From NCBI GenBank assembly GCA_963746175.1, contig CAVVAH010000004.1:1349171-1413170 (forward strand): a stretch of DNA of 64,000 bases. The letters are read 5' to 3'. This document shows positions 1 to 64,000 of this stretch, in pieces; the first letter of the stretch is position 1, and each line of letters begins with the position of its first letter. This DNA is from an uncultured Actinomycetota bacterium (GTDB lineage Bacteria; Actinomycetota; Actinomycetes; JACCUZ01). Both the position numbers and the translations under genes were made by a program. The notes beneath the pieces are model-generated. The model was not told the DNA's origin. It worked only from the letters and a program-made list of their open reading frames with translations, and ran no database searches.

Positions 1-159
1 CGTGGCGGCGTTCTTCACGTCGACCTTGATCTCGGCCTTGGCCAGGGCGATCTCGCTGTGCACCAGCGCCGACAGGTCGCGGCTGGCGTTGGCGAAGAGC
101 ATGCCGAGGGTCTCCTCGGGCTGCGTGCCCGGCGCGCGGGGGTGGCTGGTGTCCGTCAT
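1..159 (-). CDS. phage holin family / DUF1469-like small membrane protein, N-terminal part only (gene runs off the window start)
   Basis: Reverse complement of 1-159 reads MTDTSHPRAPGTQPEETLGMLFANASRDLSALVHSEIALAKAEIKVDVKNAAT from an ATG at 157-159. This resembles the conserved N-terminus of actinobacterial putative holin-X proteins. Only ~53 aa are visible. Confidence 0.4.
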   Translation of the reverse strand, partial: MTDTSHPRAPGTQPEETLGMLFANASRDLSALVHSEIALAKAEIKVDVKNAAT

Positions 160-210
160 GGCGCCCATCCTGCCCCGAGATCCGTCGACGATGCGCGGCG
201 GACGGGGGAC

Positions 211-1098
211 TCAGCGGGGGTCGAGGTCCGGGAGCACCTCGGCCGCTACCCGTTCGAGGACGGCCAGGTCGCCGGCGTACACGCCCTCGGGCCGCGGCCG
301 GTGCACCACCACCTCGTCGAAGCCCAGCTCCCCGGCCCGGCCGAGAACGTCACGCAGGTGCTCGACCGAGTCCAGCCCGAAGGCGCCGGACGAGTCGACG
401 CTGAGGTAGCGCTCGACCTCGCTCGGGTCGCGGCCCTCGGCCCGCAACGTGTCGTCGAGCCGCTCGCACGCGCCGGGCAGGGCTGCCCACCACGCCTGCT
501 CGCCGGCGTCCGACGGGGTGGCGCCGGTGGTGACCCACGCCTGGCCGTGCCGTGCCACGACGCGCATCGCCCGCGGCCCGTTGGCCGCCACCACGAACGG
601 CAGCCGCGGCTGCTGCACGCAGCCGGGCACCATCCGGGCCCCGTGCGCGGTGAACCACTCGCCGTCGTACGTCGTGCTCGGTGCCGTGAGCAGCCGGTCC
701 AGGAGGGCGACGAACTCGCCGAACCGGTCGACCCGCTGCCGAGGGCTCAGGTCCTCGGGACCGAGGACGGTGGCGTCGAATCCCGTGCCGCCGGCACCGA
801 CGCCGAGCTGGAACCGGCCACCGGACAGGTCGTCGAGCGTCATCAGCTCCTTGGCGAACGGCACCGGGTGCCGGAAGTTGGGGGACGCGACGAACGTGCC
901 GAGCCGGATCGTCCTGGTGGCCAGCGCCGCGGCGGCGAGCACCGGAACGGTCGCGAACCACGGCCCGTCGGCGAGCGACCGCCAGGCGAGGTGGTCGTAG
1001 GTCCAGGCCGAGTGGAAGCCCCAGGTGTCCAGCTGCTGCCACTGCTCGCGGGCGTCGGCCCAGCGCTCCTCGGGCAGGACGACGACACCGAGGCGCAT
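211..1098 (-). CDS. LLM-class (luciferase-like) flavin/F420-dependent oxidoreductase
   Basis: 295-aa ORF. Content is typical of the luciferase-like monooxygenase TIM-barrel family (GTFVASPNFRHPVPFAKELMTLDDLSGGRFQLGVGAGG). ATG at 1096-1098. Confidence 0.75.
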   Translation of the reverse strand: MRLGVVVLPEERWADAREQWQQLDTWGFHSAWTYDHLAWRSLADGPWFATVPVLAAAALATRTIRLGTFVASPNFRHPVPFAKELMTLDDLSGGRFQLGVGAGGTGFDATVLGPEDLSPRQRVDRFGEFVALLDRLLTAPSTTYDGEWFTAHGARMVPGCVQQPRLPFVVAANGPRAMRVVARHGQAWVTTGATPSDAGEQAWWAALPGACERLDDTLRAEGRDPSEVERYLSVDSSGAFGLDSVEHLRDVLGRAGELGFDEVVVHRPRPEGVYAGDLAVLERVAAEVLPDLDPR

Positions 1099-1175
1099 CC
1101 CGCGAGACTAGGCGCGGGTCCGATGAGTTCTGCGCGGCGGGCTGGTCTGACAGGGCAACGGAGAGGACACCTGAC

Positions 1176-1769
1176 ATGACTGTGAACGCGACCATCACCC
1201 AGTCCGTCGACGGCTACATCGCCGGCCCGGACGACGGCCCGGCTGCCGGCCTCGGGATCGGCGGCGAGCGGCTGCACTACTGGGTGTTCGGCGGCCCCTG
1301 GTCGTACGACGACCACGAGTTCTCCGAGGCCACCGGCGAGGACAAGGCGTTCCTGGACGAGGCGATGGCGCGGGGCGGCGCCAGCGTCTGCGGCCGATGG
1401 ATGTACGAGGCGGCCGGCCACTGGGGCGACCAGAACCCGTGGGGCGTCCCGACGTTCGTCGTGACCCATCGCCCGGAGGAGCAGCCCGAGGGCGGCGCGT
1501 TCACCTTCGTCGACGGCGTCGAGAAGGCCGTCGCCATGGCAGTCGACGCCGCCGGCGACAAGGACGTCAGCATCGCGGGCGGTGCCGACGTCATCCGGCA
1601 GGCGCTCGCGGCCGGCCTGGTCGACGAGCTCACGATCATCACGGCACCGCTCGTGCTCGGCGGCGGGAAGCGGCTCTTCGACGGGTTCACCCAGGACGTC
1701 GAGCTCGAGCACACCGGCCTCCGCCAGTCGCCGTACGCCACCTTCGTCACCTACCGCGTCAAGCGCTGA
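1176..1769 (+). CDS. dihydrofolate reductase family protein (RibD C-terminal domain type)
   Basis: 197-aa ORF with a YIAGPDDGP...WVFGG N-terminus and a C-terminal GGG...LFDG motif typical of bacterial DHFR-like/RibD_C proteins. ATG at 1176 follows GAGAGGA. Confidence 0.7.
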   Translation: MTVNATITQSVDGYIAGPDDGPAAGLGIGGERLHYWVFGGPWSYDDHEFSEATGEDKAFLDEAMARGGASVCGRWMYEAAGHWGDQNPWGVPTFVVTHRPEEQPEGGAFTFVDGVEKAVAMAVDAAGDKDVSIAGGADVIRQALAAGLVDELTIITAPLVLGGGKRLFDGFTQDVELEHTGLRQSPYATFVTYRVKR

Positions 1770-1899
1770 CCTTCCGCCCGTCCGACCCGGGGTGGCTCGT
1801 TGCGGCGCGAACCGGTAGTCGTGACGTTGTGCTCTGTCGGAGCGTGACCAGCGCTCACCAACATGGGTAGACATTTTCGGCCAACCAGAGGAAGCAGCC

Positions 1900-2955
1900 A
1901 TGAAGGCCCTCGTCTACCACGGTCCCGGCAACACGAGCTGGGACGACGTCCCCGACCCCGTCCTCGTCCACGCCACCGATGCCATCGTCCGAGTCGACAC
2001 CACCACGATCTGCGGGACGGACCTGCACATCCTCAAGGGAGACGTGCCCGCGGTCACTGAGGGCACCATCCTGGGTCACGAGGGCGTCGGCACCGTCGTG
2101 GACGTGGGCTCGTCGGTGAGCAACTTCGCCGTCGGAGACCACGTGATCATCTCCTGCGTGAGCTCGTGCGGCGTCTGCACCTACTGCCGCAGCGGCAACC
2201 CGTCGCACTGCCTCGCCGAGGAAGGCGCCTCGGGCATCGGCTGGATCCTCGGCCACCTGATCGACGGCACCCAGGCCGACCTGGTGCGGATCCCGTTCGC
2301 GGACACGTCCCTCTACCGCGTGCCGGACGGCGTGGCCGACGAGTCGGCGCTGCTGCTCTCGGACATCCTGCCGACGGGGTTCGAGATCGGTGTCCAGTAC
2401 GGGCGGGTCAAGCCCGGGGACACCGTCGCGGTCGTCGGCACCGGACCGGTGGGACTGGCCGTCGTCGCCACCGCCGGTCTCTACGGCGCGGCACAGATCG
2501 TCGCGATCGACCTCGACGAGAACCGGCTGGACGTCTCCAAGCAGCTGGGGGCCACGCACACCGTGAACTCCGGAGCTGCCGACTGGCGGGAGCAGGTCCT
2601 CGCCCTGACCGACGGTTACGGCGTCGATGTGGCGGTCGAGGCCGTCGGCGTGCCCGCGACGTTCGACATGTGCACCCAGCTGGTGCGCCCTGGCGGCAAT
2701 GTCGCCAACGTCGGCGTCCACGGCGCTCCGGTGCAGCTGGCGCTGCAGGACCTCTGGATCAAGAACATCAACATCAGCATGGGGCTGGTCAACACCACGT
2801 CGCTCGCGATGCTGCTGAAGCTCGTCACCCAGCAGAAGCTGCCGGTCCACGACTTCGTGACCCACACCTTCACCTTCGACGACATGACCGCCGCCTACGA
2901 GACGTTCGGCAACGCTGCGCACACCCGGGCGCTCAAGGTGATGATCGGCCGCTGA
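1900..2955 (+). CDS. zinc-dependent alcohol dehydrogenase (MDR superfamily)
   Basis: 351 aa. Catalytic zinc motif GHEGVG, structural zinc Cys cluster CVSSCGVCTYCRSGNPSHC, and Rossmann VVGTGPVGL. RBS GAGGAAG lies 6 nt upstream. Confidence 0.85.
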   Translation: MKALVYHGPGNTSWDDVPDPVLVHATDAIVRVDTTTICGTDLHILKGDVPAVTEGTILGHEGVGTVVDVGSSVSNFAVGDHVIISCVSSCGVCTYCRSGNPSHCLAEEGASGIGWILGHLIDGTQADLVRIPFADTSLYRVPDGVADESALLLSDILPTGFEIGVQYGRVKPGDTVAVVGTGPVGLAVVATAGLYGAAQIVAIDLDENRLDVSKQLGATHTVNSGAADWREQVLALTDGYGVDVAVEAVGVPATFDMCTQLVRPGGNVANVGVHGAPVQLALQDLWIKNINISMGLVNTTSLAMLLKLVTQQKLPVHDFVTHTFTFDDMTAAYETFGNAAHTRALKVMIGR

Positions 2956-3223
2956 CGGCCGGCCCGCGTCCTGTCCCCTCGTCGCCGTCCGGGCAGCCCG
3001 GTCCCTGGTCTTCACAGGGTGGGCTGCCCGATCGTCGTGAGGTGGCAGCTGACGCCGAGGCCGACGTCGTCGTGCCGCGCCGGGCTTCCTGCAGTGGGGG
3101 GTCCTGGGAGACGTCGGGACGATCAGGGTCGTAGGGCCCCTCCTGCTGTGACCTCGGCCGGTGTCACACGGTCGCGGACCACCCGACGATGGGACTACAT
3201 CAACAACGAAGGACGTGGTTCAA

Positions 3224-3922
3224 GTGACCAAGCGACTGCAGACCCTCGGCGTCGTGCTTGCGGTGATCGGTCTCGGTTTCTTGGCCGGTGCCGGTGTGGC
3301 CTACGCCAAGGTGCAGGCCGGATACGCCTCCCTTCACGCCCTCAGCGCGGCGCAGAACGTCGAGCTGACGTACAACGCCGACGGCCAGCTCGCCGACGAC
3401 ACCGGTTCGACGAAGGAAGCGACGGCGATCATGTCGCTGCTGAAGGATGACTGGAAGTACCCGGTCGTCTCGTCCGACCTCGACCCGAACGACCCGGTGG
3501 TCAACACCGCCTCTGAGTACATGTACCAGATGGCCACGATCACCTACCACACCATCACCCGCCCGCAGACGGTTGTCCTCCCCGAGGACGTCACGGCTGA
3601 CAACGGCAAGGTCTTCAAGGCCGGCAGCTACGACTTCAACCCGAACGGCAAGTACTGGACGGGCTACGACCGCTCGAACCCGATCGAGGCCATCGCTCGC
3701 GACCAGGCATGGTCGGGCACTGCACACGGTCTGATCGCCGAGCTCGGTGTGGGCACAGTGACCCACTCCGCGCTCCAGCTGGGCCTGGCGCTGGCCGCGA
3801 TCCTGGCCGGTCTCGGACTCACGATCATCCTCGCCGGTCTGGGTCTCGTCTGGGCCGGGAGGGCGCCTGCACAGATCAAGGCGCCGATCGCCGAGCGCAC
3901 CGCGGAGCCGGTCCTCGTCTGA
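3224..3922 (+). CDS. hypothetical membrane-anchored protein (N- and C-terminal TM helices); start uncertain (ORF opens at 3161, GTG at 3224 follows AGGACG)
   Basis: Contains VTKRLQTLGVVLAVIGLGFLAGAGVAYA, a ~170-aa soluble domain, and C-terminal hydrophobic repeats LALAAILAGLGLTIILAGLGLVWAG. GC looks lower than in neighbouring genes. Confidence 0.5.
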   Translation: MTKRLQTLGVVLAVIGLGFLAGAGVAYAKVQAGYASLHALSAAQNVELTYNADGQLADDTGSTKEATAIMSLLKDDWKYPVVSSDLDPNDPVVNTASEYMYQMATITYHTITRPQTVVLPEDVTADNGKVFKAGSYDFNPNGKYWTGYDRSNPIEAIARDQAWSGTAHGLIAELGVGTVTHSALQLGLALAAILAGLGLTIILAGLGLVWAGRAPAQIKAPIAERTAEPVLV

Positions 3923-4006
3923 CAGCACAGTGGTGAGAGATGGGGCGGCCTACAGGTCGCCCCATCTGCACGTGGTCACAGTGGCCGCTGCCGGACAGCC
4001 GTGCGC

Positions 4007-6010
<2,004 letters not shown>

Positions 6011-6165
6011 GGGCTGGCTCCTTCGCAGTGTCCGTCACGCACGGTCCGGCCGACTCGTCATTCCTACCCCACGGGTAGCGGGATCCGGGAGGGGTGGTGC
6101 GACCGGCACCGCCCGGCCGGAGCGGGGGCTCCGACCGGGCGGTGGGCCACGAACGAGACGGCCGG

Positions 6166-7803
6166 TCAGTGCACCAGGGCCTTCTCCGATCCGGCGCCGG
6201 TGAGCGACCGGACCTCCATCTCGGCGTACTTCTCCTCGTAGTGGTCCTTGCTCGTCACGGTCCCGAGCCAGCCGAGGAAGAACGCCAGCGGGATCGACAC
6301 GATGCCGGGGTTGTCGAGCGGGAACCAGTGGAAGTCGACCGACGTGTCCTTGATCATCGACAGGCTGTCGGTCGTCCCTGGCGCCGCCGGCTTCCCGGAC
6401 ACGACGGGGGAGAACACGATCAGCGTCACGCAGCTGATCAGCCCGCCGTACATGCTCCAGAGGGCGCCCCTCGTGTTGAACCGCCGCCAGTACAGGGAGT
6501 ACAGGATCGTCGGCAGGTTCGCCGACGCGGCCACGGCGAAGGCCAGCGCCACCAGGAAGGCGATGTTCTGCCCGATGGCGAGGATGCCGCCCAGGATCGA
6601 CACGATGCCGATGACGACGGCGGTGATCCGCGCGACCCTCACCTCCGAGCCCTCGGCCGTCTCGGCGCCGGAGTGGATGACGTTGGCATAGATGTCGTGC
6701 GCGAACGACGCCGACGCCGTGATGGTCAGGCCGGCGACCACAGCGAGGATCGTCGCGAACGCCACCGCGGCGATGATGCCGAGCAGGAACGTGCCACCCA
6801 GCTCGTACGCCAGCAGCGGTGCGGCGGAGTTGCCCTTGCCGGGTGCGGCCGCGATCGTCTCCGGTCCCACCAGTGCCGCGGCGCCGTAGCCGAGGACGAG
6901 GGTGAAGAGGTAGAAGATGCCGATCAGCCAGATCGCCCAGACCACCGAGCGGCGGGCCTCCTTCGCGGTCGGCACCGTGTAGAAGCGCATCAGGACGTGC
7001 GGCAGGCCCGCGGTGCCGAACACCAGCGCCATCGACAGCGAGATGAAGTCCAGCTTGGTGGTGCCGGTCAGGCCGTACTGCTTGCCAGGGCTGATCAGCG
7101 CCTCGCCGGACTCGCCACCCTTCTCGACGGCGTCGCCGAGCAGCGACGACAGGTTGAGGCCGTACTTGCCCATCACCCAGGCGGTCATGATGAATGCGCC
7201 GGTGATGAGCAGCGCGGCCTTGACGATCTGCACCCACGTGGTGCCCTTCATGCCGCCGACGAGCACGTAGATGATCATGATGATGCCGACCACCGCGATG
7301 GTGGCGCGCTGGCCGTTCTCGCCCTCGACGCCGAGCAGCAGCGCGACGAGCCCGCCGGCACCGGCCATCTGAGCGACGAGGTAGAAGAACGACACGGCGA
7401 GGGTGGTGATCGCGGCGGCGGTCCGGACCGGCTTCTGCCGCATCCGGAACGACAGGACGTCGGCCATCGTGAACTTGCCGGTGTTGCGCAGCAGCTCGGC
7501 CACGAGCAGCAGGGCGACCAGCCACGCGACGAGGAAGCCGATCGAGTACAGGAAGCCGTCGTACCCGTTGAGCGCGATGGCGCCGGCGATCCCGAGGAAC
7601 GACGCCGCCGACAGGTAGTCGCCGGAGATGGCGATGCCGTTCTGCGGACCGGTGAAGCTGCGCCCCGCGGCGTAGTAGTCCGAGGCGGTCCGGTTGTTGC
7701 GGGCCGCGCGCGCCACGATGACGAGGGTCACCGCGACGAAGATCAGGAAGATGGTGATGTTGACCGCGGGCTCGCCCACGGTGTCGGCAGCGATGTTCCT
7801 CAT
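6166..7803 (-). CDS. actP: cation/acetate symporter ActP (sodium:solute symporter family)
   Basis: 545 aa from the ATG at 7801-7803, multi-TM, with SSF hallmarks (SGDYLSAASFLGIAG, GLPHVLMRFYTV). The start overlaps the stop of the upstream DUF485 gene (ATGA), as in the yjcH-actP arrangement. Confidence 0.9.
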   Translation of the reverse strand: MRNIAADTVGEPAVNITIFLIFVAVTLVIVARAARNNRTASDYYAAGRSFTGPQNGIAISGDYLSAASFLGIAGAIALNGYDGFLYSIGFLVAWLVALLLVAELLRNTGKFTMADVLSFRMRQKPVRTAAAITTLAVSFFYLVAQMAGAGGLVALLLGVEGENGQRATIAVVGIIMIIYVLVGGMKGTTWVQIVKAALLITGAFIMTAWVMGKYGLNLSSLLGDAVEKGGESGEALISPGKQYGLTGTTKLDFISLSMALVFGTAGLPHVLMRFYTVPTAKEARRSVVWAIWLIGIFYLFTLVLGYGAAALVGPETIAAAPGKGNSAAPLLAYELGGTFLLGIIAAVAFATILAVVAGLTITASASFAHDIYANVIHSGAETAEGSEVRVARITAVVIGIVSILGGILAIGQNIAFLVALAFAVAASANLPTILYSLYWRRFNTRGALWSMYGGLISCVTLIVFSPVVSGKPAAPGTTDSLSMIKDTSVDFHWFPLDNPGIVSIPLAFFLGWLGTVTSKDHYEEKYAEMEVRSLTGAGSEKALVH

Positions 7804-8143
7804 CGGGCCCGCCCCTCGAGGTCCTCGCGGATCTCCTCCGCGACCGGGTCGAGGTGCCTGTTGGCGTACCGCACGTAGACCGTCGTGATGACGAACGTGG
7901 ACACGAACTGCAGCAGGCCGAACACGAGCCCCACGGTGATGTTGCCCCACAGCTTGTGGGCCATGAAGTCGTGCGCGTAGTCGGCCAGCAGGACGTAGAG
8001 GAAGTACCAGGCGAGGAACGCGATGGCGAGCGGGAAGGCGATGCTGCGGTGCCGACGTCGGAGCTCCTGGAACTTCTCGGACTGCTGGACCTCGACGTAG
8101 GCGCTGCTGCTCACCGCGGACGGGCCGGGCCCGCCGTCGACGG
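7800..8143 (-). CDS. DUF485 (YjcH-like) small inner-membrane protein coupled to ActP
   Basis: EKFQELRRRHRSIAFPLAIAFLAWYFLYVLLADYAHDFMAHKLWGNITVGLVFGLLQFVSTFVITTVY matches the two-TM DUF485 family. GTG start at 8141-8143 with GGAGG 7 nt upstream. Translationally coupled to actP. Confidence 0.7.
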
Positions 8144-8345
8144 AGCTGCTCACAGGTGACCTCCGGTGCTGGGCCGCGCCGGCGCGCGGCGTTCGGCCGC
8201 ACTGTCCCGAGCGAAGGACTCCCAGGTGAAGGGACATCGGGGACTTATGCGGCGAACGGTCGTCCTGCGCGACGAGCGGCCGTCCGCCGACCGCTCACCG
8301 CCCGCTCACCGCCCGCTCACCCGCTCGCCGCCGGAGCCCACCCGA

Positions 8346-8402
8346 CCCGTGATCATGAAGACTTCTCCGGGATAGAGGCCCGACGAACCTTCATGATCAC
8401 GG
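8346..8402. terminator. perfect 15-bp inverted repeat (CCCGTGATCATGAAG / CTTCATGATCACGGG) with a 27-nt loop, overlapping the 3' end of the MFS gene
   Basis: The inverted repeat is seen directly in the sequence. It lies between the MFS stop (8397-8399) and the DUF485-actP unit. No U-tract follows it. Confidence 0.35.
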
Positions 8403-9641
8403 GGCGCGGTGCGCCGGGGCGGGGGCCGATGCCTCGGCGGCGGCGATGGCGGACGGCGGCAGCCAGCGCAGCGCGGCGACGGTGCAGCCGGCCAGCAGCA
8501 CGCCGGCCACCGTGAACGGCGACGCGAGCCCGTAGGCCCGGGCCAGCAGGCCGCCGAGCGCGGCGCCGACCGGCATGGCCGCGAAGGCGACCAGCCGGTA
8601 CGCGCTGGTGACCCTGCCGAGCAGGGCGTCGGGGACGATCCGCTGCCGCAGGCTGATGGTCGCGACGTTCCACATGCCGCTGGTGGCGCCGGCCAGCGCC
8701 GAGCCGGCGACCATCACGGGCACCGACGGGGCCAGCCCGGTGGCGAGCATCGCCGCCGCCTGGACCGCCAGCACCAGGACGACCACGCGGCTCGTCCCGA
8801 GCAGCGCCCGGACCCGCGACAACGCGGCCATGCCCGCCAGCCCGCCGACCGCGAACACGACCAGCAGCACGCCGTAGCCGCGCTCGGAGAGGCCGAGGGT
8901 GTCGGTGGCGAAGAGCACCAGGACCCCCATCACCGCCGCGCTGACGCCGTTGAACACGGCGAGCAGCAGGCACAGGGTCCGCAGGACGGTCGAGCCCCAC
9001 AGGAACCGGACGCCCTCGGCCAGGGCGGCTCGCAGTGGTGGCGGTGCCTCGGTCCGGGGCGCGCGCTGCACCCTGGTGCGCAGGCTGAGCACGATCAGAC
9101 CACTCACCAGGAAAGACACCGCATCGACGGTGAACGGCAGCGACACGGCCGCGACGAACAGCACGCCACCGAGGGGCGGCCCGATCATCGTGCTCGGCAC
9201 GGTCATTCCGACCTGCAGCCAGGAGTTCGCGGTCTCCAGCCGCTCGCGCCGTACGACGGCGGGGAGGAACGCCGAGGCGGCGTTGAGGTTCATCACGCCG
9301 AAGAGGCCGACGAGGAACGCGAAGGCTGCCAGCAGCGGCAGCGTGACGTAGCCGCCGACGACGGCGACGGCGAACGCGCCGAACAGCACGGAGCGGACCA
9401 GGTCGGTGACCGCCATGATGCGCAGCCGGTCCCAGCGGTCGGCGAGCGCACCGGACACCAGCCCCAGCAGCAGCCACGAGCTGTGCTCCGCGGCCTGCAC
9501 GAGGGCGACCTGCGCCGGGTCGCGGGTCAGCCGCGCGGCGAGCAACGGCAGGGCCACGAAGGTGAGCCCGTCGCCGGCCGCCGAGATGGTCGACGCCGTC
9601 CACAGCCGCCAGAACGGGGCGCCGAGGTCGGGCAGTCTCAT
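8397..9641 (-). CDS. MFS transporter
   Basis: 414 aa from the ATG at 9639-9641, 12 predicted TM segments. MFS-like motif LGLVSGALADRWDRLRIM. The start overlaps the stop of the upstream symporter by 4 bp. Confidence 0.8.
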   Translation of the reverse strand: MRLPDLGAPFWRLWTASTISAAGDGLTFVALPLLAARLTRDPAQVALVQAAEHSSWLLLGLVSGALADRWDRLRIMAVTDLVRSVLFGAFAVAVVGGYVTLPLLAAFAFLVGLFGVMNLNAASAFLPAVVRRERLETANSWLQVGMTVPSTMIGPPLGGVLFVAAVSLPFTVDAVSFLVSGLIVLSLRTRVQRAPRTEAPPPLRAALAEGVRFLWGSTVLRTLCLLLAVFNGVSAAVMGVLVLFATDTLGLSERGYGVLLVVFAVGGLAGMAALSRVRALLGTSRVVVLVLAVQAAAMLATGLAPSVPVMVAGSALAGATSGMWNVATISLRQRIVPDALLGRVTSAYRLVAFAAMPVGAALGGLLARAYGLASPFTVAGVLLAGCTVAALRWLPPSAIAAAEASAPAPAHRAP

Positions 9642-11398
9642 GACTGGCCCTGCCTCGCCGGCCGAGCCCGGTCCCGCAGCTCCACCGACTCGGGTGCGTG
9701 CAGCCGGACCATGGTCCGCGCGACGTCGGGGGCGACCCGGTGCGGAGTGCGCAGCGAGACGAGGACCATCACGGCGAACGCGATCGGCACCGTCCACGCC
9801 GCCGGCTGCGCCAGCAGGGCACCCGCCCACCCGTCGCGGTCGACGCCGAAGATGGTCGCGGAGACGGCGGCCGTGGCGAGGCCGCCGCCGGTGAGCAGCC
9901 CGGCCATCGCGCCGACGTCGGTGAGACCGCGCCACCAGATGCCGAGCACCAGCAACGGGCAGAACGACGACGCCGCCACCGCGAACGCGAGACCGACGAC
10001 GTCAGCGACGTTCAGCGACGCGGCTCCCAACGACAGGACGAACGGCACGGTCACGGCCAGCGTCGCGGCCAACCGGAAGTCGCGCACCGAGCCGCGCAGC
10101 ATGTCCTGCGACAGCACGCCCGCCACCGACACGGTGAGCCCCGACGACGTCGAGAGGAAGGCGGCGAACGCGCCGGCGGTCACCAGCGCGGTGAGCAGCT
10201 GGCCGCCGGTGCCGCCCACCAGCCGTTCCGGCAGCAGCAGGACGGCCGTGTCGGTGCGTCCGGTGAGCAGCAGGTCGGGCGTGTAGACGCGGGCCAGCGC
10301 GCCGTACACGGTCGGGAGCAGGTAGAAGCCGCCGAGCAGGCAGAGCACGACCAGCGTCGTGCGCCGCGCCGCCCGCCCGTCCGGGTTGGTGTAGAAGCGG
10401 ACCAGCACGTGCGGCAGGCCCATCGTCCCGAAGAACAGCGCGAGGATCAGCGAGTACGTCGCGTACAGCGGGTGGTCGCGGCCACCGGCCCCGGACAGCG
10501 GCCGGGACCAGTCCGCACCCTGGCTCGGCGCGAGACCCTCCACGTGCGGCACCACCGCACCGGCCGGGAACGTCAGCCGGCTGCCGTCGGTCGCCCGCCA
10601 GGCGCCCGGCGCGAGCGGGACACGATCACCGTCGTACGTCGTGGCGTCGCCGCCGACCGGGCCGAGCCGTCCGCTGACCCGTACGACGACCGCGTCGCGC
10701 ACCACGAAAGTGGTGTCGTCGGTGAGCCGGACGACGGTGCGGTCCGCGAAGGTCGCGGCGCCGTCGCCAGGGCTCGGCGACCCGTCGGACTGCCACGCCA
10801 GCACGAGGAACAGGACGGGGACGGCCAGCGCCGTGAGCTTCAGCCAGTACTGGAAGGCCTGCACGAAGGTGATGCTGCGCATCCCGCCGGTGGCGACGCT
10901 GAACACGACGACCACCGCGACGAGCATGCCGCCGACCCAGCCCGGCGCGCCGGTCGCGAGGGTCACGGTGAGACCGGCGCCGACCAGCTGCGGCAGCAGG
11001 TAGAGCCAGCCGATGGTGACGACGAGGACGCTCGCGATCCGGCGCACCGATCGCGACTCGGTACGCGCCTCGGCGAAGTCGGGCAGCGTGTACGCGCCGG
11101 ACCGGCGCAGCGGCGCGGCGACCAGCACCAGCAGCACGAGGTAGCCCGCGGTGTAGCCGACCGGGAACCACAGCATGTCCGCGCCGTAGGCGAGGATCAG
11201 CCCCGCGACGCCGAGGAACGACGCCGCCGACAGGTACTCGCCACCGATGGCCGACGCGTTCCACACCGGCGACACCGACCTCGACGCGACGTAGAAGTCG
11301 CTCGTCGTGCGGGACAGCCGCAGGGCGAACGTGCCGATGAGCACCGTCGCCGTGATCACCACCGCGACCGCGACGACCCCGTACGCCGAGCCGTTCAT
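9638..11398 (-). CDS. sodium:solute symporter family transporter (second ActP/MctC-like copy with a large extracytoplasmic insert)
   Basis: 586 aa from the ATG at 11396-11398. SSF motifs present (GGEYLSAASFLGVAG, GLPHVLVRFYTNP). A ~120-aa hydrophilic insert lies between the TM blocks. Confidence 0.8.
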   Translation of the reverse strand: MNGSAYGVVAVAVVITATVLIGTFALRLSRTTSDFYVASRSVSPVWNASAIGGEYLSAASFLGVAGLILAYGADMLWFPVGYTAGYLVLLVLVAAPLRRSGAYTLPDFAEARTESRSVRRIASVLVVTIGWLYLLPQLVGAGLTVTLATGAPGWVGGMLVAVVVVFSVATGGMRSITFVQAFQYWLKLTALAVPVLFLVLAWQSDGSPSPGDGAATFADRTVVRLTDDTTFVVRDAVVVRVSGRLGPVGGDATTYDGDRVPLAPGAWRATDGSRLTFPAGAVVPHVEGLAPSQGADWSRPLSGAGGRDHPLYATYSLILALFFGTMGLPHVLVRFYTNPDGRAARRTTLVVLCLLGGFYLLPTVYGALARVYTPDLLLTGRTDTAVLLLPERLVGGTGGQLLTALVTAGAFAAFLSTSSGLTVSVAGVLSQDMLRGSVRDFRLAATLAVTVPFVLSLGAASLNVADVVGLAFAVAASSFCPLLVLGIWWRGLTDVGAMAGLLTGGGLATAAVSATIFGVDRDGWAGALLAQPAAWTVPIAFAVMVLVSLRTPHRVAPDVARTMVRLHAPESVELRDRARPARQGQS

Positions 11399-11429
11399 GA
11401 CGCCTCCACAGTCATGTCCACCTGGACCC

Positions 11430-11768
11430 TCACTGGACCAGCTCGGAGAAGTCGCGCTCGTTGCGCTCGGCCTGCCGGACGTACAGCCACGCGGCCAGGA
11501 CCAGCGCCGGGTAGACGAGCACGCCCAGCAGCAGCCATGGCAGCGGCAGGCCGAGCAGGTGCACCGAGGCGAGCTCCGGCTGCAGCGCGAGCACCAGCGG
11601 CAGGCCGCCGAGCAGGACGGCGAAGATGAGGCAGACCCCGACGGCGAGCCGCAGCTGCAGCCGGACCAGCGAGCGCATGTAGACGTCGCCGACGATCGTC
11701 TGCTCGTCGATCTCGCGACGTACCGGCCGGTGCGCGGCCGCGCGGGCGGCACTGCTGCGCGGTGACAC
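11430..11768 (-). CDS. DUF485-like two-TM small membrane protein preceding the second symporter
   Basis: About 112 aa from a GTG start. Two hydrophobic helices (LRLAVGVCLIFAVLLGGLPLVLAL; LPLPWLLLGVLVYPALVLAAWLYV). Its position and size mirror the DUF485-actP pair. The start could instead be the internal ATG (MRSLVRLQ). Confidence 0.5.
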   Translation of the reverse strand: MSPRSSAARAAAHRPVRREIDEQTIVGDVYMRSLVRLQLRLAVGVCLIFAVLLGGLPLVLALQPELASVHLLGLPLPWLLLGVLVYPALVLAAWLYVRQAERNERDFSELVQ

Positions 11769-11815
11769 GACCCGCACCCGTCGCGGCGGCTGTGGCGGTG
11801 TCGCGGTCGGCTCGG

Positions 11816-12562
11816 TCACGGCCCGCCCGGCCGGGCCCGGCGGACCAGCATGTCGCGCAGGTCGCGGGTGTGCCGCCGGCTCACCTGCAGCACGTCCTCG
11901 CCGAGCCGCACCGTCCACCGGCCGGACTCCACACGCATCTCGTCGATGTGGTGCAGCGCCACCAGGTGGCTGCGGTGGATCCGGACGAAGCCGGCGGCGG
12001 CCCAGTCCTGCTCGAGGACGGTCAGCGGCACACGCAGCAGGTGCGACCCGTCGTCCGTGTGCAGCCGCGCGTAGTCGCCGTGCGCCTCGGCGTAGCGCAC
12101 GTCGCTGCGCTGGACGAACCGCGTCACGCCGCCGAGCTCCACCGCGATGGTCTCGTCGTCGGCCGGCTCGGACGACGCCGCCTGCTCGGTCCCGCCGAGC
12201 GCCTCGCGGACGCGGCGCACCGCCTCGGCGAGCCGCTCGGCGCGCACCGGCTTGAGCAGGTAGTCGACCGCGCGCAGGTCGAACGCCTCGACGGCGTGCT
12301 CGTCGTACGCCGTGACGAACACGACCTTCGGCGGCGCCTTGAACCGCGCCAGCACGCGAGCCACGTCGAGCCCGTCCAGACCGGGCATCCGGATGTCGAG
12401 GAAGAGCGCGTCGACGTCGTGCGCCTCCAACGACCGGAGCACCTCGGCTCCCGTCGCGGCGGTGCGGACCTCGCCGACCTCGGGGTCGCGGCCCAGCAAC
12501 CAGGCCAGGTCCTCGCGCGCCGGCGTCTCGTCGTCCGCGACGAGCACCCGCAGGGGCGTCAT
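11816..12562 (-). CDS. LytR/AlgR-family response regulator (REC + LytTR DNA-binding domain)
   Basis: 248 aa. Receiver domain with phospho-acceptor context VLVADDE...FLDIRMPGLDGL. C-terminal LytTR-like domain (VRYAEAHGDYARLHT...RIHRSHLVAL). Confidence 0.9.
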   Translation of the reverse strand: MTPLRVLVADDETPAREDLAWLLGRDPEVGEVRTAATGAEVLRSLEAHDVDALFLDIRMPGLDGLDVARVLARFKAPPKVVFVTAYDEHAVEAFDLRAVDYLLKPVRAERLAEAVRRVREALGGTEQAASSEPADDETIAVELGGVTRFVQRSDVRYAEAHGDYARLHTDDGSHLLRVPLTVLEQDWAAAGFVRIHRSHLVALHHIDEMRVESGRWTVRLGEDVLQVSRRHTRDLRDMLVRRARPGGP

Positions 12563-12572
12563 CCGGGGTCAC

Positions 12573-13761
12573 TCATATGTGGACCCCGGCGCGGTACTTG
12601 GGGATCCGCAGGCTCACCTTGGTGCCGGCGCCCGGAGCCGTCTCGACGACCAGCCCGTAGTCGTCGCCGTAGACCTGGCGGAGCCGCTCGTCGACGTTGC
12701 CGAGGCCGACGCTGTCGCCGTCGGGCCGGCCGGCCAGCGTCCGGCGTACGGCGTCGGGGTCGATGCCGGCGCCGTCGTCCTCGACCGAGATCAGCGCCTC
12801 GCTGCCCTGGTCGAGCGCCACGATCGTCACGTGCCCCTGGCCGGGCCGACCCTCGAGGCCGTGCCGGACGGCGTTCTCCACCAGGGGCTGGATGCACAGG
12901 AACGGAACCGTGACCGGGAGCACCTCCGGTGCGACCTGCACGGTGACCTGCAGCCGGTCGCCGAACCGCGCGCGCTCCAGCAGCAGGTAGCGGTCGATCG
13001 ACCGCAGCTCCTCGGCCAGCGTCGTGAAGTCACCGTGCCGGCGGAACGAGTAGCGGGTGAAGTCGGCGAACTCCAGCAGCAGCTCGCGCGCCCTCTCCGG
13101 GTCGGTGCGCACGAACGACGCGATCGCCGTGAGCGAGTTGTAGACGAAGTGCGGGCTGATCTGCGCACGCAGGGCCCGTACCTCGGCCTCCATCAGCCGG
13201 GTGCGCGACGACTCGAGCTCGGCCAGCTCGAGCTGCGTGGAGACCCAGCGGGCCACCTCGTTCGTCGCGCGCACCAGGCCGGCGCTCGCGCTCTGGCCGT
13301 ACGCCGCGAGGCTGCCGACCACGCGGTCCTCGACGGTCAGCGGCGCGACGACCGCGACCCGGATCGGGCAGTCGGGGTCGGCGCAGGTGACCGTGCCGGG
13401 ACCGAGCACCTCGGTGCGGCCGCTCGCGGTCGCCGCGGCCGCGTGCCCGACCGCGCCGTCGCGGTGCTGCGCCTCGCCCGCGCCGTCCCACGCGAGCAGC
13501 AGCTGACCGTCCGTCAGTGCGACCGCCTGGGTGCCGAGGAGCGTCCGCAGGTGCCGCACCGCGCGGCTGGCGCCGGCCTCGGTGAGCCCGGCGCGCAACG
13601 GCGGCGCGGCCAGGCTGGCCTCGTGCAGCGTGGCGAAGGTGGCCCGGTCGGCCGAGCTGCCGAACGACCGGCCGCTCCGGCTGCGCAGCAGCGGCACCGC
13701 GAGCAGCACCAGCACCAGGACCACCAGGGCCACGGTGACCACCGCCGGAGTGCCGCTCACG
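12573..13761 (-). CDS. LytS/YehU-like sensor histidine kinase (single TM, GAF-like domain, His_kinase PF06580-type, HATPase)
   Basis: H-box ISPHFVYNSL, N-box/ATP lid QPLVENAVRHG, G-boxes DDGAGID and GLGNVDERL. TM helix VVTVALVVLVLVLLAVPLL. GTG start assigned at 13759-13761. The N-terminal extension of the ORF is Arg-rich non-coding. Confidence 0.8.
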
Positions 13762-13785
13762 GCGCCGACCGTATCGTCGGGCGGC

Positions 13786-14589
13786 GTGACATCCGAGGCC
13801 TCGCCGCCGACCCGCCAGCCGGACCCGACGGACCCGCTGGCCCACCTCGCGGCGCTGCCCGGCGTCGCCGACGCGGTCGAGCGCGCCAGGGCAGCGGTCG
13901 ACGGCCTGCGCGGGCACCGGGTCCTGCGGCGGTCGGCGGAGCGGGTGTCGTCCGAGTCGGCCCTGCGCGGGGCGCGCGCCTCGGCGGCGCTCGCCGGTGC
14001 CGACCTGCCGCTGGACGTCGTACGGCGGACCGTGTCGGCCGGCGGTCGGCTGCCGGACGCGGAGGAGGCGGTGGTCCAGGGCGCCCTGCGGGTGGCGGCC
14101 GAGACCGGACCGCTGCAGCGCACCTGGGGCCGCGCGCCGCTGCAGGCCGTCGCGCGGCTGCACACCCTGGCGGCGGCCGACCTCGCGCCGGCCGACCAGC
14201 TCGGCCGGCCGGCCGCGGCGGCGGCGACGCGGATGTCGTCGCTGGGCCAGCTGCTGACCTCGCCGACCACGGCGCCGGCGCTCGTGGTCGCGGCCGTGGT
14301 GCACGCCGAGCTGGCGACGATGGGCGCCTTCCCGGCCGGTGCCGGTGTGGTGGCGCGCGGGGCGGCCCGGCTGACGTTCGTGGCGCGCGGCCTGGACCCG
14401 ACGGCCGTGTCGGTGCCCGAGGTCGGTCACGTCGAGCTCGGTCGCGAGGTCTACGTCGCGGCGCTGGACGGCTACGTCAGCGGCGGGCCGGACGGCATCG
14501 CGGGCTGGCTGGTGCACTGCGCCGAGGCGGTCGTGCTCGGTGCCCGCGAAGGAGTCGCGGTGTGCGAGGCGATCCAGCGCGGGGCCTGA
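13786..14589 (+). CDS. conserved hypothetical protein; possible degenerate Fic/Doc-fold protein
   Basis: 268 aa from a GTG at 13786, divergent from the kinase gene. Segment VVHAELATMGAFPAGAGVVARGAARL aligns loosely to the Fic motif HPFx(D/E)GNGRxxR with the catalytic His replaced. This is inference only. Confidence 0.45.
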   Translation: MTSEASPPTRQPDPTDPLAHLAALPGVADAVERARAAVDGLRGHRVLRRSAERVSSESALRGARASAALAGADLPLDVVRRTVSAGGRLPDAEEAVVQGALRVAAETGPLQRTWGRAPLQAVARLHTLAAADLAPADQLGRPAAAAATRMSSLGQLLTSPTTAPALVVAAVVHAELATMGAFPAGAGVVARGAARLTFVARGLDPTAVSVPEVGHVELGREVYVAALDGYVSGGPDGIAGWLVHCAEAVVLGAREGVAVCEAIQRGA

Positions 14590-14818
14590 CAAGTGGCGAG
14601 GAACCCGGGTGGGGACAGCGAACGGCGCCCCCGAAGGGACGCCGTCCAAGGGCACGTCAGCGTGGGTTACCAAGCGTGCACCGTGTGTCGGGAGACCAGG
14701 ACCAGCCTGGCTCGCCGGCCCGTACATGGGCAGGTCGCCGCGTGGGTGCCCAGCTGCCGTGCTTCATGTTCTGTGTAACGCACCGGACCCTGTGATCGGA
14801 AGCCCCCGGACCGCTCTT

Positions 14819-15727
14819 TTACCTGCCCGCGCGTGAAGTGCGGCGTGTCGTACGACCGACACGCGGGAGCAGGGCGCGCGAGGTGCCGCGCCGCCGGGTC
14901 GCCAGCCAGACGACGCCGGCAGTCGCCGCACCGGCGCCGACCGCGACGGCGGCCAGCGTGGTCGGCTGCGGCATCGAGACGCCGGCGAACCGGTCGCGCA
15001 GCCGGACCGGCCGGCTGAAGACGAGCACGGGCCAGCCACGGGTCGCCGCCTCCTTGCGCAGCGCGCGGTCGGGGTTGACGGCGTAGGGATGACCCACCGC
15101 TGACAGCATCGGGACGTCCGTCGCGGAGTCGCTGTAGGCGTAGCAGCGCTCGAGGTCGTAGCCCTCGTGGGCGGCCAGCTCGCGGATCGCCTCCGCCTTG
15201 GTCTCGCCGTAGGCGTAGTACTCGATCTCGCCGGAGTAGCGGCCGTCCTCGCCGACGACCATCCGGGTGGCGATCACCTGGTCGGCGCCGAGCAGCTCGC
15301 CGATCGGCTCCACCACCTCCGCGCCGGAGGTGCTGACGACGACGACGTCGCGGCCCGCCAGGTGGTGCTCCTCGATGAGCGTGGCCGCCTCGTCGTAGAT
15401 CAACGGGTCGATGAGCTGGTGCAGCGTCTCGGCGACGATCTGCTTGACCTGCTCGACGTCCCAGCCGGTGGCCATCGAGGAGAGGTACGCCCGCATCCGC
15501 TCCATCTGGTCGTGGTCGGCGCCGCCCGCGAGGTAGACGAACTGCGCATACGCGCTGCGCAGCACGGCCCGGCGGTTGATGAGTCCGCCCTGGTAGAAGG
15601 AGCGGCTGAACGCCAGCGTGCTCGACTTCGCGATGATCGTCTTGTCCAGGTCGAAGAACGCAGCGGTGCGGGTGGCCCCGGCGGGGGCGGCGCGGTGCGG
15701 TGCGGGGTCGGCCACCCGTCCGAGCAT
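14819..15727 (-). CDS. HAD-IB family hydrolase (SerB-like phosphatase; Rv3661-like)
   Basis: HAD motif I FFDLDKTII, motif II VVVSTSG, and a C-terminal GD...D-type motif (AYSDSATDVPML). ATG at 15725-15727. The long upstream ORF extension is not coding. Confidence 0.75.
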   Translation of the reverse strand: MLGRVADPAPHRAAPAGATRTAAFFDLDKTIIAKSSTLAFSRSFYQGGLINRRAVLRSAYAQFVYLAGGADHDQMERMRAYLSSMATGWDVEQVKQIVAETLHQLIDPLIYDEAATLIEEHHLAGRDVVVVSTSGAEVVEPIGELLGADQVIATRMVVGEDGRYSGEIEYYAYGETKAEAIRELAAHEGYDLERCYAYSDSATDVPMLSAVGHPYAVNPDRALRKEAATRGWPVLVFSRPVRLRDRFAGVSMPQPTTLAAVAVGAGAATAGVVWLATRRRGTSRALLPRVGRTTRRTSRAGR

Positions 15728-16030
15728 AGGGACGGCAAAATCCGCCGCGCGGGCGGCTGCGACTGTTTGCCATCGGGCCTCGACGGGTACATCCTGGCGT
15801 CGTGCCCTGCTCCGCAGAGCACACCAGCGCGTCCGGCTCATCCCCCCCGGGTCGGATTCGCAGACGGCCCCCGTTCTCCCCCCCGACGGGGGCCGTCGCA
15901 CGTCCCCGCTCGGTCGTGGGACCTGCTTCTCCACAGCGCCGCTGCGCGCACCGGACGTCCACAGATGGCCCCGGCAGCCCACTGCCGGCTGCCGCGGCGG
16001 GCCACCGTGAGGACCCCGTCCTCGTGGAGG

Positions 16031-17103
16031 TGCCCGTGCCCGACCGGCCCCTGATCGTCACCGGCGACCCGCTGCTGCTCGACGACCTGCTGCGGCTGTC
16101 GGCGTCGGCCGGTGTCGAGGTCCAGGTCGCGCCGGACCCGGTCGCGGCCCGGCCGGCCTGGTCCCGCGCGCCGGTGGTGCTGCTCGGCGTCGACGCGGTG
16201 CCGCAGCTCGTCCGGTCCGCCCTCCCGCGCCGGCCCGGTGTCGTGCTCGTGCCGCGGACCGGTCCCGAGGAGCGGGCCGCGTGGGACGCGGCGGCCCGGG
16301 TCGGGGCCGAGGCGGTCCAGGTGCTGCCGCAGGCCGAGGGCCTGGTCGTCGACCGGCTCGTGGGTGCCGGCGACGGGCCGGTGGCGCGGACCGTCGCCGT
16401 CGTACCCGGTGCCGGCGGTGCGGGGGCCTCGACCCTCGCGGCCGCCCTGGCGGTCTCCGCCGACCGCGTCGTCCCGGGAGTGCGCGCGATGCTCGTCGAC
16501 CTCGACCCGTTCGGCGGTGGCATCGACCTGCTCCTGGGTGCGGAGTCCCGGCCCGGGCTGCGGTGGCCGGCGCTCGCCGGCACGCGCGGTCGCGCCGCAC
16601 CCGACGATCTGCGCGCCGCCCTCCCGTCGGTCGCCGGAGCCACGGTGCTGTCGTGGGACCGCGGCGTCGTGCTGCCGCTGCCGGTCGAGGCCGTGGAGTC
16701 GGTGCTCGCCGCGGGTCGGCGCGGCCACGACCTGGTGGTGCTCGACGTACCTCGCTTCCCGGACGCGGGCGCGGATGCCGCACTGGCCACCGTCGACGCC
16801 GTGCTGCTCGTCGTCCCCGCCGACGTGCGGTCGGCAGCCGCCGCGGCGCGGGTCGCGGGCCGGCTGGCCGGTCGGGTCGCCGACGTCCGGGTCGTGGTCC
16901 GCGAGACATCGACCCGCCGGCTCCCCGCCGGCCCGGTGGCTCGCGCCGTGGGCCTGCCGCTCGGTGGCCGGGTCGGTGTCGATCCCGGGCTGGCGGCCGC
17001 CCTCGAGCGCGGCGATCCGCCGGGGCGGTCGCGCGGGCCGCTGGCCCAGCTCTGCCGGACGCTGCTCGTCGACCTGGTCGGCCATCTCGGACGCGCGGCG
17101 TGA
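16031..17103 (+). CDS. ssd: septum site-determining protein Ssd-like (ParA/MinD-like fold without an intact Walker A), first gene of the Tad-like locus
   Basis: N-terminus PLIVTGDPLLLDDLLRLSASAGVEV is typical of actinobacterial Ssd (Rv3660c-like). Its stop overlaps the GTG start of the TadA ATPase. Start is one of the GTGs at 16025-16037. Confidence 0.6.
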
Positions 17104-18260
17104 CTCTCGTCGACGCCGCGCTGGTGACCCGGGTGACCGCGCGGCTCGCGCTCGCCGGTGAGCAGCCCACCACCACGGCCGTGACGGCAGCGCTCCGCCA
17201 GGAGGGAGCGGTGCTCGGCAGCTCGGGCACCCTGGCGCTGGTCGCGGAGGTGCGTTCCGAGCTGACCGGCTTCGGCCCGCTCGAGGCGCTGCTCGCCGAC
17301 GACCGGGTCAGCGACGTCCTCGTCAACGGACCGGCCGAGGTCTGGGTCGACCGCGGTGCCGGCCTGGCCCGCGCGGCCGTGACGTTCCGCGACGAGGCGG
17401 CGGTACGACGGCTCGCCCAGCGCCTCGCCGCCTCGGCCGGCCGGCGGCTGGACCTCGCGCGGCCCACCGTCGACGCCCGGCTGGCCGGCGGCGTCCGGCT
17501 GCACGCGGTGCTGCCGCCGGTGTCGCCGGCGGGGACGCTGCTCAGCCTGCGGGTGCTCCGGCGGCGCGCGTTCACCGTGGCCGAGCTGGTCGACCGCGGC
17601 ACCCTCGTGCCTGCTCTCGCCGAGCTGCTCGAGCGCGTCGTCCGGTGCCGGGCCTCGTTCCTCGTCACGGGCGGCACCGGCACGGGCAAGACCACACTCC
17701 TGTCGAGCCTGCTCTCCCTGGTCCGGCCGGAGGAGCGGATCGTCCTGGTCGAGGACTCCGGCGAGCTGGCGCCCGCGCATCCGCACGTCGTCCGGCTCGA
17801 GGCGCGCAACGCCAACGTCGAGGGGGCCGGTGCCGTCGACCTGCGGACGCTCGTGCGCGAGTCGCTGCGGATGCGCCCGGACCGCATCGTCGTCGGCGAG
17901 GTCCGTGGCGGCGAGGTGGTGGAGCTGCTCGCGGCGCTCAACACCGGCCACGACGGTGGGGCGGGCACGGTGCACGCCTCCGGGCCGGCCGTGCTGCCGG
18001 CCCGGCTCGAGGCGCTCGCCCTTGCGGCCGGGCTGCCACGTGAGGCGCTGCACAGCCAGCTGGCGGCGGCCGTGCAGGTCGTGGTGCACCTGGCCCGCGG
18101 GGCGGACGGGGCACGCGTGGTCCGGGCCGTCGGCTGCCTGACCCGCGGCGCCGACGGCCTGTGCCGGGTCGTCCCCGCCGTACGCGTGGAGAGCGGTCGG
18201 CTCGTCGACGACTCCGCGGCGGCCGCGCTGGACGGGCTGCTTGCGGCCGGCGACGCGTGA
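17100..18260 (+). CDS. TadA/CpaF-family type II/IV secretion ATPase
   Basis: Walker A GGTGTGKTT, Asp box RIVLVEDSGEL, His box, and Walker B-like RPDRIVVGEVRG. GTG start overlaps the ssd stop (GTGA). Confidence 0.85.
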   Translation: MTLVDAALVTRVTARLALAGEQPTTTAVTAALRQEGAVLGSSGTLALVAEVRSELTGFGPLEALLADDRVSDVLVNGPAEVWVDRGAGLARAAVTFRDEAAVRRLAQRLAASAGRRLDLARPTVDARLAGGVRLHAVLPPVSPAGTLLSLRVLRRRAFTVAELVDRGTLVPALAELLERVVRCRASFLVTGGTGTGKTTLLSSLLSLVRPEERIVLVEDSGELAPAHPHVVRLEARNANVEGAGAVDLRTLVRESLRMRPDRIVVGEVRGGEVVELLAALNTGHDGGAGTVHASGPAVLPARLEALALAAGLPREALHSQLAAAVQVVVHLARGADGARVVRAVGCLTRGADGLCRVVPAVRVESGRLVDDSAAAALDGLLAAGDA

Positions 18261-19054
18261 GGTCTGCTGCGGCCGTGCTGCTCGCGGCTGCCGCCGGGGT
18301 GCTGCTCGTCCCCGACCGGGCCGCCGGGCTGAACCGGCTGCAGCCGGCGGTGTCCCGCGTGAGACCGCTGAACGGGCTGGGCCTGCGCGTCGCGGCGGTC
18401 ACGACGACGATCGCGGTGGCGCTGGCCACCGGTGCCGCCCTGCTCACCCTGGCGGCCGGAGTCGCCGGGGTGAGCGCCGTCCGGGCGGCCTCGGGGCGAG
18501 CCCGCCGCCGTCGCGCGGAGGCGCTGCGCGCGGCGGTGCTCGACCTGCTGGCCGGGCTCGCCGCCGAGCTGCGGGCCGGGAGCCAGCCACGGGATGCGCT
18601 GGCGGTCGTGAGCGCGAGTGTCCCGGCGCTGCTGGCCCCGGTCGCCGCCGCGGCCCGCAGCCCCGTCGCCGACCCGGCGGCCGCCCTCGACCTCGCCGCC
18701 CGCGAGCCGGGCGCGGCGGCGCTCGCCGACCTCGCGGTGGCCTGGCGGGTGGTCGCCGACACCGGAGCGGGGCTGGCCGGCGTGGTCGACCGGGTCGCCG
18801 CCGGTGCCCGAGCCGAGGCCGCCGTACGCCGCGAGGTGGCCTCTCAGCTCGCCGGTCCGCGGGCGACGGCCGCGCTCCTCGCCGGCCTGCCACTGGCCGG
18901 TGTCGGCCTCGGCGCGGCGCTGGGCGCCGACCCGCTCGGCTTCCTCCTCGAGGCCCGGCCCGGCCGGATCTGCCTGCTGGCCGCGGTGCTGCTGGTCGCA
19001 GCCGGCGGGGCATGGACCGAGGTGATCGCAGCGCGGGCGGAGCCGGCGCCGTGA
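18257..19054 (+). CDS. TadB-like pilus assembly membrane protein
   Basis: 265-aa polytopic membrane protein, translationally coupled (GTG overlapping the tadA TGA). Position and size match TadB/Rv3658c. Confidence 0.6.
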   Translation: MRSAAAVLLAAAAGVLLVPDRAAGLNRLQPAVSRVRPLNGLGLRVAAVTTTIAVALATGAALLTLAAGVAGVSAVRAASGRARRRRAEALRAAVLDLLAGLAAELRAGSQPRDALAVVSASVPALLAPVAAAARSPVADPAAALDLAAREPGAAALADLAVAWRVVADTGAGLAGVVDRVAAGARAEAAVRREVASQLAGPRATAALLAGLPLAGVGLGAALGADPLGFLLEARPGRICLLAAVLLVAAGGAWTEVIAARAEPAP

Positions 19055-19785
19055 CCGCGGCCACGGCGGCCGTGCTGCTCGCGGCCCTGGCCGGCCTGCT
19101 CGCCCCGGCACCGCGCGGAGCAGCCCTCGCCCGCCTGGGCGGCCCGAGCCCGGGCGTCGACCCGGTCGGGCCCGCCGTGCGGCTGGACGGCGCGGTCCCG
19201 CGACACCTGCCCCGGCTGCTTGCCGGGCTGGCCGCCGGAGCGGCACTGACCTCGCAGGGCGGGCTCGCGACCGTGCTCGCGGTGCTGGCCGTCGCGACCG
19301 GAGTGCCTGCAGCGCGGCAGCGCCGGACCGCAGAGCGGTGTCGAGCCCGGCTGATGGCCGACCTGCCGCGGGCGGCAGAGCTGCTCGCGAGCTGCCTGGA
19401 TGCGGGGGCACCCGCCCCTGTGGCGCTCGGCGCGGTGGCCGCCGCGGTCGGCGGTCCGGTCGGTCTCCGGCTGCGCGAGGTCGCGACCGTGCTGGCCGCC
19501 GGTGGCCACCCCGACGTCACGCTCCCGGTCGCGGACCCGCTCGACCGGCTGGTCGCCGTGCTCGCTCGCGCGACCACCACCGGGGCGCCGCTCGCCGAGT
19601 CGGTCCGTGTCCTGGCGGCCGACGAGCGCCGACGCGCCGGCTGGGCCGCCACCGAGCGGGCCCGGGTGGCAGGGGTGCAGGCCGTGGGTCCCCTCGCGGC
19701 CTGCTTCCTGCCGGCCTTCGTGCTGGTGGGGGTGGTGCCGGTGGTCGCCGGCGTGGCCGGCTCGCTCCTCCGGGGCCCGTCGTGA
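19051..19785 (+). CDS. TadC-like pilus assembly membrane protein
   Basis: 244 aa, hydrophobic. GTG start overlaps the tadB stop. Position matches TadC/Rv3657c. Confidence 0.6.
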   Translation: MTAATAAVLLAALAGLLAPAPRGAALARLGGPSPGVDPVGPAVRLDGAVPRHLPRLLAGLAAGAALTSQGGLATVLAVLAVATGVPAARQRRTAERCRARLMADLPRAAELLASCLDAGAPAPVALGAVAAAVGGPVGLRLREVATVLAAGGHPDVTLPVADPLDRLVAVLARATTTGAPLAESVRVLAADERRRAGWAATERARVAGVQAVGPLAACFLPAFVLVGVVPVVAGVAGSLLRGPS

Positions 19786-20015
19786 CCGTCCACAGCCGCG
19801 ACCGGAGCGGCGTCGTCCACAGATCGGCGGCCACGACCCCGGGGGTTGCTTCCGCCCGGCCACGGTGGTGACGGACGCGGCAGTCGCCGCTCCCCGCAGC
19901 GCCGCCGGTCGCGGCACGGACCGGACGAAGGTGCGAGATGGCGACGTTCACGAGGGACCTGGCGCGGCGGACCGGCCGGCCCGGACGCCGGCGGTCGGTC
20001 GGCGACGAGGCCGGC

Positions 20016-20153
20016 ATGACCACCGCGGAGTACGCGGTCGGCACGGTGGCGGCGTGCGGCTTCGGCGGGATCCTCTACAAGGTCCTGACCAGCCCCGAGG
20101 TCGTGCAGCTGCTCAAGGGCGTGATCGAGCGGGCTTTCGGTGTGGCGTTCTGA
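20016..20153 (+). CDS. DUF4244-family small Flp-like protein (Rv3656c-like); the ORF could start as early as 19938
   Basis: MTTAEYAVGTVAACGFGGILYKVLTSPEVVQLLKGVIERAFGVAF is a ~45-aa Flp-pilin-like peptide (TAEYA start, a GxxxG-like GFGG segment). Confidence 0.5.
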   Translation: MTTAEYAVGTVAACGFGGILYKVLTSPEVVQLLKGVIERAFGVAF

Positions 20154-20165
20154 CGGCCCCGGTCG

Positions 20166-20561
20166 GTGACTCACCTCGGCCCGCGGCGGGAGCGCGGGAC
20201 CGCGACGGCCGAGCTGGCGGTCGTGCTGCCGGCCGTCGTGCTGCTCGCGGTGCTCGGGGTCTGGGCCGTGCTGGTCGGCGCCGCGCAGCTGCGGTGCACC
20301 GACGCGGCCGGTGTCGGGGCGCGGGCGCTGGCGCGCGGCGAGCCGGCCGACGAGGTGCGTCGCGTCGTCGCGGAGGTCGCGCCGCACGGCGCCCGGGTGG
20401 AGCTCGGCAGGGCCGGCGAGCTCGTCGTCGTCGAGGTGCGAGTGCTGGTGCCGCTGCCGGGGCTGTGGGGAGGCGACGGGCCCGGTGTCGCGGTGGGCGA
20501 CCGGGCGGTTGCTCTCGACGAGAGCGCGGGCTCGGCGCCGGGTGCGGTGCTGCCGCCGTGA
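20166..20561 (+). CDS. TadE-like pseudopilin (Rv3655c-like)
   Basis: ERGTATAELAVVLPAVVLLAVLGVWAV is the TadE/G N-terminal consensus (ATAEFA-type processing region plus a hydrophobic helix). GTG at 20166. Confidence 0.55.
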   Translation: MTHLGPRRERGTATAELAVVLPAVVLLAVLGVWAVLVGAAQLRCTDAAGVGARALARGEPADEVRRVVAEVAPHGARVELGRAGELVVVEVRVLVPLPGLWGGDGPGVAVGDRAVALDESAGSAPGAVLPP

Positions 20562-20938
20562 CGCGACGGTCCTGGCAAGAAGTCGACCGCGGCTCGGCCG
20601 GGCTGCTGACCGTCTGGGTCGCGGCGCTGGTCGTGCTGTCGGCCGTGCTCGCGGTGGGCTGGGCCGGCGTGGTGACCGCACGGCACCGGGCCGGCAGCGT
20701 CGCCGACCTCGCGGCGCTGGCGGCAGCACGGGCTGCGGAGCTCGGGGCGGCCGAGCCGTGCGGGGTCGCGGCCGAGGTGGCCGCGGCCGGCGGCGCCCGG
20801 CTGGAGTCGTGCCGGGCGCTGCTCGACGGCTCCACGGGAGTGGTCGTCGCCGTCCCCGGGCCGGTGGTGGGTGGACCACTGGGGTGGCTGCACACAGGAC
20901 CGGCCCGGGCTCGCGCCCGGGCCGGCGTACCCCCGTGA
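20558..20938 (+). CDS. Rv3654c-like TadE-like protein (helicase/secretion-neighbourhood family)
   Basis: GSAGLLTVWVAALVVLSAVLAVGWAGVV is a prepilin-like N-terminus. GTG overlaps the previous stop. Last gene of the locus. Confidence 0.5.
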   Translation: MTRRSWQEVDRGSAGLLTVWVAALVVLSAVLAVGWAGVVTARHRAGSVADLAALAAARAAELGAAEPCGVAAEVAAAGGARLESCRALLDGSTGVVVAVPGPVVGGPLGWLHTGPARARARAGVPP

Positions 20939-20992
20939 TACCCCCGTGTCTTCGTGGCCGGCGGGTGGCATCCCGTCGGCCAGGTCTGTCGG

Positions 20993-21571
20993 TCAGAGGT
21001 CGCGGTGCCGTCCGGAGGTCGAGGACGCGGTCTCGTCGCGGCCGGTGAGGTCGGTGGCGTGGTCGACGACCCGGTCGCCCTCGACGTGCTGCGGACGGTC
21101 GGCCGCGCTGCCCGCCGTGGCGGTGCCGGACGTCGTGCCCTCGCTGGTCGTGCGGTCGGTCGACGTGGTGCGGTCGGCGGCCGCGGTCCCGGCGGCGCCG
21201 CCGGCGGTGCCCGCCGTCGTACCGGCCGCGGTGGTGTCGCGCTCGGTGGCGAGCCTCTCGTTGAGCCGCTCGTTCTCGGCCCGCAGCTGCGCGCGCTCCT
21301 CCTCGATCTGGGTGACCGACTCCTTCTGCCTGTTGCGCGCCTGCTTGCGCTCCACGCGCTTGCGGCGCGACCGGCCCATCGAGGAGAACAGCAGCCAGAC
21401 GCCGAGGAAGAAGATCAGCATCGTGGCGAGACCGGTGACGAACACGCCGCCGATCGTGGTGTCGGCCGAGAGCCCGAAGACCTCGATCGTCGCGGACTCG
21501 CCGCCGTCGTAGATGGCGCCGGCGGTGACCGCACCGGCGCCCAGGATGAAGAGAAGTCCGATGATCGCCAT
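20993..21571 (-). CDS. hypothetical membrane protein: N-terminal TM pair, charged coiled coil, Thr/Ala/Gly-rich disordered tail
   Basis: ATG at 21569-21571 with AAGGAG upstream. Order along the protein: MAIIGLLFILGAGAVTAGAIY...FLGVWLLFS, then RRKRVERKQARNRQKESVTQIEEERAQLRAENERL, then a TAAGTTAGTAGG tail. Confidence 0.5.
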   Translation of the reverse strand: MAIIGLLFILGAGAVTAGAIYDGGESATIEVFGLSADTTIGGVFVTGLATMLIFFLGVWLLFSSMGRSRRKRVERKQARNRQKESVTQIEEERAQLRAENERLNERLATERDTTAAGTTAGTAGGAAGTAAADRTTSTDRTTSEGTTSGTATAGSAADRPQHVEGDRVVDHATDLTGRDETASSTSGRHRDL

Positions 21572-21648
21572 GGGGGAGGGCTCCTTTCGCTCAGGCACCC
21601 ATGCCCCCGCGGCACCGGGTTCATGCCCGGCGGACGGGTGACACCTGC

Positions 21649-24041
21649 TCAGGCCACGATCGGCGACCCCGGCGCTCCGGCCAGCACGACGTCGAGCAGC
21701 CGGACCGCGCCGGCCTTGTCCAGGGGGTCGTTGCCGTTGCCGCACTTCGGCGACTGGACGCAGGACGGGCAGCCCTCGAGGCACTCGCAGGAGGAGATGG
21801 CGTCGCGGGTCGCCCGCAGCCACGCGACGGCCGCGGCGTGGCCGCGCTCGGCGAAGCCCGCCCCGCCCGGGTGCCCGTCGTAGACGAAGACCGTCATCCG
21901 GCCGGTGTCGAGGTGGTGGGCGGTGGACACCCCGCCGATGTCCCACCGGTCGCAGGTGGCGAAGAGCGGCAGCAGGCCGATGGAGGCGTGCTCGGCGGCG
22001 TGCGCCGAGCCGGGGACGTCGGCGGTGGCCAGCCCGGCCCGCTCCAGGCCCGCCTCGTCGACGGTCCACCAGACCGCCCGGGTGCGGAGGTGGCGCGGGG
22101 GCAGGTCCAGCGGCTCCTCGCCGAGCACCTCGTTGGTGATCACGCGCCGGCGGAGGAACGAGACCACCTGGTTGGTCACCTGGACGCTGCCGAAGGACAG
22201 CGTCACGTGCTCCCAGGACCGGGTGTGCGCCGTCTCCACGACGTCGATCTCGGTGACGTCCCGGGCGACCGTCGTCCAGTCCGGCTCGGCCCGCCCGACC
22301 CGGGCCACCTGCTCGGCGAGGTCCAGCGAGGAGACCAGGTAGGTCTCGCCCTGGTGCACGTAGACCGCACCGTCGTGGACGGTGGCGTGCGCGGAGGCGC
22401 CGTCGACGGTGCCGAGCAGCCGGCCGGTGCCCTCCTCGACCAGGCCCACCGGACCCGCGCCCACCCCCCGGATGTCGGCGAGGTCGCTGGCCCGCTCGTT
22501 GCGGGTCCAGTACAGCCCGGCCGGGCGGCGGCGCAGCAGCTCACGGTCGACGAGCCGGTCGGCCACCTCGGCAGCGTCCGGTGCGAACAGCGGCAGCTCG
22601 TCGTCCCGCAGCGGAGGGAGCTCGGAGGCCGCGGCGCACAGGTGCGGGGCGAGCACGTGCGGGTTGCCGGGGTCGAGGACGGTGGCCTCCACCGGCTGGC
22701 CGAACAACGTCTCGGGATGGTGGGTGAGGTAGGTGTCGAGCGGGTCGTCGCGGGCCACCAGCACCGCGAGGGCGCCCTGCCCGGCCCGGCCCGCGCGGCC
22801 GGCCTGCTGCCACAGCGACGCCCGGGTGCCGGGCCAGCCGGCGAGCAGGACGGCGTCCAGCCCGGCGATGTCGACGCCGAGCTCCAGCGCGTTCGTGCTG
22901 GCGACCCCGAGCAGCCGGCCGGCCTGCAGGTCGGCCTCGAGCGCCCGGCGCTCCTCGGGGAGGTAGCCGGCCCGGTAGGCGGCCACCCGGCCGGGCAGCT
23001 CGGGGTCGACCTCGGCGAGCAGCCGCCGCGCGGTGGACGACACCGTCTCGGCCGAGCGCCGGGACCGCACGAAGGCGACCGACCGGACCCCGTCGGCGAC
23101 CAGGTCGGCGAGCAGGTCGGCGACCTCGGCGGTCGCCGACCGGCGTACCGGCGCCTGGTGCTCGCCGGCGAGCTCGGTGAGCGGCGGCTCCCAGAGCGCG
23201 AACAGCAGCTCGCCCCGCGGCGACCCGTCGTCGGTCACCGGGACGACCTCGCGCCCGACCAGCCTGGCCGGCGGACACCTCCGGCTCGGACACGGTCGCG
23301 GACGCGAGCACGAACACCGGGTCGGAGCCGTAGTGCGCGCAGACCCGTTGCAGCCGCCGCAGCACCGCCGCGACGTGCGAGCCGAACACCCCGCGGTAGC
23401 GGTGGCACTCGTCGACGACGACGACCTCGAGGTCGCGCAGGAACCGGGCCCACCGCGGGTGTCCGGGCAGGATCGACCGGTGCAGCATGTCGGGGTTGCT
23501 GAGCACGTACGACGCGTGCTGGCGGACCCAGTCGCGCGACTCGCCCGGGGTGTCGCCGTCGTAGGTCGCGGCGCGGACCGGCTCGAGCCCCAGCCCGGTC
23601 ACCGCCCGCAGCTGGTCGGCGGCCAGGGCCTTGGTGGGGGAGAGGTACAGCGTCGTCGGCGGCGTCCCGATCCCGCCCCGGTCGGCGGCGTCGAGCACCC
23701 CGGTCAGCGCGGGCAGCAGGTAGCAGAGCGACTTGCCGGAGGCGGTGCCGGTGGCGACCACCGTCGAGCGGCCGGCCCGGACGTGCTCGGCTGCCTCGAC
23801 CTGGTGGCTCCACGGCTCCTCGACACCGGACTTCACCAGCGCGTCGACCAGGTCGGGATGCACCCAGCCCGGCCAGCCGACCGGACGCCCGGCGCGGCCC
23901 TGGACCCGCTCGACGTGCGTCAGCCGCTGGCGCCGGCCGGCGGGCGCGAGCAGCCGGGCCAGCCGGCGGTCGGCGTCCGACGCGGCGACCACGTCGGCAG
24001 CCGGGTCGTCGCCGGGCTCGGGCGGTGGCACGCCGCGAGTG
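21649..24041 (-). pseudogene. YprA/MrfA-type DEAD/DEAH helicase with C-terminal DUF1998 zinc ribbon, interrupted by an apparent +1 frameshift near 23270-23285
   Basis: Upstream frame carries Walker [12 protein letters not shown] and the DEAH box [11 protein letters not shown]. Downstream frame carries the helicase C-domain and the CECLEGCPSCVQSPKCGNGN zinc ribbon. Removing one G from CCGGCC restores ...[21 protein letters not shown].... Confidence 0.7.
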
Positions 24042-24197
24042 TGCCACCGGGCCGGGACACGACCCTGGGCCCGCGCTGGGCCGTCCGAGGGCGTCCGCGC
24101 ATCGCGGGAGCCCGGGATGGTTGAATGCGACCGGTCACGGGGCAGGACCCGTGCACAACCGTCCGGCCCCGATCGCTGAACCCTGCAGGAGGACTTC

Positions 24198-24540
24198 GTG
24201 GACCTCTCCCTCTCGACCCGCACCGAGGGTGACCGCACGATCGTCGAGGTGGGCGGCGAGATCGACGTCTACACGGCCCCGCGGCTGCGCGAGCAGCTGG
24301 TGGACCTGGTCGCCGACGGCAAGTACCACCTCGTGGTCGACATGGAGCGGGTCGACTTCCTCGACTCCACCGGGCCTGGGCGTGCTGGTGGGCGGCCTCA
24401 AGCGGGTGCGTGCCCACGACGGGTCGCTGCGCCTGGTCTGCACCCAGGAGCGCATCCTCAAGATCTTCCGCATCACCGGTCTCACCAAGGTCTTCCCGAT
24501 CCACTCCTCGGTCGACGAGGCGGTCAGCGCCACCGAGTGA
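24198..24540 (+). pseudogene. STAS-domain anti-sigma factor antagonist (BldG-like), split by an apparent 1-bp insertion at 24373-24381 (GGGCCTGGG)
   Basis: Frame 1 gives [34 protein letters not shown]...FLDSTG. Frame 2 continues [57 protein letters not shown] start with GGAGGA RBS. Confidence 0.7.
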
Positions 24541-24597
24541 CGGCCGGCACCGAGCGCACAGACGGCACCACGAGCACCGCACCGAGGAAGGTCCCCC

Positions 24598-25023
24598 GTG
24601 GCCACGGTTGAGCTGAGGTTCAGCGCCCTGCCGGCGCACGTCCGCACCGCCCGCCTGGTCGCCGCCGCGGTCGCCCGGCGCTCGGGCGTGGACGAGAGCG
24701 TCCTCGACGAGGTCCGGCTGGCCGTCGGCGAGGCCTGCTCGCGCGCGGTGCACCTGCACCGCCGGCACTGCCCGGACCGCCCGGTCCTGGTCACGCTGGT
24801 CGACGACGACGACGCCTTCCGGGTCGCGGTGACCGACGAGGCACCGGCCGAGCCCGGCGCCGAGGGCTTCGGCGCCCTCGCCGACGTCGCCGACCTGGTC
24901 GACGCCGAGGCGGTCCCGCCCGGCGTCGGGCTGGCCGTGATCAGCGGTCTGGTCGACGACGTGGCGGTCGAGCCCGGCCGCGAGTCCGGCGTGGTCGTCC
25001 GGATGACCTGGCCCACCGGCTAG
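24598..25023 (+). CDS. anti-sigma regulatory factor (RsbW/SpoIIAB-like HATPase_c Ser/Thr kinase)
   Basis: 141 aa immediately downstream of the STAS gene. HATPase-like segments ([12 protein letters not shown]; [14 protein letters not shown]). RBS GAGGAAGG precedes the GTG at 24598. Confidence 0.7.
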
Positions 25024-25230
25024 AGCCCCGTCCCGTCGCCCGGTTCGCGTCCGGCCGTCGGCGCTGCGTAGACTCCCGGCGCGCTGGGTCCGTCCCCGCC
25101 CGAACGCCTGCGTCTCGGGCTGCCGGGGCCGACCACGGAGAGGTCCGGCCTCTCTTGCGCAGACTCGAACATCCGGGTGGCTCGCCGCGTCCTGCGGTGG
25201 CGCCTGACAGTGGTTTGTCTAGGAGGACGC

Positions 25231-27585
25231 ATGTCGGGGCTCACCCGTGCCGCCAGCGGTGACACGCTCGATCTGAGCGGCGCCAACATCAGCTACGTCG
25301 TGGTGGTCGCCGCCATCGCCCTCGTGGCGCTCGGGTTCGCGGTCGCGCTGCGCAGCAGCGTGCTCGCCACCGGGCAGGGCACCGAGAAGATGCAGGGCAT
25401 CGCCGCCGCCGTGCAGGAGGGCGCGTCCGCGTTCCTCACCCGGCAGTTCAGGACCCTGGCCGCGTTCGCCGTGCTGGCGCTCGTGCTGCTGAGCCTGCTG
25501 CCCGCCGACACGGCGTCGATCCGCATCGGTCGCTCGGTGTTCTTCCTCGTCGGCGCCGGCTTCTCGTCGTTCATCGCGTACGCCGGCATGGGGCTCGCGA
25601 CCCGCGCGAACCTGCGGGTGGCCGCCGCCGCCCGCGAGGCCGACGGCGCCGCGCAGGCCATGAAGATCGCGTTCCGCACGGGTGGCGTCGTGGGCTTCCT
25701 CACCGTGGGCCTCGGCCTGCTCGGCGCGGCCGCCGTCGTCCTCATCTACAAGGGCGACGCCCCGACCGTGCTCGAGGGCTTCGGCTTCGGGGCCGCGCTG
25801 CTCGCGATGTTCATCCGGGTCGGCGGCGGCATCTTCACCAAGGCCGCCGACGTCGGCGCCGACCTGGTCGGCAAGGTCGAGCAGGGCATCCCCGAGGACG
25901 ACCCGCGCAACGCCGCCACCATTGCCGACAACGTCGGTGACAACGTCGGCGACTGCGCCGGGATGGCTGCCGACCTGTTCGAGTCGTACGCCGTGACGCT
26001 GGTCGCCGCGCTGATCCTCGGCAAGGCCGCCTTCGGCGAGGAGGGCCTCGTCTTCCCGCTGATCGTCCCGGCGCTGGGCGCCGTCACCGCGATCATCGGT
26101 GTGTTCCTCACCAAGCTGCGGCCGACCGACCGCAGCGGGATGCAGGCGATCAACCGCGCGTTCTTCACCTCGGCCGCCATCTCGGCCGTGCTCTGCGCGA
26201 TCGCCGCCTTCGTCTACCTGCCCTCGCGGCTGGACGGGCTGAACAACGGCGACGTCGCAGCGATCCAGGGGATCATCGACGACGCCGGCGCGGGTCGCGA
26301 CCCGCGCCTGATGGCCATCGGCGCCGTCGTCATCGGCATCCTGCTCGCGTCGGTCATCCAGCTGCTCACCGGCTACTTCACCGAGAGCAGCAAGCGCCCG
26401 GTGCAGGACATCGTCCGCACCTCGCTGACCGGCCCGGCCACCGTCATCCTGTCCGGCTTCACCGTCGGCCTCGAGTCGGCCGTCTACACCGCGCTGCTCA
26501 TCGGCAGCGCCGTCTTCGGCGCCTACCTGCTCGGTGGCGGGTCGGTCATCCTCGGCCTGTTCTGCGTGGCGCTGGCCGGCACCGGCCTGCTGACCACGGT
26601 CGGCGTCATCGTCGCCATGGACACCTTCGGCCCGATCTCGGACAACGCCCAGGGCATCGCCGAGATGTCCGGCGACATCGACGAGGAGGGTGCCCGCGTG
26701 CTCACCGACCTCGACGCGGTCGGCAACACCACCAAGGCGATCACCAAGGGCATCGCCATCTCCACCGCGGTGCTCGCCGCGACGGCGCTGTTCGGCTCGT
26801 TCACCGATGCCGTGCAGACCGCAGTCGACGACACCGGGGCGACGCTCGACGACAACGTGCGCAACCTGCAGTACACCGGTGTGCTCAACGTGTCGGACCC
26901 CAAGAACCTGGTCGGACTGATCATCGGCGCCTCGGTGGTCTTCATGTTCTCGTCGCTCGCGATCAACGCGGTGACCCGCGCCGCCGGCGCCATCGTGTTC
27001 GAGGTGCGTCGCCAGTTCCGCGAGATCCCCGGGATCATGGACGGCACCGGCAAGCCGGAGTACGGCAAGGTCGTGGACATCTGCACCCGCGACTCGCTGC
27101 GCGAGCTGGCCACCCCCGGCCTGCTCGCGGTGCTCGCCCCCATCGCCGTCGGCTTCGGTCTCGGCGTCGGCGCGCTCGGCTCGTACCTCGCCGGTGCGAT
27201 CGCGACCGGCACGCTGATGGCGATCCTGCTGGCCAACTCCGGTGGCGCCTGGGACAACGCGAAGAAGACCGTCGAGGACGGCGCGTACGGCGGCAAGGGC
27301 TCTCCTGCCCACGAGGCGACCGTCATCGGGGACACCGTCGGCGACCCCTTCAAGGACACCGCCGGCCCGGCCATCAACCCGCTCATCAAGGTGATGAACC
27401 TGGTGTCGCTGCTCATCGCGCCGGCCATCGTGTCGCTCTCGATCGGCGACGACTCGAGCACGCCGCTGCGGATCCTCGTGGCCCTGGTCGCCGTGGCGAT
27501 CATCGCCGGCGCGGTCTACTGGTCGAAGCGCAAGAGCATCGCGGTCGCCGAGGAGAAGGAAGAAGCCGGCGTCGCGCAGGTCTGA
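25231..27585 (+). CDS. hppA: K+-insensitive pyrophosphate-energized proton pump (membrane H+-PPase)
   Basis: 784 aa. PPase motifs GGIFTKAADVGADLVGKVE, DNVGDNVGDCAGMAADLFESY and DTVGDPFKDTAGP. ATG follows AGGAGG. Confidence 0.95.
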   Translation: MSGLTRAASGDTLDLSGANISYVVVVAAIALVALGFAVALRSSVLATGQGTEKMQGIAAAVQEGASAFLTRQFRTLAAFAVLALVLLSLLPADTASIRIGRSVFFLVGAGFSSFIAYAGMGLATRANLRVAAAAREADGAAQAMKIAFRTGGVVGFLTVGLGLLGAAAVVLIYKGDAPTVLEGFGFGAALLAMFIRVGGGIFTKAADVGADLVGKVEQGIPEDDPRNAATIADNVGDNVGDCAGMAADLFESYAVTLVAALILGKAAFGEEGLVFPLIVPALGAVTAIIGVFLTKLRPTDRSGMQAINRAFFTSAAISAVLCAIAAFVYLPSRLDGLNNGDVAAIQGIIDDAGAGRDPRLMAIGAVVIGILLASVIQLLTGYFTESSKRPVQDIVRTSLTGPATVILSGFTVGLESAVYTALLIGSAVFGAYLLGGGSVILGLFCVALAGTGLLTTVGVIVAMDTFGPISDNAQGIAEMSGDIDEEGARVLTDLDAVGNTTKAITKGIAISTAVLAATALFGSFTDAVQTAVDDTGATLDDNVRNLQYTGVLNVSDPKNLVGLIIGASVVFMFSSLAINAVTRAAGAIVFEVRRQFREIPGIMDGTGKPEYGKVVDICTRDSLRELATPGLLAVLAPIAVGFGLGVGALGSYLAGAIATGTLMAILLANSGGAWDNAKKTVEDGAYGGKGSPAHEATVIGDTVGDPFKDTAGPAINPLIKVMNLVSLLIAPAIVSLSIGDDSSTPLRILVALVAVAIIAGAVYWSKRKSIAVAEEKEEAGVAQV

Positions 27586-27724
27586 CGACGAGCCGACCCG
27601 TCCTGCGTCGTACGCCGGCGCCGACCGGCTGCGCGCGGCGTTCCTGGCGGCCGGCTACACGGTCGACGGCGTCGCGGAGCTGCTCGGTCCGACGGCGCAG
27701 GCCGCGCTGGGCCGGCACGAGACG

Positions 27725-29080
27725 GTGCCGGCCCGGCGGGCCACCGCGGACGGCGGACCGCTCGCGACGCTGGTGCGGCTCTTCCTGCTGCAGCAGGAGG
27801 TTGCTCAGGCGGACGTCGCCGCCGTGCTGCCGCTGGACGTCGCGGTGTCCCTCGGCGTCCTCGGCGCCGACGGTGACGCGGTCCGCGCCCGCGTGGATCT
27901 TCGACCGTATGCCGAGGAGGACGCCGACGCGGACGAGCGCTGGTGGGTGGTGTCCGACCTCGGGACCGGCCTCGACGGCGTGCACCGGCCGCTCGACGGC
28001 GAGCACGTGCTCGGGATCGGCGGTGCGTCGACGACCCTCGCGCAGCTCACGCCGCGTGACCCGGTCGGCCGCACCCTCGACGTCGGCACCGGCTCCGGGG
28101 TGCAGGCCCTGCACGCGAGCCGGCACAGCGGCACGGTCGTGGGCACCGACGTGTCCCGGCGGGCGGTGCAGCTCGCGGGGCTGACCGCGGCACTGTCCGC
28201 GGTCGAGGTCGACCTGCGCGAGGGCGACCTGCTGGAGCCGGTGACGGGGGAGTCGTTCGACCTCGTCGTGAGCAACCCGCCGTTCGTGATCGGCGCGCCG
28301 GAGTCGCGCACCTACCGCGACAGCGGCCTGCCGCTCGACACCGTCGGCGCCCGCCTCGCCGGGCAGGCGCCCGGCCTGCTGACCGCCGGCGGCACCCTGG
28401 TCATGCTGGCCAACTGGGTGCACCGCGACGGCGAGGACTGGCAGGACCGCGTCACGGGCTGGCTGCCGCCGCGCGGCGTCGACGCCCTCGTGGTGCAGCG
28501 CGAGCTGCTGGACCCGCCGGCGTACGTCGCGACCTGGTTGGCCGACGCGGGTGAGCGCGGCAACCCGTCGTACGTCGAGCGGTACGACGCCTGGCTGGCC
28601 GCTCTCGAGCGCGAGCACGTGGCCGCGGTGGGCCTGGGCTTCGTCGTGCTGCGGCGCACCGGCGCGGACCGGAGGGTGACCACGCTCGACTGGCCGCACC
28701 CGGTGGAGCAGCCGCTCGGGCCGCACCTCGCGACCTGGCTGGACCGCCAGCGGTGGCTCGCGGACCACGCCTCGGACCAGGCGCTCGCAGCAGCAACGGT
28801 GCGGCTGGCGCCGGACGTCGTCCAGGAGCAGCTCGGCCGTCCCGGCGCCGAGGACCCTGAGCAGGTCGTCCTGCGCCAGCAGACCGGGTTGCGGCGTGCC
28901 TTCGCCGCCGACACGGGCACCGCGGCGCTCGTCGGTGCGTGCGACGGGACGCTCGGCGTGGGCAGACTGGTCGACGCCGTGCGCGAGGTGCTCGGCGACC
29001 ACGCCTCAGGGGGGACCTCGCACCTGCTCGCACAGGTGCGTGTCATGGTCGGGGCGGGTGTCCTGACACCATCCCCTTGA
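27725..29080 (+). CDS. class I SAM-dependent methyltransferase (NPPF motif; RsmC/HemK-like small MTase domain with a long N-terminal domain)
   Basis: Motif I LDVGTGSGV, motif IV FDLVVSNPPF. The in-frame upstream region (27600-27724) encodes the conserved-looking DRLRAAFLAAGYTVDGVAELLG but has no ATG/GTG/TTG, so the true start is uncertain. Confidence 0.7.
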   Translation: MPARRATADGGPLATLVRLFLLQQEVAQADVAAVLPLDVAVSLGVLGADGDAVRARVDLRPYAEEDADADERWWVVSDLGTGLDGVHRPLDGEHVLGIGGASTTLAQLTPRDPVGRTLDVGTGSGVQALHASRHSGTVVGTDVSRRAVQLAGLTAALSAVEVDLREGDLLEPVTGESFDLVVSNPPFVIGAPESRTYRDSGLPLDTVGARLAGQAPGLLTAGGTLVMLANWVHRDGEDWQDRVTGWLPPRGVDALVVQRELLDPPAYVATWLADAGERGNPSYVERYDAWLAALEREHVAAVGLGFVVLRRTGADRRVTTLDWPHPVEQPLGPHLATWLDRQRWLADHASDQALAAATVRLAPDVVQEQLGRPGAEDPEQVVLRQQTGLRRAFAADTGTAALVGACDGTLGVGRLVDAVREVLGDHASGGTSHLLAQVRVMVGAGVLTPSP

Positions 29081-29176
29081 CAGGGCGGGGCACCATGAGC
29101 CCGCCGACCGGCACGCCCCACGAGCCGGCCGGACTACCGCACGATCGACTACAGGACAGGCAGGGACGAGCAGCCG

Positions 29177-31999
29177 ATGGCCGCGAAGGACCAGGAGCAG
29201 ACCGGCACCAGGAAGCTGGTGATCGTCGAGTCGCCCGCCAAGGCGAAGACGATCGCCGGCTACCTCGGGCCCGGCTTCGACGTCGAGGCCAGCGTCGGCC
29301 ACATCCGCGACCTGCCCACGCCGTCCGAGCTGCCGGCCGCCGAGAAGAAGGGCCGCTTCGGGAAGTTCGCGGTCGACGTCGACGCCGACTTCGAGCCGTT
29401 CTACGTCGTCGACGCCGACAAGAAGAAGAAGGTGTCCGAGCTCAAGCGCGCCCTCAAGCAGGCGGACGAGCTCTTCCTCGCGACGGACGAGGACCGCGAG
29501 GGCGAGGCCATCGCCTGGCACCTGCTGCAGGTCCTCGAGCCGACGGTCCCGGTGCGCCGGATGGTCTTCCACGAGATCACCCGCGACGCGATCCGCGCCG
29601 CCGTCGAGCAGACCCGCGACCTCGACCAGGACATGGTCGACGCCCAGGAGACCCGCCGCATCCTCGACCGGCTCTACGGCTACGAGGTGTCGCCCGTCCT
29701 CTGGCGCAAGATCCGGCAGGGGCTCTCGGCCGGCCGGGTGCAGTCCGTCGCGACCCGGCTGGTCGTCGAGCGGGAGCGGGAGCGGATCGCGTTCCGCGTG
29801 GCGTCGTACTGGGACGTCGAGGCGACGTTCGACACCTCGAGCACTGAGGACGCGCGCTCCCAGCCGTTCGACGCGCGGCTGGTCGCGGTCGACGGCAAGC
29901 GGGTCGCCACCGGTCGCGACTTCGGCAGCGACGGCAGGCCGGTCGCGCGGTTCGAGGGCGTGCAGCTCGACGAGGCGGCGGCGACGTCCCTGGCGGCCGG
30001 GTTGCGCGAGTCGTCCTTCGCCGTGCGATCGGTGGAGGACAAGCCGTACACCCGTCGGCCGGCGGCGCCGTTCATGACCTCGACGCTGCAGCAGGAGGCC
30101 AGCCGCAAGCTGCGGATGACGGCGCAGACCGCGATGCGGGTCGCGCAGCGGCTGTACGAGAACGGCTACATCACCTACATGCGTACCGACTCGACGACGC
30201 TGTCGGAGTCGGCGCTGAACGCCGCCCGGTCGCAGGCCCGCGAGATCTACGGCCCGGAGTACGTCCCCGACGTCCCCCGCCGGTACGAGCGCAAGGTGAA
30301 GAACGCCCAGGAGGCGCACGAGGCGATCCGCCCGTCCGGCGACGCGTTCCGTACGCCGGGCCAGGTGGCCGGCGAGCTCAGCCGCGACGAGCTGGCGCTC
30401 TACGACCTGATCTGGAAGCGCACCGTCGCGTCCCAGATGGCCGACGCCCGCGGCCAGACCGCGACCGTCCGGATGGGCGCGACCAGCGCCGACGGGCGGG
30501 ACGCGGAGTTCTCGGTGAGCGGCACCGTCATCACCTTCCGCGGCTTCCTCGCGGCCTACGAGGAGGGCCGCGACGAGGACGAGGCCGCTCGTCGCGACGA
30601 CGACGAGGCCGAGCGGCGGCTGCCGGTGATGCGCCAGGGCGACCCGCTCGCGGTGCTCGACCTGCGCCCCGACGGGCACGCCACCTCGCCGCCGGCGCGC
30701 TACACCGAGCCCACCCTGGTGCGGGCGCTGGAGGAGCGGGGCATCGGCCGGCCGTCGACGTACGCCTCGATCCTCGGCACGATCATCGACCGCGGCTACG
30801 TCTTCAAGCGCGGGTCGGCGCTGGTGCCGTCCTGGCTGGCGTTCGCCACCATCGGGCTGCTCGAGAAGCACTTCGGCTCGCTCGTCGACTACGACTTCAC
30901 CGCCGCGATGGAGGAGGACCTCGACCGGATCGCCAACGGCACGATGAACCGCGTCGACTGGCTGCGGCGGTTCTACTTCGGTGAGCGCAGCGAGCCGAAC
31001 AAGCGGCTCAGCGGTGAGCGCAGCGAGCCGGACAAGCGGCTCAGCGGCGAGCGCAGCGAGCCGGACAAGCGGCTCAGCGGGGACAGCGCATCGAACAACG
31101 GGCTCGGCGGGACCGACCCCGGACTGCACGAGCTGGTGTCCGGCTTCGGCGACATCGACGCCCGCGAGGTCAACTCGATCCCCATCGGCGACGGCATCGT
31201 GCTGCGCGTCGGCCGCTACGGCCCCTACGTGCAGCGCGGACCGGACGGCGAGGAGTCGTCGCAGCGCGCGTCGGTGCCGGAGGACATGGCGCCCGACGAG
31301 CTGACCGTCGAGAAGGCCGAGGAGCTGCTCGCCGCGCCCAGCGGCGACCGCGAGCTCGGCGCCGACCCGTCGAGCGGCCTGCAGGTCGTCGCCAAGGCCG
31401 GTCGCTACGGGCCGTACGTCACCGAGGTGCTGCCCGACGACGCACCGAAGTCGGCGAAGCCGCGCACCGGCTCGCTGCTCAAGACGATGTCGCTCGACAC
31501 GGTGACCATCGACGACGCGCTGCGGCTGCTCAGCCTCCCGCGGGTCGTCGGCGTCGACCCGGGCGACGGCGGCGAGATCACCGCGCAGAACGGCCGCTAC
31601 GGGCCGTACCTCAAGAAGGGCACCGACTCCCGGTCGTTGGAGACCGAGGAGCAGATGTTCGACATCACCCTCGAGCAGGCGCTGGCGATCTACGCCCAGC
31701 CCAAGCAGCGCGGGCGCCGGGCGGCGGCGCCGCCCCTCAAGGAGCTCGGCAACGACCCGGCGACCGGCCTGCCGGTCGTGGTCAAGGAGGGCCGATTCGG
31801 GGCGTACGTCACCGACGGGGAGTCCAACGCGACCCTGCGCAAGGCCGACTCGGTGGAGTCCGTGACCATCGAGCGGGCCGCCGAGCTGCTGGCCGAGAAG
31901 CGCGCCAAGGGACCGGCGCCGAAGAAGCGCACGGCCAAGAAGACGGTTGCCAAGAAGACCGCCAAGAAGACGACGAAGAAGACGGCGGCGAAGAAGTAG
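29177..31999 (+). CDS. topA: DNA topoisomerase I with actinobacterial Lys-rich C-terminal tail and an internal 3x11-aa repeat insertion
   Basis: 940 aa. TOPRIM start KLVIVESPAKAKTI. Active-site Tyr region ITYMRTDST. C-terminal KKRTAKKTVAKKTAKKTTKK tail. Confidence 0.95.
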   Translation: MAAKDQEQTGTRKLVIVESPAKAKTIAGYLGPGFDVEASVGHIRDLPTPSELPAAEKKGRFGKFAVDVDADFEPFYVVDADKKKKVSELKRALKQADELFLATDEDREGEAIAWHLLQVLEPTVPVRRMVFHEITRDAIRAAVEQTRDLDQDMVDAQETRRILDRLYGYEVSPVLWRKIRQGLSAGRVQSVATRLVVERERERIAFRVASYWDVEATFDTSSTEDARSQPFDARLVAVDGKRVATGRDFGSDGRPVARFEGVQLDEAAATSLAAGLRESSFAVRSVEDKPYTRRPAAPFMTSTLQQEASRKLRMTAQTAMRVAQRLYENGYITYMRTDSTTLSESALNAARSQAREIYGPEYVPDVPRRYERKVKNAQEAHEAIRPSGDAFRTPGQVAGELSRDELALYDLIWKRTVASQMADARGQTATVRMGATSADGRDAEFSVSGTVITFRGFLAAYEEGRDEDEAARRDDDEAERRLPVMRQGDPLAVLDLRPDGHATSPPARYTEPTLVRALEERGIGRPSTYASILGTIIDRGYVFKRGSALVPSWLAFATIGLLEKHFGSLVDYDFTAAMEEDLDRIANGTMNRVDWLRRFYFGERSEPNKRLSGERSEPDKRLSGERSEPDKRLSGDSASNNGLGGTDPGLHELVSGFGDIDAREVNSIPIGDGIVLRVGRYGPYVQRGPDGEESSQRASVPEDMAPDELTVEKAEELLAAPSGDRELGADPSSGLQVVAKAGRYGPYVTEVLPDDAPKSAKPRTGSLLKTMSLDTVTIDDALRLLSLPRVVGVDPGDGGEITAQNGRYGPYLKKGTDSRSLETEEQMFDITLEQALAIYAQPKQRGRRAAAPPLKELGNDPATGLPVVVKEGRFGAYVTDGESNATLRKADSVESVTIERAAELLAEKRAKGPAPKKRTAKKTVAKKTAKKTTKKTAAKK
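30980..31078 (+). repeat. perfect/near-perfect 33-bp x3 tandem repeat (GGTGAGCGCAGCGAGCCG(A/G)ACAAGCGGCTCAGC) inside topA, encoding GERSEP(N/D)KRLS x3
   Basis: Seen directly in the sequence. Three adjacent units differ at 1-2 positions and are in frame. Confidence 0.9.
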
Positions 32000-32111
32000 C
32001 CGCGCGCGCGGCTTTCCCGCCGCAGGTGCTGTCCGCTCTCCCGCCGTCGCCAGCTGAGCTCAGAGCGGCTGTGGAGGGGCCGCGTGCTGCCGGCTCACCC
32101 GCCGTCCGCCA

Positions 32112-32206
32112 CGCCAGTTGGCCGGTTGATCACGTGGACGTGATCAACCTCCACCGGTAGTGGTGAATTCACCGCGGTGAGATGGTGTTGATCACGGGAG
32201 CGTGAT
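32112..32206. promoter_or_regulatory. cluster of three palindromes in the topA-tmk intergenic region
   Basis: 26-bp GGTTGATCACGTGGACGTGATCAACC at 32112-32137, 12-bp GGTGAATTCACC at 32150-32161, and TGATCACG-ggag-CGTGATCA at 32187-32206. All are near-perfect dyads, 270-360 bp upstream of the tmk-fusion start. Confidence 0.3.
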
Positions 32207-32474
32207 CATTCTCAGCGAGGCAACGGATCAGGGACCGACGGCTGCCGGCCCGGCAGACGCAGCGTCCTCGTCCACGGCCGCTCTGACCGCCGGCCGGACG
32301 GCGGGCCAGCTTCTGGTCGGCCACCGGCGGCAAGCGTGACAGCAGCCGGACGGCGGGCCAGCCTCTGGTGGGACAACGGCGGCGCGGCTCGGCGGCAGGC
32401 GCCGTACGACCGTCGCCCGTGCGGCGGGCGGTGGTGGTCCAGGGCGCTGGATACGCTGACCACGTGAGGCCCCT

Positions 32475-35039
32475 GTGAGCACCGTCGTCGCGCCGCGCCA
32501 GCCGGTCAGCCCCGATCACGACCTGCGGGGCGTGCTGCGCATCGACGCGTTCCGCCGGCTGTGGACCGCTCTGTCGCTCTCCAGCCTCGGCGACTGGCTC
32601 GGCCTGCTGGCACTGACCGCCCTGGCGCCCCGGCTGGCCAAGGACGGCTACGCGGCACAGAACCTCGCGGTCGCGGGTGTCTTCATCCTCCGGCTGGCGC
32701 CGGCCATCCTGGTCGGACCGGTCGCCGGCGTCGTCGCCGACCGGCTGGACCGGCGCTGGACGATGGTGGTCTGCGACGTCTGCCGGTTCGCGCTGTTCCT
32801 CTCGATCCCGCTCGTCGGCACCCTCACCTGGCTGTTCGTCGCGACGTTCCTCATCGAGGTCTGCAGCCTGATGTGGATCCCCGCCAAGGAGGCGACCGTC
32901 CCCAACCTCGTCCCGCGGGAGCGGCTCGAGACGGCCAACCAGCTCAGCCTGTTCACGACGTACGGCTCGGCACCGGTCGCCGCGGCGCTGTTCGCCGGCC
33001 TCGCGCTGATCACCGGCATGATCGACAACTCCCTGCCGCAGATCGACGAGGCCGACCTCGCGCTCTACGTCAACGCCGCCACGTTCCTCGTCAGCGCGGC
33101 CACGATCTTCCGGCTCACGGACATCCCGGCCCGGGAGGCGATGGCGCGCGAGGACCGGCCCAGCTTCTGGCACACGCTCGTCGAGGGCTGGAAGTACGTC
33201 GGCCAGACGCCGCTGATCCGCGGCCTCGTCGTCGGCATGCTCGGGGCCTTCGCGGCCGGCGGAGCGGTGGTCGGGCTGGCGCGCACCTTCGTCACCGACC
33301 TCGGCGGCGGCGACCCGGGCTACGGCCTGCTGTTCGGCACGGTCTTCCTCGGGCTCGCGGCGGGCATGTTCCTCGGGCCGCGCCTGCTGCCCGACTTCAG
33401 CCGGCGCCGGCTCTTCGGCCTGTCGCTGGGCGGTGCCGGTCTCGCACTGGCGGTGCTGGCTCTCATCCCCCACCTCGTGGTCGCGGTGCTCGTGACGCTC
33501 GTGATCGGCGCCTTCGCCGGAGTGTCGTGGGTGACCGGCTACACCCTTCTCGGGCTCGAGGTCACCGACGCCCTGCGCGGCCGGACGTTCGCGTTCGTGC
33601 AGACCATGGCACGCGTCGTCCTGGTGCTGGTCCTCGCGGTGGCGCCGCTGCTGGCTGCCGCGATCGGACGGCACAAGATCGAGGTCACCGAGGCGATGAC
33701 GCTCACCTACAACGGTGCGGCGTTCGTCTTCCTGGCGGCCGGGCTGCTGGCGGCCGGCCTCGGCGTCGTCTCCTTCCGCCACATGGACGACCGGCGCGGC
33801 GTGCCGCTCGGCACCGACATCGCCGCCGCGTTCGCGTCCGAGCCGGTGGGGCGGCGGACGAGCGGCCCGCGGGAGGGCTTCTTCATCGCGCTCGAGGGCG
33901 GCGAGGGCGCCGGCAAGTCGACCCAGGCCCACGCGTTGCGCGGCTGGCTCGAGTCGCTCGGCCACGACGTCGTCGTGACGTTCGAGCCGGGTGCCACCGA
34001 GGTGGGCCGCCGGCTGCGCTCCGTGCTGCTCGACCACCCCGAAGCGGTCGAGGGCGGCGCCGGCGAGACGCCGGCACACCTGTCACCGCGCGCCGAGGCG
34101 CTGCTGTTCGCCGCCGACCGCGCCGAGCACGTGGCCACCGTGGTCCGGCCGGCTCTCGAGCTCGGCCACGTCGTCATCACCGACCGCTACCTCGACTCGT
34201 CGGTCGCCTACCAGGGCGCCGGCCGCGACCTGGCCGGCGCCGAGGTGGCGCGGCTGTCGCGCTGGGCCACCGACGGCCTGCTGCCGCACCTCACCGTGCT
34301 GCTCGACGTCCCGGCCGAGGCCGGGCTGGCCCGCGTCGACGCGCCGGACCGCCTCGAGTCCGAGCCGCGCGACTTCCACGACCGGGTCCGGGAGCGGTTC
34401 CTCGAGCTGGCCCGGCGAGGTGGTTCGCGCTACCTCGTCGTCGACGGCACCCGTCCCGCCGCCGAGATCACCGAGACCATCAAGGCGCGGCTCGAGCCGG
34501 TCCTCCCGCTCAGCGCGAGCCAGGTCGCCGACCTCGAGCGCCTGCGCGCGGAGCAGGCCGAGCGTGACCGGCTGGCGGCCGAGGCCAGCCGGCTGGAGGA
34601 GGCCCGGGCCCGGGCCGAGGCCGAGGAGCGCGCCAAGGCTCAGGAGGCGGCGGCGGAGGCCGCCCTGCGGCTCGCGGAGCAGGAGGCGGCGGTCGCGGCG
34701 GAGGAACGGCGGGTCCGCGAGGAGGCAGCGGCCGCCGAGCGCGCCCGGCTGGCCGCGCTGCACGACGCCGACGCGCTGCGGGCCCGCGAGGAGCACGCCC
34801 GGCTCCGCGCCCAGCACGCCGAGGAACGCCGCCAGCACAAGGAGCAGGCCCGCGCCGACCGCGAGGAGGCGCACCGCCGCCGGCGCGAGCACGGCGTCGC
34901 CGGAGACGACCCGCCGACCCGTGAGGTCAGCCTCGTCGACGAGCTGTTCGGTGCCGTCGACGACGACTCGTCGCCGGACTCCGCCGACGACCACACCGTG
35001 CAGCTGCCACGGGTCGAGCAGCGGCGCGACGACCGGTGA
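32475..35039 (+). CDS. tmk: bifunctional MFS transporter / thymidylate (dTMP) kinase fusion with ~170-aa Ala/Glu/Arg-rich coiled-coil C-terminal tail
   Basis: N-terminal ~440 aa is a 12-TM MFS domain. Tmk follows: P-loop EGGEGAGKST, DRY-like DRYLDSSVAYQG, and the lid region. The tail is RLEEARARAEAEERAKAQEAAAEAALRLAEQEAAVAAEERRVREE.... Streptomyces-like topA-tmk-holB order. Confidence 0.85.
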   Translation: MSTVVAPRQPVSPDHDLRGVLRIDAFRRLWTALSLSSLGDWLGLLALTALAPRLAKDGYAAQNLAVAGVFILRLAPAILVGPVAGVVADRLDRRWTMVVCDVCRFALFLSIPLVGTLTWLFVATFLIEVCSLMWIPAKEATVPNLVPRERLETANQLSLFTTYGSAPVAAALFAGLALITGMIDNSLPQIDEADLALYVNAATFLVSAATIFRLTDIPAREAMAREDRPSFWHTLVEGWKYVGQTPLIRGLVVGMLGAFAAGGAVVGLARTFVTDLGGGDPGYGLLFGTVFLGLAAGMFLGPRLLPDFSRRRLFGLSLGGAGLALAVLALIPHLVVAVLVTLVIGAFAGVSWVTGYTLLGLEVTDALRGRTFAFVQTMARVVLVLVLAVAPLLAAAIGRHKIEVTEAMTLTYNGAAFVFLAAGLLAAGLGVVSFRHMDDRRGVPLGTDIAAAFASEPVGRRTSGPREGFFIALEGGEGAGKSTQAHALRGWLESLGHDVVVTFEPGATEVGRRLRSVLLDHPEAVEGGAGETPAHLSPRAEALLFAADRAEHVATVVRPALELGHVVITDRYLDSSVAYQGAGRDLAGAEVARLSRWATDGLLPHLTVLLDVPAEAGLARVDAPDRLESEPRDFHDRVRERFLELARRGGSRYLVVDGTRPAAEITETIKARLEPVLPLSASQVADLERLRAEQAERDRLAAEASRLEEARARAEAEERAKAQEAAAEAALRLAEQEAAVAAEERRVREEAAAAERARLAALHDADALRAREEHARLRAQHAEERRQHKEQARADREEAHRRRREHGVAGDDPPTREVSLVDELFGAVDDDSSPDSADDHTVQLPRVEQRRDDR

Positions 35040-36250
35040 CGCAGGCCGCGACCACCGGGTCGGGCGTGTGGGCCGACCTGGTCGGCCAGGAGCCGACGGT
35101 GGCGGTGCTGCGCGCCGCCGCGGCGGCCGCGGCCGCCGTCCTGCGCGGCGAGCCCGGCACCGGCATGACCCACGCCTGGCTGTTCACCGGTCCGCCCGGC
35201 TCCGGCCGGTCGACGGCGGCCAGGGCGTTCGCCGCGGCGCTGCAGTGCCCGTACGGCGGGTGCGGCGACTGCGAGGCCTGCCACACCGCGCTGGCCGGCA
35301 CCCACGCCGACGTCGAGGTGGTCAACACCCGCAAGCTGTCGATCGGCGTCGACGACGCCCGCCAGATGGTGTCCCGCGCCGCCCGGCACCCCGCGGGCGG
35401 CCGCTGGCAGGTCCTGGTCGTCGAGGACGCCGACCGGCTGACCGACCAGGCGGGCAACGCGCTGCTGAAGGCGATCGAGGAGCCGACACCGCGCACCGTC
35501 TGGCTGCTCTGCGCCCCCGCCGTCGACGACGTGCTGCCCACGGTGCGGTCCCGCTGCCGCCACCTGTCGTTGCGTACGCCTCCGACGGCGGCCGTCGCCG
35601 AGGTGCTTCAGCGGCGGGACGGTGTCGACCCGGCCATGGCGTCGTTCGCCGCGCGGGCCGCGCAAGGACACATCGGCCGGGCCCGCCGGCTGGCCACCGA
35701 CGAGGACGCCCGGCTGCGGCGGCACGCGGTCCTGCGGCTGCCGCTGTCGTTGCACGAGCTCAGCGCTGCGTTGCGCGCCGCGGGCGACCTCGTCGACGCG
35801 GCGACCGCTGAGGCCGACGAGCAGGCGGCGACGCTGGCGACCTCGGAGGCCGACGACATGCGGCGGGGGCTCGGCGTCGGGGCCGGCGGCAAGCAGCCGG
35901 CCGGCGCCGCCGCGGCGCTCAAGGAGCTCGAGGGCGAGCAGAAGAAGCGGGCGACGCGGACCAAGCGGGACTCCATCGACCGCGCGCTGGTCGACCTGGC
36001 CGGGTTCTACCGCGACGTCCTCGCGGTGCAGGCGGGTGCAGACGTCGAGCTGGTCAACGAGGAGATGCGCGACGCCGTGTCGGGCATCGCCCGGTCATCC
36101 ACGGCGGAGCGGACGCTGCGCCGGATCGACGCGATACTCAAGGCAAGGATCGCGATCGGCGCGGCGACCGACCCTCGTACCGGTGTCCGCAAGAACGTCG
36201 CGCCGCTGCTCGCGGTGGAGGCGATGACCGTCACCCTTCGCCAGGGCTGA
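35036..36250 (+). CDS. holB: DNA polymerase III subunit delta'
   Basis: AAA+ clamp-loader P-loop GPPGSGRST, zinc module CPYGGCGDCEAC, SRC-like motif TVRSRC. GTG start overlaps the tmk stop. Confidence 0.85.
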   Translation: MTQAATTGSGVWADLVGQEPTVAVLRAAAAAAAAVLRGEPGTGMTHAWLFTGPPGSGRSTAARAFAAALQCPYGGCGDCEACHTALAGTHADVEVVNTRKLSIGVDDARQMVSRAARHPAGGRWQVLVVEDADRLTDQAGNALLKAIEEPTPRTVWLLCAPAVDDVLPTVRSRCRHLSLRTPPTAAVAEVLQRRDGVDPAMASFAARAAQGHIGRARRLATDEDARLRRHAVLRLPLSLHELSAALRAAGDLVDAATAEADEQAATLATSEADDMRRGLGVGAGGKQPAGAAAALKELEGEQKKRATRTKRDSIDRALVDLAGFYRDVLAVQAGADVELVNEEMRDAVSGIARSSTAERTLRRIDAILKARIAIGAATDPRTGVRKNVAPLLAVEAMTVTLRQG

Positions 36251-36320
36251 GCCCCGCTGCCCGCGGGGCGACCGTGACGTCTGGACCACCAAGCCGTGGA
36301 AGCGCCTCTCGCGGGACCGG

Positions 36321-38057
36321 TCAGGCCAGCGGGACGATCTCGGGAGCGCCGAGCCGGGCGGTGTCGGCCGACTGGTCGTCCGGCTGCTCCTGGGACAGCC
36401 GCTCCGCCTCCACCCGGGCCAGGTAGTGCTCGACCTCGCGCGCCACCTGGGCCTCGCTCCAGCCGAGGACCGGCGCCAGCAGGGCAGCGGCCACCGGCGC
36501 CGCCGTGACCCCCCGGTCGAACGTCTCGATCGAGATCCTCGTGCGCCGGGCCAGCACGTCGTCCAGGTGCCGGGCGCCCTCGGCCGCGGCCGAGTAGACG
36601 ACCTCGGCCCGCAGGTAGTCGTCGGCCCCCTCGAGCGGTTCGCCGAGGGTTGCGTCGTCGTCGACCAGGGCGAGCACCTCGTGCACCAGTGAGCCGTACC
36701 TGTGCAGCAGGTGCTCGAGCCGCGCGACGTGCAGACCGTGCCGGGTCGCCAGCCGGTGCCGCGCGTTCCACAGCGCCGCGTACCCGTCGGCGCCGACCAG
36801 CGGGACCCGGTCGGTGCAGCACTCCGGCACCTTGCCGTCGAGGCCGTGGCTGACCGCGTCGACGGCGTCCTTCGCCATCACCCGGTACGTCGTGTACTTG
36901 CCGCCCGCGACGACGACCAGGCCGGGCACCGGGTGGCCGACGGTGTGCTCGCGCGACAGCTTCGAGGTGGACTCCGACTCGCCGGACAGCAGCGGCCGCA
37001 GACCGGCGTACACGCCCTGGACGTCCTCGCGGGTGAGCGGCGTGACGAGAACCGCGTTGACGTTCTCGAGCAGGTAGTCGATGTCCCGGCTGGACGCCGC
37101 GGGGTGCGCCTTGCCGAGGTCCCAGTCGGTGTCCGTGGTGCCGATGATCCAGTGCCGTCCCCACGGGATGACGAACAGCACGCTGGTCTTGGTGCGCAGG
37201 ATCAGGCCGGTGCTGGACTGGATCCGGTCCCGCGGTACGACGAGGTGGACCCCCTTCGACGCGCGGACGTGGAACTGCCCGCGCTCGCCGGCCATCGCCT
37301 GGGTCATGTCGGTCCACACGCCGGTGGCGTTGACGACCTGGCGCGCGCGCACCTCGATCTCGGTGTCCGACTCGAAGTCGCGCACCCGCACTCCGGTCAC
37401 CCGCTCGCCCTCGCGGAGGAAGCCGATCACCCGCGCCCGGTTGGCGACGAGGGCGCCGTACGCCGCCGCGGTGCGCACAACCGACATCGTGTGCCGCGCG
37501 TCGTCGACCTGCGCGTCGTAGTACTGGATCGCGCCGACCAGTGCGTCCTTGCGCAGCGAGGGGCACTCGCGCAGGGCGCCGCGACGGGTGAGGTGACGGT
37601 GATGGGGCAGGCCGCGCGAGGTCCCCGACGACATCCCCATCGTGTCGTAGAGCGCCACGCCGGAACCGGCGTAGAGCCGCTCCCAGCCGCGGTGCTTGAG
37701 CGGGTAGAGGAACGGCACCGGGCGCACCAGGTGCGGCGCCAGCCGCTGCGTGAGCAGGCCGCGCTCGCGCAGCGCCTCGCGGACCAGGCCGAAGTCGAGC
37801 ATCTCGAGGTAGCGCAGGCCGCCGTGGATCAGCTTGCTGGACCGCGACGACGTGCCGGCCGCCCAGTCCCGGCCCTCGAACAGGGCGACGCTGAGTCCCC
37901 GCGTCACCGCGTCCAGCGCCACTCCCGCGCCCACGACGCCGCCGCCGATGACCACGACGTCGAGCTCCTCGCGCGGGGCCGCGTCCAGCGCCGCCTGCCG
38001 CTCCGCCGGCCCGAGCCGGCTCGTCGTCGCGAACGGTCCGACCGGGGTCTCGCGCAT
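36321..38057 (-). CDS. glpD: FAD-dependent glycerol-3-phosphate dehydrogenase
   Basis: Dinucleotide fold VVIGGGVVGAGVALDAVTRGLSVALFE and GlpD-typical KLIHGGLRYLE. ATG at 38055-38057. An alternative ATG at 38103-38105 would add 16 aa. Confidence 0.9.
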   Translation of the reverse strand: MRETPVGPFATTSRLGPAERQAALDAAPREELDVVVIGGGVVGAGVALDAVTRGLSVALFEGRDWAAGTSSRSSKLIHGGLRYLEMLDFGLVREALRERGLLTQRLAPHLVRPVPFLYPLKHRGWERLYAGSGVALYDTMGMSSGTSRGLPHHRHLTRRGALRECPSLRKDALVGAIQYYDAQVDDARHTMSVVRTAAAYGALVANRARVIGFLREGERVTGVRVRDFESDTEIEVRARQVVNATGVWTDMTQAMAGERGQFHVRASKGVHLVVPRDRIQSSTGLILRTKTSVLFVIPWGRHWIIGTTDTDWDLGKAHPAASSRDIDYLLENVNAVLVTPLTREDVQGVYAGLRPLLSGESESTSKLSREHTVGHPVPGLVVVAGGKYTTYRVMAKDAVDAVSHGLDGKVPECCTDRVPLVGADGYAALWNARHRLATRHGLHVARLEHLLHRYGSLVHEVLALVDDDATLGEPLEGADDYLRAEVVYSAAAEGARHLDDVLARRTRISIETFDRGVTAAPVAAALLAPVLGWSEAQVAREVEHYLARVEAERLSQEQPDDQSADTARLGAPEIVPLA

Positions 38058-38206
38058 GAGTCCGCACTGCCTTCCGGTGCCGGGGCTTGCTCGTCCGAGC
38101 GCCATCGTAGGTGGCGCGTTCCGCCGCCGTCGGGCCGTCCGCAGCCCGGCGGTTACCCTCGTGGGGGCTCGACCGACGGGTCCTGGGCGGACCCGGAGGA
38201 CCACGC

Positions 38207-39754
38207 ATGAGGCGAGCGCCACCCGGCCTCGCCCTGCTCCTCGCCCTCGTCCTCCCGGCCGTCCTGGTCGTCGGCTGCTCGTCCTCCGGCGGTGCCGCGA
38301 AGCCCCGCAGCGCGCCGTCCGCGTCGTCCGGCGGTCCGTCCGGCAGCAGCAGCGCGCCTGAGCCGCGGCTGGCGCGGTTCTACGAGCAGCAGCTCGACTG
38401 GCACGACTGCAGCGGTGGCTTCGAGTGCGCCCGGCTGACGGTGCCGGTCGACTACACCGAGCCGGCCCGCGCGACGATGCGCGTCGCGGTCAACCGGCTG
38501 CCGTCCTCCGGTGAGCACCGCGGCTCGCTCGTCGTGAACCCCGGCGGCCCCGGGGTCTCCGGGCTGCACTACGCGAGGTCTGCGAAGACCGCGGTGAGCC
38601 GGGCCGTCCGCGAGCACCACGACGTCGTCGGCTTCGACCCGCGCGGGGTCGGCGCCAGCCGGCCGATCGACTGCCTGACCGACCGGCAGCTGGACGCGTT
38701 CAACGCCCAGGACGGGACGCCCGACTCGCCGGCCGAGGAGGAGGGGCTGCTGGAGCAGGGCCGACTGATGGGCGACGGCTGCCAGCGGGACGACCCGGCG
38801 CTCGTCGGCCACATGGGCACCCGGGACGTGGCGCGCGACCTGGACGTGCTGCGCGCCGTCCTCGGCGACGACCGGCTGAGCTACCTCGGCAAGAGCTACG
38901 GGACCTACCTCGGGGCGATCTACGCCGACCTGTTCCCCGCGCGGGTCGGCCGCCTGGTCCTCGACGGGCCGCTCGACCCGTCGTCGTCCGACCTCGACAA
39001 CGCGCGGGCCCAGGCCGTCGGCTTCCAGCGGGCGCTCGACGCGTTCCTCGACGACTGCCTGCGACGGTCCTCCTGCCCGTTCCAGGGCTCCCGGGCGTCG
39101 GCCGAGCGGCGGCTGCAGGCGATGCTCGACGCCACCGACGCCCGACCGCTGAAGGGCACCGGCAGCCGGCCCGTGACCCAGGCGCTGGCGACCTACGGCG
39201 TCGCGGTCGCGTTGTACGACAAGGGCTACTGGCCGTTCCTGCGCGAGGCGCTGAGCCAGGCGCTGGAGGGCGACGGCCGGTCGTTGCTGCTGCTGTCCGA
39301 CCTGTACAACGATCGCGGCCCGGGCGGCAGGTACACGACGAACACCGGCGAGGCGATCTATGCCGTCAACTGCCTCGACCGTCCGGAGCGCGGCGACTTC
39401 GCGGCGTTCCGCGCCCAGGCCGCCGAGGTCGGCGCGGTCTCGCCGATCTTCGGCGGGTACATCGTCTGGGCGAACCTCACGTGCACCACCTGGCCGGTCC
39501 CGGCCGAGGGCGAGCCGGAGCCGGTGGACGCCGCCGGCGCGGCACCGATCCTGGTCGTCGGCACGACCCGCGACCCGGCCACGCCGTACGAGTCGGCGCA
39601 GGCGCTGGCCGAGCAGCTGGACTCCGGCCACCTGCTCACCTACGACGGCGACGGCCACACCGCGTACCGGCTCGGCAGCAGGTGCGTCGACACGGCCGTC
39701 GACGCCTACCTGCTCGACGGCACGGTGCCCGCCGACGGCGCCCGGTGCGGCTGA
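38207..39754 (+). CDS. secreted alpha/beta-hydrolase lipoprotein, S33 tripeptidyl-aminopeptidase-like
   Basis: Signal/lipobox LLLALVLPAVLVVGCSSSG, nucleophile elbow GKSYGT, C-terminal His region YDGDGHTAY. GGAGGA RBS 6 nt before the ATG at 38207. Confidence 0.8.
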   Translation: MRRAPPGLALLLALVLPAVLVVGCSSSGGAAKPRSAPSASSGGPSGSSSAPEPRLARFYEQQLDWHDCSGGFECARLTVPVDYTEPARATMRVAVNRLPSSGEHRGSLVVNPGGPGVSGLHYARSAKTAVSRAVREHHDVVGFDPRGVGASRPIDCLTDRQLDAFNAQDGTPDSPAEEEGLLEQGRLMGDGCQRDDPALVGHMGTRDVARDLDVLRAVLGDDRLSYLGKSYGTYLGAIYADLFPARVGRLVLDGPLDPSSSDLDNARAQAVGFQRALDAFLDDCLRRSSCPFQGSRASAERRLQAMLDATDARPLKGTGSRPVTQALATYGVAVALYDKGYWPFLREALSQALEGDGRSLLLLSDLYNDRGPGGRYTTNTGEAIYAVNCLDRPERGDFAAFRAQAAEVGAVSPIFGGYIVWANLTCTTWPVPAEGEPEPVDAAGAAPILVVGTTRDPATPYESAQALAEQLDSGHLLTYDGDGHTAYRLGSRCVDTAVDAYLLDGTVPADGARCG

Positions 39755-39811
39755 TCCGGGCCACCTCAGCCTGTAGACTTCCTCGCCGTGCCGCGACCCG
39801 TCGCGGCACTC

Positions 39812-39884
39812 GCCGCCTTAGCTCAGTCGGTAGAGCGTCTCACTCGTAATGAGAAGGTCGTCGGTTCGATTCCGACAGGCGGCT
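39812..39884 (+). tRNA. tRNA-Thr (anticodon CGT)
   Basis: Cloverleaf read by eye: acceptor GCCGCCT/AGGCGGC, D-arm GCTC-AGTCGGTA-GAGC, anticodon stem TCTCA/TGAGA with loop CTCGTAA, T-arm GTCGG-TTCGATT-CCGAC, discriminator T. CCA is not fully encoded. Confidence 0.85.
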
Positions 39885-40173
39885 CCGCCCAGCAACCCCA
39901 GTCTTCAGTCGCGTCGAGGCCCACCTCGTCATGAGAAGGTCGTCGGTTCGATTCCGACAGGCGGCTCCGCCCAGCAACCCCAGTCTTCAGTCGCGTCGAG
40001 GCCCACCTCGTCATGAGAAGGTCGTCGGTTCGATTCCGACAGGCGGCTCCGCCCAGCAACCCCAGTCTTCAGTCGCGTCGAGGCCCCACCTCGTCATGAG
40101 AAGGTCGTCGGTTCGATTCCGACAGGCGGCTCCGCCCAGCAACCCCAGTCTTCAGTCGCGTCGAGGCCCACCT
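39843..40173 (+). repeat. tandem array: four 82-83-bp units, each holding the 3' ~42 nt of tRNA-Thr plus the same 40-bp downstream segment (first unit is the intact tRNA's 3' half)
   Basis: Units start at 39843, 39925, 40007 and 40090 (CTCGT(A/C)ATGAGAAGGTCGTCGGTTCGATTCCGACAGGCGGCTCC + GCCCAGCAACCCCAGTCTTCAGTCGCGTCGAGGCCCACC). Copies 2-4 are identical to each other and differ from the tRNA at one anticodon-loop base (A>C). Copy 4 has an extra C. Confidence 0.9.
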
Positions 40174-40177
40174 CCGA

Positions 40178-40744
40178 TCAGGCGGGCTGGTCCACCTGCG
40201 GCCGCCAGGGCTCGTGCTCGTGCGCGAGCCAGACCGCCTCGGGATCGAGCGCGCGGACCAGCCGCTGGCCTTCGGTGCGCGGCTCGTCGAGGTCGGCGAA
40301 GAAGACCGCCGTGTCGCCAGCGATGACGACCGGAGGCCCGCCCGTCTCGACGACGACCACCTGCGAGCCTCGCGTGTGGCCCGGCGCCGGGACGAGCCGG
40401 AGCCCCGGCAGCACCTCGAGCTCGCCGTCGACCGGCACGTACTGCACGCCGGGCGCCTCGACCCACTCCCGGATCGTGTAGTCGTCCTGACTAAGCGCGT
40501 CGTCGAGCTCCCGGCGCTGGACGTAGATCGGCCGGCCGGCGAAGAGGTGGTTGCCGCCGCAGTGGTCGAAGTGCAGGTGCGTGTTGACGACCAGGTCGAT
40601 GCTGGCCAGGTCGACGTCGGCCTGCGCGCTCAGTGGGCTCAGACGCGGATCCATGTCGGCCACCGCCGGGTGCAGCTGCGTCATGCCGGTGTCGACGAGC
40701 ACGCGCCCGTCGGGATGGTCGATGACGTGCACGTAGACCGGCAT
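40178..40744 (-). CDS. MBL-fold metallo-hydrolase (AHL-lactonase/AiiA-like)
   Basis: HxHxDH zinc motif NTHLHFDHCGGN plus downstream His/Asp ligands (PGHTRGSQ, IAGDTAVFF). ATG at 40742-40744 gives a canonical MPVYVHVIDHPDGRVLVDTG start. The ORF could extend upstream to a GTG. Confidence 0.7.
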   Translation of the reverse strand: MPVYVHVIDHPDGRVLVDTGMTQLHPAVADMDPRLSPLSAQADVDLASIDLVVNTHLHFDHCGGNHLFAGRPIYVQRRELDDALSQDDYTIREWVEAPGVQYVPVDGELEVLPGLRLVPAPGHTRGSQVVVVETGGPPVVIAGDTAVFFADLDEPRTEGQRLVRALDPEAVWLAHEHEPWRPQVDQPA

Positions 40745-41206
40745 CCGCTCGCCCTCGGCGAGCAGCTCGGCCACGAGGACCGGGGTGACGGTCTGCGGCG
40801 AGCCCTCTCGTCCCGCGCTCTCACCCGTCCGGGGTCCCGGGTCACGCATCGCGGACAGCCTGTCCGGTCGCCGTGGTCCCGGCGCAGTCGCCGTCACCGA
40901 TGGTCAGGAACGTGGCCATGCTTGCTCGATTCCGTCGTGGGTGGGGCGCCGCGGGGCGCGGCTGCCAGCACTATGACGTCGCAGCCGCACCGATCTCATC
41001 GGTCGCCGAGGGCCGGCGTCGAGTCCACCCGCTCCGGCATGCGCGATTCTCCCTGGCCACGACGGAGGTGGATCGCGCATGTCTGTCATCTCCCGGCCCC
41101 GACCCCTGCAGCGACGATCCGGTGAGACCGGTCCGGTCCGGAGGGTTCTGCCCCTTTCGCTGGGGGTAGGTCCGCGGCGCCTGTCCGGTGTCGAGGAGGA
41201 CCCCCC

Positions 41207-43108
41207 ATGCGCAGAGTGCTGACCGCCGTGATCGCGACCGCGCTGGCAGTCCTCTGGGCGGTGCCGTCGGCACCGGCTGAAGCGGACGGGACCAGCGGCG
41301 CCGCGACGACCGCCACCGACGCCACCCTGATGCGCTACGCCGAGCACACCTGGGCGTCGTTCACGGCGATGGTCGACACCGACAGCGGCCTGCCGACCGA
41401 CCAGCTCTTCGACGACGGGCACACCGACGTGCAGACGTCGACGACCAACATCGGCGCGTACATGTGGAGCGCGATCGCGGCCGAGAGGCTCGGCATCATC
41501 GACCACGCCGAGGTCGTCAGCCGGCTGACCAAGACCATCACGACGGTCGAAGGCATGGAGACCTACGAGTCGACCGGCCAGTTCTACAACTGGTACGACC
41601 ACCGCAACGGCGCGAAGCTCACCAGCTGGCCGCCGACCGGCAAGCCGCTGGACCCGATCCTCTCCTCGGTCGACAACGCCTGGCTGGCGACCGGCCTCAA
41701 GATCGTGCACAACTCGGTCCCGGAGCTCGCCGCCCGCGCCGGGGCGATCTACGACTCGATGGACTTCGGCTTCTACTACGTCCCGGACAAGAACCGGGTC
41801 CTGTTCCACTTCAAGCCCTCCACCGGTGACGGCCCGTGCTGCTACGACACCGTCCTCTCGGAGTCCAGGATCGTCGACTACATCGGCATCACCAAGGGCG
41901 AGCTGCCGCGCAAGGAGTACTACGGCCGCTGGCGCTCCTTCCCGGACACCTGCGACTACTCCTGGCAGGAGCAGAAGCCGACCGGCTACTGGGCCAGCTA
42001 CGACGGTGTCGACGTCTACGACGGCAGCTACACGTACAACGACACGAAGATCACGCCCAGCTGGGGCGGCTCGATGTTCGAGGCGCTCATGCCCTCGCTG
42101 TTCGTCCCGGAGGAGACCTGGGGTGCCGGCTCGTGGCGGCAGAACCACCCGCTCACCGTCGACGCGCAGATCGACCACGGCATGAACGTCGCGCAGTACG
42201 GCGTGTGGGGCTTCTCGCCGTCGAACATCCCTGAGGGCGGGTACAGCGCCTACGGCGTCGACCTGGCCGGGATGGACCCCAGCGGTATGCCCTCCAACGA
42301 GGACAACACCCTGGTGGACCACGGGTTCCCCGGCTGCGACGGGCACCCTGCGGTGGCCGACCCGCCGCCCAGCGCGTACACCGACGGCGTCGTGACGCCG
42401 CATGCCGCGTTCCTGGGCCTGCGCTTCCGCCCGGTTCAGACGATCGCGAACCTGGCGCGGCTCGAGGCGATGCCCGGGGTCTTCGACAAGTGGGGCTTCG
42501 CGGACTCGGTCAACGTCGGCACCGGCCACCCGTCGGCGTCGTACCTCTCGCTCGACCAGGGCATGATCATGGCCGCGCTCGGCAACTACCTGGGTGGCGA
42601 CGTCATGCGCACGTCGTTCTCCTCGCCCGACATCGTCAAGGCGGTCCGGCCGGTGCTCGGCGTCGAGGAGTTCAACACCCGCCCGCGCGCCTGCACCCTG
42701 ACCGGCACCTCGGGCCCGGACCGGCTGGTCGGCACCAGTGCGGTCGACGTGATCTGCGGCCTCGGCGGCAACGACCGGATCGAGGGGATGGGTGGGGCCG
42801 ACGTCCTCTACGGCGATGACGGCGTCGACCGCGTCGTCGGCGGTTCCGGCGACGACACCCTCTACGGCGATGCCGGGGACGACCGGCTGGACGGCGGGGA
42901 CGGCGCCGACGTCCTGTCGGGCGGGGCCGGCACCGACAAGCTCGTCGGCGGGCCTGGGTGCCGACCACGCCGAGGGCGGCCTCGGCACGGACAGCTGCGT
43001 GACCGACGCCGCCGACGACCAGCCTGGCGGCTGCTGACACCGGGCGCGCGCACGGGACCGGACCACGCTGACCCGCGTGGTCCGGTCCGTCTGCAGGCGG
43101 AGCGATGA
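41207..43108 (+). CDS. secreted protein: signal peptide, large DUF3131/glucoamylase-like domain (tentative), C-terminal RTX-type calcium-binding repeats; C-terminus apparently frameshifted (alternative end 43037)
   Basis: Signal [26 protein letters not shown]. GGxGxD nonapeptide repeats [63 protein letters not shown]. One extra C in GGGCCTGGG (42960-42968) shifts the last ~30 aa; the corrected frame would end ...[27 protein letters not shown] at 43037. Confidence 0.65.
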
Positions 43109-43162
43109 GTTCCTGTCGGTCCGCGCGTCTACCGTCGCGACACCGGACGACGGGAGACCTCC

Positions 43163-44569
43163 ATGAGCACCAGCACGACGACTCTCGACCTGGCAGCCCT
43201 GCGCGCCTCCGTGCGCGGCAGCGTGGTCGGCCCGGACGACGCGGGCTACGACGCGGCACGCGGCACGATGTCCGTCGCGGCCGCGGACCTCCGCCCGCTC
43301 GCGGTCGTCGCACCGGCGGACGCCGCCGACGTCGCGCACGTCGTCCGGCTGGCTGCCGAGCATGGCTTCGACCTCGCTGTGCGCAGCGGCGGCCACAGCG
43401 CTGCCGCCCACTCGACGGTCGACGGCGGTGTCGTCCTCGACCTCCGGTCGCTGGACGGCATCGAGATCGACGTGGACGGCCGCTCGGTGTGGGCCGGCGC
43501 CGGCCTCACCGCCGTCGCGCTGTCGACCGCCACCGCGGAGCACGGCCTGGCGATCGGCTTCGGCGACACCGGCTCGGTGGGGATCGGCGGCATCACGCTC
43601 GGGGGTGGCGTCGGGTACCTGGTCCGGAAGCACGGCCTGACCGTCGACAACCTGCTGGCCGCCGAGGTGGTGACCGCGGCCGGCGACGTCGTGGTGGCCG
43701 ACGATCAGTCGCACCCCGAGCTGTTCTGGGCGCTGCGCGGGGGCGGCGGCAACTTCGGCGTCGTCACCCGGTTCCGCTACCGGCTGCACGAGGTCGGCAC
43801 GGTGTACGGCGGGCTGCTGGTGCTGCCGGCCACCGCGGAGTCCGTCGCAGGTTTCGTCGTCGCGGCCGACGCCGCGCCGGAGGAGCTGTCGACCATCGCG
43901 AACGTCATGAGCTGCCCGCCGATGCCGTTCATCGGTGCGGAGCACCACGGGAAGCCCGTGATCCTCGCGCTGGTCTGCTGGTGCGGCGAGCCGGCCGAGG
44001 CCGAGGGTGCAGTCGCCCCGCTGCGCGCGCTGGCCGAGCCGCTCGCCGACCTGCTGCACCCGTCGACGTACCCGGAGCTGTTCCCGCCGGAGGACCCCGA
44101 CTACCACCCCACCGCGGTGAGCCGGACGATGTTCGCCTCCGGCATCGACGCGGCCGCGGCTGCGACCGTCGTGGACCGGATCGCGTCGTCCGACGCCGCG
44201 CTCCGCGCGGTCCAGATCCGCGTCCTCGGCGGTGCCTACGCGCGGGTCGCGGCCGACGCCACGGCGTACGCCCACCGGGCCAGCCGGCTGATGGTCAACG
44301 TCGCCTGCTTCTACGTCGGTGACGACGACAAGCCACGGCGGCAGGCGTGGGTCGACGAGCTGTCGACGGTGCTGCACGACGGCGACGACGCCGCGTACGT
44401 CAACTTCGTCGGTGACGAGGGAGACGACCGGGTCCGCGCGGCCTACCCCGGCGCCACGTGGGAGCGGCTGCGCGGCGTCAAGGCGCAGTACGACCCCGCG
44501 AACCTGTTCCACCGCAACCACAACATCCCGCCGGCCGACGCGACGGTGCCCGGCGCGCGCCGGTCCTGA
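43163..44569 (+). CDS. FAD-binding oxidoreductase (FAD_binding_4 / berberine-bridge-enzyme-like)
   Basis: RSGGHS FAD-attachment motif (VRSGGHSAAAHS), the PCMH-type FAD domain, and a BBE-like C-terminal YVNFVGDEGDDRVRAAYPGATWERLRGVKAQYDPANLFHRNHNIPP. Confidence 0.85.
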   Translation: MSTSTTTLDLAALRASVRGSVVGPDDAGYDAARGTMSVAAADLRPLAVVAPADAADVAHVVRLAAEHGFDLAVRSGGHSAAAHSTVDGGVVLDLRSLDGIEIDVDGRSVWAGAGLTAVALSTATAEHGLAIGFGDTGSVGIGGITLGGGVGYLVRKHGLTVDNLLAAEVVTAAGDVVVADDQSHPELFWALRGGGGNFGVVTRFRYRLHEVGTVYGGLLVLPATAESVAGFVVAADAAPEELSTIANVMSCPPMPFIGAEHHGKPVILALVCWCGEPAEAEGAVAPLRALAEPLADLLHPSTYPELFPPEDPDYHPTAVSRTMFASGIDAAAAATVVDRIASSDAALRAVQIRVLGGAYARVAADATAYAHRASRLMVNVACFYVGDDDKPRRQAWVDELSTVLHDGDDAAYVNFVGDEGDDRVRAAYPGATWERLRGVKAQYDPANLFHRNHNIPPADATVPGARRS

Positions 44570-45383
44570 CGGTCCTCGTGCGGTGCCGCGTCAGGAGACC
44601 GAGGACACGGGCGAGGAAGTCGTCGACGGTCGAGCGGACCTGCTGCTGCTCCGGGCCCTCGAGCATCGCGACCCCGTGGTCGGAGCCCGGCAGCATGAGG
44701 ACGGTCTCCGGGCCGGGGTGCAGCACGCGCAGCTGCCGGGCGTTCCGGCTGTCGAAGTAGCCGTCGTCCTTGCTGCTGATCTGCAGCAGCGGGCCGTGCC
44801 ACTTCCTGATGCCGGGCCGGCCGTCGAAGCCGGGCAACGTCAGCTCGCCGCCGAACGACAGGACGCCCGCGAGCCGCGGCCGCACCCGGTGCGCCTCGGA
44901 CAGCGCGAAGGCACCGCCGAGCGAGGCGCCCGCGAGCACGACCTTCTCGGCGCCCGCCGTCCGCAGCGCCTCGACCGCGAGCAACGGCACCTCGGCGCGC
45001 GGCTCCTTCCAGTCGAAGAGCGCGACCCGGTAGTGCCTCGCCAGCTCCGTGGCGTACGGCAGCCACTGGCAGATGTCGCCGTCGCTCTGCGGGCCGAGGA
45101 CGACCCCGCCGGTGCCGCTGCCCAGCAGCAGGAACGCGACGCCGTTGCCCTCGCTGGTCGTGGTCCGCACGAAGTCGCCGCCGGCGTCGGCCGCGCAGTC
45201 CGGCCTGTCGGCGAGCGGGAAGCCGTTGGGGTCCAGCTCCCGGGTGGGCGACGCGCTCGCGCTCGGCGACGAGGCCGAGGGCGGCGTGCCCGTTCCGCCC
45301 GCCCGGGTGCCCGCGTCGCTGCTGCCCCCGCAGCCGGCCAGCAGCACGACCGCCAGCACCGGTGCGACCCGTCGGACGATCAT
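44478..45383 (-). CDS. alpha/beta-hydrolase lipoprotein
   Basis: Lipobox VLAVVLLAGCGGSS, then a Ser/Pro/Thr linker. Nucleophile elbow GASLGG, His region GSDHG. ATG at 45381-45383. The 3' end overlaps the convergent FAD oxidase by ~90 bp. Confidence 0.7.
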   Translation of the reverse strand: MIVRRVAPVLAVVLLAGCGGSSDAGTRAGGTGTPPSASSPSASASPTRELDPNGFPLADRPDCAADAGGDFVRTTTSEGNGVAFLLLGSGTGGVVLGPQSDGDICQWLPYATELARHYRVALFDWKEPRAEVPLLAVEALRTAGAEKVVLAGASLGGAFALSEAHRVRPRLAGVLSFGGELTLPGFDGRPGIRKWHGPLLQISSKDDGYFDSRNARQLRVLHPGPETVLMLPGSDHGVAMLEGPEQQQVRSTVDDFLARVLGLLTRHRTRTVRTGARRAPSRRPAGCCGCGGTGSRGRTAP

Positions 45384-45450
45384 GCCCGCCACTATGGCAC
45401 GTCTGACATAGTCGGGTCGATCGTCCCGAGGTGACGGAAGGGGTACGGCG

Positions 45451-45993
45451 GTGCGCACCCTCGACTTCGCGGTGCTCGGGCTGGTGGCCCGGGTGCCGTC
45501 GACCGGCTACCAGCTCGCGGCGCGGATGAAGCGGCCGGTCGCCTACTACTGGGCCGAGGGGCACAGCGGCATCTACCCGTCGTTGCGCCGGCTGACCGAG
45601 GCCGGCTGGGTCACGGTCGCTGCCGAGGCCGGGCCGGGGCCGCACGGCAAGAAGGTCTACTCGGTCACGCCGGCCGGACGGCAGGCCCTGGGGGAGTGGG
45701 CCGTGCAGCCCCCGGTGGACCCCGCCGCGCGCGACGAGCTGGTGCTGAAGGTCTCGTCGCTGTGGGCCGCCCGGCCGACGGCGGCGATCGTCATGCTCGC
45801 TGCCGAGGCCCGCCGGTGGGAGGTCAAGCGGACGGAGCTGGCCGACGTCGTCGCCCGGCTGGAGGAGGCGGGGGACCCCGTCGGCTCCGCAGGCTGGTTC
45901 AGCCTGCAGACCGCCCTGCGCGGTCGTGACTACGCACGCGGCCGACGCGACTGGTGCCGACGGGTCGCGAGGGGCCTCTCGGGTGACGAATGA
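45451..45993 (+). CDS. PadR-family transcriptional regulator
   Basis: Winged-HTH region FAVLGLVARVPSTGYQLAARM...IYPSLRRLTEAGWV...KKVYSVTPAGRQAL. Divergent from the lipoprotein gene, 68 bp apart. Confidence 0.85.
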   Translation: MRTLDFAVLGLVARVPSTGYQLAARMKRPVAYYWAEGHSGIYPSLRRLTEAGWVTVAAEAGPGPHGKKVYSVTPAGRQALGEWAVQPPVDPAARDELVLKVSSLWAARPTAAIVMLAAEARRWEVKRTELADVVARLEEAGDPVGSAGWFSLQTALRGRDYARGRRDWCRRVARGLSGDE

Positions 45994-46124
45994 TGACCGC
46001 GGGGTACAAGGGGCGTAGCGTGTCCCCGGATCGCCGCGAGGTGGTCATGCACGAACCGCGTCCGGGAAACGACAGGACCCGGCTGAGCGACCGCCCCGCC
46101 GCCTCTTCTTCAGGAGATCGCGCA

Positions 46125-46625
46125 ATGACTGCACAGTTCCCGGGCACCCAGCGGGCCGATCTGCAGGTGGTCCGTGACGGTGAGCCCTCGACCGGCGGCG
46201 ACACCACGGCGCAGGCTCTCGGCCTGCTCGAGAACGCCCGCAAGGTCGCCGACTCGACCGTCGCCGAGGCCCGCGACGAGGCCGAGCGGCTGCTGACGGC
46301 GGCCCGCGAGCGGGCCCAGCAGGTGCAGCGCGACGCCAAGGAGCTCGGGCAGAAGCTGCGCGCCGACGCCGAGCGCGACGCCGCCCAGGCCCGCCACCAG
46401 GCGTACGGCGAGTCGGAGCGGATCGTCGGCGAGGCGCGCACCGAGGTCACCACCCTGAAGTCGTCGGTCTCCGGGCTGCGCGAGGAGCGTGACGCGGCCG
46501 AGGCCGCCATGCGCGAGCTGGCCGGCCGGCTGCAGAACGCCCTCGAGCGCTACGCCGACCAGAACCCCCAGCAGCACGACGGCGAGCAGCACGAGCAGCA
46601 CGAGGACCACGGCTACCAGGGCTGA
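46125..46625 (+). CDS. coiled-coil hypothetical protein (DivIVA/ATP-synthase-b-like heptad region, acidic His-rich tail)
   Basis: ATG at 46125 follows CAGGAGA. Central AEARDEAERLLTAARERAQQVQRDAKELGQKLRADAERDAAQARHQA coiled coil. C-terminal QQHDGEQHEQHEDHGYQG. Confidence 0.5.
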   Translation: MTAQFPGTQRADLQVVRDGEPSTGGDTTAQALGLLENARKVADSTVAEARDEAERLLTAARERAQQVQRDAKELGQKLRADAERDAAQARHQAYGESERIVGEARTEVTTLKSSVSGLREERDAAEAAMRELAGRLQNALERYADQNPQQHDGEQHEQHEDHGYQG

Positions 46626-46756
46626 ACGGCCCTGCAGGACCTGACGCTGCACCCGCTGAGCTGAACCGCCGCACCTGACCCGCCGTGCCGCTGCCGTCAG
46701 AGCGCCTGGACGAGCGGCGGCAGTCGACGCCACCCGCCGCCCGCGGCGGCCCACCG

Positions 46757-46835
46757 GTGATCCACAGCGGATCTGCGGATGATCCACAGTGGATCTGTTG
46801 GACCTGTCCCAACGGTCCGCTGTGGATCATCACGG
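46757..46835. promoter_or_regulatory. three copies of a 10-bp core TGATCCACAG (two direct, one inverted as CTGTGGATCA) inside partially palindromic GATCCACAGCGGATC-type sites
   Basis: GTGATCCACAGCGGATC, GATGATCCACAGTGGATC and CCGCTGTGGATCATCAC lie within 80 bp of the long intergenic region upstream of the NlpC/P60 gene. Confidence 0.3.
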
Positions 46836-46840
46836 GTCGC

Positions 46841-47000
46841 GCCAATCTCGGGGGTGCGCCCGTGACCCGGTCGTTTCGTCGCGATGTGCCATGGCTCGGC
46901 GAGTCGGACACTTGACGGGGCGGGTGTGACAGGTGTTCTCTATCGGGGCTGTTGTGGCGTCAATCGACCGACAGCCCCGACGCCACCTCCCGGGTGGCGC
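46841..47000 (+). ncRNA. candidate c-di-AMP (ydaO/kimA-type) riboswitch in the 5' leader of the RipA-like NlpC/P60 gene
   Basis: The ~390-nt leader contains AAUCUCGGGGGUGCGCCCGUGACCCGG, UGACGGGGCGGGUG and CGGGGCUG...CAGCCCCGA...CUCCCGGGUGG. These resemble the conserved AAUC / GGGG / ACCCG / ACGGGG / CCCGA blocks of ydaO RNAs, which are known upstream of actinobacterial cell-wall hydrolase genes. Not validated by a covariance model. Confidence 0.3.
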
Positions 47001-47017
47001 GCGAGAGGAGACGGCCG

Positions 47018-48498
47018 ATGGCGCAGCCCGCCAGCCGTCGCCTGCCGTCCGGGCGCCGGCCGCGTACCGCGCTGCTCGTCGCGGCCGCCGTCCTGGCCGC
47101 CGTCAGCCCGTTCGGCCCGGCCGCGCTGGCCGCCGACCACCCGGTGTACCCGAGCCGGTCCGAGGTCGACGCCAGCAAGGCCCAGGCCGCGTCGACGGCC
47201 GACCAGGTCGGCCAGATCGAGGCGCAGCTGGCGGCCGCGAGCACCCGCGCCGACCGGCTGGCGACCGAGGTAGCCCAGGCCGTCGAGGCCTACAACGGCG
47301 CCCGGGTGCAGCTGGACGCGGCGGTCGCGAGGGCGGCGCAGGCGCAGCGTGACGCCGACGAGGCGCAGCAGCGGGTCGCGGCGGCCCGGGACGAGCTCGG
47401 CCGGTTCGCTGCCGCCGCCTACCGCGCCGGCGGTGACCTCGGCGGGCTGTCCGCCTTCCTCTACGCGCAGAGCCCCCGCGACCTGCTGAGCCGGGCGTCG
47501 GCCCTGCAGTCGATCGGTGACAGCCGGCGGACCGCGCTCGAGGGCTTCCGGTCCGCGCAGGCGTACGCCACCGTGCTGGACCACCGCGCGGCGCAGCTGG
47601 TGGCCAAGCGCCGGGCGGCCGCGCGCCAGGTGGCCGCGGCGAAGGGTGCGGCCGAGTCCCGGCTGGCGGGGCAGCAGCAGGCGGTCGGCGAGATCGCGAC
47701 CCAGCGCGAGACGCTGGTGCGCAAGCTCGCCGAGGTACGGCACACGACGGTGCAGCTCGAGCGGGACCGCCAGGCCGGCCTCGAGCGCGCCCGCCAGGAG
47801 GCGCTGCGCCGGGAGGCGGAGCGACAGGCCCGCGAGGCCGCGCGGCAGGCCGAGGCGGCGAGGGCCGCCGCCGCGGCGAAGGCCGCCGAGGACGCCAGGG
47901 CGGCGGCCGCCGCGAAGGCCCGCAAGGACGCCGAGGACGCGAAAGCCGCCGAGGACGCCAAGGCGGCCCAGGACGCGTCGTCGGGCGGCAACGGCGGCGA
48001 GGGCAGCGGCGACGCGACCGGCTCGGGCTCGGGCGGTAGGGTGGCAAGGCGGGGGAACGGCGTGGGAACGGCGGTGGCGGGAACGGCGGTGGCGGCGCGC
48101 CCGAGCCGCCGCCGACCGGGACGTCGTCCGGCAGCAGCGCCGGCGCGCAGGCCGCGATCGACTACGCCCGCGCGCAGATGGGCAAGCCCTACCAGTGGGG
48201 CGCCGACGGCCCGTCCACGTTCGACTGCTCCGGGCTGGTCATGCGGGCCTGGCAGCAGGGCGGCGTCTCGCTGCCGCACTACTCGGTCGCGCAGTACGAG
48301 CAGTCCCAGCAGATCGGGCTCGGCGACCTGCGGGCCGGCGACCTCGTCTTCTTCGCGAGCAGCTCCGACTACCACTCGATCTACCACGTCGGCCTCTACA
48401 TCGGCGGCGGCCAGATGATCGAGGCGCCGTACACCGGTGAGTCGGTACGGGTGTCCAGCATCTACCGGTCCAGCCTGTTCGGCGCGGCCCGGCCATGA
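47018..48498 (+). pseudogene. RipA-like secreted peptidoglycan endopeptidase (N-terminal coiled coil + C-terminal NlpC/P60 domain), interrupted by an apparent 1-bp deletion in a G5 tract near 48050
   Basis: Frame A carries signal ALLVAAAVLAAVSPFGPAALAA plus a ~300-aa coiled coil ending GNGGEGSGDATGSGSGG. The -1 frame carries GNGGGGNGGGGAPEPPPTGTSSGSSAGAQAAIDYARAQMGKPYQWGADGPSTFDCSGLV...HVGLYIGG (catalytic Cys/His of C40 peptidases) up to the stop at 48498. ATG at 47018 follows GGAGACGG. Confidence 0.75.
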
Positions 48499-49184
48499 CC
48501 GGTGGGTTCGCCGGCTCGTACGGCGAGCGGCACGGCCGGGCCTTCGGCGGCTGGCTGGTGCTCTTCGCGATCGGCTACGTCGTCCTGCACCACGCCGGCA
48601 CGATCTTCGACGGGCTCGGTGAGGTCGGGGACACGCAGACTCGCTGGGCCGACTGGATCGACCTGCTCACGCCGTACGTCGTCGCCGGCACCGCGGGCGG
48701 CGCGCTGCGCGGCGGCGGTGCGAGCCGCGGGACGTGGACGGCGTACTGGTTCGCCGCGGTCCTCTACACCCAGGGCCACGGGATCCACCTCGCCGCCAAC
48801 AGCATCAACAACGCGCTGCCCGGCAGCCCCGAGCCCGGCTACCTCTGGGACGAGCACGTCGGGCACTACCTCTGGTACGTCGGCTTCTACCTGCTCGTGC
48901 TCGCCCTGGCCACCGGGCTCGCCGACCGGCGCACCCGCGGTGGCCTCGCCGGTCACCTGCTCGCGCTGCTCGTCGGCTTCACCAACTTCACGAACTCCGT
49001 CGAGGGCCAGACCCCATGGCTGGGAATCGGCGCCGCCGCGGTGTTCGCCGTGTGGGGGCTCCTGACCCGGGACGGCATCGGCCGCCTGCTGCTCACGGCG
49101 TACGGCTTCTCGCTGGTGCTGTTCGCGGCGTTCGGGATCTGGCAGGGCGGCTTCCCCGAGTTCTCCGAGCTCGGCTGGATCTAG
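48495..49184 (+). CDS. hypothetical polytopic membrane protein, translationally coupled to the NlpC/P60 gene
   Basis: 229 aa, ~6 hydrophobic helices. ATG overlaps the upstream TGA (ATGA). Confidence 0.6.
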   Translation: MTGGFAGSYGERHGRAFGGWLVLFAIGYVVLHHAGTIFDGLGEVGDTQTRWADWIDLLTPYVVAGTAGGALRGGGASRGTWTAYWFAAVLYTQGHGIHLAANSINNALPGSPEPGYLWDEHVGHYLWYVGFYLLVLALATGLADRRTRGGLAGHLLALLVGFTNFTNSVEGQTPWLGIGAAAVFAVWGLLTRDGIGRLLLTAYGFSLVLFAAFGIWQGGFPEFSELGWI

Positions 49185-50545
49185 CCGAATCCTCACCGAC
49201 AGCCACGTCGAAACCGCGGTCAACCACGGCGTCCGCGTGCGCGCGGGCGACGCGCTCGATGACGTCGGCACCGGCCGTCAGGCCGTCCCTCGCCCGTACC
49301 CGCTCGCCGACGGCGGCCAGGCGGGACCGCACCGACGGGTCGAGCACCGTCTCGAGCGCCGCCGAGAGCTGCTCGGCCGTGAAGGAGTACGTCGGCAGCC
49401 GCACGCCGAAGCCCAGCTCGTCCATCCGCTGCGCGTTGTCGTACTGGTCCCAGAACAGCGGCAGCAGCACCATCGGCTTGCCGAAGTGCAGCGACTCGGT
49501 GACGGTGTTGTTGCCGCCGTGGGTGACTACCGCGTCGACCTGCGGCACGATCCGCGTCTGCGGGAGCGAACTCCGCGCCGACCATGTTGTCGGCGAGCTC
49601 GTACTCCGCGTGCAGCGGGCCGGTGCTCACGACGTAGCGGTGGGGGGTGTCGACCGAGCACCTCGACGAGACGGCGCATCAGGTCGACGTCGCGCTGCCC
49701 GAGCGAGCCGAGCGACAGGTAGACGAGCGCGCTGCCGTCGGCCGGTCGCGCGACGCCGTCGGGCAGCTCGTAGTCCTCGTCGGTGCCGCGGACGCTCGAG
49801 TCCATCCGGTGCCACGTCGGGCCGAGCGGCCGGGCGTCGGTGTAGTCGGCTTCCTCCGGGAAGACGTAGAGGTTCGCCGTCTCGGACGTGGTGCACGAAC
49901 TCCAGGTCCGGCAGGTGCGGCGCGCCCTGCTCCACGACCCAGACGTCGAACGCCTCCCACGTCTCGCGGTGCGTGCGGTCGTACTCGCGTGCGGAACGCC
50001 GCCCACTCGCTGCGGTCGTCGGCCGGCAGGCCGGAGAACACTGGTGCGCACGTCCGGACCGCGCCACCTCGAGCGGGTTGCACGACACGATCCGCACGTA
50101 CGGCGCGCCGGACGTGAGCAGCGCCGGGAAGCCGACGACGTTGTCCAGGACGACGACGTCGGGCCGGGCCCGCGCGAGGATCTCGCGCAGCCGCGGCTCG
50201 CAGTACTTCGCGCCCGGCGATCAGGGCCTGCCACGTCGGCAGGACGAACGTCGACAGCTGCTCGACCGTCGGCTTGCGGAACTCCGGCGCGGTCTCGCGG
50301 ATGAAGTCCTTCCAGAACTGCCCGGCGTCCTGGCCGACGCGTCGGCGTCCGACGGCGGGGCCAGGTCGACGAGGTCCTCCTCGAAGCCGAGCGCCTCGAG
50401 CTGCCCCTCCAGGACGCCTCGGCCGCGAAGAGGACCCGGTGCACGCAGCGGCGAGCACGTCACCGAGGCCGATGCACTGGTTGGTCGGGCCGTACGCCGA
50501 CTCCGGCATGAACAGGATCGTGAGGGGCGCGGGCCCGACGGCCGG
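49093..50545 (-). pseudogene. UDP-glycosyltransferase (GT1, macrolide-glycosyltransferase-like) remnant broken into at least 6 reading-frame segments
   Basis: Recognisable pieces in N-to-C order: MPESAYGPTNQCIGLGDVLAAA; LEGQLEALGFEEDLVDLAP; GQFWKDFIRETAPEFRKPTVEQLSTFVLPTWQALIAG; RIVSCNPLE...EYDRTHRETWEAFDVWVVEQGAPHLPDLEFV; TANLYVFPEEADYTDARPLGPTWHRMDSSVRGTDEDYELP...ALVYLSLGSLG; STGPLHAEYELADNMVGAEF; PQVDAVVTHGGNNTVTESLHFGKPMVLLPLFWDQYDNAQR. One junction sits at a G6/C6 run (49642-49647). Confidence 0.65.
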
Positions 50546-50556
50546 CTCCGCCGCTA

Positions 50557-51058
50557 GTGAGCCTCGCCTCGCGACTGCGCCTCGGCCAGCCGCTGCCGGG
50601 ACGCGATGATCTCGGCCTCCGCCTCGACCCGCCCGGTCCAGGTGGCGCCCTCGACCGACTTGCCGGGCTCGAGGTCCTTGTAGACCTCGAAGAAGTGCTG
50701 GATCTCGAGGCGGTCGAACTCCGGCACGTGGTGGATGTCGCGCAGGTGCTCCGACCGCGGGTCGGTGGCAGGCACGCACAGCACCTTGTCGTCGCCGCCC
50801 GCCTCGTCGGTCATCCGGAACATGCCCAGGGCGCGCGCCTTGATGAGGCAGCCCGGGAAGGTCGGCTCCTCGAGCAGCACCAGGGCGTCCAGCGGGTCAC
50901 CGTCCTCGCCGAGGGTGTCCTCGATGAAGCCGTAGTCGGCCGGGTAGCGCGTGGACGTGAACAGCATCCGGTCCAGCCGGATCCGCCCGGACGCGTGGTC
51001 GACCTCGTACTTGTTGCGCTGCCCCTTGGGGATCTCGATGAGGACGTCGAACTCCACG
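50557..51058 (-). CDS. ppa: inorganic pyrophosphatase
   Basis: 167 aa from a GTG with GGAGG 7 nt upstream. Family I PPase motifs ([13 protein letters not shown]; [10 protein letters not shown]; DDKVL). Confidence 0.9.
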
Positions 51059-51174
51059 CCAGAGCCTCCTCGCTCGTCGCCGTACGCCGGCCGTCGCGCC
51101 GCTGCTCGGTAGTGTCGCGTACGCCGGGGTGGGCAGCGAACCCGGCAGGTGCCGACCAGGAGCGAGGTGAGCAC

Positions 51175-52602
51175 GTGGCCCCGCGTCGCGCGCTCGCCGT
51201 GACGGCGACCGCGGTGCTCGTCGCCGGCGCCGTCACCGTCGCCGGCCTGGACCTGACCGGTCACCTGCGCGGCGGGCTGGTCGCCGATCCCGCGTCGTCG
51301 GCCACACCGTCGGCGGCCCTCGACCCGCCGCGCGCACCGGCCGCCGACGTCCTTGTGCCGGAGCCCACGTCCGGTGCCGCGGCCGCGCCGGCCCTCGACG
51401 TCCCGGCGCTGGAGGCGGCGCTGCGGACCCCGGCCCTCGGGCCGTCGGCCGGCGCGGCCGTCGTCGACGTCGCCACCGGTGACCTGCTGCTCGACCAGGA
51501 CGCGAGCACGGCACGGGTCCCCGCGTCGGTGGCCAAGCTCGCGACCGGCGCCGCGGTGCTGCACTTCGCCGGATCCCAGCACCGGCTCGTCACCACGGTG
51601 GTCGCCGGAGCGACGGCGGCCGAGGTGGTGCTGGTCGGCGGCGGCGACGCGACGCTGACCACCCGCCGCCCGAAGGGGCCCGACGTGCCCCAGCGGGCCA
51701 GCCTCGCGGCGCTCGCCGACGCCACCGCCACGGCCCTCACCGGCACCGCCGGACGAGTCACCGTCTCCGTCGACGACTCGCTGTTCAGCGGCCCGTCCGT
51801 CTCGCCGGCCTGGCGCAGCAGCTACCTGCCCAGCGGGATCGTGTCGCCCGTGAGCGCTCTGTCGGTCGACGCCGGACGGGTGTCGCCCGGGTCGGTCGCG
51901 CGGTCGCCCGACCCGGCTCTCGCGGCGGGTGCGGACCTGGTCCGGCTGCTGCGCAAGCGGGGGGTCGACGTGGCGCCCGACGTCGCACGCGCCACGGCCC
52001 CCGCAGGTGCGCGCGAGCTGGCCCGGGTCGAGTCGCCGACCGTCGCCGAGCTCGTCGAGCTCGCCCTCCAGACGAGCGACAACGACCTCGCCGAGGCGCT
52101 GGCCCGGCTGGCGGCGGTGGCGTCCGACCGCCCCGGTTCCTTCGACGGCGCGCGCGAGGCGGTCGCCGCGGCGCTGAGCGAGCTCGGCGTACCGACCGAC
52201 GGGACGGTCCTGCTGGACGGCAGCGGGCTGGCGCGCGGGTCGCAGGTGGCCCCGCTCAGCCTGGCGCGGCTGCTGCAGACAGCGGCCGACGGCTCGCACC
52301 CCGACCTCGCGGCGCTGGTCGACGGCCTGCCGGTCGCCGGCTTCAGCGGCACGCTCGAGCTGCGGTACCTGACCGGTGCACCGCGGGCGGGCGCCGGAGT
52401 GGTGCGGGCGAAGACCGGCACTCTGACCGGGGTGTCGGCCCTCGCCGGCCTGACATCGGTCGCCGGTCGCCCGACGGTGCTCGTCACCATGGCCGACCAG
52501 GTGCCGGTCGGCGCGACCCTGCAGGCACGGGACGACCTCGACAGGTTTGCGGCGCTGCTGGCCTCGGAAGGGGCCGAAAATCCCCGCGCCGACGGAGATT
52601 GA
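51175..52602 (+). CDS. dacB: D-alanyl-D-alanine carboxypeptidase/endopeptidase (PBP4/DacB, S13 family)
   Basis: N-terminal TM/signal, Sxx[35 protein letters not shown] at 51175. Confidence 0.8.
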
Positions 52603-52650
52603 CGCTGCTGATCACGGGAACCATCGCCTTCGACCAAGGAGGTAGTACCC

Positions 52651-52794
52651 ATGCACATGCTTCTGTGGATCCTCGCCCTGCTGATCGGGATCTGGGGTGT
52701 CGTCACCCTCATCCGTGGTCAGGTCATCCTGGGCATCGTGCTCATCGTCGTGGCGCTGCTCGTCGGCCCCGGTGGCGTCAGCGTCTTCAACTAG
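52651..52794 (+). CDS. small membrane protein (47 aa, GPGG-type single/dual TM), not in the supplied ORF track
   Basis: Reads MHMLLWILALLIGIWGVVTLIRGQVILGIVLIVVALLVGPGGVSVFN. A strong AAGGAGG RBS lies 7 nt upstream. Confidence 0.45.
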   Translation: MHMLLWILALLIGIWGVVTLIRGQVILGIVLIVVALLVGPGGVSVFN

Positions 52795-52993
52795 CGCGTA
52801 GCACCCTGCCACTGCACGACAGCTCCGTCCCGCCGGCCGGGCCGGTCCGCACCCGCGGACCGGACCCGGCCGTCGGCATCCACCGGGAACTTCCCGGTGC
52901 CCGAACTCGATGAGCAGGAATGACCTCGTCTCCCGCTGTGGCTCGTCCCGCACGCCGCCGACCCGCACCCGCCGCACGACGTACGGTGAGCCG

Positions 52994-54100
52994 ATGAGCA
53001 CCTCGATGGTCGACTGGGACCTCGCCGTCGCGACCGGCCGCCGGCTGGTCAGCGCCGGTCCCACCGTCAGCCCCGGCGAGGCCCGGGAGGCCGTCGTCCA
53101 GCTGCGAGCCTTCGCCGCCGAGGCGCACGGCCACGTGGCGGCCTTCACCCGGCTGGACGCGCCGACCGACGGCGCCGCGGTGGCCGTGATCGACCGGCCC
53201 GGCTGGATCCAGGCCAACGCCGCGGGCTTCCGCACCGTCCTGGAACCGCTCGTCGAGAAGATCCAGGAGCGCCGCCCGCGCACCGCGTCGCCGATGTCGG
53301 ACGCCGTCGGGTCGAAGGTCACCGGGGTCCAGACCGGCTCGCTGCTGGCCTTCCTCGCGACCAAGGTCCTCGGCCAGTACGAGCTGTTCCCGCCGTACGG
53401 CGTGGACCCCGGCGACAAGCCGGGCCGGCTGCTCCTCGTCGCCCCGAACATCGTCTCGGCCGAGCGCGAGATGGGCGTCGACCCGCGCGACTTCCGGCTC
53501 TGGGTCTGCCTGCACGAGGAGACCCACCGGGTGCAGTTCGGCGCGGTGCCGTGGCTGCGCGCGCACATGATGGACGAGATCCGCGCCTTCGTCGGCGCGA
53601 CCGACGTCGACCCGGCAGCGGTCGCCGCCCGGCTCAAGGCGGCCGCGGCGGCGGCGTACGGCGCCATCAAGGACGGGTTCGACCCGGACAACGCCGAGGG
53701 CGGCTCGCTCGTCGAGGCCGTCCAGACCCCGGAGCAGCGTGAGATCCTCGACCGGATCACCGCGCTGATGTCACTGCTCGAGGGCCACGCCGACTACGTC
53801 ATGGACGGGGTGGGCCCGTCGGTCGTCCCGTCCGTGACGACGATCCGGACGAAGTTCCAGTCCCGCCGCCGAGATGCGACCCGGGTCGAGCACGTGATCC
53901 GCAGGCTGCTCGGGATCGATGCCAAGCTGCGGCAGTACCGCGACGGCGAGCGGTTCGTCCGCGGCGCGGTCGACCGGGTCGGCATGGACGGCTTCAACCA
54001 GGTCTGGGCCCGGCCTGCGAACCTCCCGACCAAGGACGAGATCGCCGACCCCGCCGCCTGGGTCACCCGCGTGACCGAGCAGAAGCAGCTCCCCGCCTGA
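52994..54100 (+). CDS. zinc-dependent metalloprotease (HEXXH; Rv3626c-like conserved actinobacterial family)
   Basis: HEETHRVQF zinc-binding motif. Position between dacB and tilS matches mycobacterial synteny. ATG at 52994. Confidence 0.75.
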   Translation: MSTSMVDWDLAVATGRRLVSAGPTVSPGEAREAVVQLRAFAAEAHGHVAAFTRLDAPTDGAAVAVIDRPGWIQANAAGFRTVLEPLVEKIQERRPRTASPMSDAVGSKVTGVQTGSLLAFLATKVLGQYELFPPYGVDPGDKPGRLLLVAPNIVSAEREMGVDPRDFRLWVCLHEETHRVQFGAVPWLRAHMMDEIRAFVGATDVDPAAVAARLKAAAAAAYGAIKDGFDPDNAEGGSLVEAVQTPEQREILDRITALMSLLEGHADYVMDGVGPSVVPSVTTIRTKFQSRRRDATRVEHVIRRLLGIDAKLRQYRDGERFVRGAVDRVGMDGFNQVWARPANLPTKDEIADPAAWVTRVTEQKQLPA

Positions 54101-54235
54101 CCCAAGCACCCCTGGCGATCGACCACGTATACGTGGTCGACGCGTGCTTGTCAGGGTGTCGATGCCACGACAAGCTCCCGTTCGCCCCGACAAGCTCGCG
54201 GCGGGCCTCGGGAGCGGGCGAGGCAGGATGGGGGC

Positions 54236-55219
54236 GTGGGTCCGCAGCCGGAGGTCGCCGCCGTACGCCGGGCGGTGCGCGCCGCGCTTGCGGACCTCGG
54301 ACCCGGCGACCTGGTGCTCGTCGCGTGCAGCGGGGGTGCCGACTCGGTGGCGCTGGCCGCGGCACTGGCGTTCGAGGCGACCAGTCCGCGCGGCGCCGGC
54401 GTCCTGGCCGGCGCCCTGACCGTCGACCACCGGCTGCAGACGGGGTCGGCCGACCGTGCCGGCAAGGTCGCGGCCGACCTGGCCGCGCTCGGGCTCGACC
54501 CGGTCGAGGTGCTCACGGTCGATGCCGGGGGACCCGGCGGCCCGGAGGCCGCGGCTCGCCGAGCCCGCTACCATGCGCTCGAGGCGGCCGCTGACCGGCT
54601 CGGAGCGGCCGCCGTCCTGCTCGGCCACACCCGCGACGACCAGGCCGAGACAGTCCTGCTCGGCCTGGCCCGCGGCAGCGGCGCACGCTCCCTGTCCGGG
54701 ATGGCCGCGGTGCGCGGCCGCTACCGCCGTCCGCTCCTCGACCTGCCGCGCGACACCGTGCGGGCCGCCGCCGCAGGCATGGCCACCTGGGACGACCCGC
54801 ACAACGCCGACCCGGCGTACGCGCGCAGCCGGGTCCGGCACAGCGCGCTTCCCGTGCTGGAGCGCACCCTCGGCCCGGGCGTCGCGGCCGCGCTGGCCCG
54901 CTCGGCGGCTCGGCTGCGCGCCGACGCCGACGCCCTCGACGACTGGGCAGCCCGGGCCCGTGACGAGGCGACCCGCGACGACGGGCTCGACGTCGCCGCC
55001 CTTGCCGCCCTGCCGTCGGCCGTCCGGACCCGGGTGCTGCGGCTGGCCGCGCTCATGGCCGGCGCCACGGCGTCCGACCTGTCCGCAGGGCACGTCGAGG
55101 CCCTGGACCGGCTGGTGACCGGCTGGCACGGGCAGGGCCCGCTGGACCTGCCGGGGGGCGTCGCAGCCGCCCGGGCGTGTGGGACGCTGACGCTCTCCCG
55201 GCCACCCCGCCGCACCTGA
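54236..55219 (+). CDS. tilS: tRNA(Ile)-lysidine synthetase
   Basis: PP-loop SGGADS ([14 protein letters not shown]), followed by hpt as in many Actinobacteria. GTG start. Confidence 0.85.
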
Positions 55220-55232
55220 GGAGCACCCCCGC

Positions 55233-55787
55233 GTGGACGAGAAGGACCTGGGCACCGACCTCGAGAAGGTGCTCATCAGCGAGGAGCAGATACGGACCCG
55301 GCTGGCCGAGATGGCCGCCGAGATCGCCGTCGACTACGAGGGCCGCGACGTCCTGCTCGTCGGCGTCCTCAAGGGCGCGGTGATGGTCATGGCCGACCTG
55401 GCCCGGGCGATCCCGTCGCACGTCGAGATGGACTGGATGGCGGTCTCGTCGTACGGCTCGGGCACCAAGTCCTCCGGCGTGGTCCGCATCCTCAAGGACC
55501 TCGACCGCGACATCACCGGCCGGCACGTGCTGATCGTCGAGGACATCATCGACTCCGGGCTCACGCTGTCGTGGCTGATGTCCAACCTCGGCTCGCGAGG
55601 CCCCGCCTCGGTCGAGGTGTGCACCCTGCTGCGCAAGCCGGACGCCGCGCAGGTCGACGTCCCGGTCCGCTACGTCGGCTTCGACATCCCCAACGAGTTC
55701 GTCGTCGGCTACGGGCTCGACTACGCCGAGCGCTACCGCAACGTCCCGTTCGTCGGCACGCTCGCGCCGCACGTCTACTCCTCCTGA
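55233..55787 (+). CDS. hpt: hypoxanthine phosphoribosyltransferase
   Basis: PRPP-binding motif [14 protein letters not shown]. 184 aa. Confidence 0.9.
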
Positions 55788-56029
55788 GGGGGCGCCAGCC
55801 TCCTCATGACCCAGCGCCCGGACGTCGCTGCGGGCTGATCTGTTCGCTCCGCGCGGACGGGTGGGCGCGACCGCGCGGGAACGTCGGGCGGTCGCCCGGG
55901 CGTTGAGCGGGTGTCGGGCGCCGGCCGCAGAGGGCGGACGGCGTCACCCCGCGTGCATGTGCCGGGGTACCCTCGAGGTCCGACTCACCCACGCCTGGCA
56001 GGAGGGACGGGGCGACCCGCCCCGGTTCG

Positions 56030-58063
56030 ATGGACGTCAAACGCTACTTCCGAGGGCCCGTCGTGTGGGTCCTGCTGGTCATCGTCGCCGTACTGCTGGT
56101 GACCTCCATCTCGTCTGCCGCGGGTGGGTTCAAGAAGGTCGACACCTCCATCGCCGTCGCGCAGATCAACGACGGCAACGTCAACACCGCCAAGCTCGTC
56201 GACCGCGACCAGCGGATCGAGCTCGAGCTCAAGAAGCCGCTGCCGGGCAGCAGCGACACCAAGATCCAGGCCGACTACGTGCAGGCCCGCCAGCGTGAGC
56301 TGATCGCCGCCCTCGACCGGCACCCGCCCGAGAAGTACACCGACAGCGTGCCGACGCGCAGCATCTGGGTGTCCTTCCTGTTCAGCTTCCTGCCGATCAT
56401 CGTGCTGATCGCGCTGTTCCTGTTCTTCTTCAACCAGATGCAGGGCGGCGGCAGCCGGGTCATGCAGTTCGGCAAGTCCAAGGCCAAGCTGATCAGCAAG
56501 GACACCCCGAAGACGACGTTCAAGGACGTCGCCGGGGCGGACGAGGCCGTGGAGGAGCTCGAGGAGATCAAGGAGTTCCTCGAGAACCCCGCCAAGTTCC
56601 AGGCTATCGGCGCCAAGATCCCCAAGGGTGTCCTGCTGTACGGCCCGCCCGGCACCGGCAAGACGCTGCTGGCCCGCGCGGTGGCCGGCGAGGCGGGCGT
56701 GCCGTTCTACTCCATCTCCGGCTCCGACTTCGTCGAGATGTTCGTCGGTGTCGGCGCCAGCCGGGTGCGCGACCTGTTCGAGCAGGCCAAGTCGAACGCC
56801 CCGGCGATCGTCTTCGTCGACGAGATCGACGCCGTCGGCCGGCACCGCGGTGCCGGCATGGGCGGCGGCCACGACGAGCGCGAGCAGACCCTCAACCAGC
56901 TGCTCGTCGAGATGGACGGCTTCGACGTCAAGGGCGGCGTCATCCTCATCGCGGCCACCAACCGGCCCGACATCCTCGACCCGGCGCTGCTGCGCCCGGG
57001 CCGCTTCGACCGCCAGATCGCCGTCGACCGCCCCGACCTCCAGGGCCGCAACAAGATCCTCGAGGTGCACGCCAAGGGCAAGCCGCTCGCCGAGGGCATC
57101 GACCTGAGGGCGTTCGCCCGCCGGACCCCGGGCTTCACCGGGGCCGACCTGGCCAACGTCCTCAACGAGGCGGCCCTGCTGACCGCCCGCTCCGACAAGA
57201 AGCTCATCGACGCCGACGCGCTGGACGAGGCCATCGACCGCGTGGTCGCGGGGCCGCAGAAGCGCACCCGGATCATGAGCGAGAAGGAGAAGAAGATCAC
57301 GGCGTACCACGAGGGTGGTCACGCCCTGGTCGCCGCGGCGCTGCAGAACACCGACCCGGTGCACAAGATCACCATCCTGTCCCGCGGGCGGGCCCTCGGC
57401 TACACGATGGTGCTGCCGGACGAGGACAAGTACTCCACGACGCGCAACGAGATGCTCGACCAGCTGGCGTACATGCTGGGCGGCCGCGCGGCCGAGGAGA
57501 TCGTGTTCCACGACCCGACCACGGGTGCCGCCAACGACATCGAGAAGGCCACCAGCGTGGCCCGCGCGATGGTCACGCAGTACGGCATGACCGAGCGGAT
57601 CGGCGCCATCAAGCTGGGCTCGGAGAACGCCGAGCCGTTCCTCGGTCGCGACATGGGGCACCAGCGCGACTACTCCGAGGAGGTCGCCGGCGTGGTCGAC
57701 GAGGAGGTCAAGCGCCTCATCGAGACCGCGCACGACGAGGCCTGGCAGATCCTTGTCGACAACCGCGACATCCTCGACGACATGGTGCTCGAGCTGCTCG
57801 AGAAGGAGACGCTCGACAAGGCCCAGGTCGCCGAGGTCTTCGCCCACGTCCGCAAGCGGCCGCCGCGTCCGGCGTGGACCGGCTCCGCCAAGCGCAGCCC
57901 GCAGGCCGGCCCGATCATGACGCCCAAGGAGCTCGCGTCACCGAACGGCAGCAACGGGCAGGACAAGGAGCACAGCATGGGCATCACCGAGCCCACCGAC
58001 GTGCCCGACTCCCCGCTGCCGTCCGACGACGTCCCCGGGCGTCCGCTGGGGTTCGAGGGCTGA
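56030..58063 (+). CDS. ftsH: ATP-dependent zinc metalloprotease FtsH
   Basis: Two N-terminal TM helices. AAA Walker A GPPGTGKT, Walker [12 protein letters not shown]. Protease HEGGHA zinc site. Acidic C-terminal tail. Confidence 0.95.
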
Positions 58064-58069
58064 GCGGAC

Positions 58070-58642
58070 TTGGTCCGCGAGTACGACCACGAGGCCGTTC
58101 GGCGTGCCGTCCGCGACCTCCTCGTCGGCATCGGCGAGGACCCGGACCGCGACGGGCTGAAGCAGACGCCTGAGCGGGTGGCGCGCGCGTACCTCGAGAT
58201 CTTCGGCGGGCTCTGGCAGGAGCCCGAGGACGTGCTCACGACGACCTTCGACCTCGGCCATGACGAGATGGTCCTGGTCAAGGACATCGAGGTCCGTTCG
58301 ATGTGTGAGCATCACCTCGTTCCCTTCTTCGGGGTGGCGCACGTCGGCTACATCCCGTCCGCCGACGGCCGGATCACCGGCCTGTCGAAGCTCGCGCGCC
58401 TGGTCGACGTCTACGCCCGCCGGCCGCAGGTGCAGGAGCGGATGACGACCCAGGTGGCCGACTCGATGATGCGGATCCTCGAGCCGCGCGGCGCGATCGT
58501 CGTGGTCGAGTGCGAGCACCTCTGCATGTCGATGCGCGGCATCCGCAAGCCGGGTGCGACCACGGTGACCTCCGCGGTCCGCGGCCAGCTGCGCGACCCC
58601 ACGACCCGGGCCGAGGCGATGAGCCTCATCGTGTCCCGATGA
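58070..58642 (+). CDS. folE: GTP cyclohydrolase I
   Basis: Active-site region [10 protein letters not shown] and [17 protein letters not shown]-type start at 58070. Confidence 0.95.
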
Positions 58643-59538
58643 CCGGTGCGACCACCGCGATCCCACCGCGGTCGCCCTCGGGGCTGCCCGCGTCGTTGAC
58701 CGGGCTCCGCCGGACGCTCGTCATGGGCGTCGTCAACGTCACGCCGGACTCGTTCTCCGACGGCGGGGACTACCTCGACCCGGGCCGCGCCGTGGCGCAC
58801 GGGACCGAGCTGGTCGCCGACGGCGCCGACCTGGTCGACGTCGGCGGCGAGTCCACCCGGCCCGGCGCGCACCGCGTCGATGCCGACGAGGAGCTGCGCC
58901 GGGTGCTGCCGGTCGTGCGCGGGCTGGTCGCCGAAGGTGTCGTGGTGAGCATCGACACCATGCGCGCCGACGTGGCAGCCGCCTGCCTCGACGCCGGCGC
59001 GTCCGTGGTCAACGACGTCAGCGGCGGTCTGGCCGACGACGGGATGGCCGCCGTGGTCGCCGCTGCGCGGACGCCGTACGTCGCGATGCACTGGCGCGGC
59101 CACAGCGTCGACATGGACAGCCGGGCCGTCTACGCCGACGTCACCACCGAGGTCGTCGACGAGCTGCGCGGCCGGCTGGACGCGCTCGAGGCGGCCGGAG
59201 TCGACCTCGACCGCGTCGTCGTCGACCCCGGCCTCGGCTTCGCCAAGGACGCCGGGCAGAGCTGGACGGTCCTCGCGCGGCTCGCCGAGCTGGACGTCCT
59301 CGGCCGGCCGGTGCTGGTCGGTGCCTCGCGCAAGGGCTTCCTCGGCCGGCTGCTCGCCGGCCCGGACGGCACCCCGCGCCCGGCGGCCGAGCGGGAGGAC
59401 GCGACCACCGCCGTCTCGACGCTCGCCGCCGCGCACGGCGCGTGGGCGGTCCGGGTGCACCAGGCCCGGGCGAGCCGCGACGCGGTCGAGGTCGTGGCCG
59501 CGATCGCGTCCGCGCGCAGCGGCTGGGCGGCGCCGTGA
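58639..59538 (+). CDS. folP: dihydropteroate synthase
   Basis: Pterin-binding TIM-barrel motifs ([14 protein letters not shown]; [10 protein letters not shown]; [11 protein letters not shown]). ATG overlaps the folE stop. Confidence 0.9.
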
Positions 59539-59993
59539 CGTCGTCCGACGCGACGGCCGTGCTGCGCGCCAACCAGTCGCTCTACGACGCCTTCGAGACC
59601 GGTGACGCCGACCTGATGGCCGCGCTGTGGCTGGACGGTCCCGACGCCGCGACCGTGAGCTGCGTGCACCCGGGCTGGTCGCCGCTGCACGGCCGCGAGA
59701 CGGTGCTGCGGTCCTGGACGATGATCATGGCCAACACCTCGTTCATCCAGTTCGTGCTCACCGACGTGGAGGTGACCGTGGCCGGCGAGGTCGCCGTCGT
59801 CACCTGCGGCGAGAACATGCTCACCGGGCTGGACGACGTCACCGGCGGCGACATCGGCGGCCTCGCCGGTGGCCGCGCGGTCGCGACGAACGTGTTCCGC
59901 CGTACGCCGGCGGGCTGGCGGCTCTGGGTGCACCACGCGTCGCCGGTGCTGACCCGGCAGGACGCCGACATCGAGGTCGACCGTGAGCAGTGA
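59535..59993 (+). CDS. nuclear-transport-factor-2/SnoaL-like (DUF4440-type) small protein inserted in the fol operon
   Basis: 152 aa. GTG overlaps the folP stop and the next gene's GTG overlaps its end. Fold inferred from size and pattern (LYDAFETGDADLMAALW...W). Confidence 0.6.
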   Translation: MTSSDATAVLRANQSLYDAFETGDADLMAALWLDGPDAATVSCVHPGWSPLHGRETVLRSWTMIMANTSFIQFVLTDVEVTVAGEVAVVTCGENMLTGLDDVTGGDIGGLAGGRAVATNVFRRTPAGWRLWVHHASPVLTRQDADIEVDREQ

Positions 59994-60348
59994 CCGGATC
60001 GCCGTCCGCGGGATCGAGGCCTTCGGCCACCACGGCGTCTACGCCGAGGAGCGGGCGGCCGGGCAGCCCTTCGTCGTCGACGTCGTGCTGACGCTCGACC
60101 TCGCTCCGGCGGCCACCTCCGACGACGTCGCCGACACGGTGCACTACGGCGAGCTCGCGAAGCAGGTCGTCGCCGCTGTCGGCCGCGACCCGGTCGACCT
60201 GGTCGAGACGCTGGCCCAGCGGATCGCGGACCTGGCCCTGGCGTACCCGCTCGTCGAGCAGGTCGAGGTGACCGTGCACAAGCCGGAGGCGCCGGTCGGC
60301 GTCCCCTTCGAGGACGTCGCCGTGACGATCGTGCGGATCCGCACGTGA
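59983..60348 (+). CDS. folB: dihydroneopterin aldolase
   Basis: 121 aa. GxExFGHHGVYxEE motif (IAVRGIEAFGHHGVYAEERAAGQPF). Confidence 0.85.
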   Translation: MSSDRIAVRGIEAFGHHGVYAEERAAGQPFVVDVVLTLDLAPAATSDDVADTVHYGELAKQVVAAVGRDPVDLVETLAQRIADLALAYPLVEQVEVTVHKPEAPVGVPFEDVAVTIVRIRT

Positions 60349-60866
60349 ACGCCCAGGAGCCCGTCCGCCGGGTCGTGCTGGCGCTCGGCAGCAACCTCGG
60401 CGACCGCCTCGAGCTGCTGCAGGGCGCGGTCGACGCGCTCGCCGACACCCCAGGGCTGCGGCTGGTCGGTGTCTCGCCCGTCTACGAGACCGACCCGGTG
60501 GGCGGTCCGGACCAGCCCGACTACCTCAACGCCGTCGTCGTGGCCGAGGGGCGGCACTCGCCCCGGACCCTGCTCGAGCGCGCGCTGGCCGTCGAGGACG
60601 CCTTCGATCGCGAGCGCGAGGTCCGGTGGGGCCCGCGGACCCTCGACGTGGACGTGGTCGCCGTCGGCGACCTCGAGGTACGCGAGCCGGACCTGGAGGT
60701 GCCGCACCCGCGGGCCGCCGAGCGGGCGTTCGTCCTGGTGCCGTGGCTCGACGTCGACGCGGCGGCGGAGCTGCCCGGTGCCGGCCCGGTCGCGGCGCTG
60801 GTCGAACGGCTCGGGCGGGACGGCGTGCGCCGCCGCGACGACCTGGACCTGGTCGTCCCGTCGTGA
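60345..60866 (+). CDS. folK: 2-amino-4-hydroxy-6-hydroxymethyldihydropteridine pyrophosphokinase
   Basis: HPPK motifs (LALGSNLGDR; GPRTLDVDVV). ATG overlaps the folB stop. Confidence 0.9.
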   Translation: MNAQEPVRRVVLALGSNLGDRLELLQGAVDALADTPGLRLVGVSPVYETDPVGGPDQPDYLNAVVVAEGRHSPRTLLERALAVEDAFDREREVRWGPRTLDVDVVAVGDLEVREPDLEVPHPRAAERAFVLVPWLDVDAAAELPGAGPVAALVERLGRDGVRRRDDLDLVVPS

Positions 60867-60900
60867 GGCGAGTGCCCGGGGCGGCCGTGCGAGGCGGCCG

Positions 60901-61371
60901 GTGAGACCGACCCGGGTGGGAACCCTGGTCGCGCTGCTCGTCTGCGTCGGTGCGGTGTCGTGGGGGGTGCTCGCGGTCATGTCGGACCGCGGCAGCACGC
61001 TGCCGCCGCTCACCTGGTCCGCCCCGGCGGGCGTCGCGCTGCTCGCGGTCGTCGTGCTCGTCGCCACGCTGGCGCTGCGGTCCCGCCTGGACCGGCCGGA
61101 GAAGCGCCCGCACCCGCTGGCGATGGCCCGGATGGCCGTGCTCGGCAAGGCCAGTGCGCACGTGGGGCCGGTCGTCGGCGGCCTCTACGCCGGCTACCTG
61201 CTGGTGCTGCTGCCCGGGCTGGAGATCGACGCCCGGCGCGAGCGGGCGATCCTCTGCCTGGTGGCGCTGATAGCCGCCGTCGGCCTGTCGCTGGCCGGCC
61301 TCCTGCTGGAGAGGACGTGCCGGGTGCCCCCGGCCGACACCGAGGACAACCTCCCCGCCGCCCGCGCCTAG
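60901..61371 (+). CDS. DUF3180-like membrane protein (Rv3605c-like, conserved after folK)
   Basis: 156 aa, 4 TM helices. GTG at 60901 follows GAGGCGG. Placed by synteny. Confidence 0.6.
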   Translation: MRPTRVGTLVALLVCVGAVSWGVLAVMSDRGSTLPPLTWSAPAGVALLAVVVLVATLALRSRLDRPEKRPHPLAMARMAVLGKASAHVGPVVGGLYAGYLLVLLPGLEIDARRERAILCLVALIAAVGLSLAGLLLERTCRVPPADTEDNLPAARA

Positions 61372-61388
61372 AGGACAAGTCACGGGGG

Positions 61389-62545
61389 TCAGGCGGTGGG
61401 GACGGTCTCCAGCTCGACGGCGTCCGGGTCGACGCCGCGGACGTCGGACTCGACCGACCGGCGCAGCGCCTCGTGCAGGGTGGCCGGGGTCAGCACGCCG
61501 ACGTAGCGGTCGCCGTCGAGCACGGCTACCCAGCCCGCGTCGTGCTGCAGCATCTCGGCGAAGGCCGCCTTGAGCGACGAGCCGGTGGGCAGCCACGCCT
61601 CCATCCGCTTCGCCCGGTCGGCGACCGTGCCGTCGCCGGACTCGTCGGCGGCGAACCACCCGTGCAGGGTGTCGTCGCTCGTCGAGGACGACGCCCCAAC
61701 GGGCGCCGGTCTTGCGCAGCGCTGCCGTCGCGTCGGCGACGTGGTCGTCGCCGTGCACGATCGGCGGGTGCTCGAGGTCCCTCTCGGTGATCGGGGTGAC
61801 CGACAGCCGCTTGAGACCGCGGTCGCTCCCGACGAAGCTCGCCACGAAGTCGGTGGCCGGCGCGCCGAGCAGACGGGGCGGGGCGTCGTACTGCTCGAGG
61901 TGGCCGCCCTCGGAGAACACCGCGATGCGGTCGCCCATCCGCACCGCCTCGTCGAGGTCGTGCGTGACGAACAGCACCGTCTTGCGCACCTCGCGCTGCA
62001 GCCGGATGAACTCGGCCTGCAGCCGCTCGCGCACGATCGGGTCGACGGCGCCGAACGGCTCGTCCATCAGCAGCACCGGCGGGTCCGCCGCCAGGGCACG
62101 TGCCACGCCGACGCGCTGCCGCTGGCCGCCGGAGAGCTGGTGCGGGTACCGCTTGGCGTAGCGCGCGGGGTCGAGCCCGACGAGGTCGAGCAGCTCGTGC
62201 ACCCGGGAGTCGACCTTCTTGCGGTCCCAGCCGAGCAGCTTCGGGACCGTCGCGACGTTGGCCGCGATGGTCTGGTGCGGGAACAGCCCGGTCTGCTGGA
62301 TGACGTAGCCCATCCGCCGGCGCAGCTTGACCGGGTCGACGTGCGTGACGTCCTCTCCCTCGAAGCAGGATCCGTCCGCTGGTCGGCTCGATCAGCCGGT
62401 TGACCATCTTCAACGTCGTCGACTTGCCGCAGCCGGAGGGCCCGACGAGGACGACGGTCTCACCCTCGGGGACGTCGAGGTCCAGCTCGTGCACGGCGAC
62501 GGTGCCGTCCTCGTACCGCTTGCCGACGCCGTCGAGACGGATCAT
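61389..62545 (-). pseudogene. glycine-betaine/proline-type ABC transporter ATP-binding protein (OpuAA/ProV-like with C-terminal CBS domains), split into three frames by two apparent indels
   Basis: Frame 1 has Walker A GPSGCGKST up to ...PTSGRILL. Frame 2 has Q-loop, LSGGQRQRV signature, Walker B LLMDEP and H-loop FVTHD. Frame 3 has the CBS-containing C-terminus (DDTLHGWFAADESGDG...VAVLDGDRYVGVLT). Junctions lie near 62360-62372 and 61676-61682. Confidence 0.7.
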
Positions 62546-62553
62546 CGGTTCGC

Positions 62554-63303
62554 GTGACACCTCAGGGGTACCGTCCACGAGTGGCCCTTCCGTACGGTGC
62601 ACCGCTCGTGCACGCCTCTGGTCCAGTATTCGCCGCGGACGAGGCGGCCAACCCATGGTTCACCTGGCAGTACGTCAAGGACAACTCGGACGACCTCAAG
62701 CAGGCGCTGATCACCCACGTCGAGCTGACCGTCGAGTCGGTGCTCATCGCGATCGTCATCGCCTTCCCGCTGGCCCTGCTCTGCTACCGCTACCGGCGGC
62801 TGTCCGGGCCGGTTCTCGGCCTGACCGGCGTGCTCTACACGATCCCGTCGATCGCGCTGTTCGCCTTCATCACGCCGTTCTCGGTCTTCGGGCTGCGCAA
62901 GCGCACGGTCGTCTTCGGTCTCGTGATGTACGCCCTGCTGGTGCTCGTCCGGAACATGCTGGTCGGCCTCCAGAGCGTGCCCGAGGACGTCCGTGAGTCG
63001 GCCCGCGGGATGGGCTACGGCCGCAACCGGATGCTGTGGAAGGTCGAGCTGCCCGTCGCCATGCCCACCATCATGGCCGGCGTGCGGGTGGCGACCGTGT
63101 CGACCGTGGCGCTGGTGACGGTGGGCGTGCTGGTCGGTGAGGGCGGCCTCGGGCAGCTGATCCTCCGCGGGTTCAACAACAACTTCTACCGGGCCGAGAT
63201 CGTCACCGCCTCCGTCCTGACGGTCGCTCTGGGTCTGGCGTTCGACCTGCTGCTCGCCCTGGCGACCAGACTGATGACCCCGTGGTCGAGGAGGCGGGCA
63301 TGA
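62554..63303 (+). CDS. ABC transporter permease (betaine/carnitine/choline OpuCB-like); the true start may be the internal GTG at ~62611
   Basis: Six TM helices with the EAA-like loop (SARGMGYGRNRMLWKVELPVAMP). Divergent from the ATPase pseudogene. Confidence 0.75.
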   Translation: MTPQGYRPRVALPYGAPLVHASGPVFAADEAANPWFTWQYVKDNSDDLKQALITHVELTVESVLIAIVIAFPLALLCYRYRRLSGPVLGLTGVLYTIPSIALFAFITPFSVFGLRKRTVVFGLVMYALLVLVRNMLVGLQSVPEDVRESARGMGYGRNRMLWKVELPVAMPTIMAGVRVATVSTVALVTVGVLVGEGGLGQLILRGFNNNFYRAEIVTASVLTVALGLAFDLLLALATRLMTPWSRRRA

Positions 63304-64000
63304 ACCTGCTCCACGACGCCTTCCTCTGGCTCAACGACCCGCTCAACTGGCAGGGCCCGAAGGGGGTCCCGCACCTGACCTACGAGCACCTCTACATCTC
63401 GTTCTTCGCGGTGTTCTTCGGTGCTGTGGTCGCCATGCCGCTGGCGCTGGGGCTCGGCCACACCGGACGCGGCGGCGGTTTCACGGTCGCCCTGACCAAC
63501 GTGTCGCGGGCGATCCCGACGCTTGCATTGCTCACGATCTTCGCGGCGACCGCGATCGGCTTCGGCAACCGCGCCACGATCGTGGCTCTCGCAGTCTTCG
63601 CGATCCCCCCGCTGCTCACCAACACCTACGTCGGCATCCGCGAGGTCGACCCGGACGTGGTCGAGGCCGCGCGGGGGATGGGCCTGTCCGGCGCGGCCGT
63701 CCTGCTGCGCGTCGAAGTGCCGCTCGCCGTCCCGCTCATCGCGGCCGGCGTCCGCACCGCCGCCGTGCAGGTGGTCGCCACCGCCGGTCTGGCCGCCATC
63801 GTCGGCGGCGGCGGCCTGGGAGTGATCATCAACGACGGGTTCGGCCAGCAGGACCGGCCGCAGATCCTGGCCGGCGGCCTGCTCGTGGCCGGGCTGGCCC
63901 TGGTCGTCGAGGCGCTGCTCGCGCTGGTCCAGCACCGGGTGACGCCGGGCCGGGACGGCGGCCGGCTGCTCCGGCGTGCGTCGTACCGAGGCGGACCCGG
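63300..64000 (+). CDS. second ABC transporter permease (OpuCD-like), 3'-partial, continuing beyond the window
   Basis: ATG overlaps the upstream TGA (ATGA). EAA-like loop ARGMGLSGAAVLLRVEVPLAVP. No stop before position 64000. Not in the ORF track because it is open-ended. Confidence 0.7.
   Translation, partial: MNLLHDAFLWLNDPLNWQGPKGVPHLTYEHLYISFFAVFFGAVVAMPLALGLGHTGRGGGFTVALTNVSRAIPTLALLTIFAATAIGFGNRATIVALAVFAIPPLLTNTYVGIREVDPDVVEAARGMGLSGAAVLLRVEVPLAVPLIAAGVRTAAVQVVATAGLAAIVGGGGLGVIINDGFGQQDRPQILAGGLLVAGLALVVEALLALVQHRVTPGRDGGRLLRRASYRGGP

Follow-up and report, generated by a model that had tools for sequence, protein, structure and literature searches.

A tandem array of tRNA-Thr(CGT) 3' halves as a probable relic of site-specific integration in an uncultured member of the Actinomycetota

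The 3' half of a tRNA-Thr(CGT) gene has been multiplied head-to-tail in the genome of an uncultured soil member of the Actinomycetota, where three partial copies, each joined to the same 40-nt non-tRNA segment (segment S), directly follow the intact gene. We regard this array, which lies in a stretch of 64,000 nucleotides referred to here as the window, as probably a leftover of site-specific integration at tRNA-Thr(CGT), no longer functional and later amplified in tandem. Homologous arrays are present in two related species, so that the array is older and more persistent than a preliminary description of this DNA had implied.

[quoted passage not shown] Partial tRNAs are recognized relics of old integrations (PMC9897764; bioRxiv 10.1101/2020.12.28.424599). 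Our search of the literature for head-to-tail arrays of att sites or tRNA halves yielded general accounts of tRNA fragments and of serial integration, and no explicit description of such an array.

Anatomy of the array and its locus

The locus is composed of the following features.

38207-39754, plus strand: TAP-like alpha/beta hydrolase, the conserved upstream neighbour (Pfam Abhydrolase_4, 4e-32; Abhydrolase_1, 6.6e-26)
39812-39884, plus strand: functional tRNA-Thr(CGT) (ARAGORN; Rfam RF00005, 74.8 bits, E 9e-16)
39843-39924, plus strand: unit 1, the 3' portion of the tRNA starting at C32, followed by the 40-nt segment S at 39885-39924 (Tandem Repeats Finder, alignment)
39925-40006, plus strand: unit 2, partial copy with loop CTCGTCA and C37 at 39930; 3' part 35/35, S 40/40
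40007-40089, plus strand: unit 3, partial copy of 83 nt with C37 at 40012 and one extra C in a C-run (GGCCCCAC)
40090-40171, plus strand: unit 4, partial copy with C37 at 40095; S complete and identical to the others
40172-40174, plus strand: CTC stub of 3 nt, equal to the start of another unit; homology stops after it, and the Tandem Repeats Finder call ends at 40174
40178-40849, minus strand: gene of the metallo-beta-lactamase (MBL) fold, convergent and adjoining the distal end of the array (Pfam Lactamase_B, 2.4e-23)
40175-45982, no strand assigned: variable interval from the array to a conserved Scy-like/NlpC_P60/pyrophosphatase block (Pfam; comparison of congeners)

A single tRNA was called by ARAGORN in the window, a tRNA-Thr(cgt) at 39812-39886. 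Its anticodon loop reads CTCGTAA (39843-39849, with A37 at 39848), its discriminator base is the T at 39884, and CCA is not encoded at its 3' end, the next bases being CCG. Starting from the first base of this loop, Tandem Repeats Finder delimited a repeat at 39843-40174 with a period of 82, 4.0 copies, 98% matches and a score of 648. The 3' part of the tRNA is matched at 35/35 positions in all partial units, which share the loop CTCGTCA and hence the substitution A37->C, and S in units 2-4 matches that of unit 1 at 38-40/40 positions. ARAGORN, Rfam and Tandem Repeats Finder thus agree with the preliminary description, which had reported a tRNA-Thr followed by three tandem copies of its 3' half with a 40-bp segment at an 82-bp period; the one anticodon-loop base by which it had distinguished the copies from the tRNA is A37->C at 39930, 40012 and 40095. 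It had also called the three copies identical, which is correct for their tRNA part and for C37 but not for unit 3, whose extra C brings it to 83 nt and may be a homopolymer error. The extent that it had given, 39843-40173, stands in its period and copies but needs correction at the distal end, where the repeat continues for 3 nt beyond unit 4, to 40174.

Identity of the partial copies to the tRNA begins abruptly. Alignment gave a 35/35 match 3' of the anticodon loop and one of 10-12/31, which is background level, 5' of the loop, so that the boundary lies at C32/U33. Such a sharp step points to a junction at an att or recombination core, since a plain duplicate that decays evenly along its length would not yield it. 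Successive tRNA halves are separated by the 40-nt S only, without foreign DNA between the copies. Two probes of 22-27 nt derived from the unit gave 4 matches each in the 64 kb, all of them in the array, where shuffled sequences led us to expect zero, and no further copies of the tRNA half were found elsewhere in the window, the right end of the variable interval included.

The ends of the units also bear on a different origin, a plain tandem duplication of native DNA in which no mobile element took part. Replication slippage or recombination by microhomology, with the CA-CTC of the anticodon loop and the CAC-CTC farther downstream in the flank as its two sites, would have copied 82 bp, A37->C would have arisen in one copy, and this copy would then have been amplified. 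Short matching sequences do occur, TCTCA|CTCGT where the array starts, CCCAC|CTCCG where it stops and CCCAC|CTCGT at each junction inside it, and S is present 3' of every unit, the last one included. The S behind the last unit and the CTC stub, which is microhomology or else what is left of a fifth unit that was cut short and lost, count against an att relic to the extent that they also fit a microhomology duplication starting at CA|CTC and ending at CAC|CTC. The same is true of the absence of an integrase, of element DNA and of a distal att copy from the 64-kb window: no integrase was detected by Pfam among the flanking genes, as the preliminary description had maintained, and tblastn with an intact integrase from a Plantibacter island (L012, see below) gave no match below E 1 against the whole window.

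Upstream of the tRNA lies a conserved actinobacterial block consisting of topA, a fusion of MFS and thymidylate kinase, holB, a glycerol-3-phosphate-dehydrogenase-like gene and the TAP-like alpha/beta hydrolase, for which a 100% identical protein of 515 aa (P0001) was found. Downstream, the array ends 3 nt short of where the convergent MBL gene has its stop codon (40178-40180). This gene is the first of a variable interval that further contains a glycoamylase with RTX repeats, a BBE-type oxidase, a 261-aa protein and PadR. The window has a G+C content of 73.5%, and its base composition reveals no obvious foreign segment. The block from MBL to PadR was considered as a bounded island and ruled out because its right end carries no distal att copy; homology with the related locus L003 resumes at ~45980, where there is no tRNA fragment. 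The set of genes from the tRNA to the Scy-like gene is different in every congener, and the adjacent 6 kb, which had been described as accessory, is therefore variable across the genus. Its parts are nonetheless shared with congeners, glycoamylase/RTX-BBE with L015 and BBE-259aa-PadR with L027, and only the MBL gene (~40175-41110) is specific to the species. Because these two gene groups are common to congeners, most of the 6-kb block is taken to be old and differentially lost.

The locus in related genomes

Relatives were found with the hydrolase as a synteny anchor; every congener has an orthologue of it immediately 5' of tRNA-Thr(CGT). Uncultured Actinomycetota represented by ENA metagenome assemblies, MAGs of Microflora Danica (MFD) among them, are the nearest of these, and a scan of a genome collection with the same hydrolase returned 11 loci, the window's own species not being one of them. 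Four assemblies, obtained from different samples and with 98-99.4% nucleotide identity to the window or to each other, represent the window's species. In these consensus metagenome assemblies, from which the copy numbers are taken, the array comprises four units in the window and in L030 and three in L001/L031 and L002, that is, the tRNA and two partial copies in each of the latter. C-run differences such as that of unit 3 also vary between conspecific long-read assemblies.

Variation of copy number between assemblies would be expected if a long-read assembler had expanded a single att scar or none, and the related assemblies are long-read metagenomes with visible indel noise, including fragmented genes and differences in C-run length in L001. 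We consider such an artefact very improbable, given that at least three units are present in four conspecific assemblies from different samples, that L026, from an independent JGI metagenome, and L003, from another species, have homologous arrays, and that an array of 330 bp is much shorter than typical long reads.

The JGI locus belongs to a sister species (91% identity) and contains the tRNA and two partial copies, i.e. three units, with a period of 79 bp and C37. There, the two proximal S segments show no difference from each other and depart from that of the window in their 5' part, and the distal flank is a diverged version (~75%). Identical proximal units in front of a diverged distal flank suggest that an older pair gave rise to the proximal units by recent duplication, as mis-aligned recombination predicts. 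This species is without the MBL gene, and its array is directly followed by the homologue of window positions 41111-41227. In a more distant species (L003 and L004, which are the same contig; hydrolase 81% identical in amino-acid sequence), the tRNA is accompanied by one partial copy, giving two units with a period of ~125 bp, and the entire MBL-to-PadR block is absent. The spacer contains a terminator-like hairpin, and the partial copy, which again has C37, matches the tRNA of its own species (TGCGT stem, GACTCC loop). Three congeners (L015/L016, L018 and L027-L029; 73-75%) have a single tRNA without partial copy and thus represent empty sites. Units are homogeneous within a genome and diverged between species (82 bp in the window, 79 bp in L026, ~125 bp in L003).

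A further congener (L017, 78%) has no array and only one, distant half. This distal half (CTCGTCATGCGT... / CTCGTCATGCGTAGG...) carries C37, is located 2654 bp from the tRNA and is followed by a native-type hairpin flank. The intervening 2.65-kb stretch is missing from other congeners and encodes a sigma-70 factor, a 356-aa protein and an integrase-like C-terminal remnant that adjoins the tRNA; the remnant is weak, with a BLASTP E of 0.004 against a bona fide integrase and no match in Pfam. A37->C is therefore shared by the distal half of L017 and by every partial copy of the three species with arrays (window, L026 and L003). The spacing between halves is 2.65 kb in L017, ~83 nt in L003 and 36-40 nt in L026 and the window, a series across congeners that is compatible with progressive decay.

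The C37 half also exists on its own. A scan of metagenome contigs aimed at C37 halves, which speaks to their existence and not to their frequency relative to A37 halves, recovered seven unrelated contigs with isolated halves, non-tRNA left flanks of up to 3.1 kb and three tRNA sequence variants among them; none of the seven was called as a tRNA. The context CAC-N-TCGTCATG, with one extra base after C32, is present in 7/11 C37 halves. Viral contigs were scanned for an attP, both with the C37 half and with the left arm of the L019/L021/L025 family, and gave no match, and blastn against phage and plasmid collections returned ordinary tRNA-Thr-like matches only, without S.

Bona fide islands at the same tRNA were found in Plantibacter, where tRNA-Thr(CGT) hosts islands of 5.1 kb (L010) and 3.5 kb (L012). 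Their repeats span the tRNA from its anticodon stem up to its 3' end and continue into 37-38/40 bases of flank, with a single mismatch near the loop in each case. An intact tyrosine integrase (PF00589, 5e-24) adjoins the tRNA in L012; none was detected in the L010 island. Because the Plantibacter repeats have this form, a 3' half with about 40 nt of flank is the normal form of a real att repeat at tRNA-Thr(CGT).

Segment S itself is not conserved between species and, among all fetched loci, was found only in the arrays of the window's species and L026. Its 3' part can be aligned in register with the tRNA D-arm (TCAGTCG-GTAGAG / TCAGTCGCGTCGAG, p ~0.02), and S aligns about equally well to the native flank of relatives, parts of it resembling CCACCTCCGA(T/C)C in L018 and GTTCGTCGGGTCAGG in L017. 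It could consist of fused remnants of element arms or be native flank within a long att identity segment.

Proposed origin and amplification

The comparison of these loci suggests a series of events. A tyrosine-integrase element, prophage-like or AICE-like, would have entered the 3' half of the tRNA by way of an attP whose tRNA-like core read CAC-N-TCGT-C-ATG..., with one base added behind C32 and a C where the tRNA has A37. Tyrosine recombinases require identity across an overlap region of 6-8 bp. Since the identical stretch between the extra base and C37 is only the four bases TCGT, crossover should have taken place 3' of position 37, and the working gene would in consequence have kept A37 as attL, while the distal copy, attR, received the C37 of the element joined to a perfect tRNA 3' part and flank.

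The element would then have been lost by deletion and decay, leaving attL and attR separated by the 40 nt of S. This is the least secure step of the series. Legitimate excision, like homologous recombination, leaves one att copy and not two adjacent ones, so that an extra, unobserved deletion or slippage event is needed for the first head-to-tail pair. This pair may have arisen through a near-complete deletion of the element, with S as its fused arms, or through slippage on an att segment that already spanned the half and its flank. Once a pair existed, mis-aligned homologous recombination or replication slippage between the 43-nt halves, and later between 82-bp units, probably expanded and contracted the array, a process that accounts for units that are identical within a genome and for copy numbers that vary between strains and species. 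On the simplest view, the array of the window's species was once longer or older and lost its distal end when the MBL gene inserted.

Plain tandem duplication has in its favour the junction sequences and the resemblance of parts of S to the native flank in L018 and L017, and it predicts that the native flank of array-free strains would read S and then CTCCGATC. We nevertheless think it unlikely. By coincidence, its breakpoint must sit within 1 nt of the att boundary of L017, and its sole substitution must equal the A37->C of the L017 distal half and of the seven isolated metagenome halves, which often have the extra base after C32; the joint chance of both coincidences can be roughly estimated at <1e-3. 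Furthermore, it leaves unexplained that tRNA-Thr(CGT) demonstrably hosts integrations in relatives.

Three independent integrations, each followed by loss of its element, constitute another way to build a series of halves, and elements are known to integrate serially at one tRNA, a single att copy being left between them (PMC2440964; 10.1101/2020.12.28.424599). Such accretion is extremely improbable here. The junctions are identical and S agrees at 38-40/40 positions across units, whereas three independent deletions would not share their endpoints, and copy number shifts among near-identical strains. The preliminary description had argued for amplification of one diverged att-like unit in place of three integrations, and the comparison sides with it, through the C37 of L017 and of the seven isolated halves, the identical units and the copy numbers of 4, 4, 3 and 3.

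Relation to known systems and possible function

An amplified att relic represents no new mechanism or kind of system but an unusual version of things already known, namely att relics, serial att copies and bacterial tandem repeats. It resembles the attL/attR repeats of tyrosine-integrase elements that use tRNA 3' ends (the AICEs pSAM2, SLP1 and pSE101, and temperate phages) in that a partial tRNA in direct orientation, beginning in or near the anticodon loop and reaching through the 3' end, lies downstream of the gene, with a point difference near the core, and in that the same tRNA hosts islands in Plantibacter, with an intact integrase in L012, and a decayed one in L017. The copy here runs on into the flank. 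In contrast to such repeats, the array has three copies arranged head-to-tail, with neither element nor integrase between them. Several att-type fragments in series at one tRNA and in a variable region are also seen after serial integration, as in AICESav3728/AICESav3708, with a 44-bp att between them, and in the Prochlorococcus tycheposon islands with their scattered partial tRNAs. In those systems the fragments lie kilobases of element DNA apart and each records an event of its own, whereas the units of the array are identical and contiguous, as would be expected of one scar amplified locally. Finally, the constant period, the near-identical units, the copy numbers of 4, 4, 3 and 3 and the diverged distal unit in L026 are shared with bacterial minisatellites or VNTRs, which change by slippage and unequal crossing-over. 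Unlike a VNTR, the array has a unit seeded by and anchored in a functional tRNA with an att-type junction, and its first unit is under selection within the tRNA.

If the array is such a relic, an integration scar has outlived its element, multiplied locally and persisted through speciation. Partial tRNAs are usually interpreted on the principle that one fragment marks one island boundary, and software for island mapping or tRNA annotation that uses tRNA fragments as boundaries would miscall arrays of this kind. The signature of C37 and the extra base could serve as a sequence tag for finding a family of elements that targets tRNA-Thr(CGT) in soil Actinomycetota. In this uncultured genus, tRNA-Thr(CGT) would thereby be an integration hot spot beside a hypervariable gene interval.

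Whether the copies serve a purpose of their own was considered as well. They are not tRNAs and show no sign of being a structured RNA, and a structured RNA or pseudo-tRNA was ruled out as a candidate: ARAGORN made no tRNA call in the partial units, the Rfam tRNA model matches only 39812-39884 at E<=1, and the units fold like shuffled sequences. All that Rfam matched over the partial units was an unrelated plastid family, and this stayed below threshold (22 bits versus a gathering score of 65.7). Compared with shuffles, the folding energy of the units has z values of -0.95 and +0.10, against -2.4 for the real tRNA, whose cloverleaf has an MFE of -29.6 kcal/mol. No promoter or terminator consensus was found in 39400-40600. 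The preliminary description had named a conserved structured element common to many unrelated genomes as the pattern that would speak against it; no such distribution was found.

Selection could still act on the array as a set of spare or decoy attB landing pads, as an integrase substrate for changes of copy number, or as a transcribed T-arm decoy or an element for tRNA 3'-processing or termination. Its persistence in three species (the window's species, L026 and L003), the complete att-type segment that each unit shares with the bona fide att repeats of Plantibacter and the intact T-arm hairpin kept in every unit would suit such a role. Against it stand the congeners without a partial copy (L015, L018 and L027) and L017 with its distant half and no array, the lack of conservation of S between species, the folds that are no better than those of shuffles, the absence of tRNA matches beyond sub-threshold hits to a plastid family, and the absence of a promoter or terminator consensus. 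Taken together with the L030 result given below, these observations make a selected function improbable. Slighter still is the chance that the stacked units are working attachment sites kept by the lineage as a multi-site landing pad or decoy, with an integrase that works in trans on mis-aligned cores altering copy number, besides general recombination; were this so, the array would influence how often and where elements enter the hypervariable locus. The relic reading is in keeping with what has happened to the tRNA in L030. There, the working gene has undergone a compensatory change of the 27-43 pair (TCTCA/TGAGA -> ACTCA/TGAGT) and an insertion in the D-loop, and the three partial copies have retained the old sequence. 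As the copies did not follow the compensatory change, selection appears to act on the real gene only.

The tRNA-Thr(CGT) allele of a conspecific strain

The tRNA-Thr(CGT) of L030, a conspecific strain that is 99% identical to the window (ERZ25039511 contig_5464, reverse strand, ~2634-2710), is an allele unlike that found at window positions 39812-39884. Its D-loop carries an insertion, GGCTAGAGC, and the 27-43 stem pair displays a compensatory swap, reading ACTCA/TGAGT vs TCTCA/TGAGA in the window. The window-type sequence is retained in all three partial copies of the tRNA 3' half in L030. Since three changes are clustered within ~20 nt of a region that is otherwise 99% identical, either replacement of the allele or rapid compensatory evolution of this tRNA is suggested.

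Single-base differences in C-runs among the repeat units of the array call for more caution and should not be over-interpreted, because the long-read assembly of another conspecific, L001 (ERZ25039485 contig_3986, 247-9851), contains indel errors, as indicated by the fragmentation of its topA, tmk and holB genes; the window and the conspecific L002 have all three unbroken.

Att-type sites in other genomes

In Plantibacter sp. ME-Dv--P-122b, a 5.1-kb island (L010, 11173-16249) lies between att repeats at tRNA-Thr(CGT). Among its products is one of 422 aa bearing a SIR2_2 domain (1.1e-7), whose neighbours within the island had no Pfam match. The island may carry a small defence cargo. The 321-aa open reading frame (ORF) adjoining the L010 tRNA gave no integrase match in Pfam. 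Slippage at an att-type tRNA end has left a small product in the metagenome contig L020 (Ga0126378_10390455, 1005-1034) as well, where the isolated C37 half (the tRNA-Thr 3' half with A37 changed to C) terminates in a 15-nt local duplication, GATAGGCGGCTCCAC GATAGGCGGCTCCAC.

Variable genes and coding repeats in the window

The following features of the window were compared with related assemblies:
29177-31999, topoisomerase I gene
30979-31080, tandem repeat of 33 bp x 3.1 (TRF score 190; 97% matches) in the C-terminal part of that gene
32475-35039, single ORF of 854 aa in which an MFS transporter (N-terminal; MFS_1/MFS_3) is fused to a thymidylate kinase (C-terminal)
40175-41110, metallo-beta-lactamase (MBL)-fold gene (223-239 aa) beside the array
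49190-50528, 1.34-kb segment between a 229-aa gene and a pyrophosphatase gene

All four assemblies of the window species possess the MBL-fold gene; it is absent from the sister species L026, in which the array directly adjoins the upstream region of a glycoamylase gene. The sequence CGATC(A/C)GG occurs at both junctions of the gene (40175-40182 and ~41116-41123), possibly as a short direct repeat, or else by coincidence.

The 1.34-kb segment represents gene-content variation within the species, being missing from L001 and L002, and also from the congener L003. Its ORFs had no Pfam match, and a search for terminal repeats revealed none that were clear.

Alignments of the window to L001 and to the congeners L003 and L027 are interrupted precisely at the 33-bp repeat, where those three lack ~90-125 nt; this is a coding repeat expansion, variable within and between species. 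The 92-nt 'tRNA-Ala(cgc)' that ARAGORN reports within the topoisomerase I gene of one congener contig (L003 3092-3183 / L004 1924-2015) lies in GC-rich coding sequence of repeat-like character and is almost certainly spurious. The MFS-thymidylate kinase fusion is also called in the congeners L003, L015, L017, L018 and L027.
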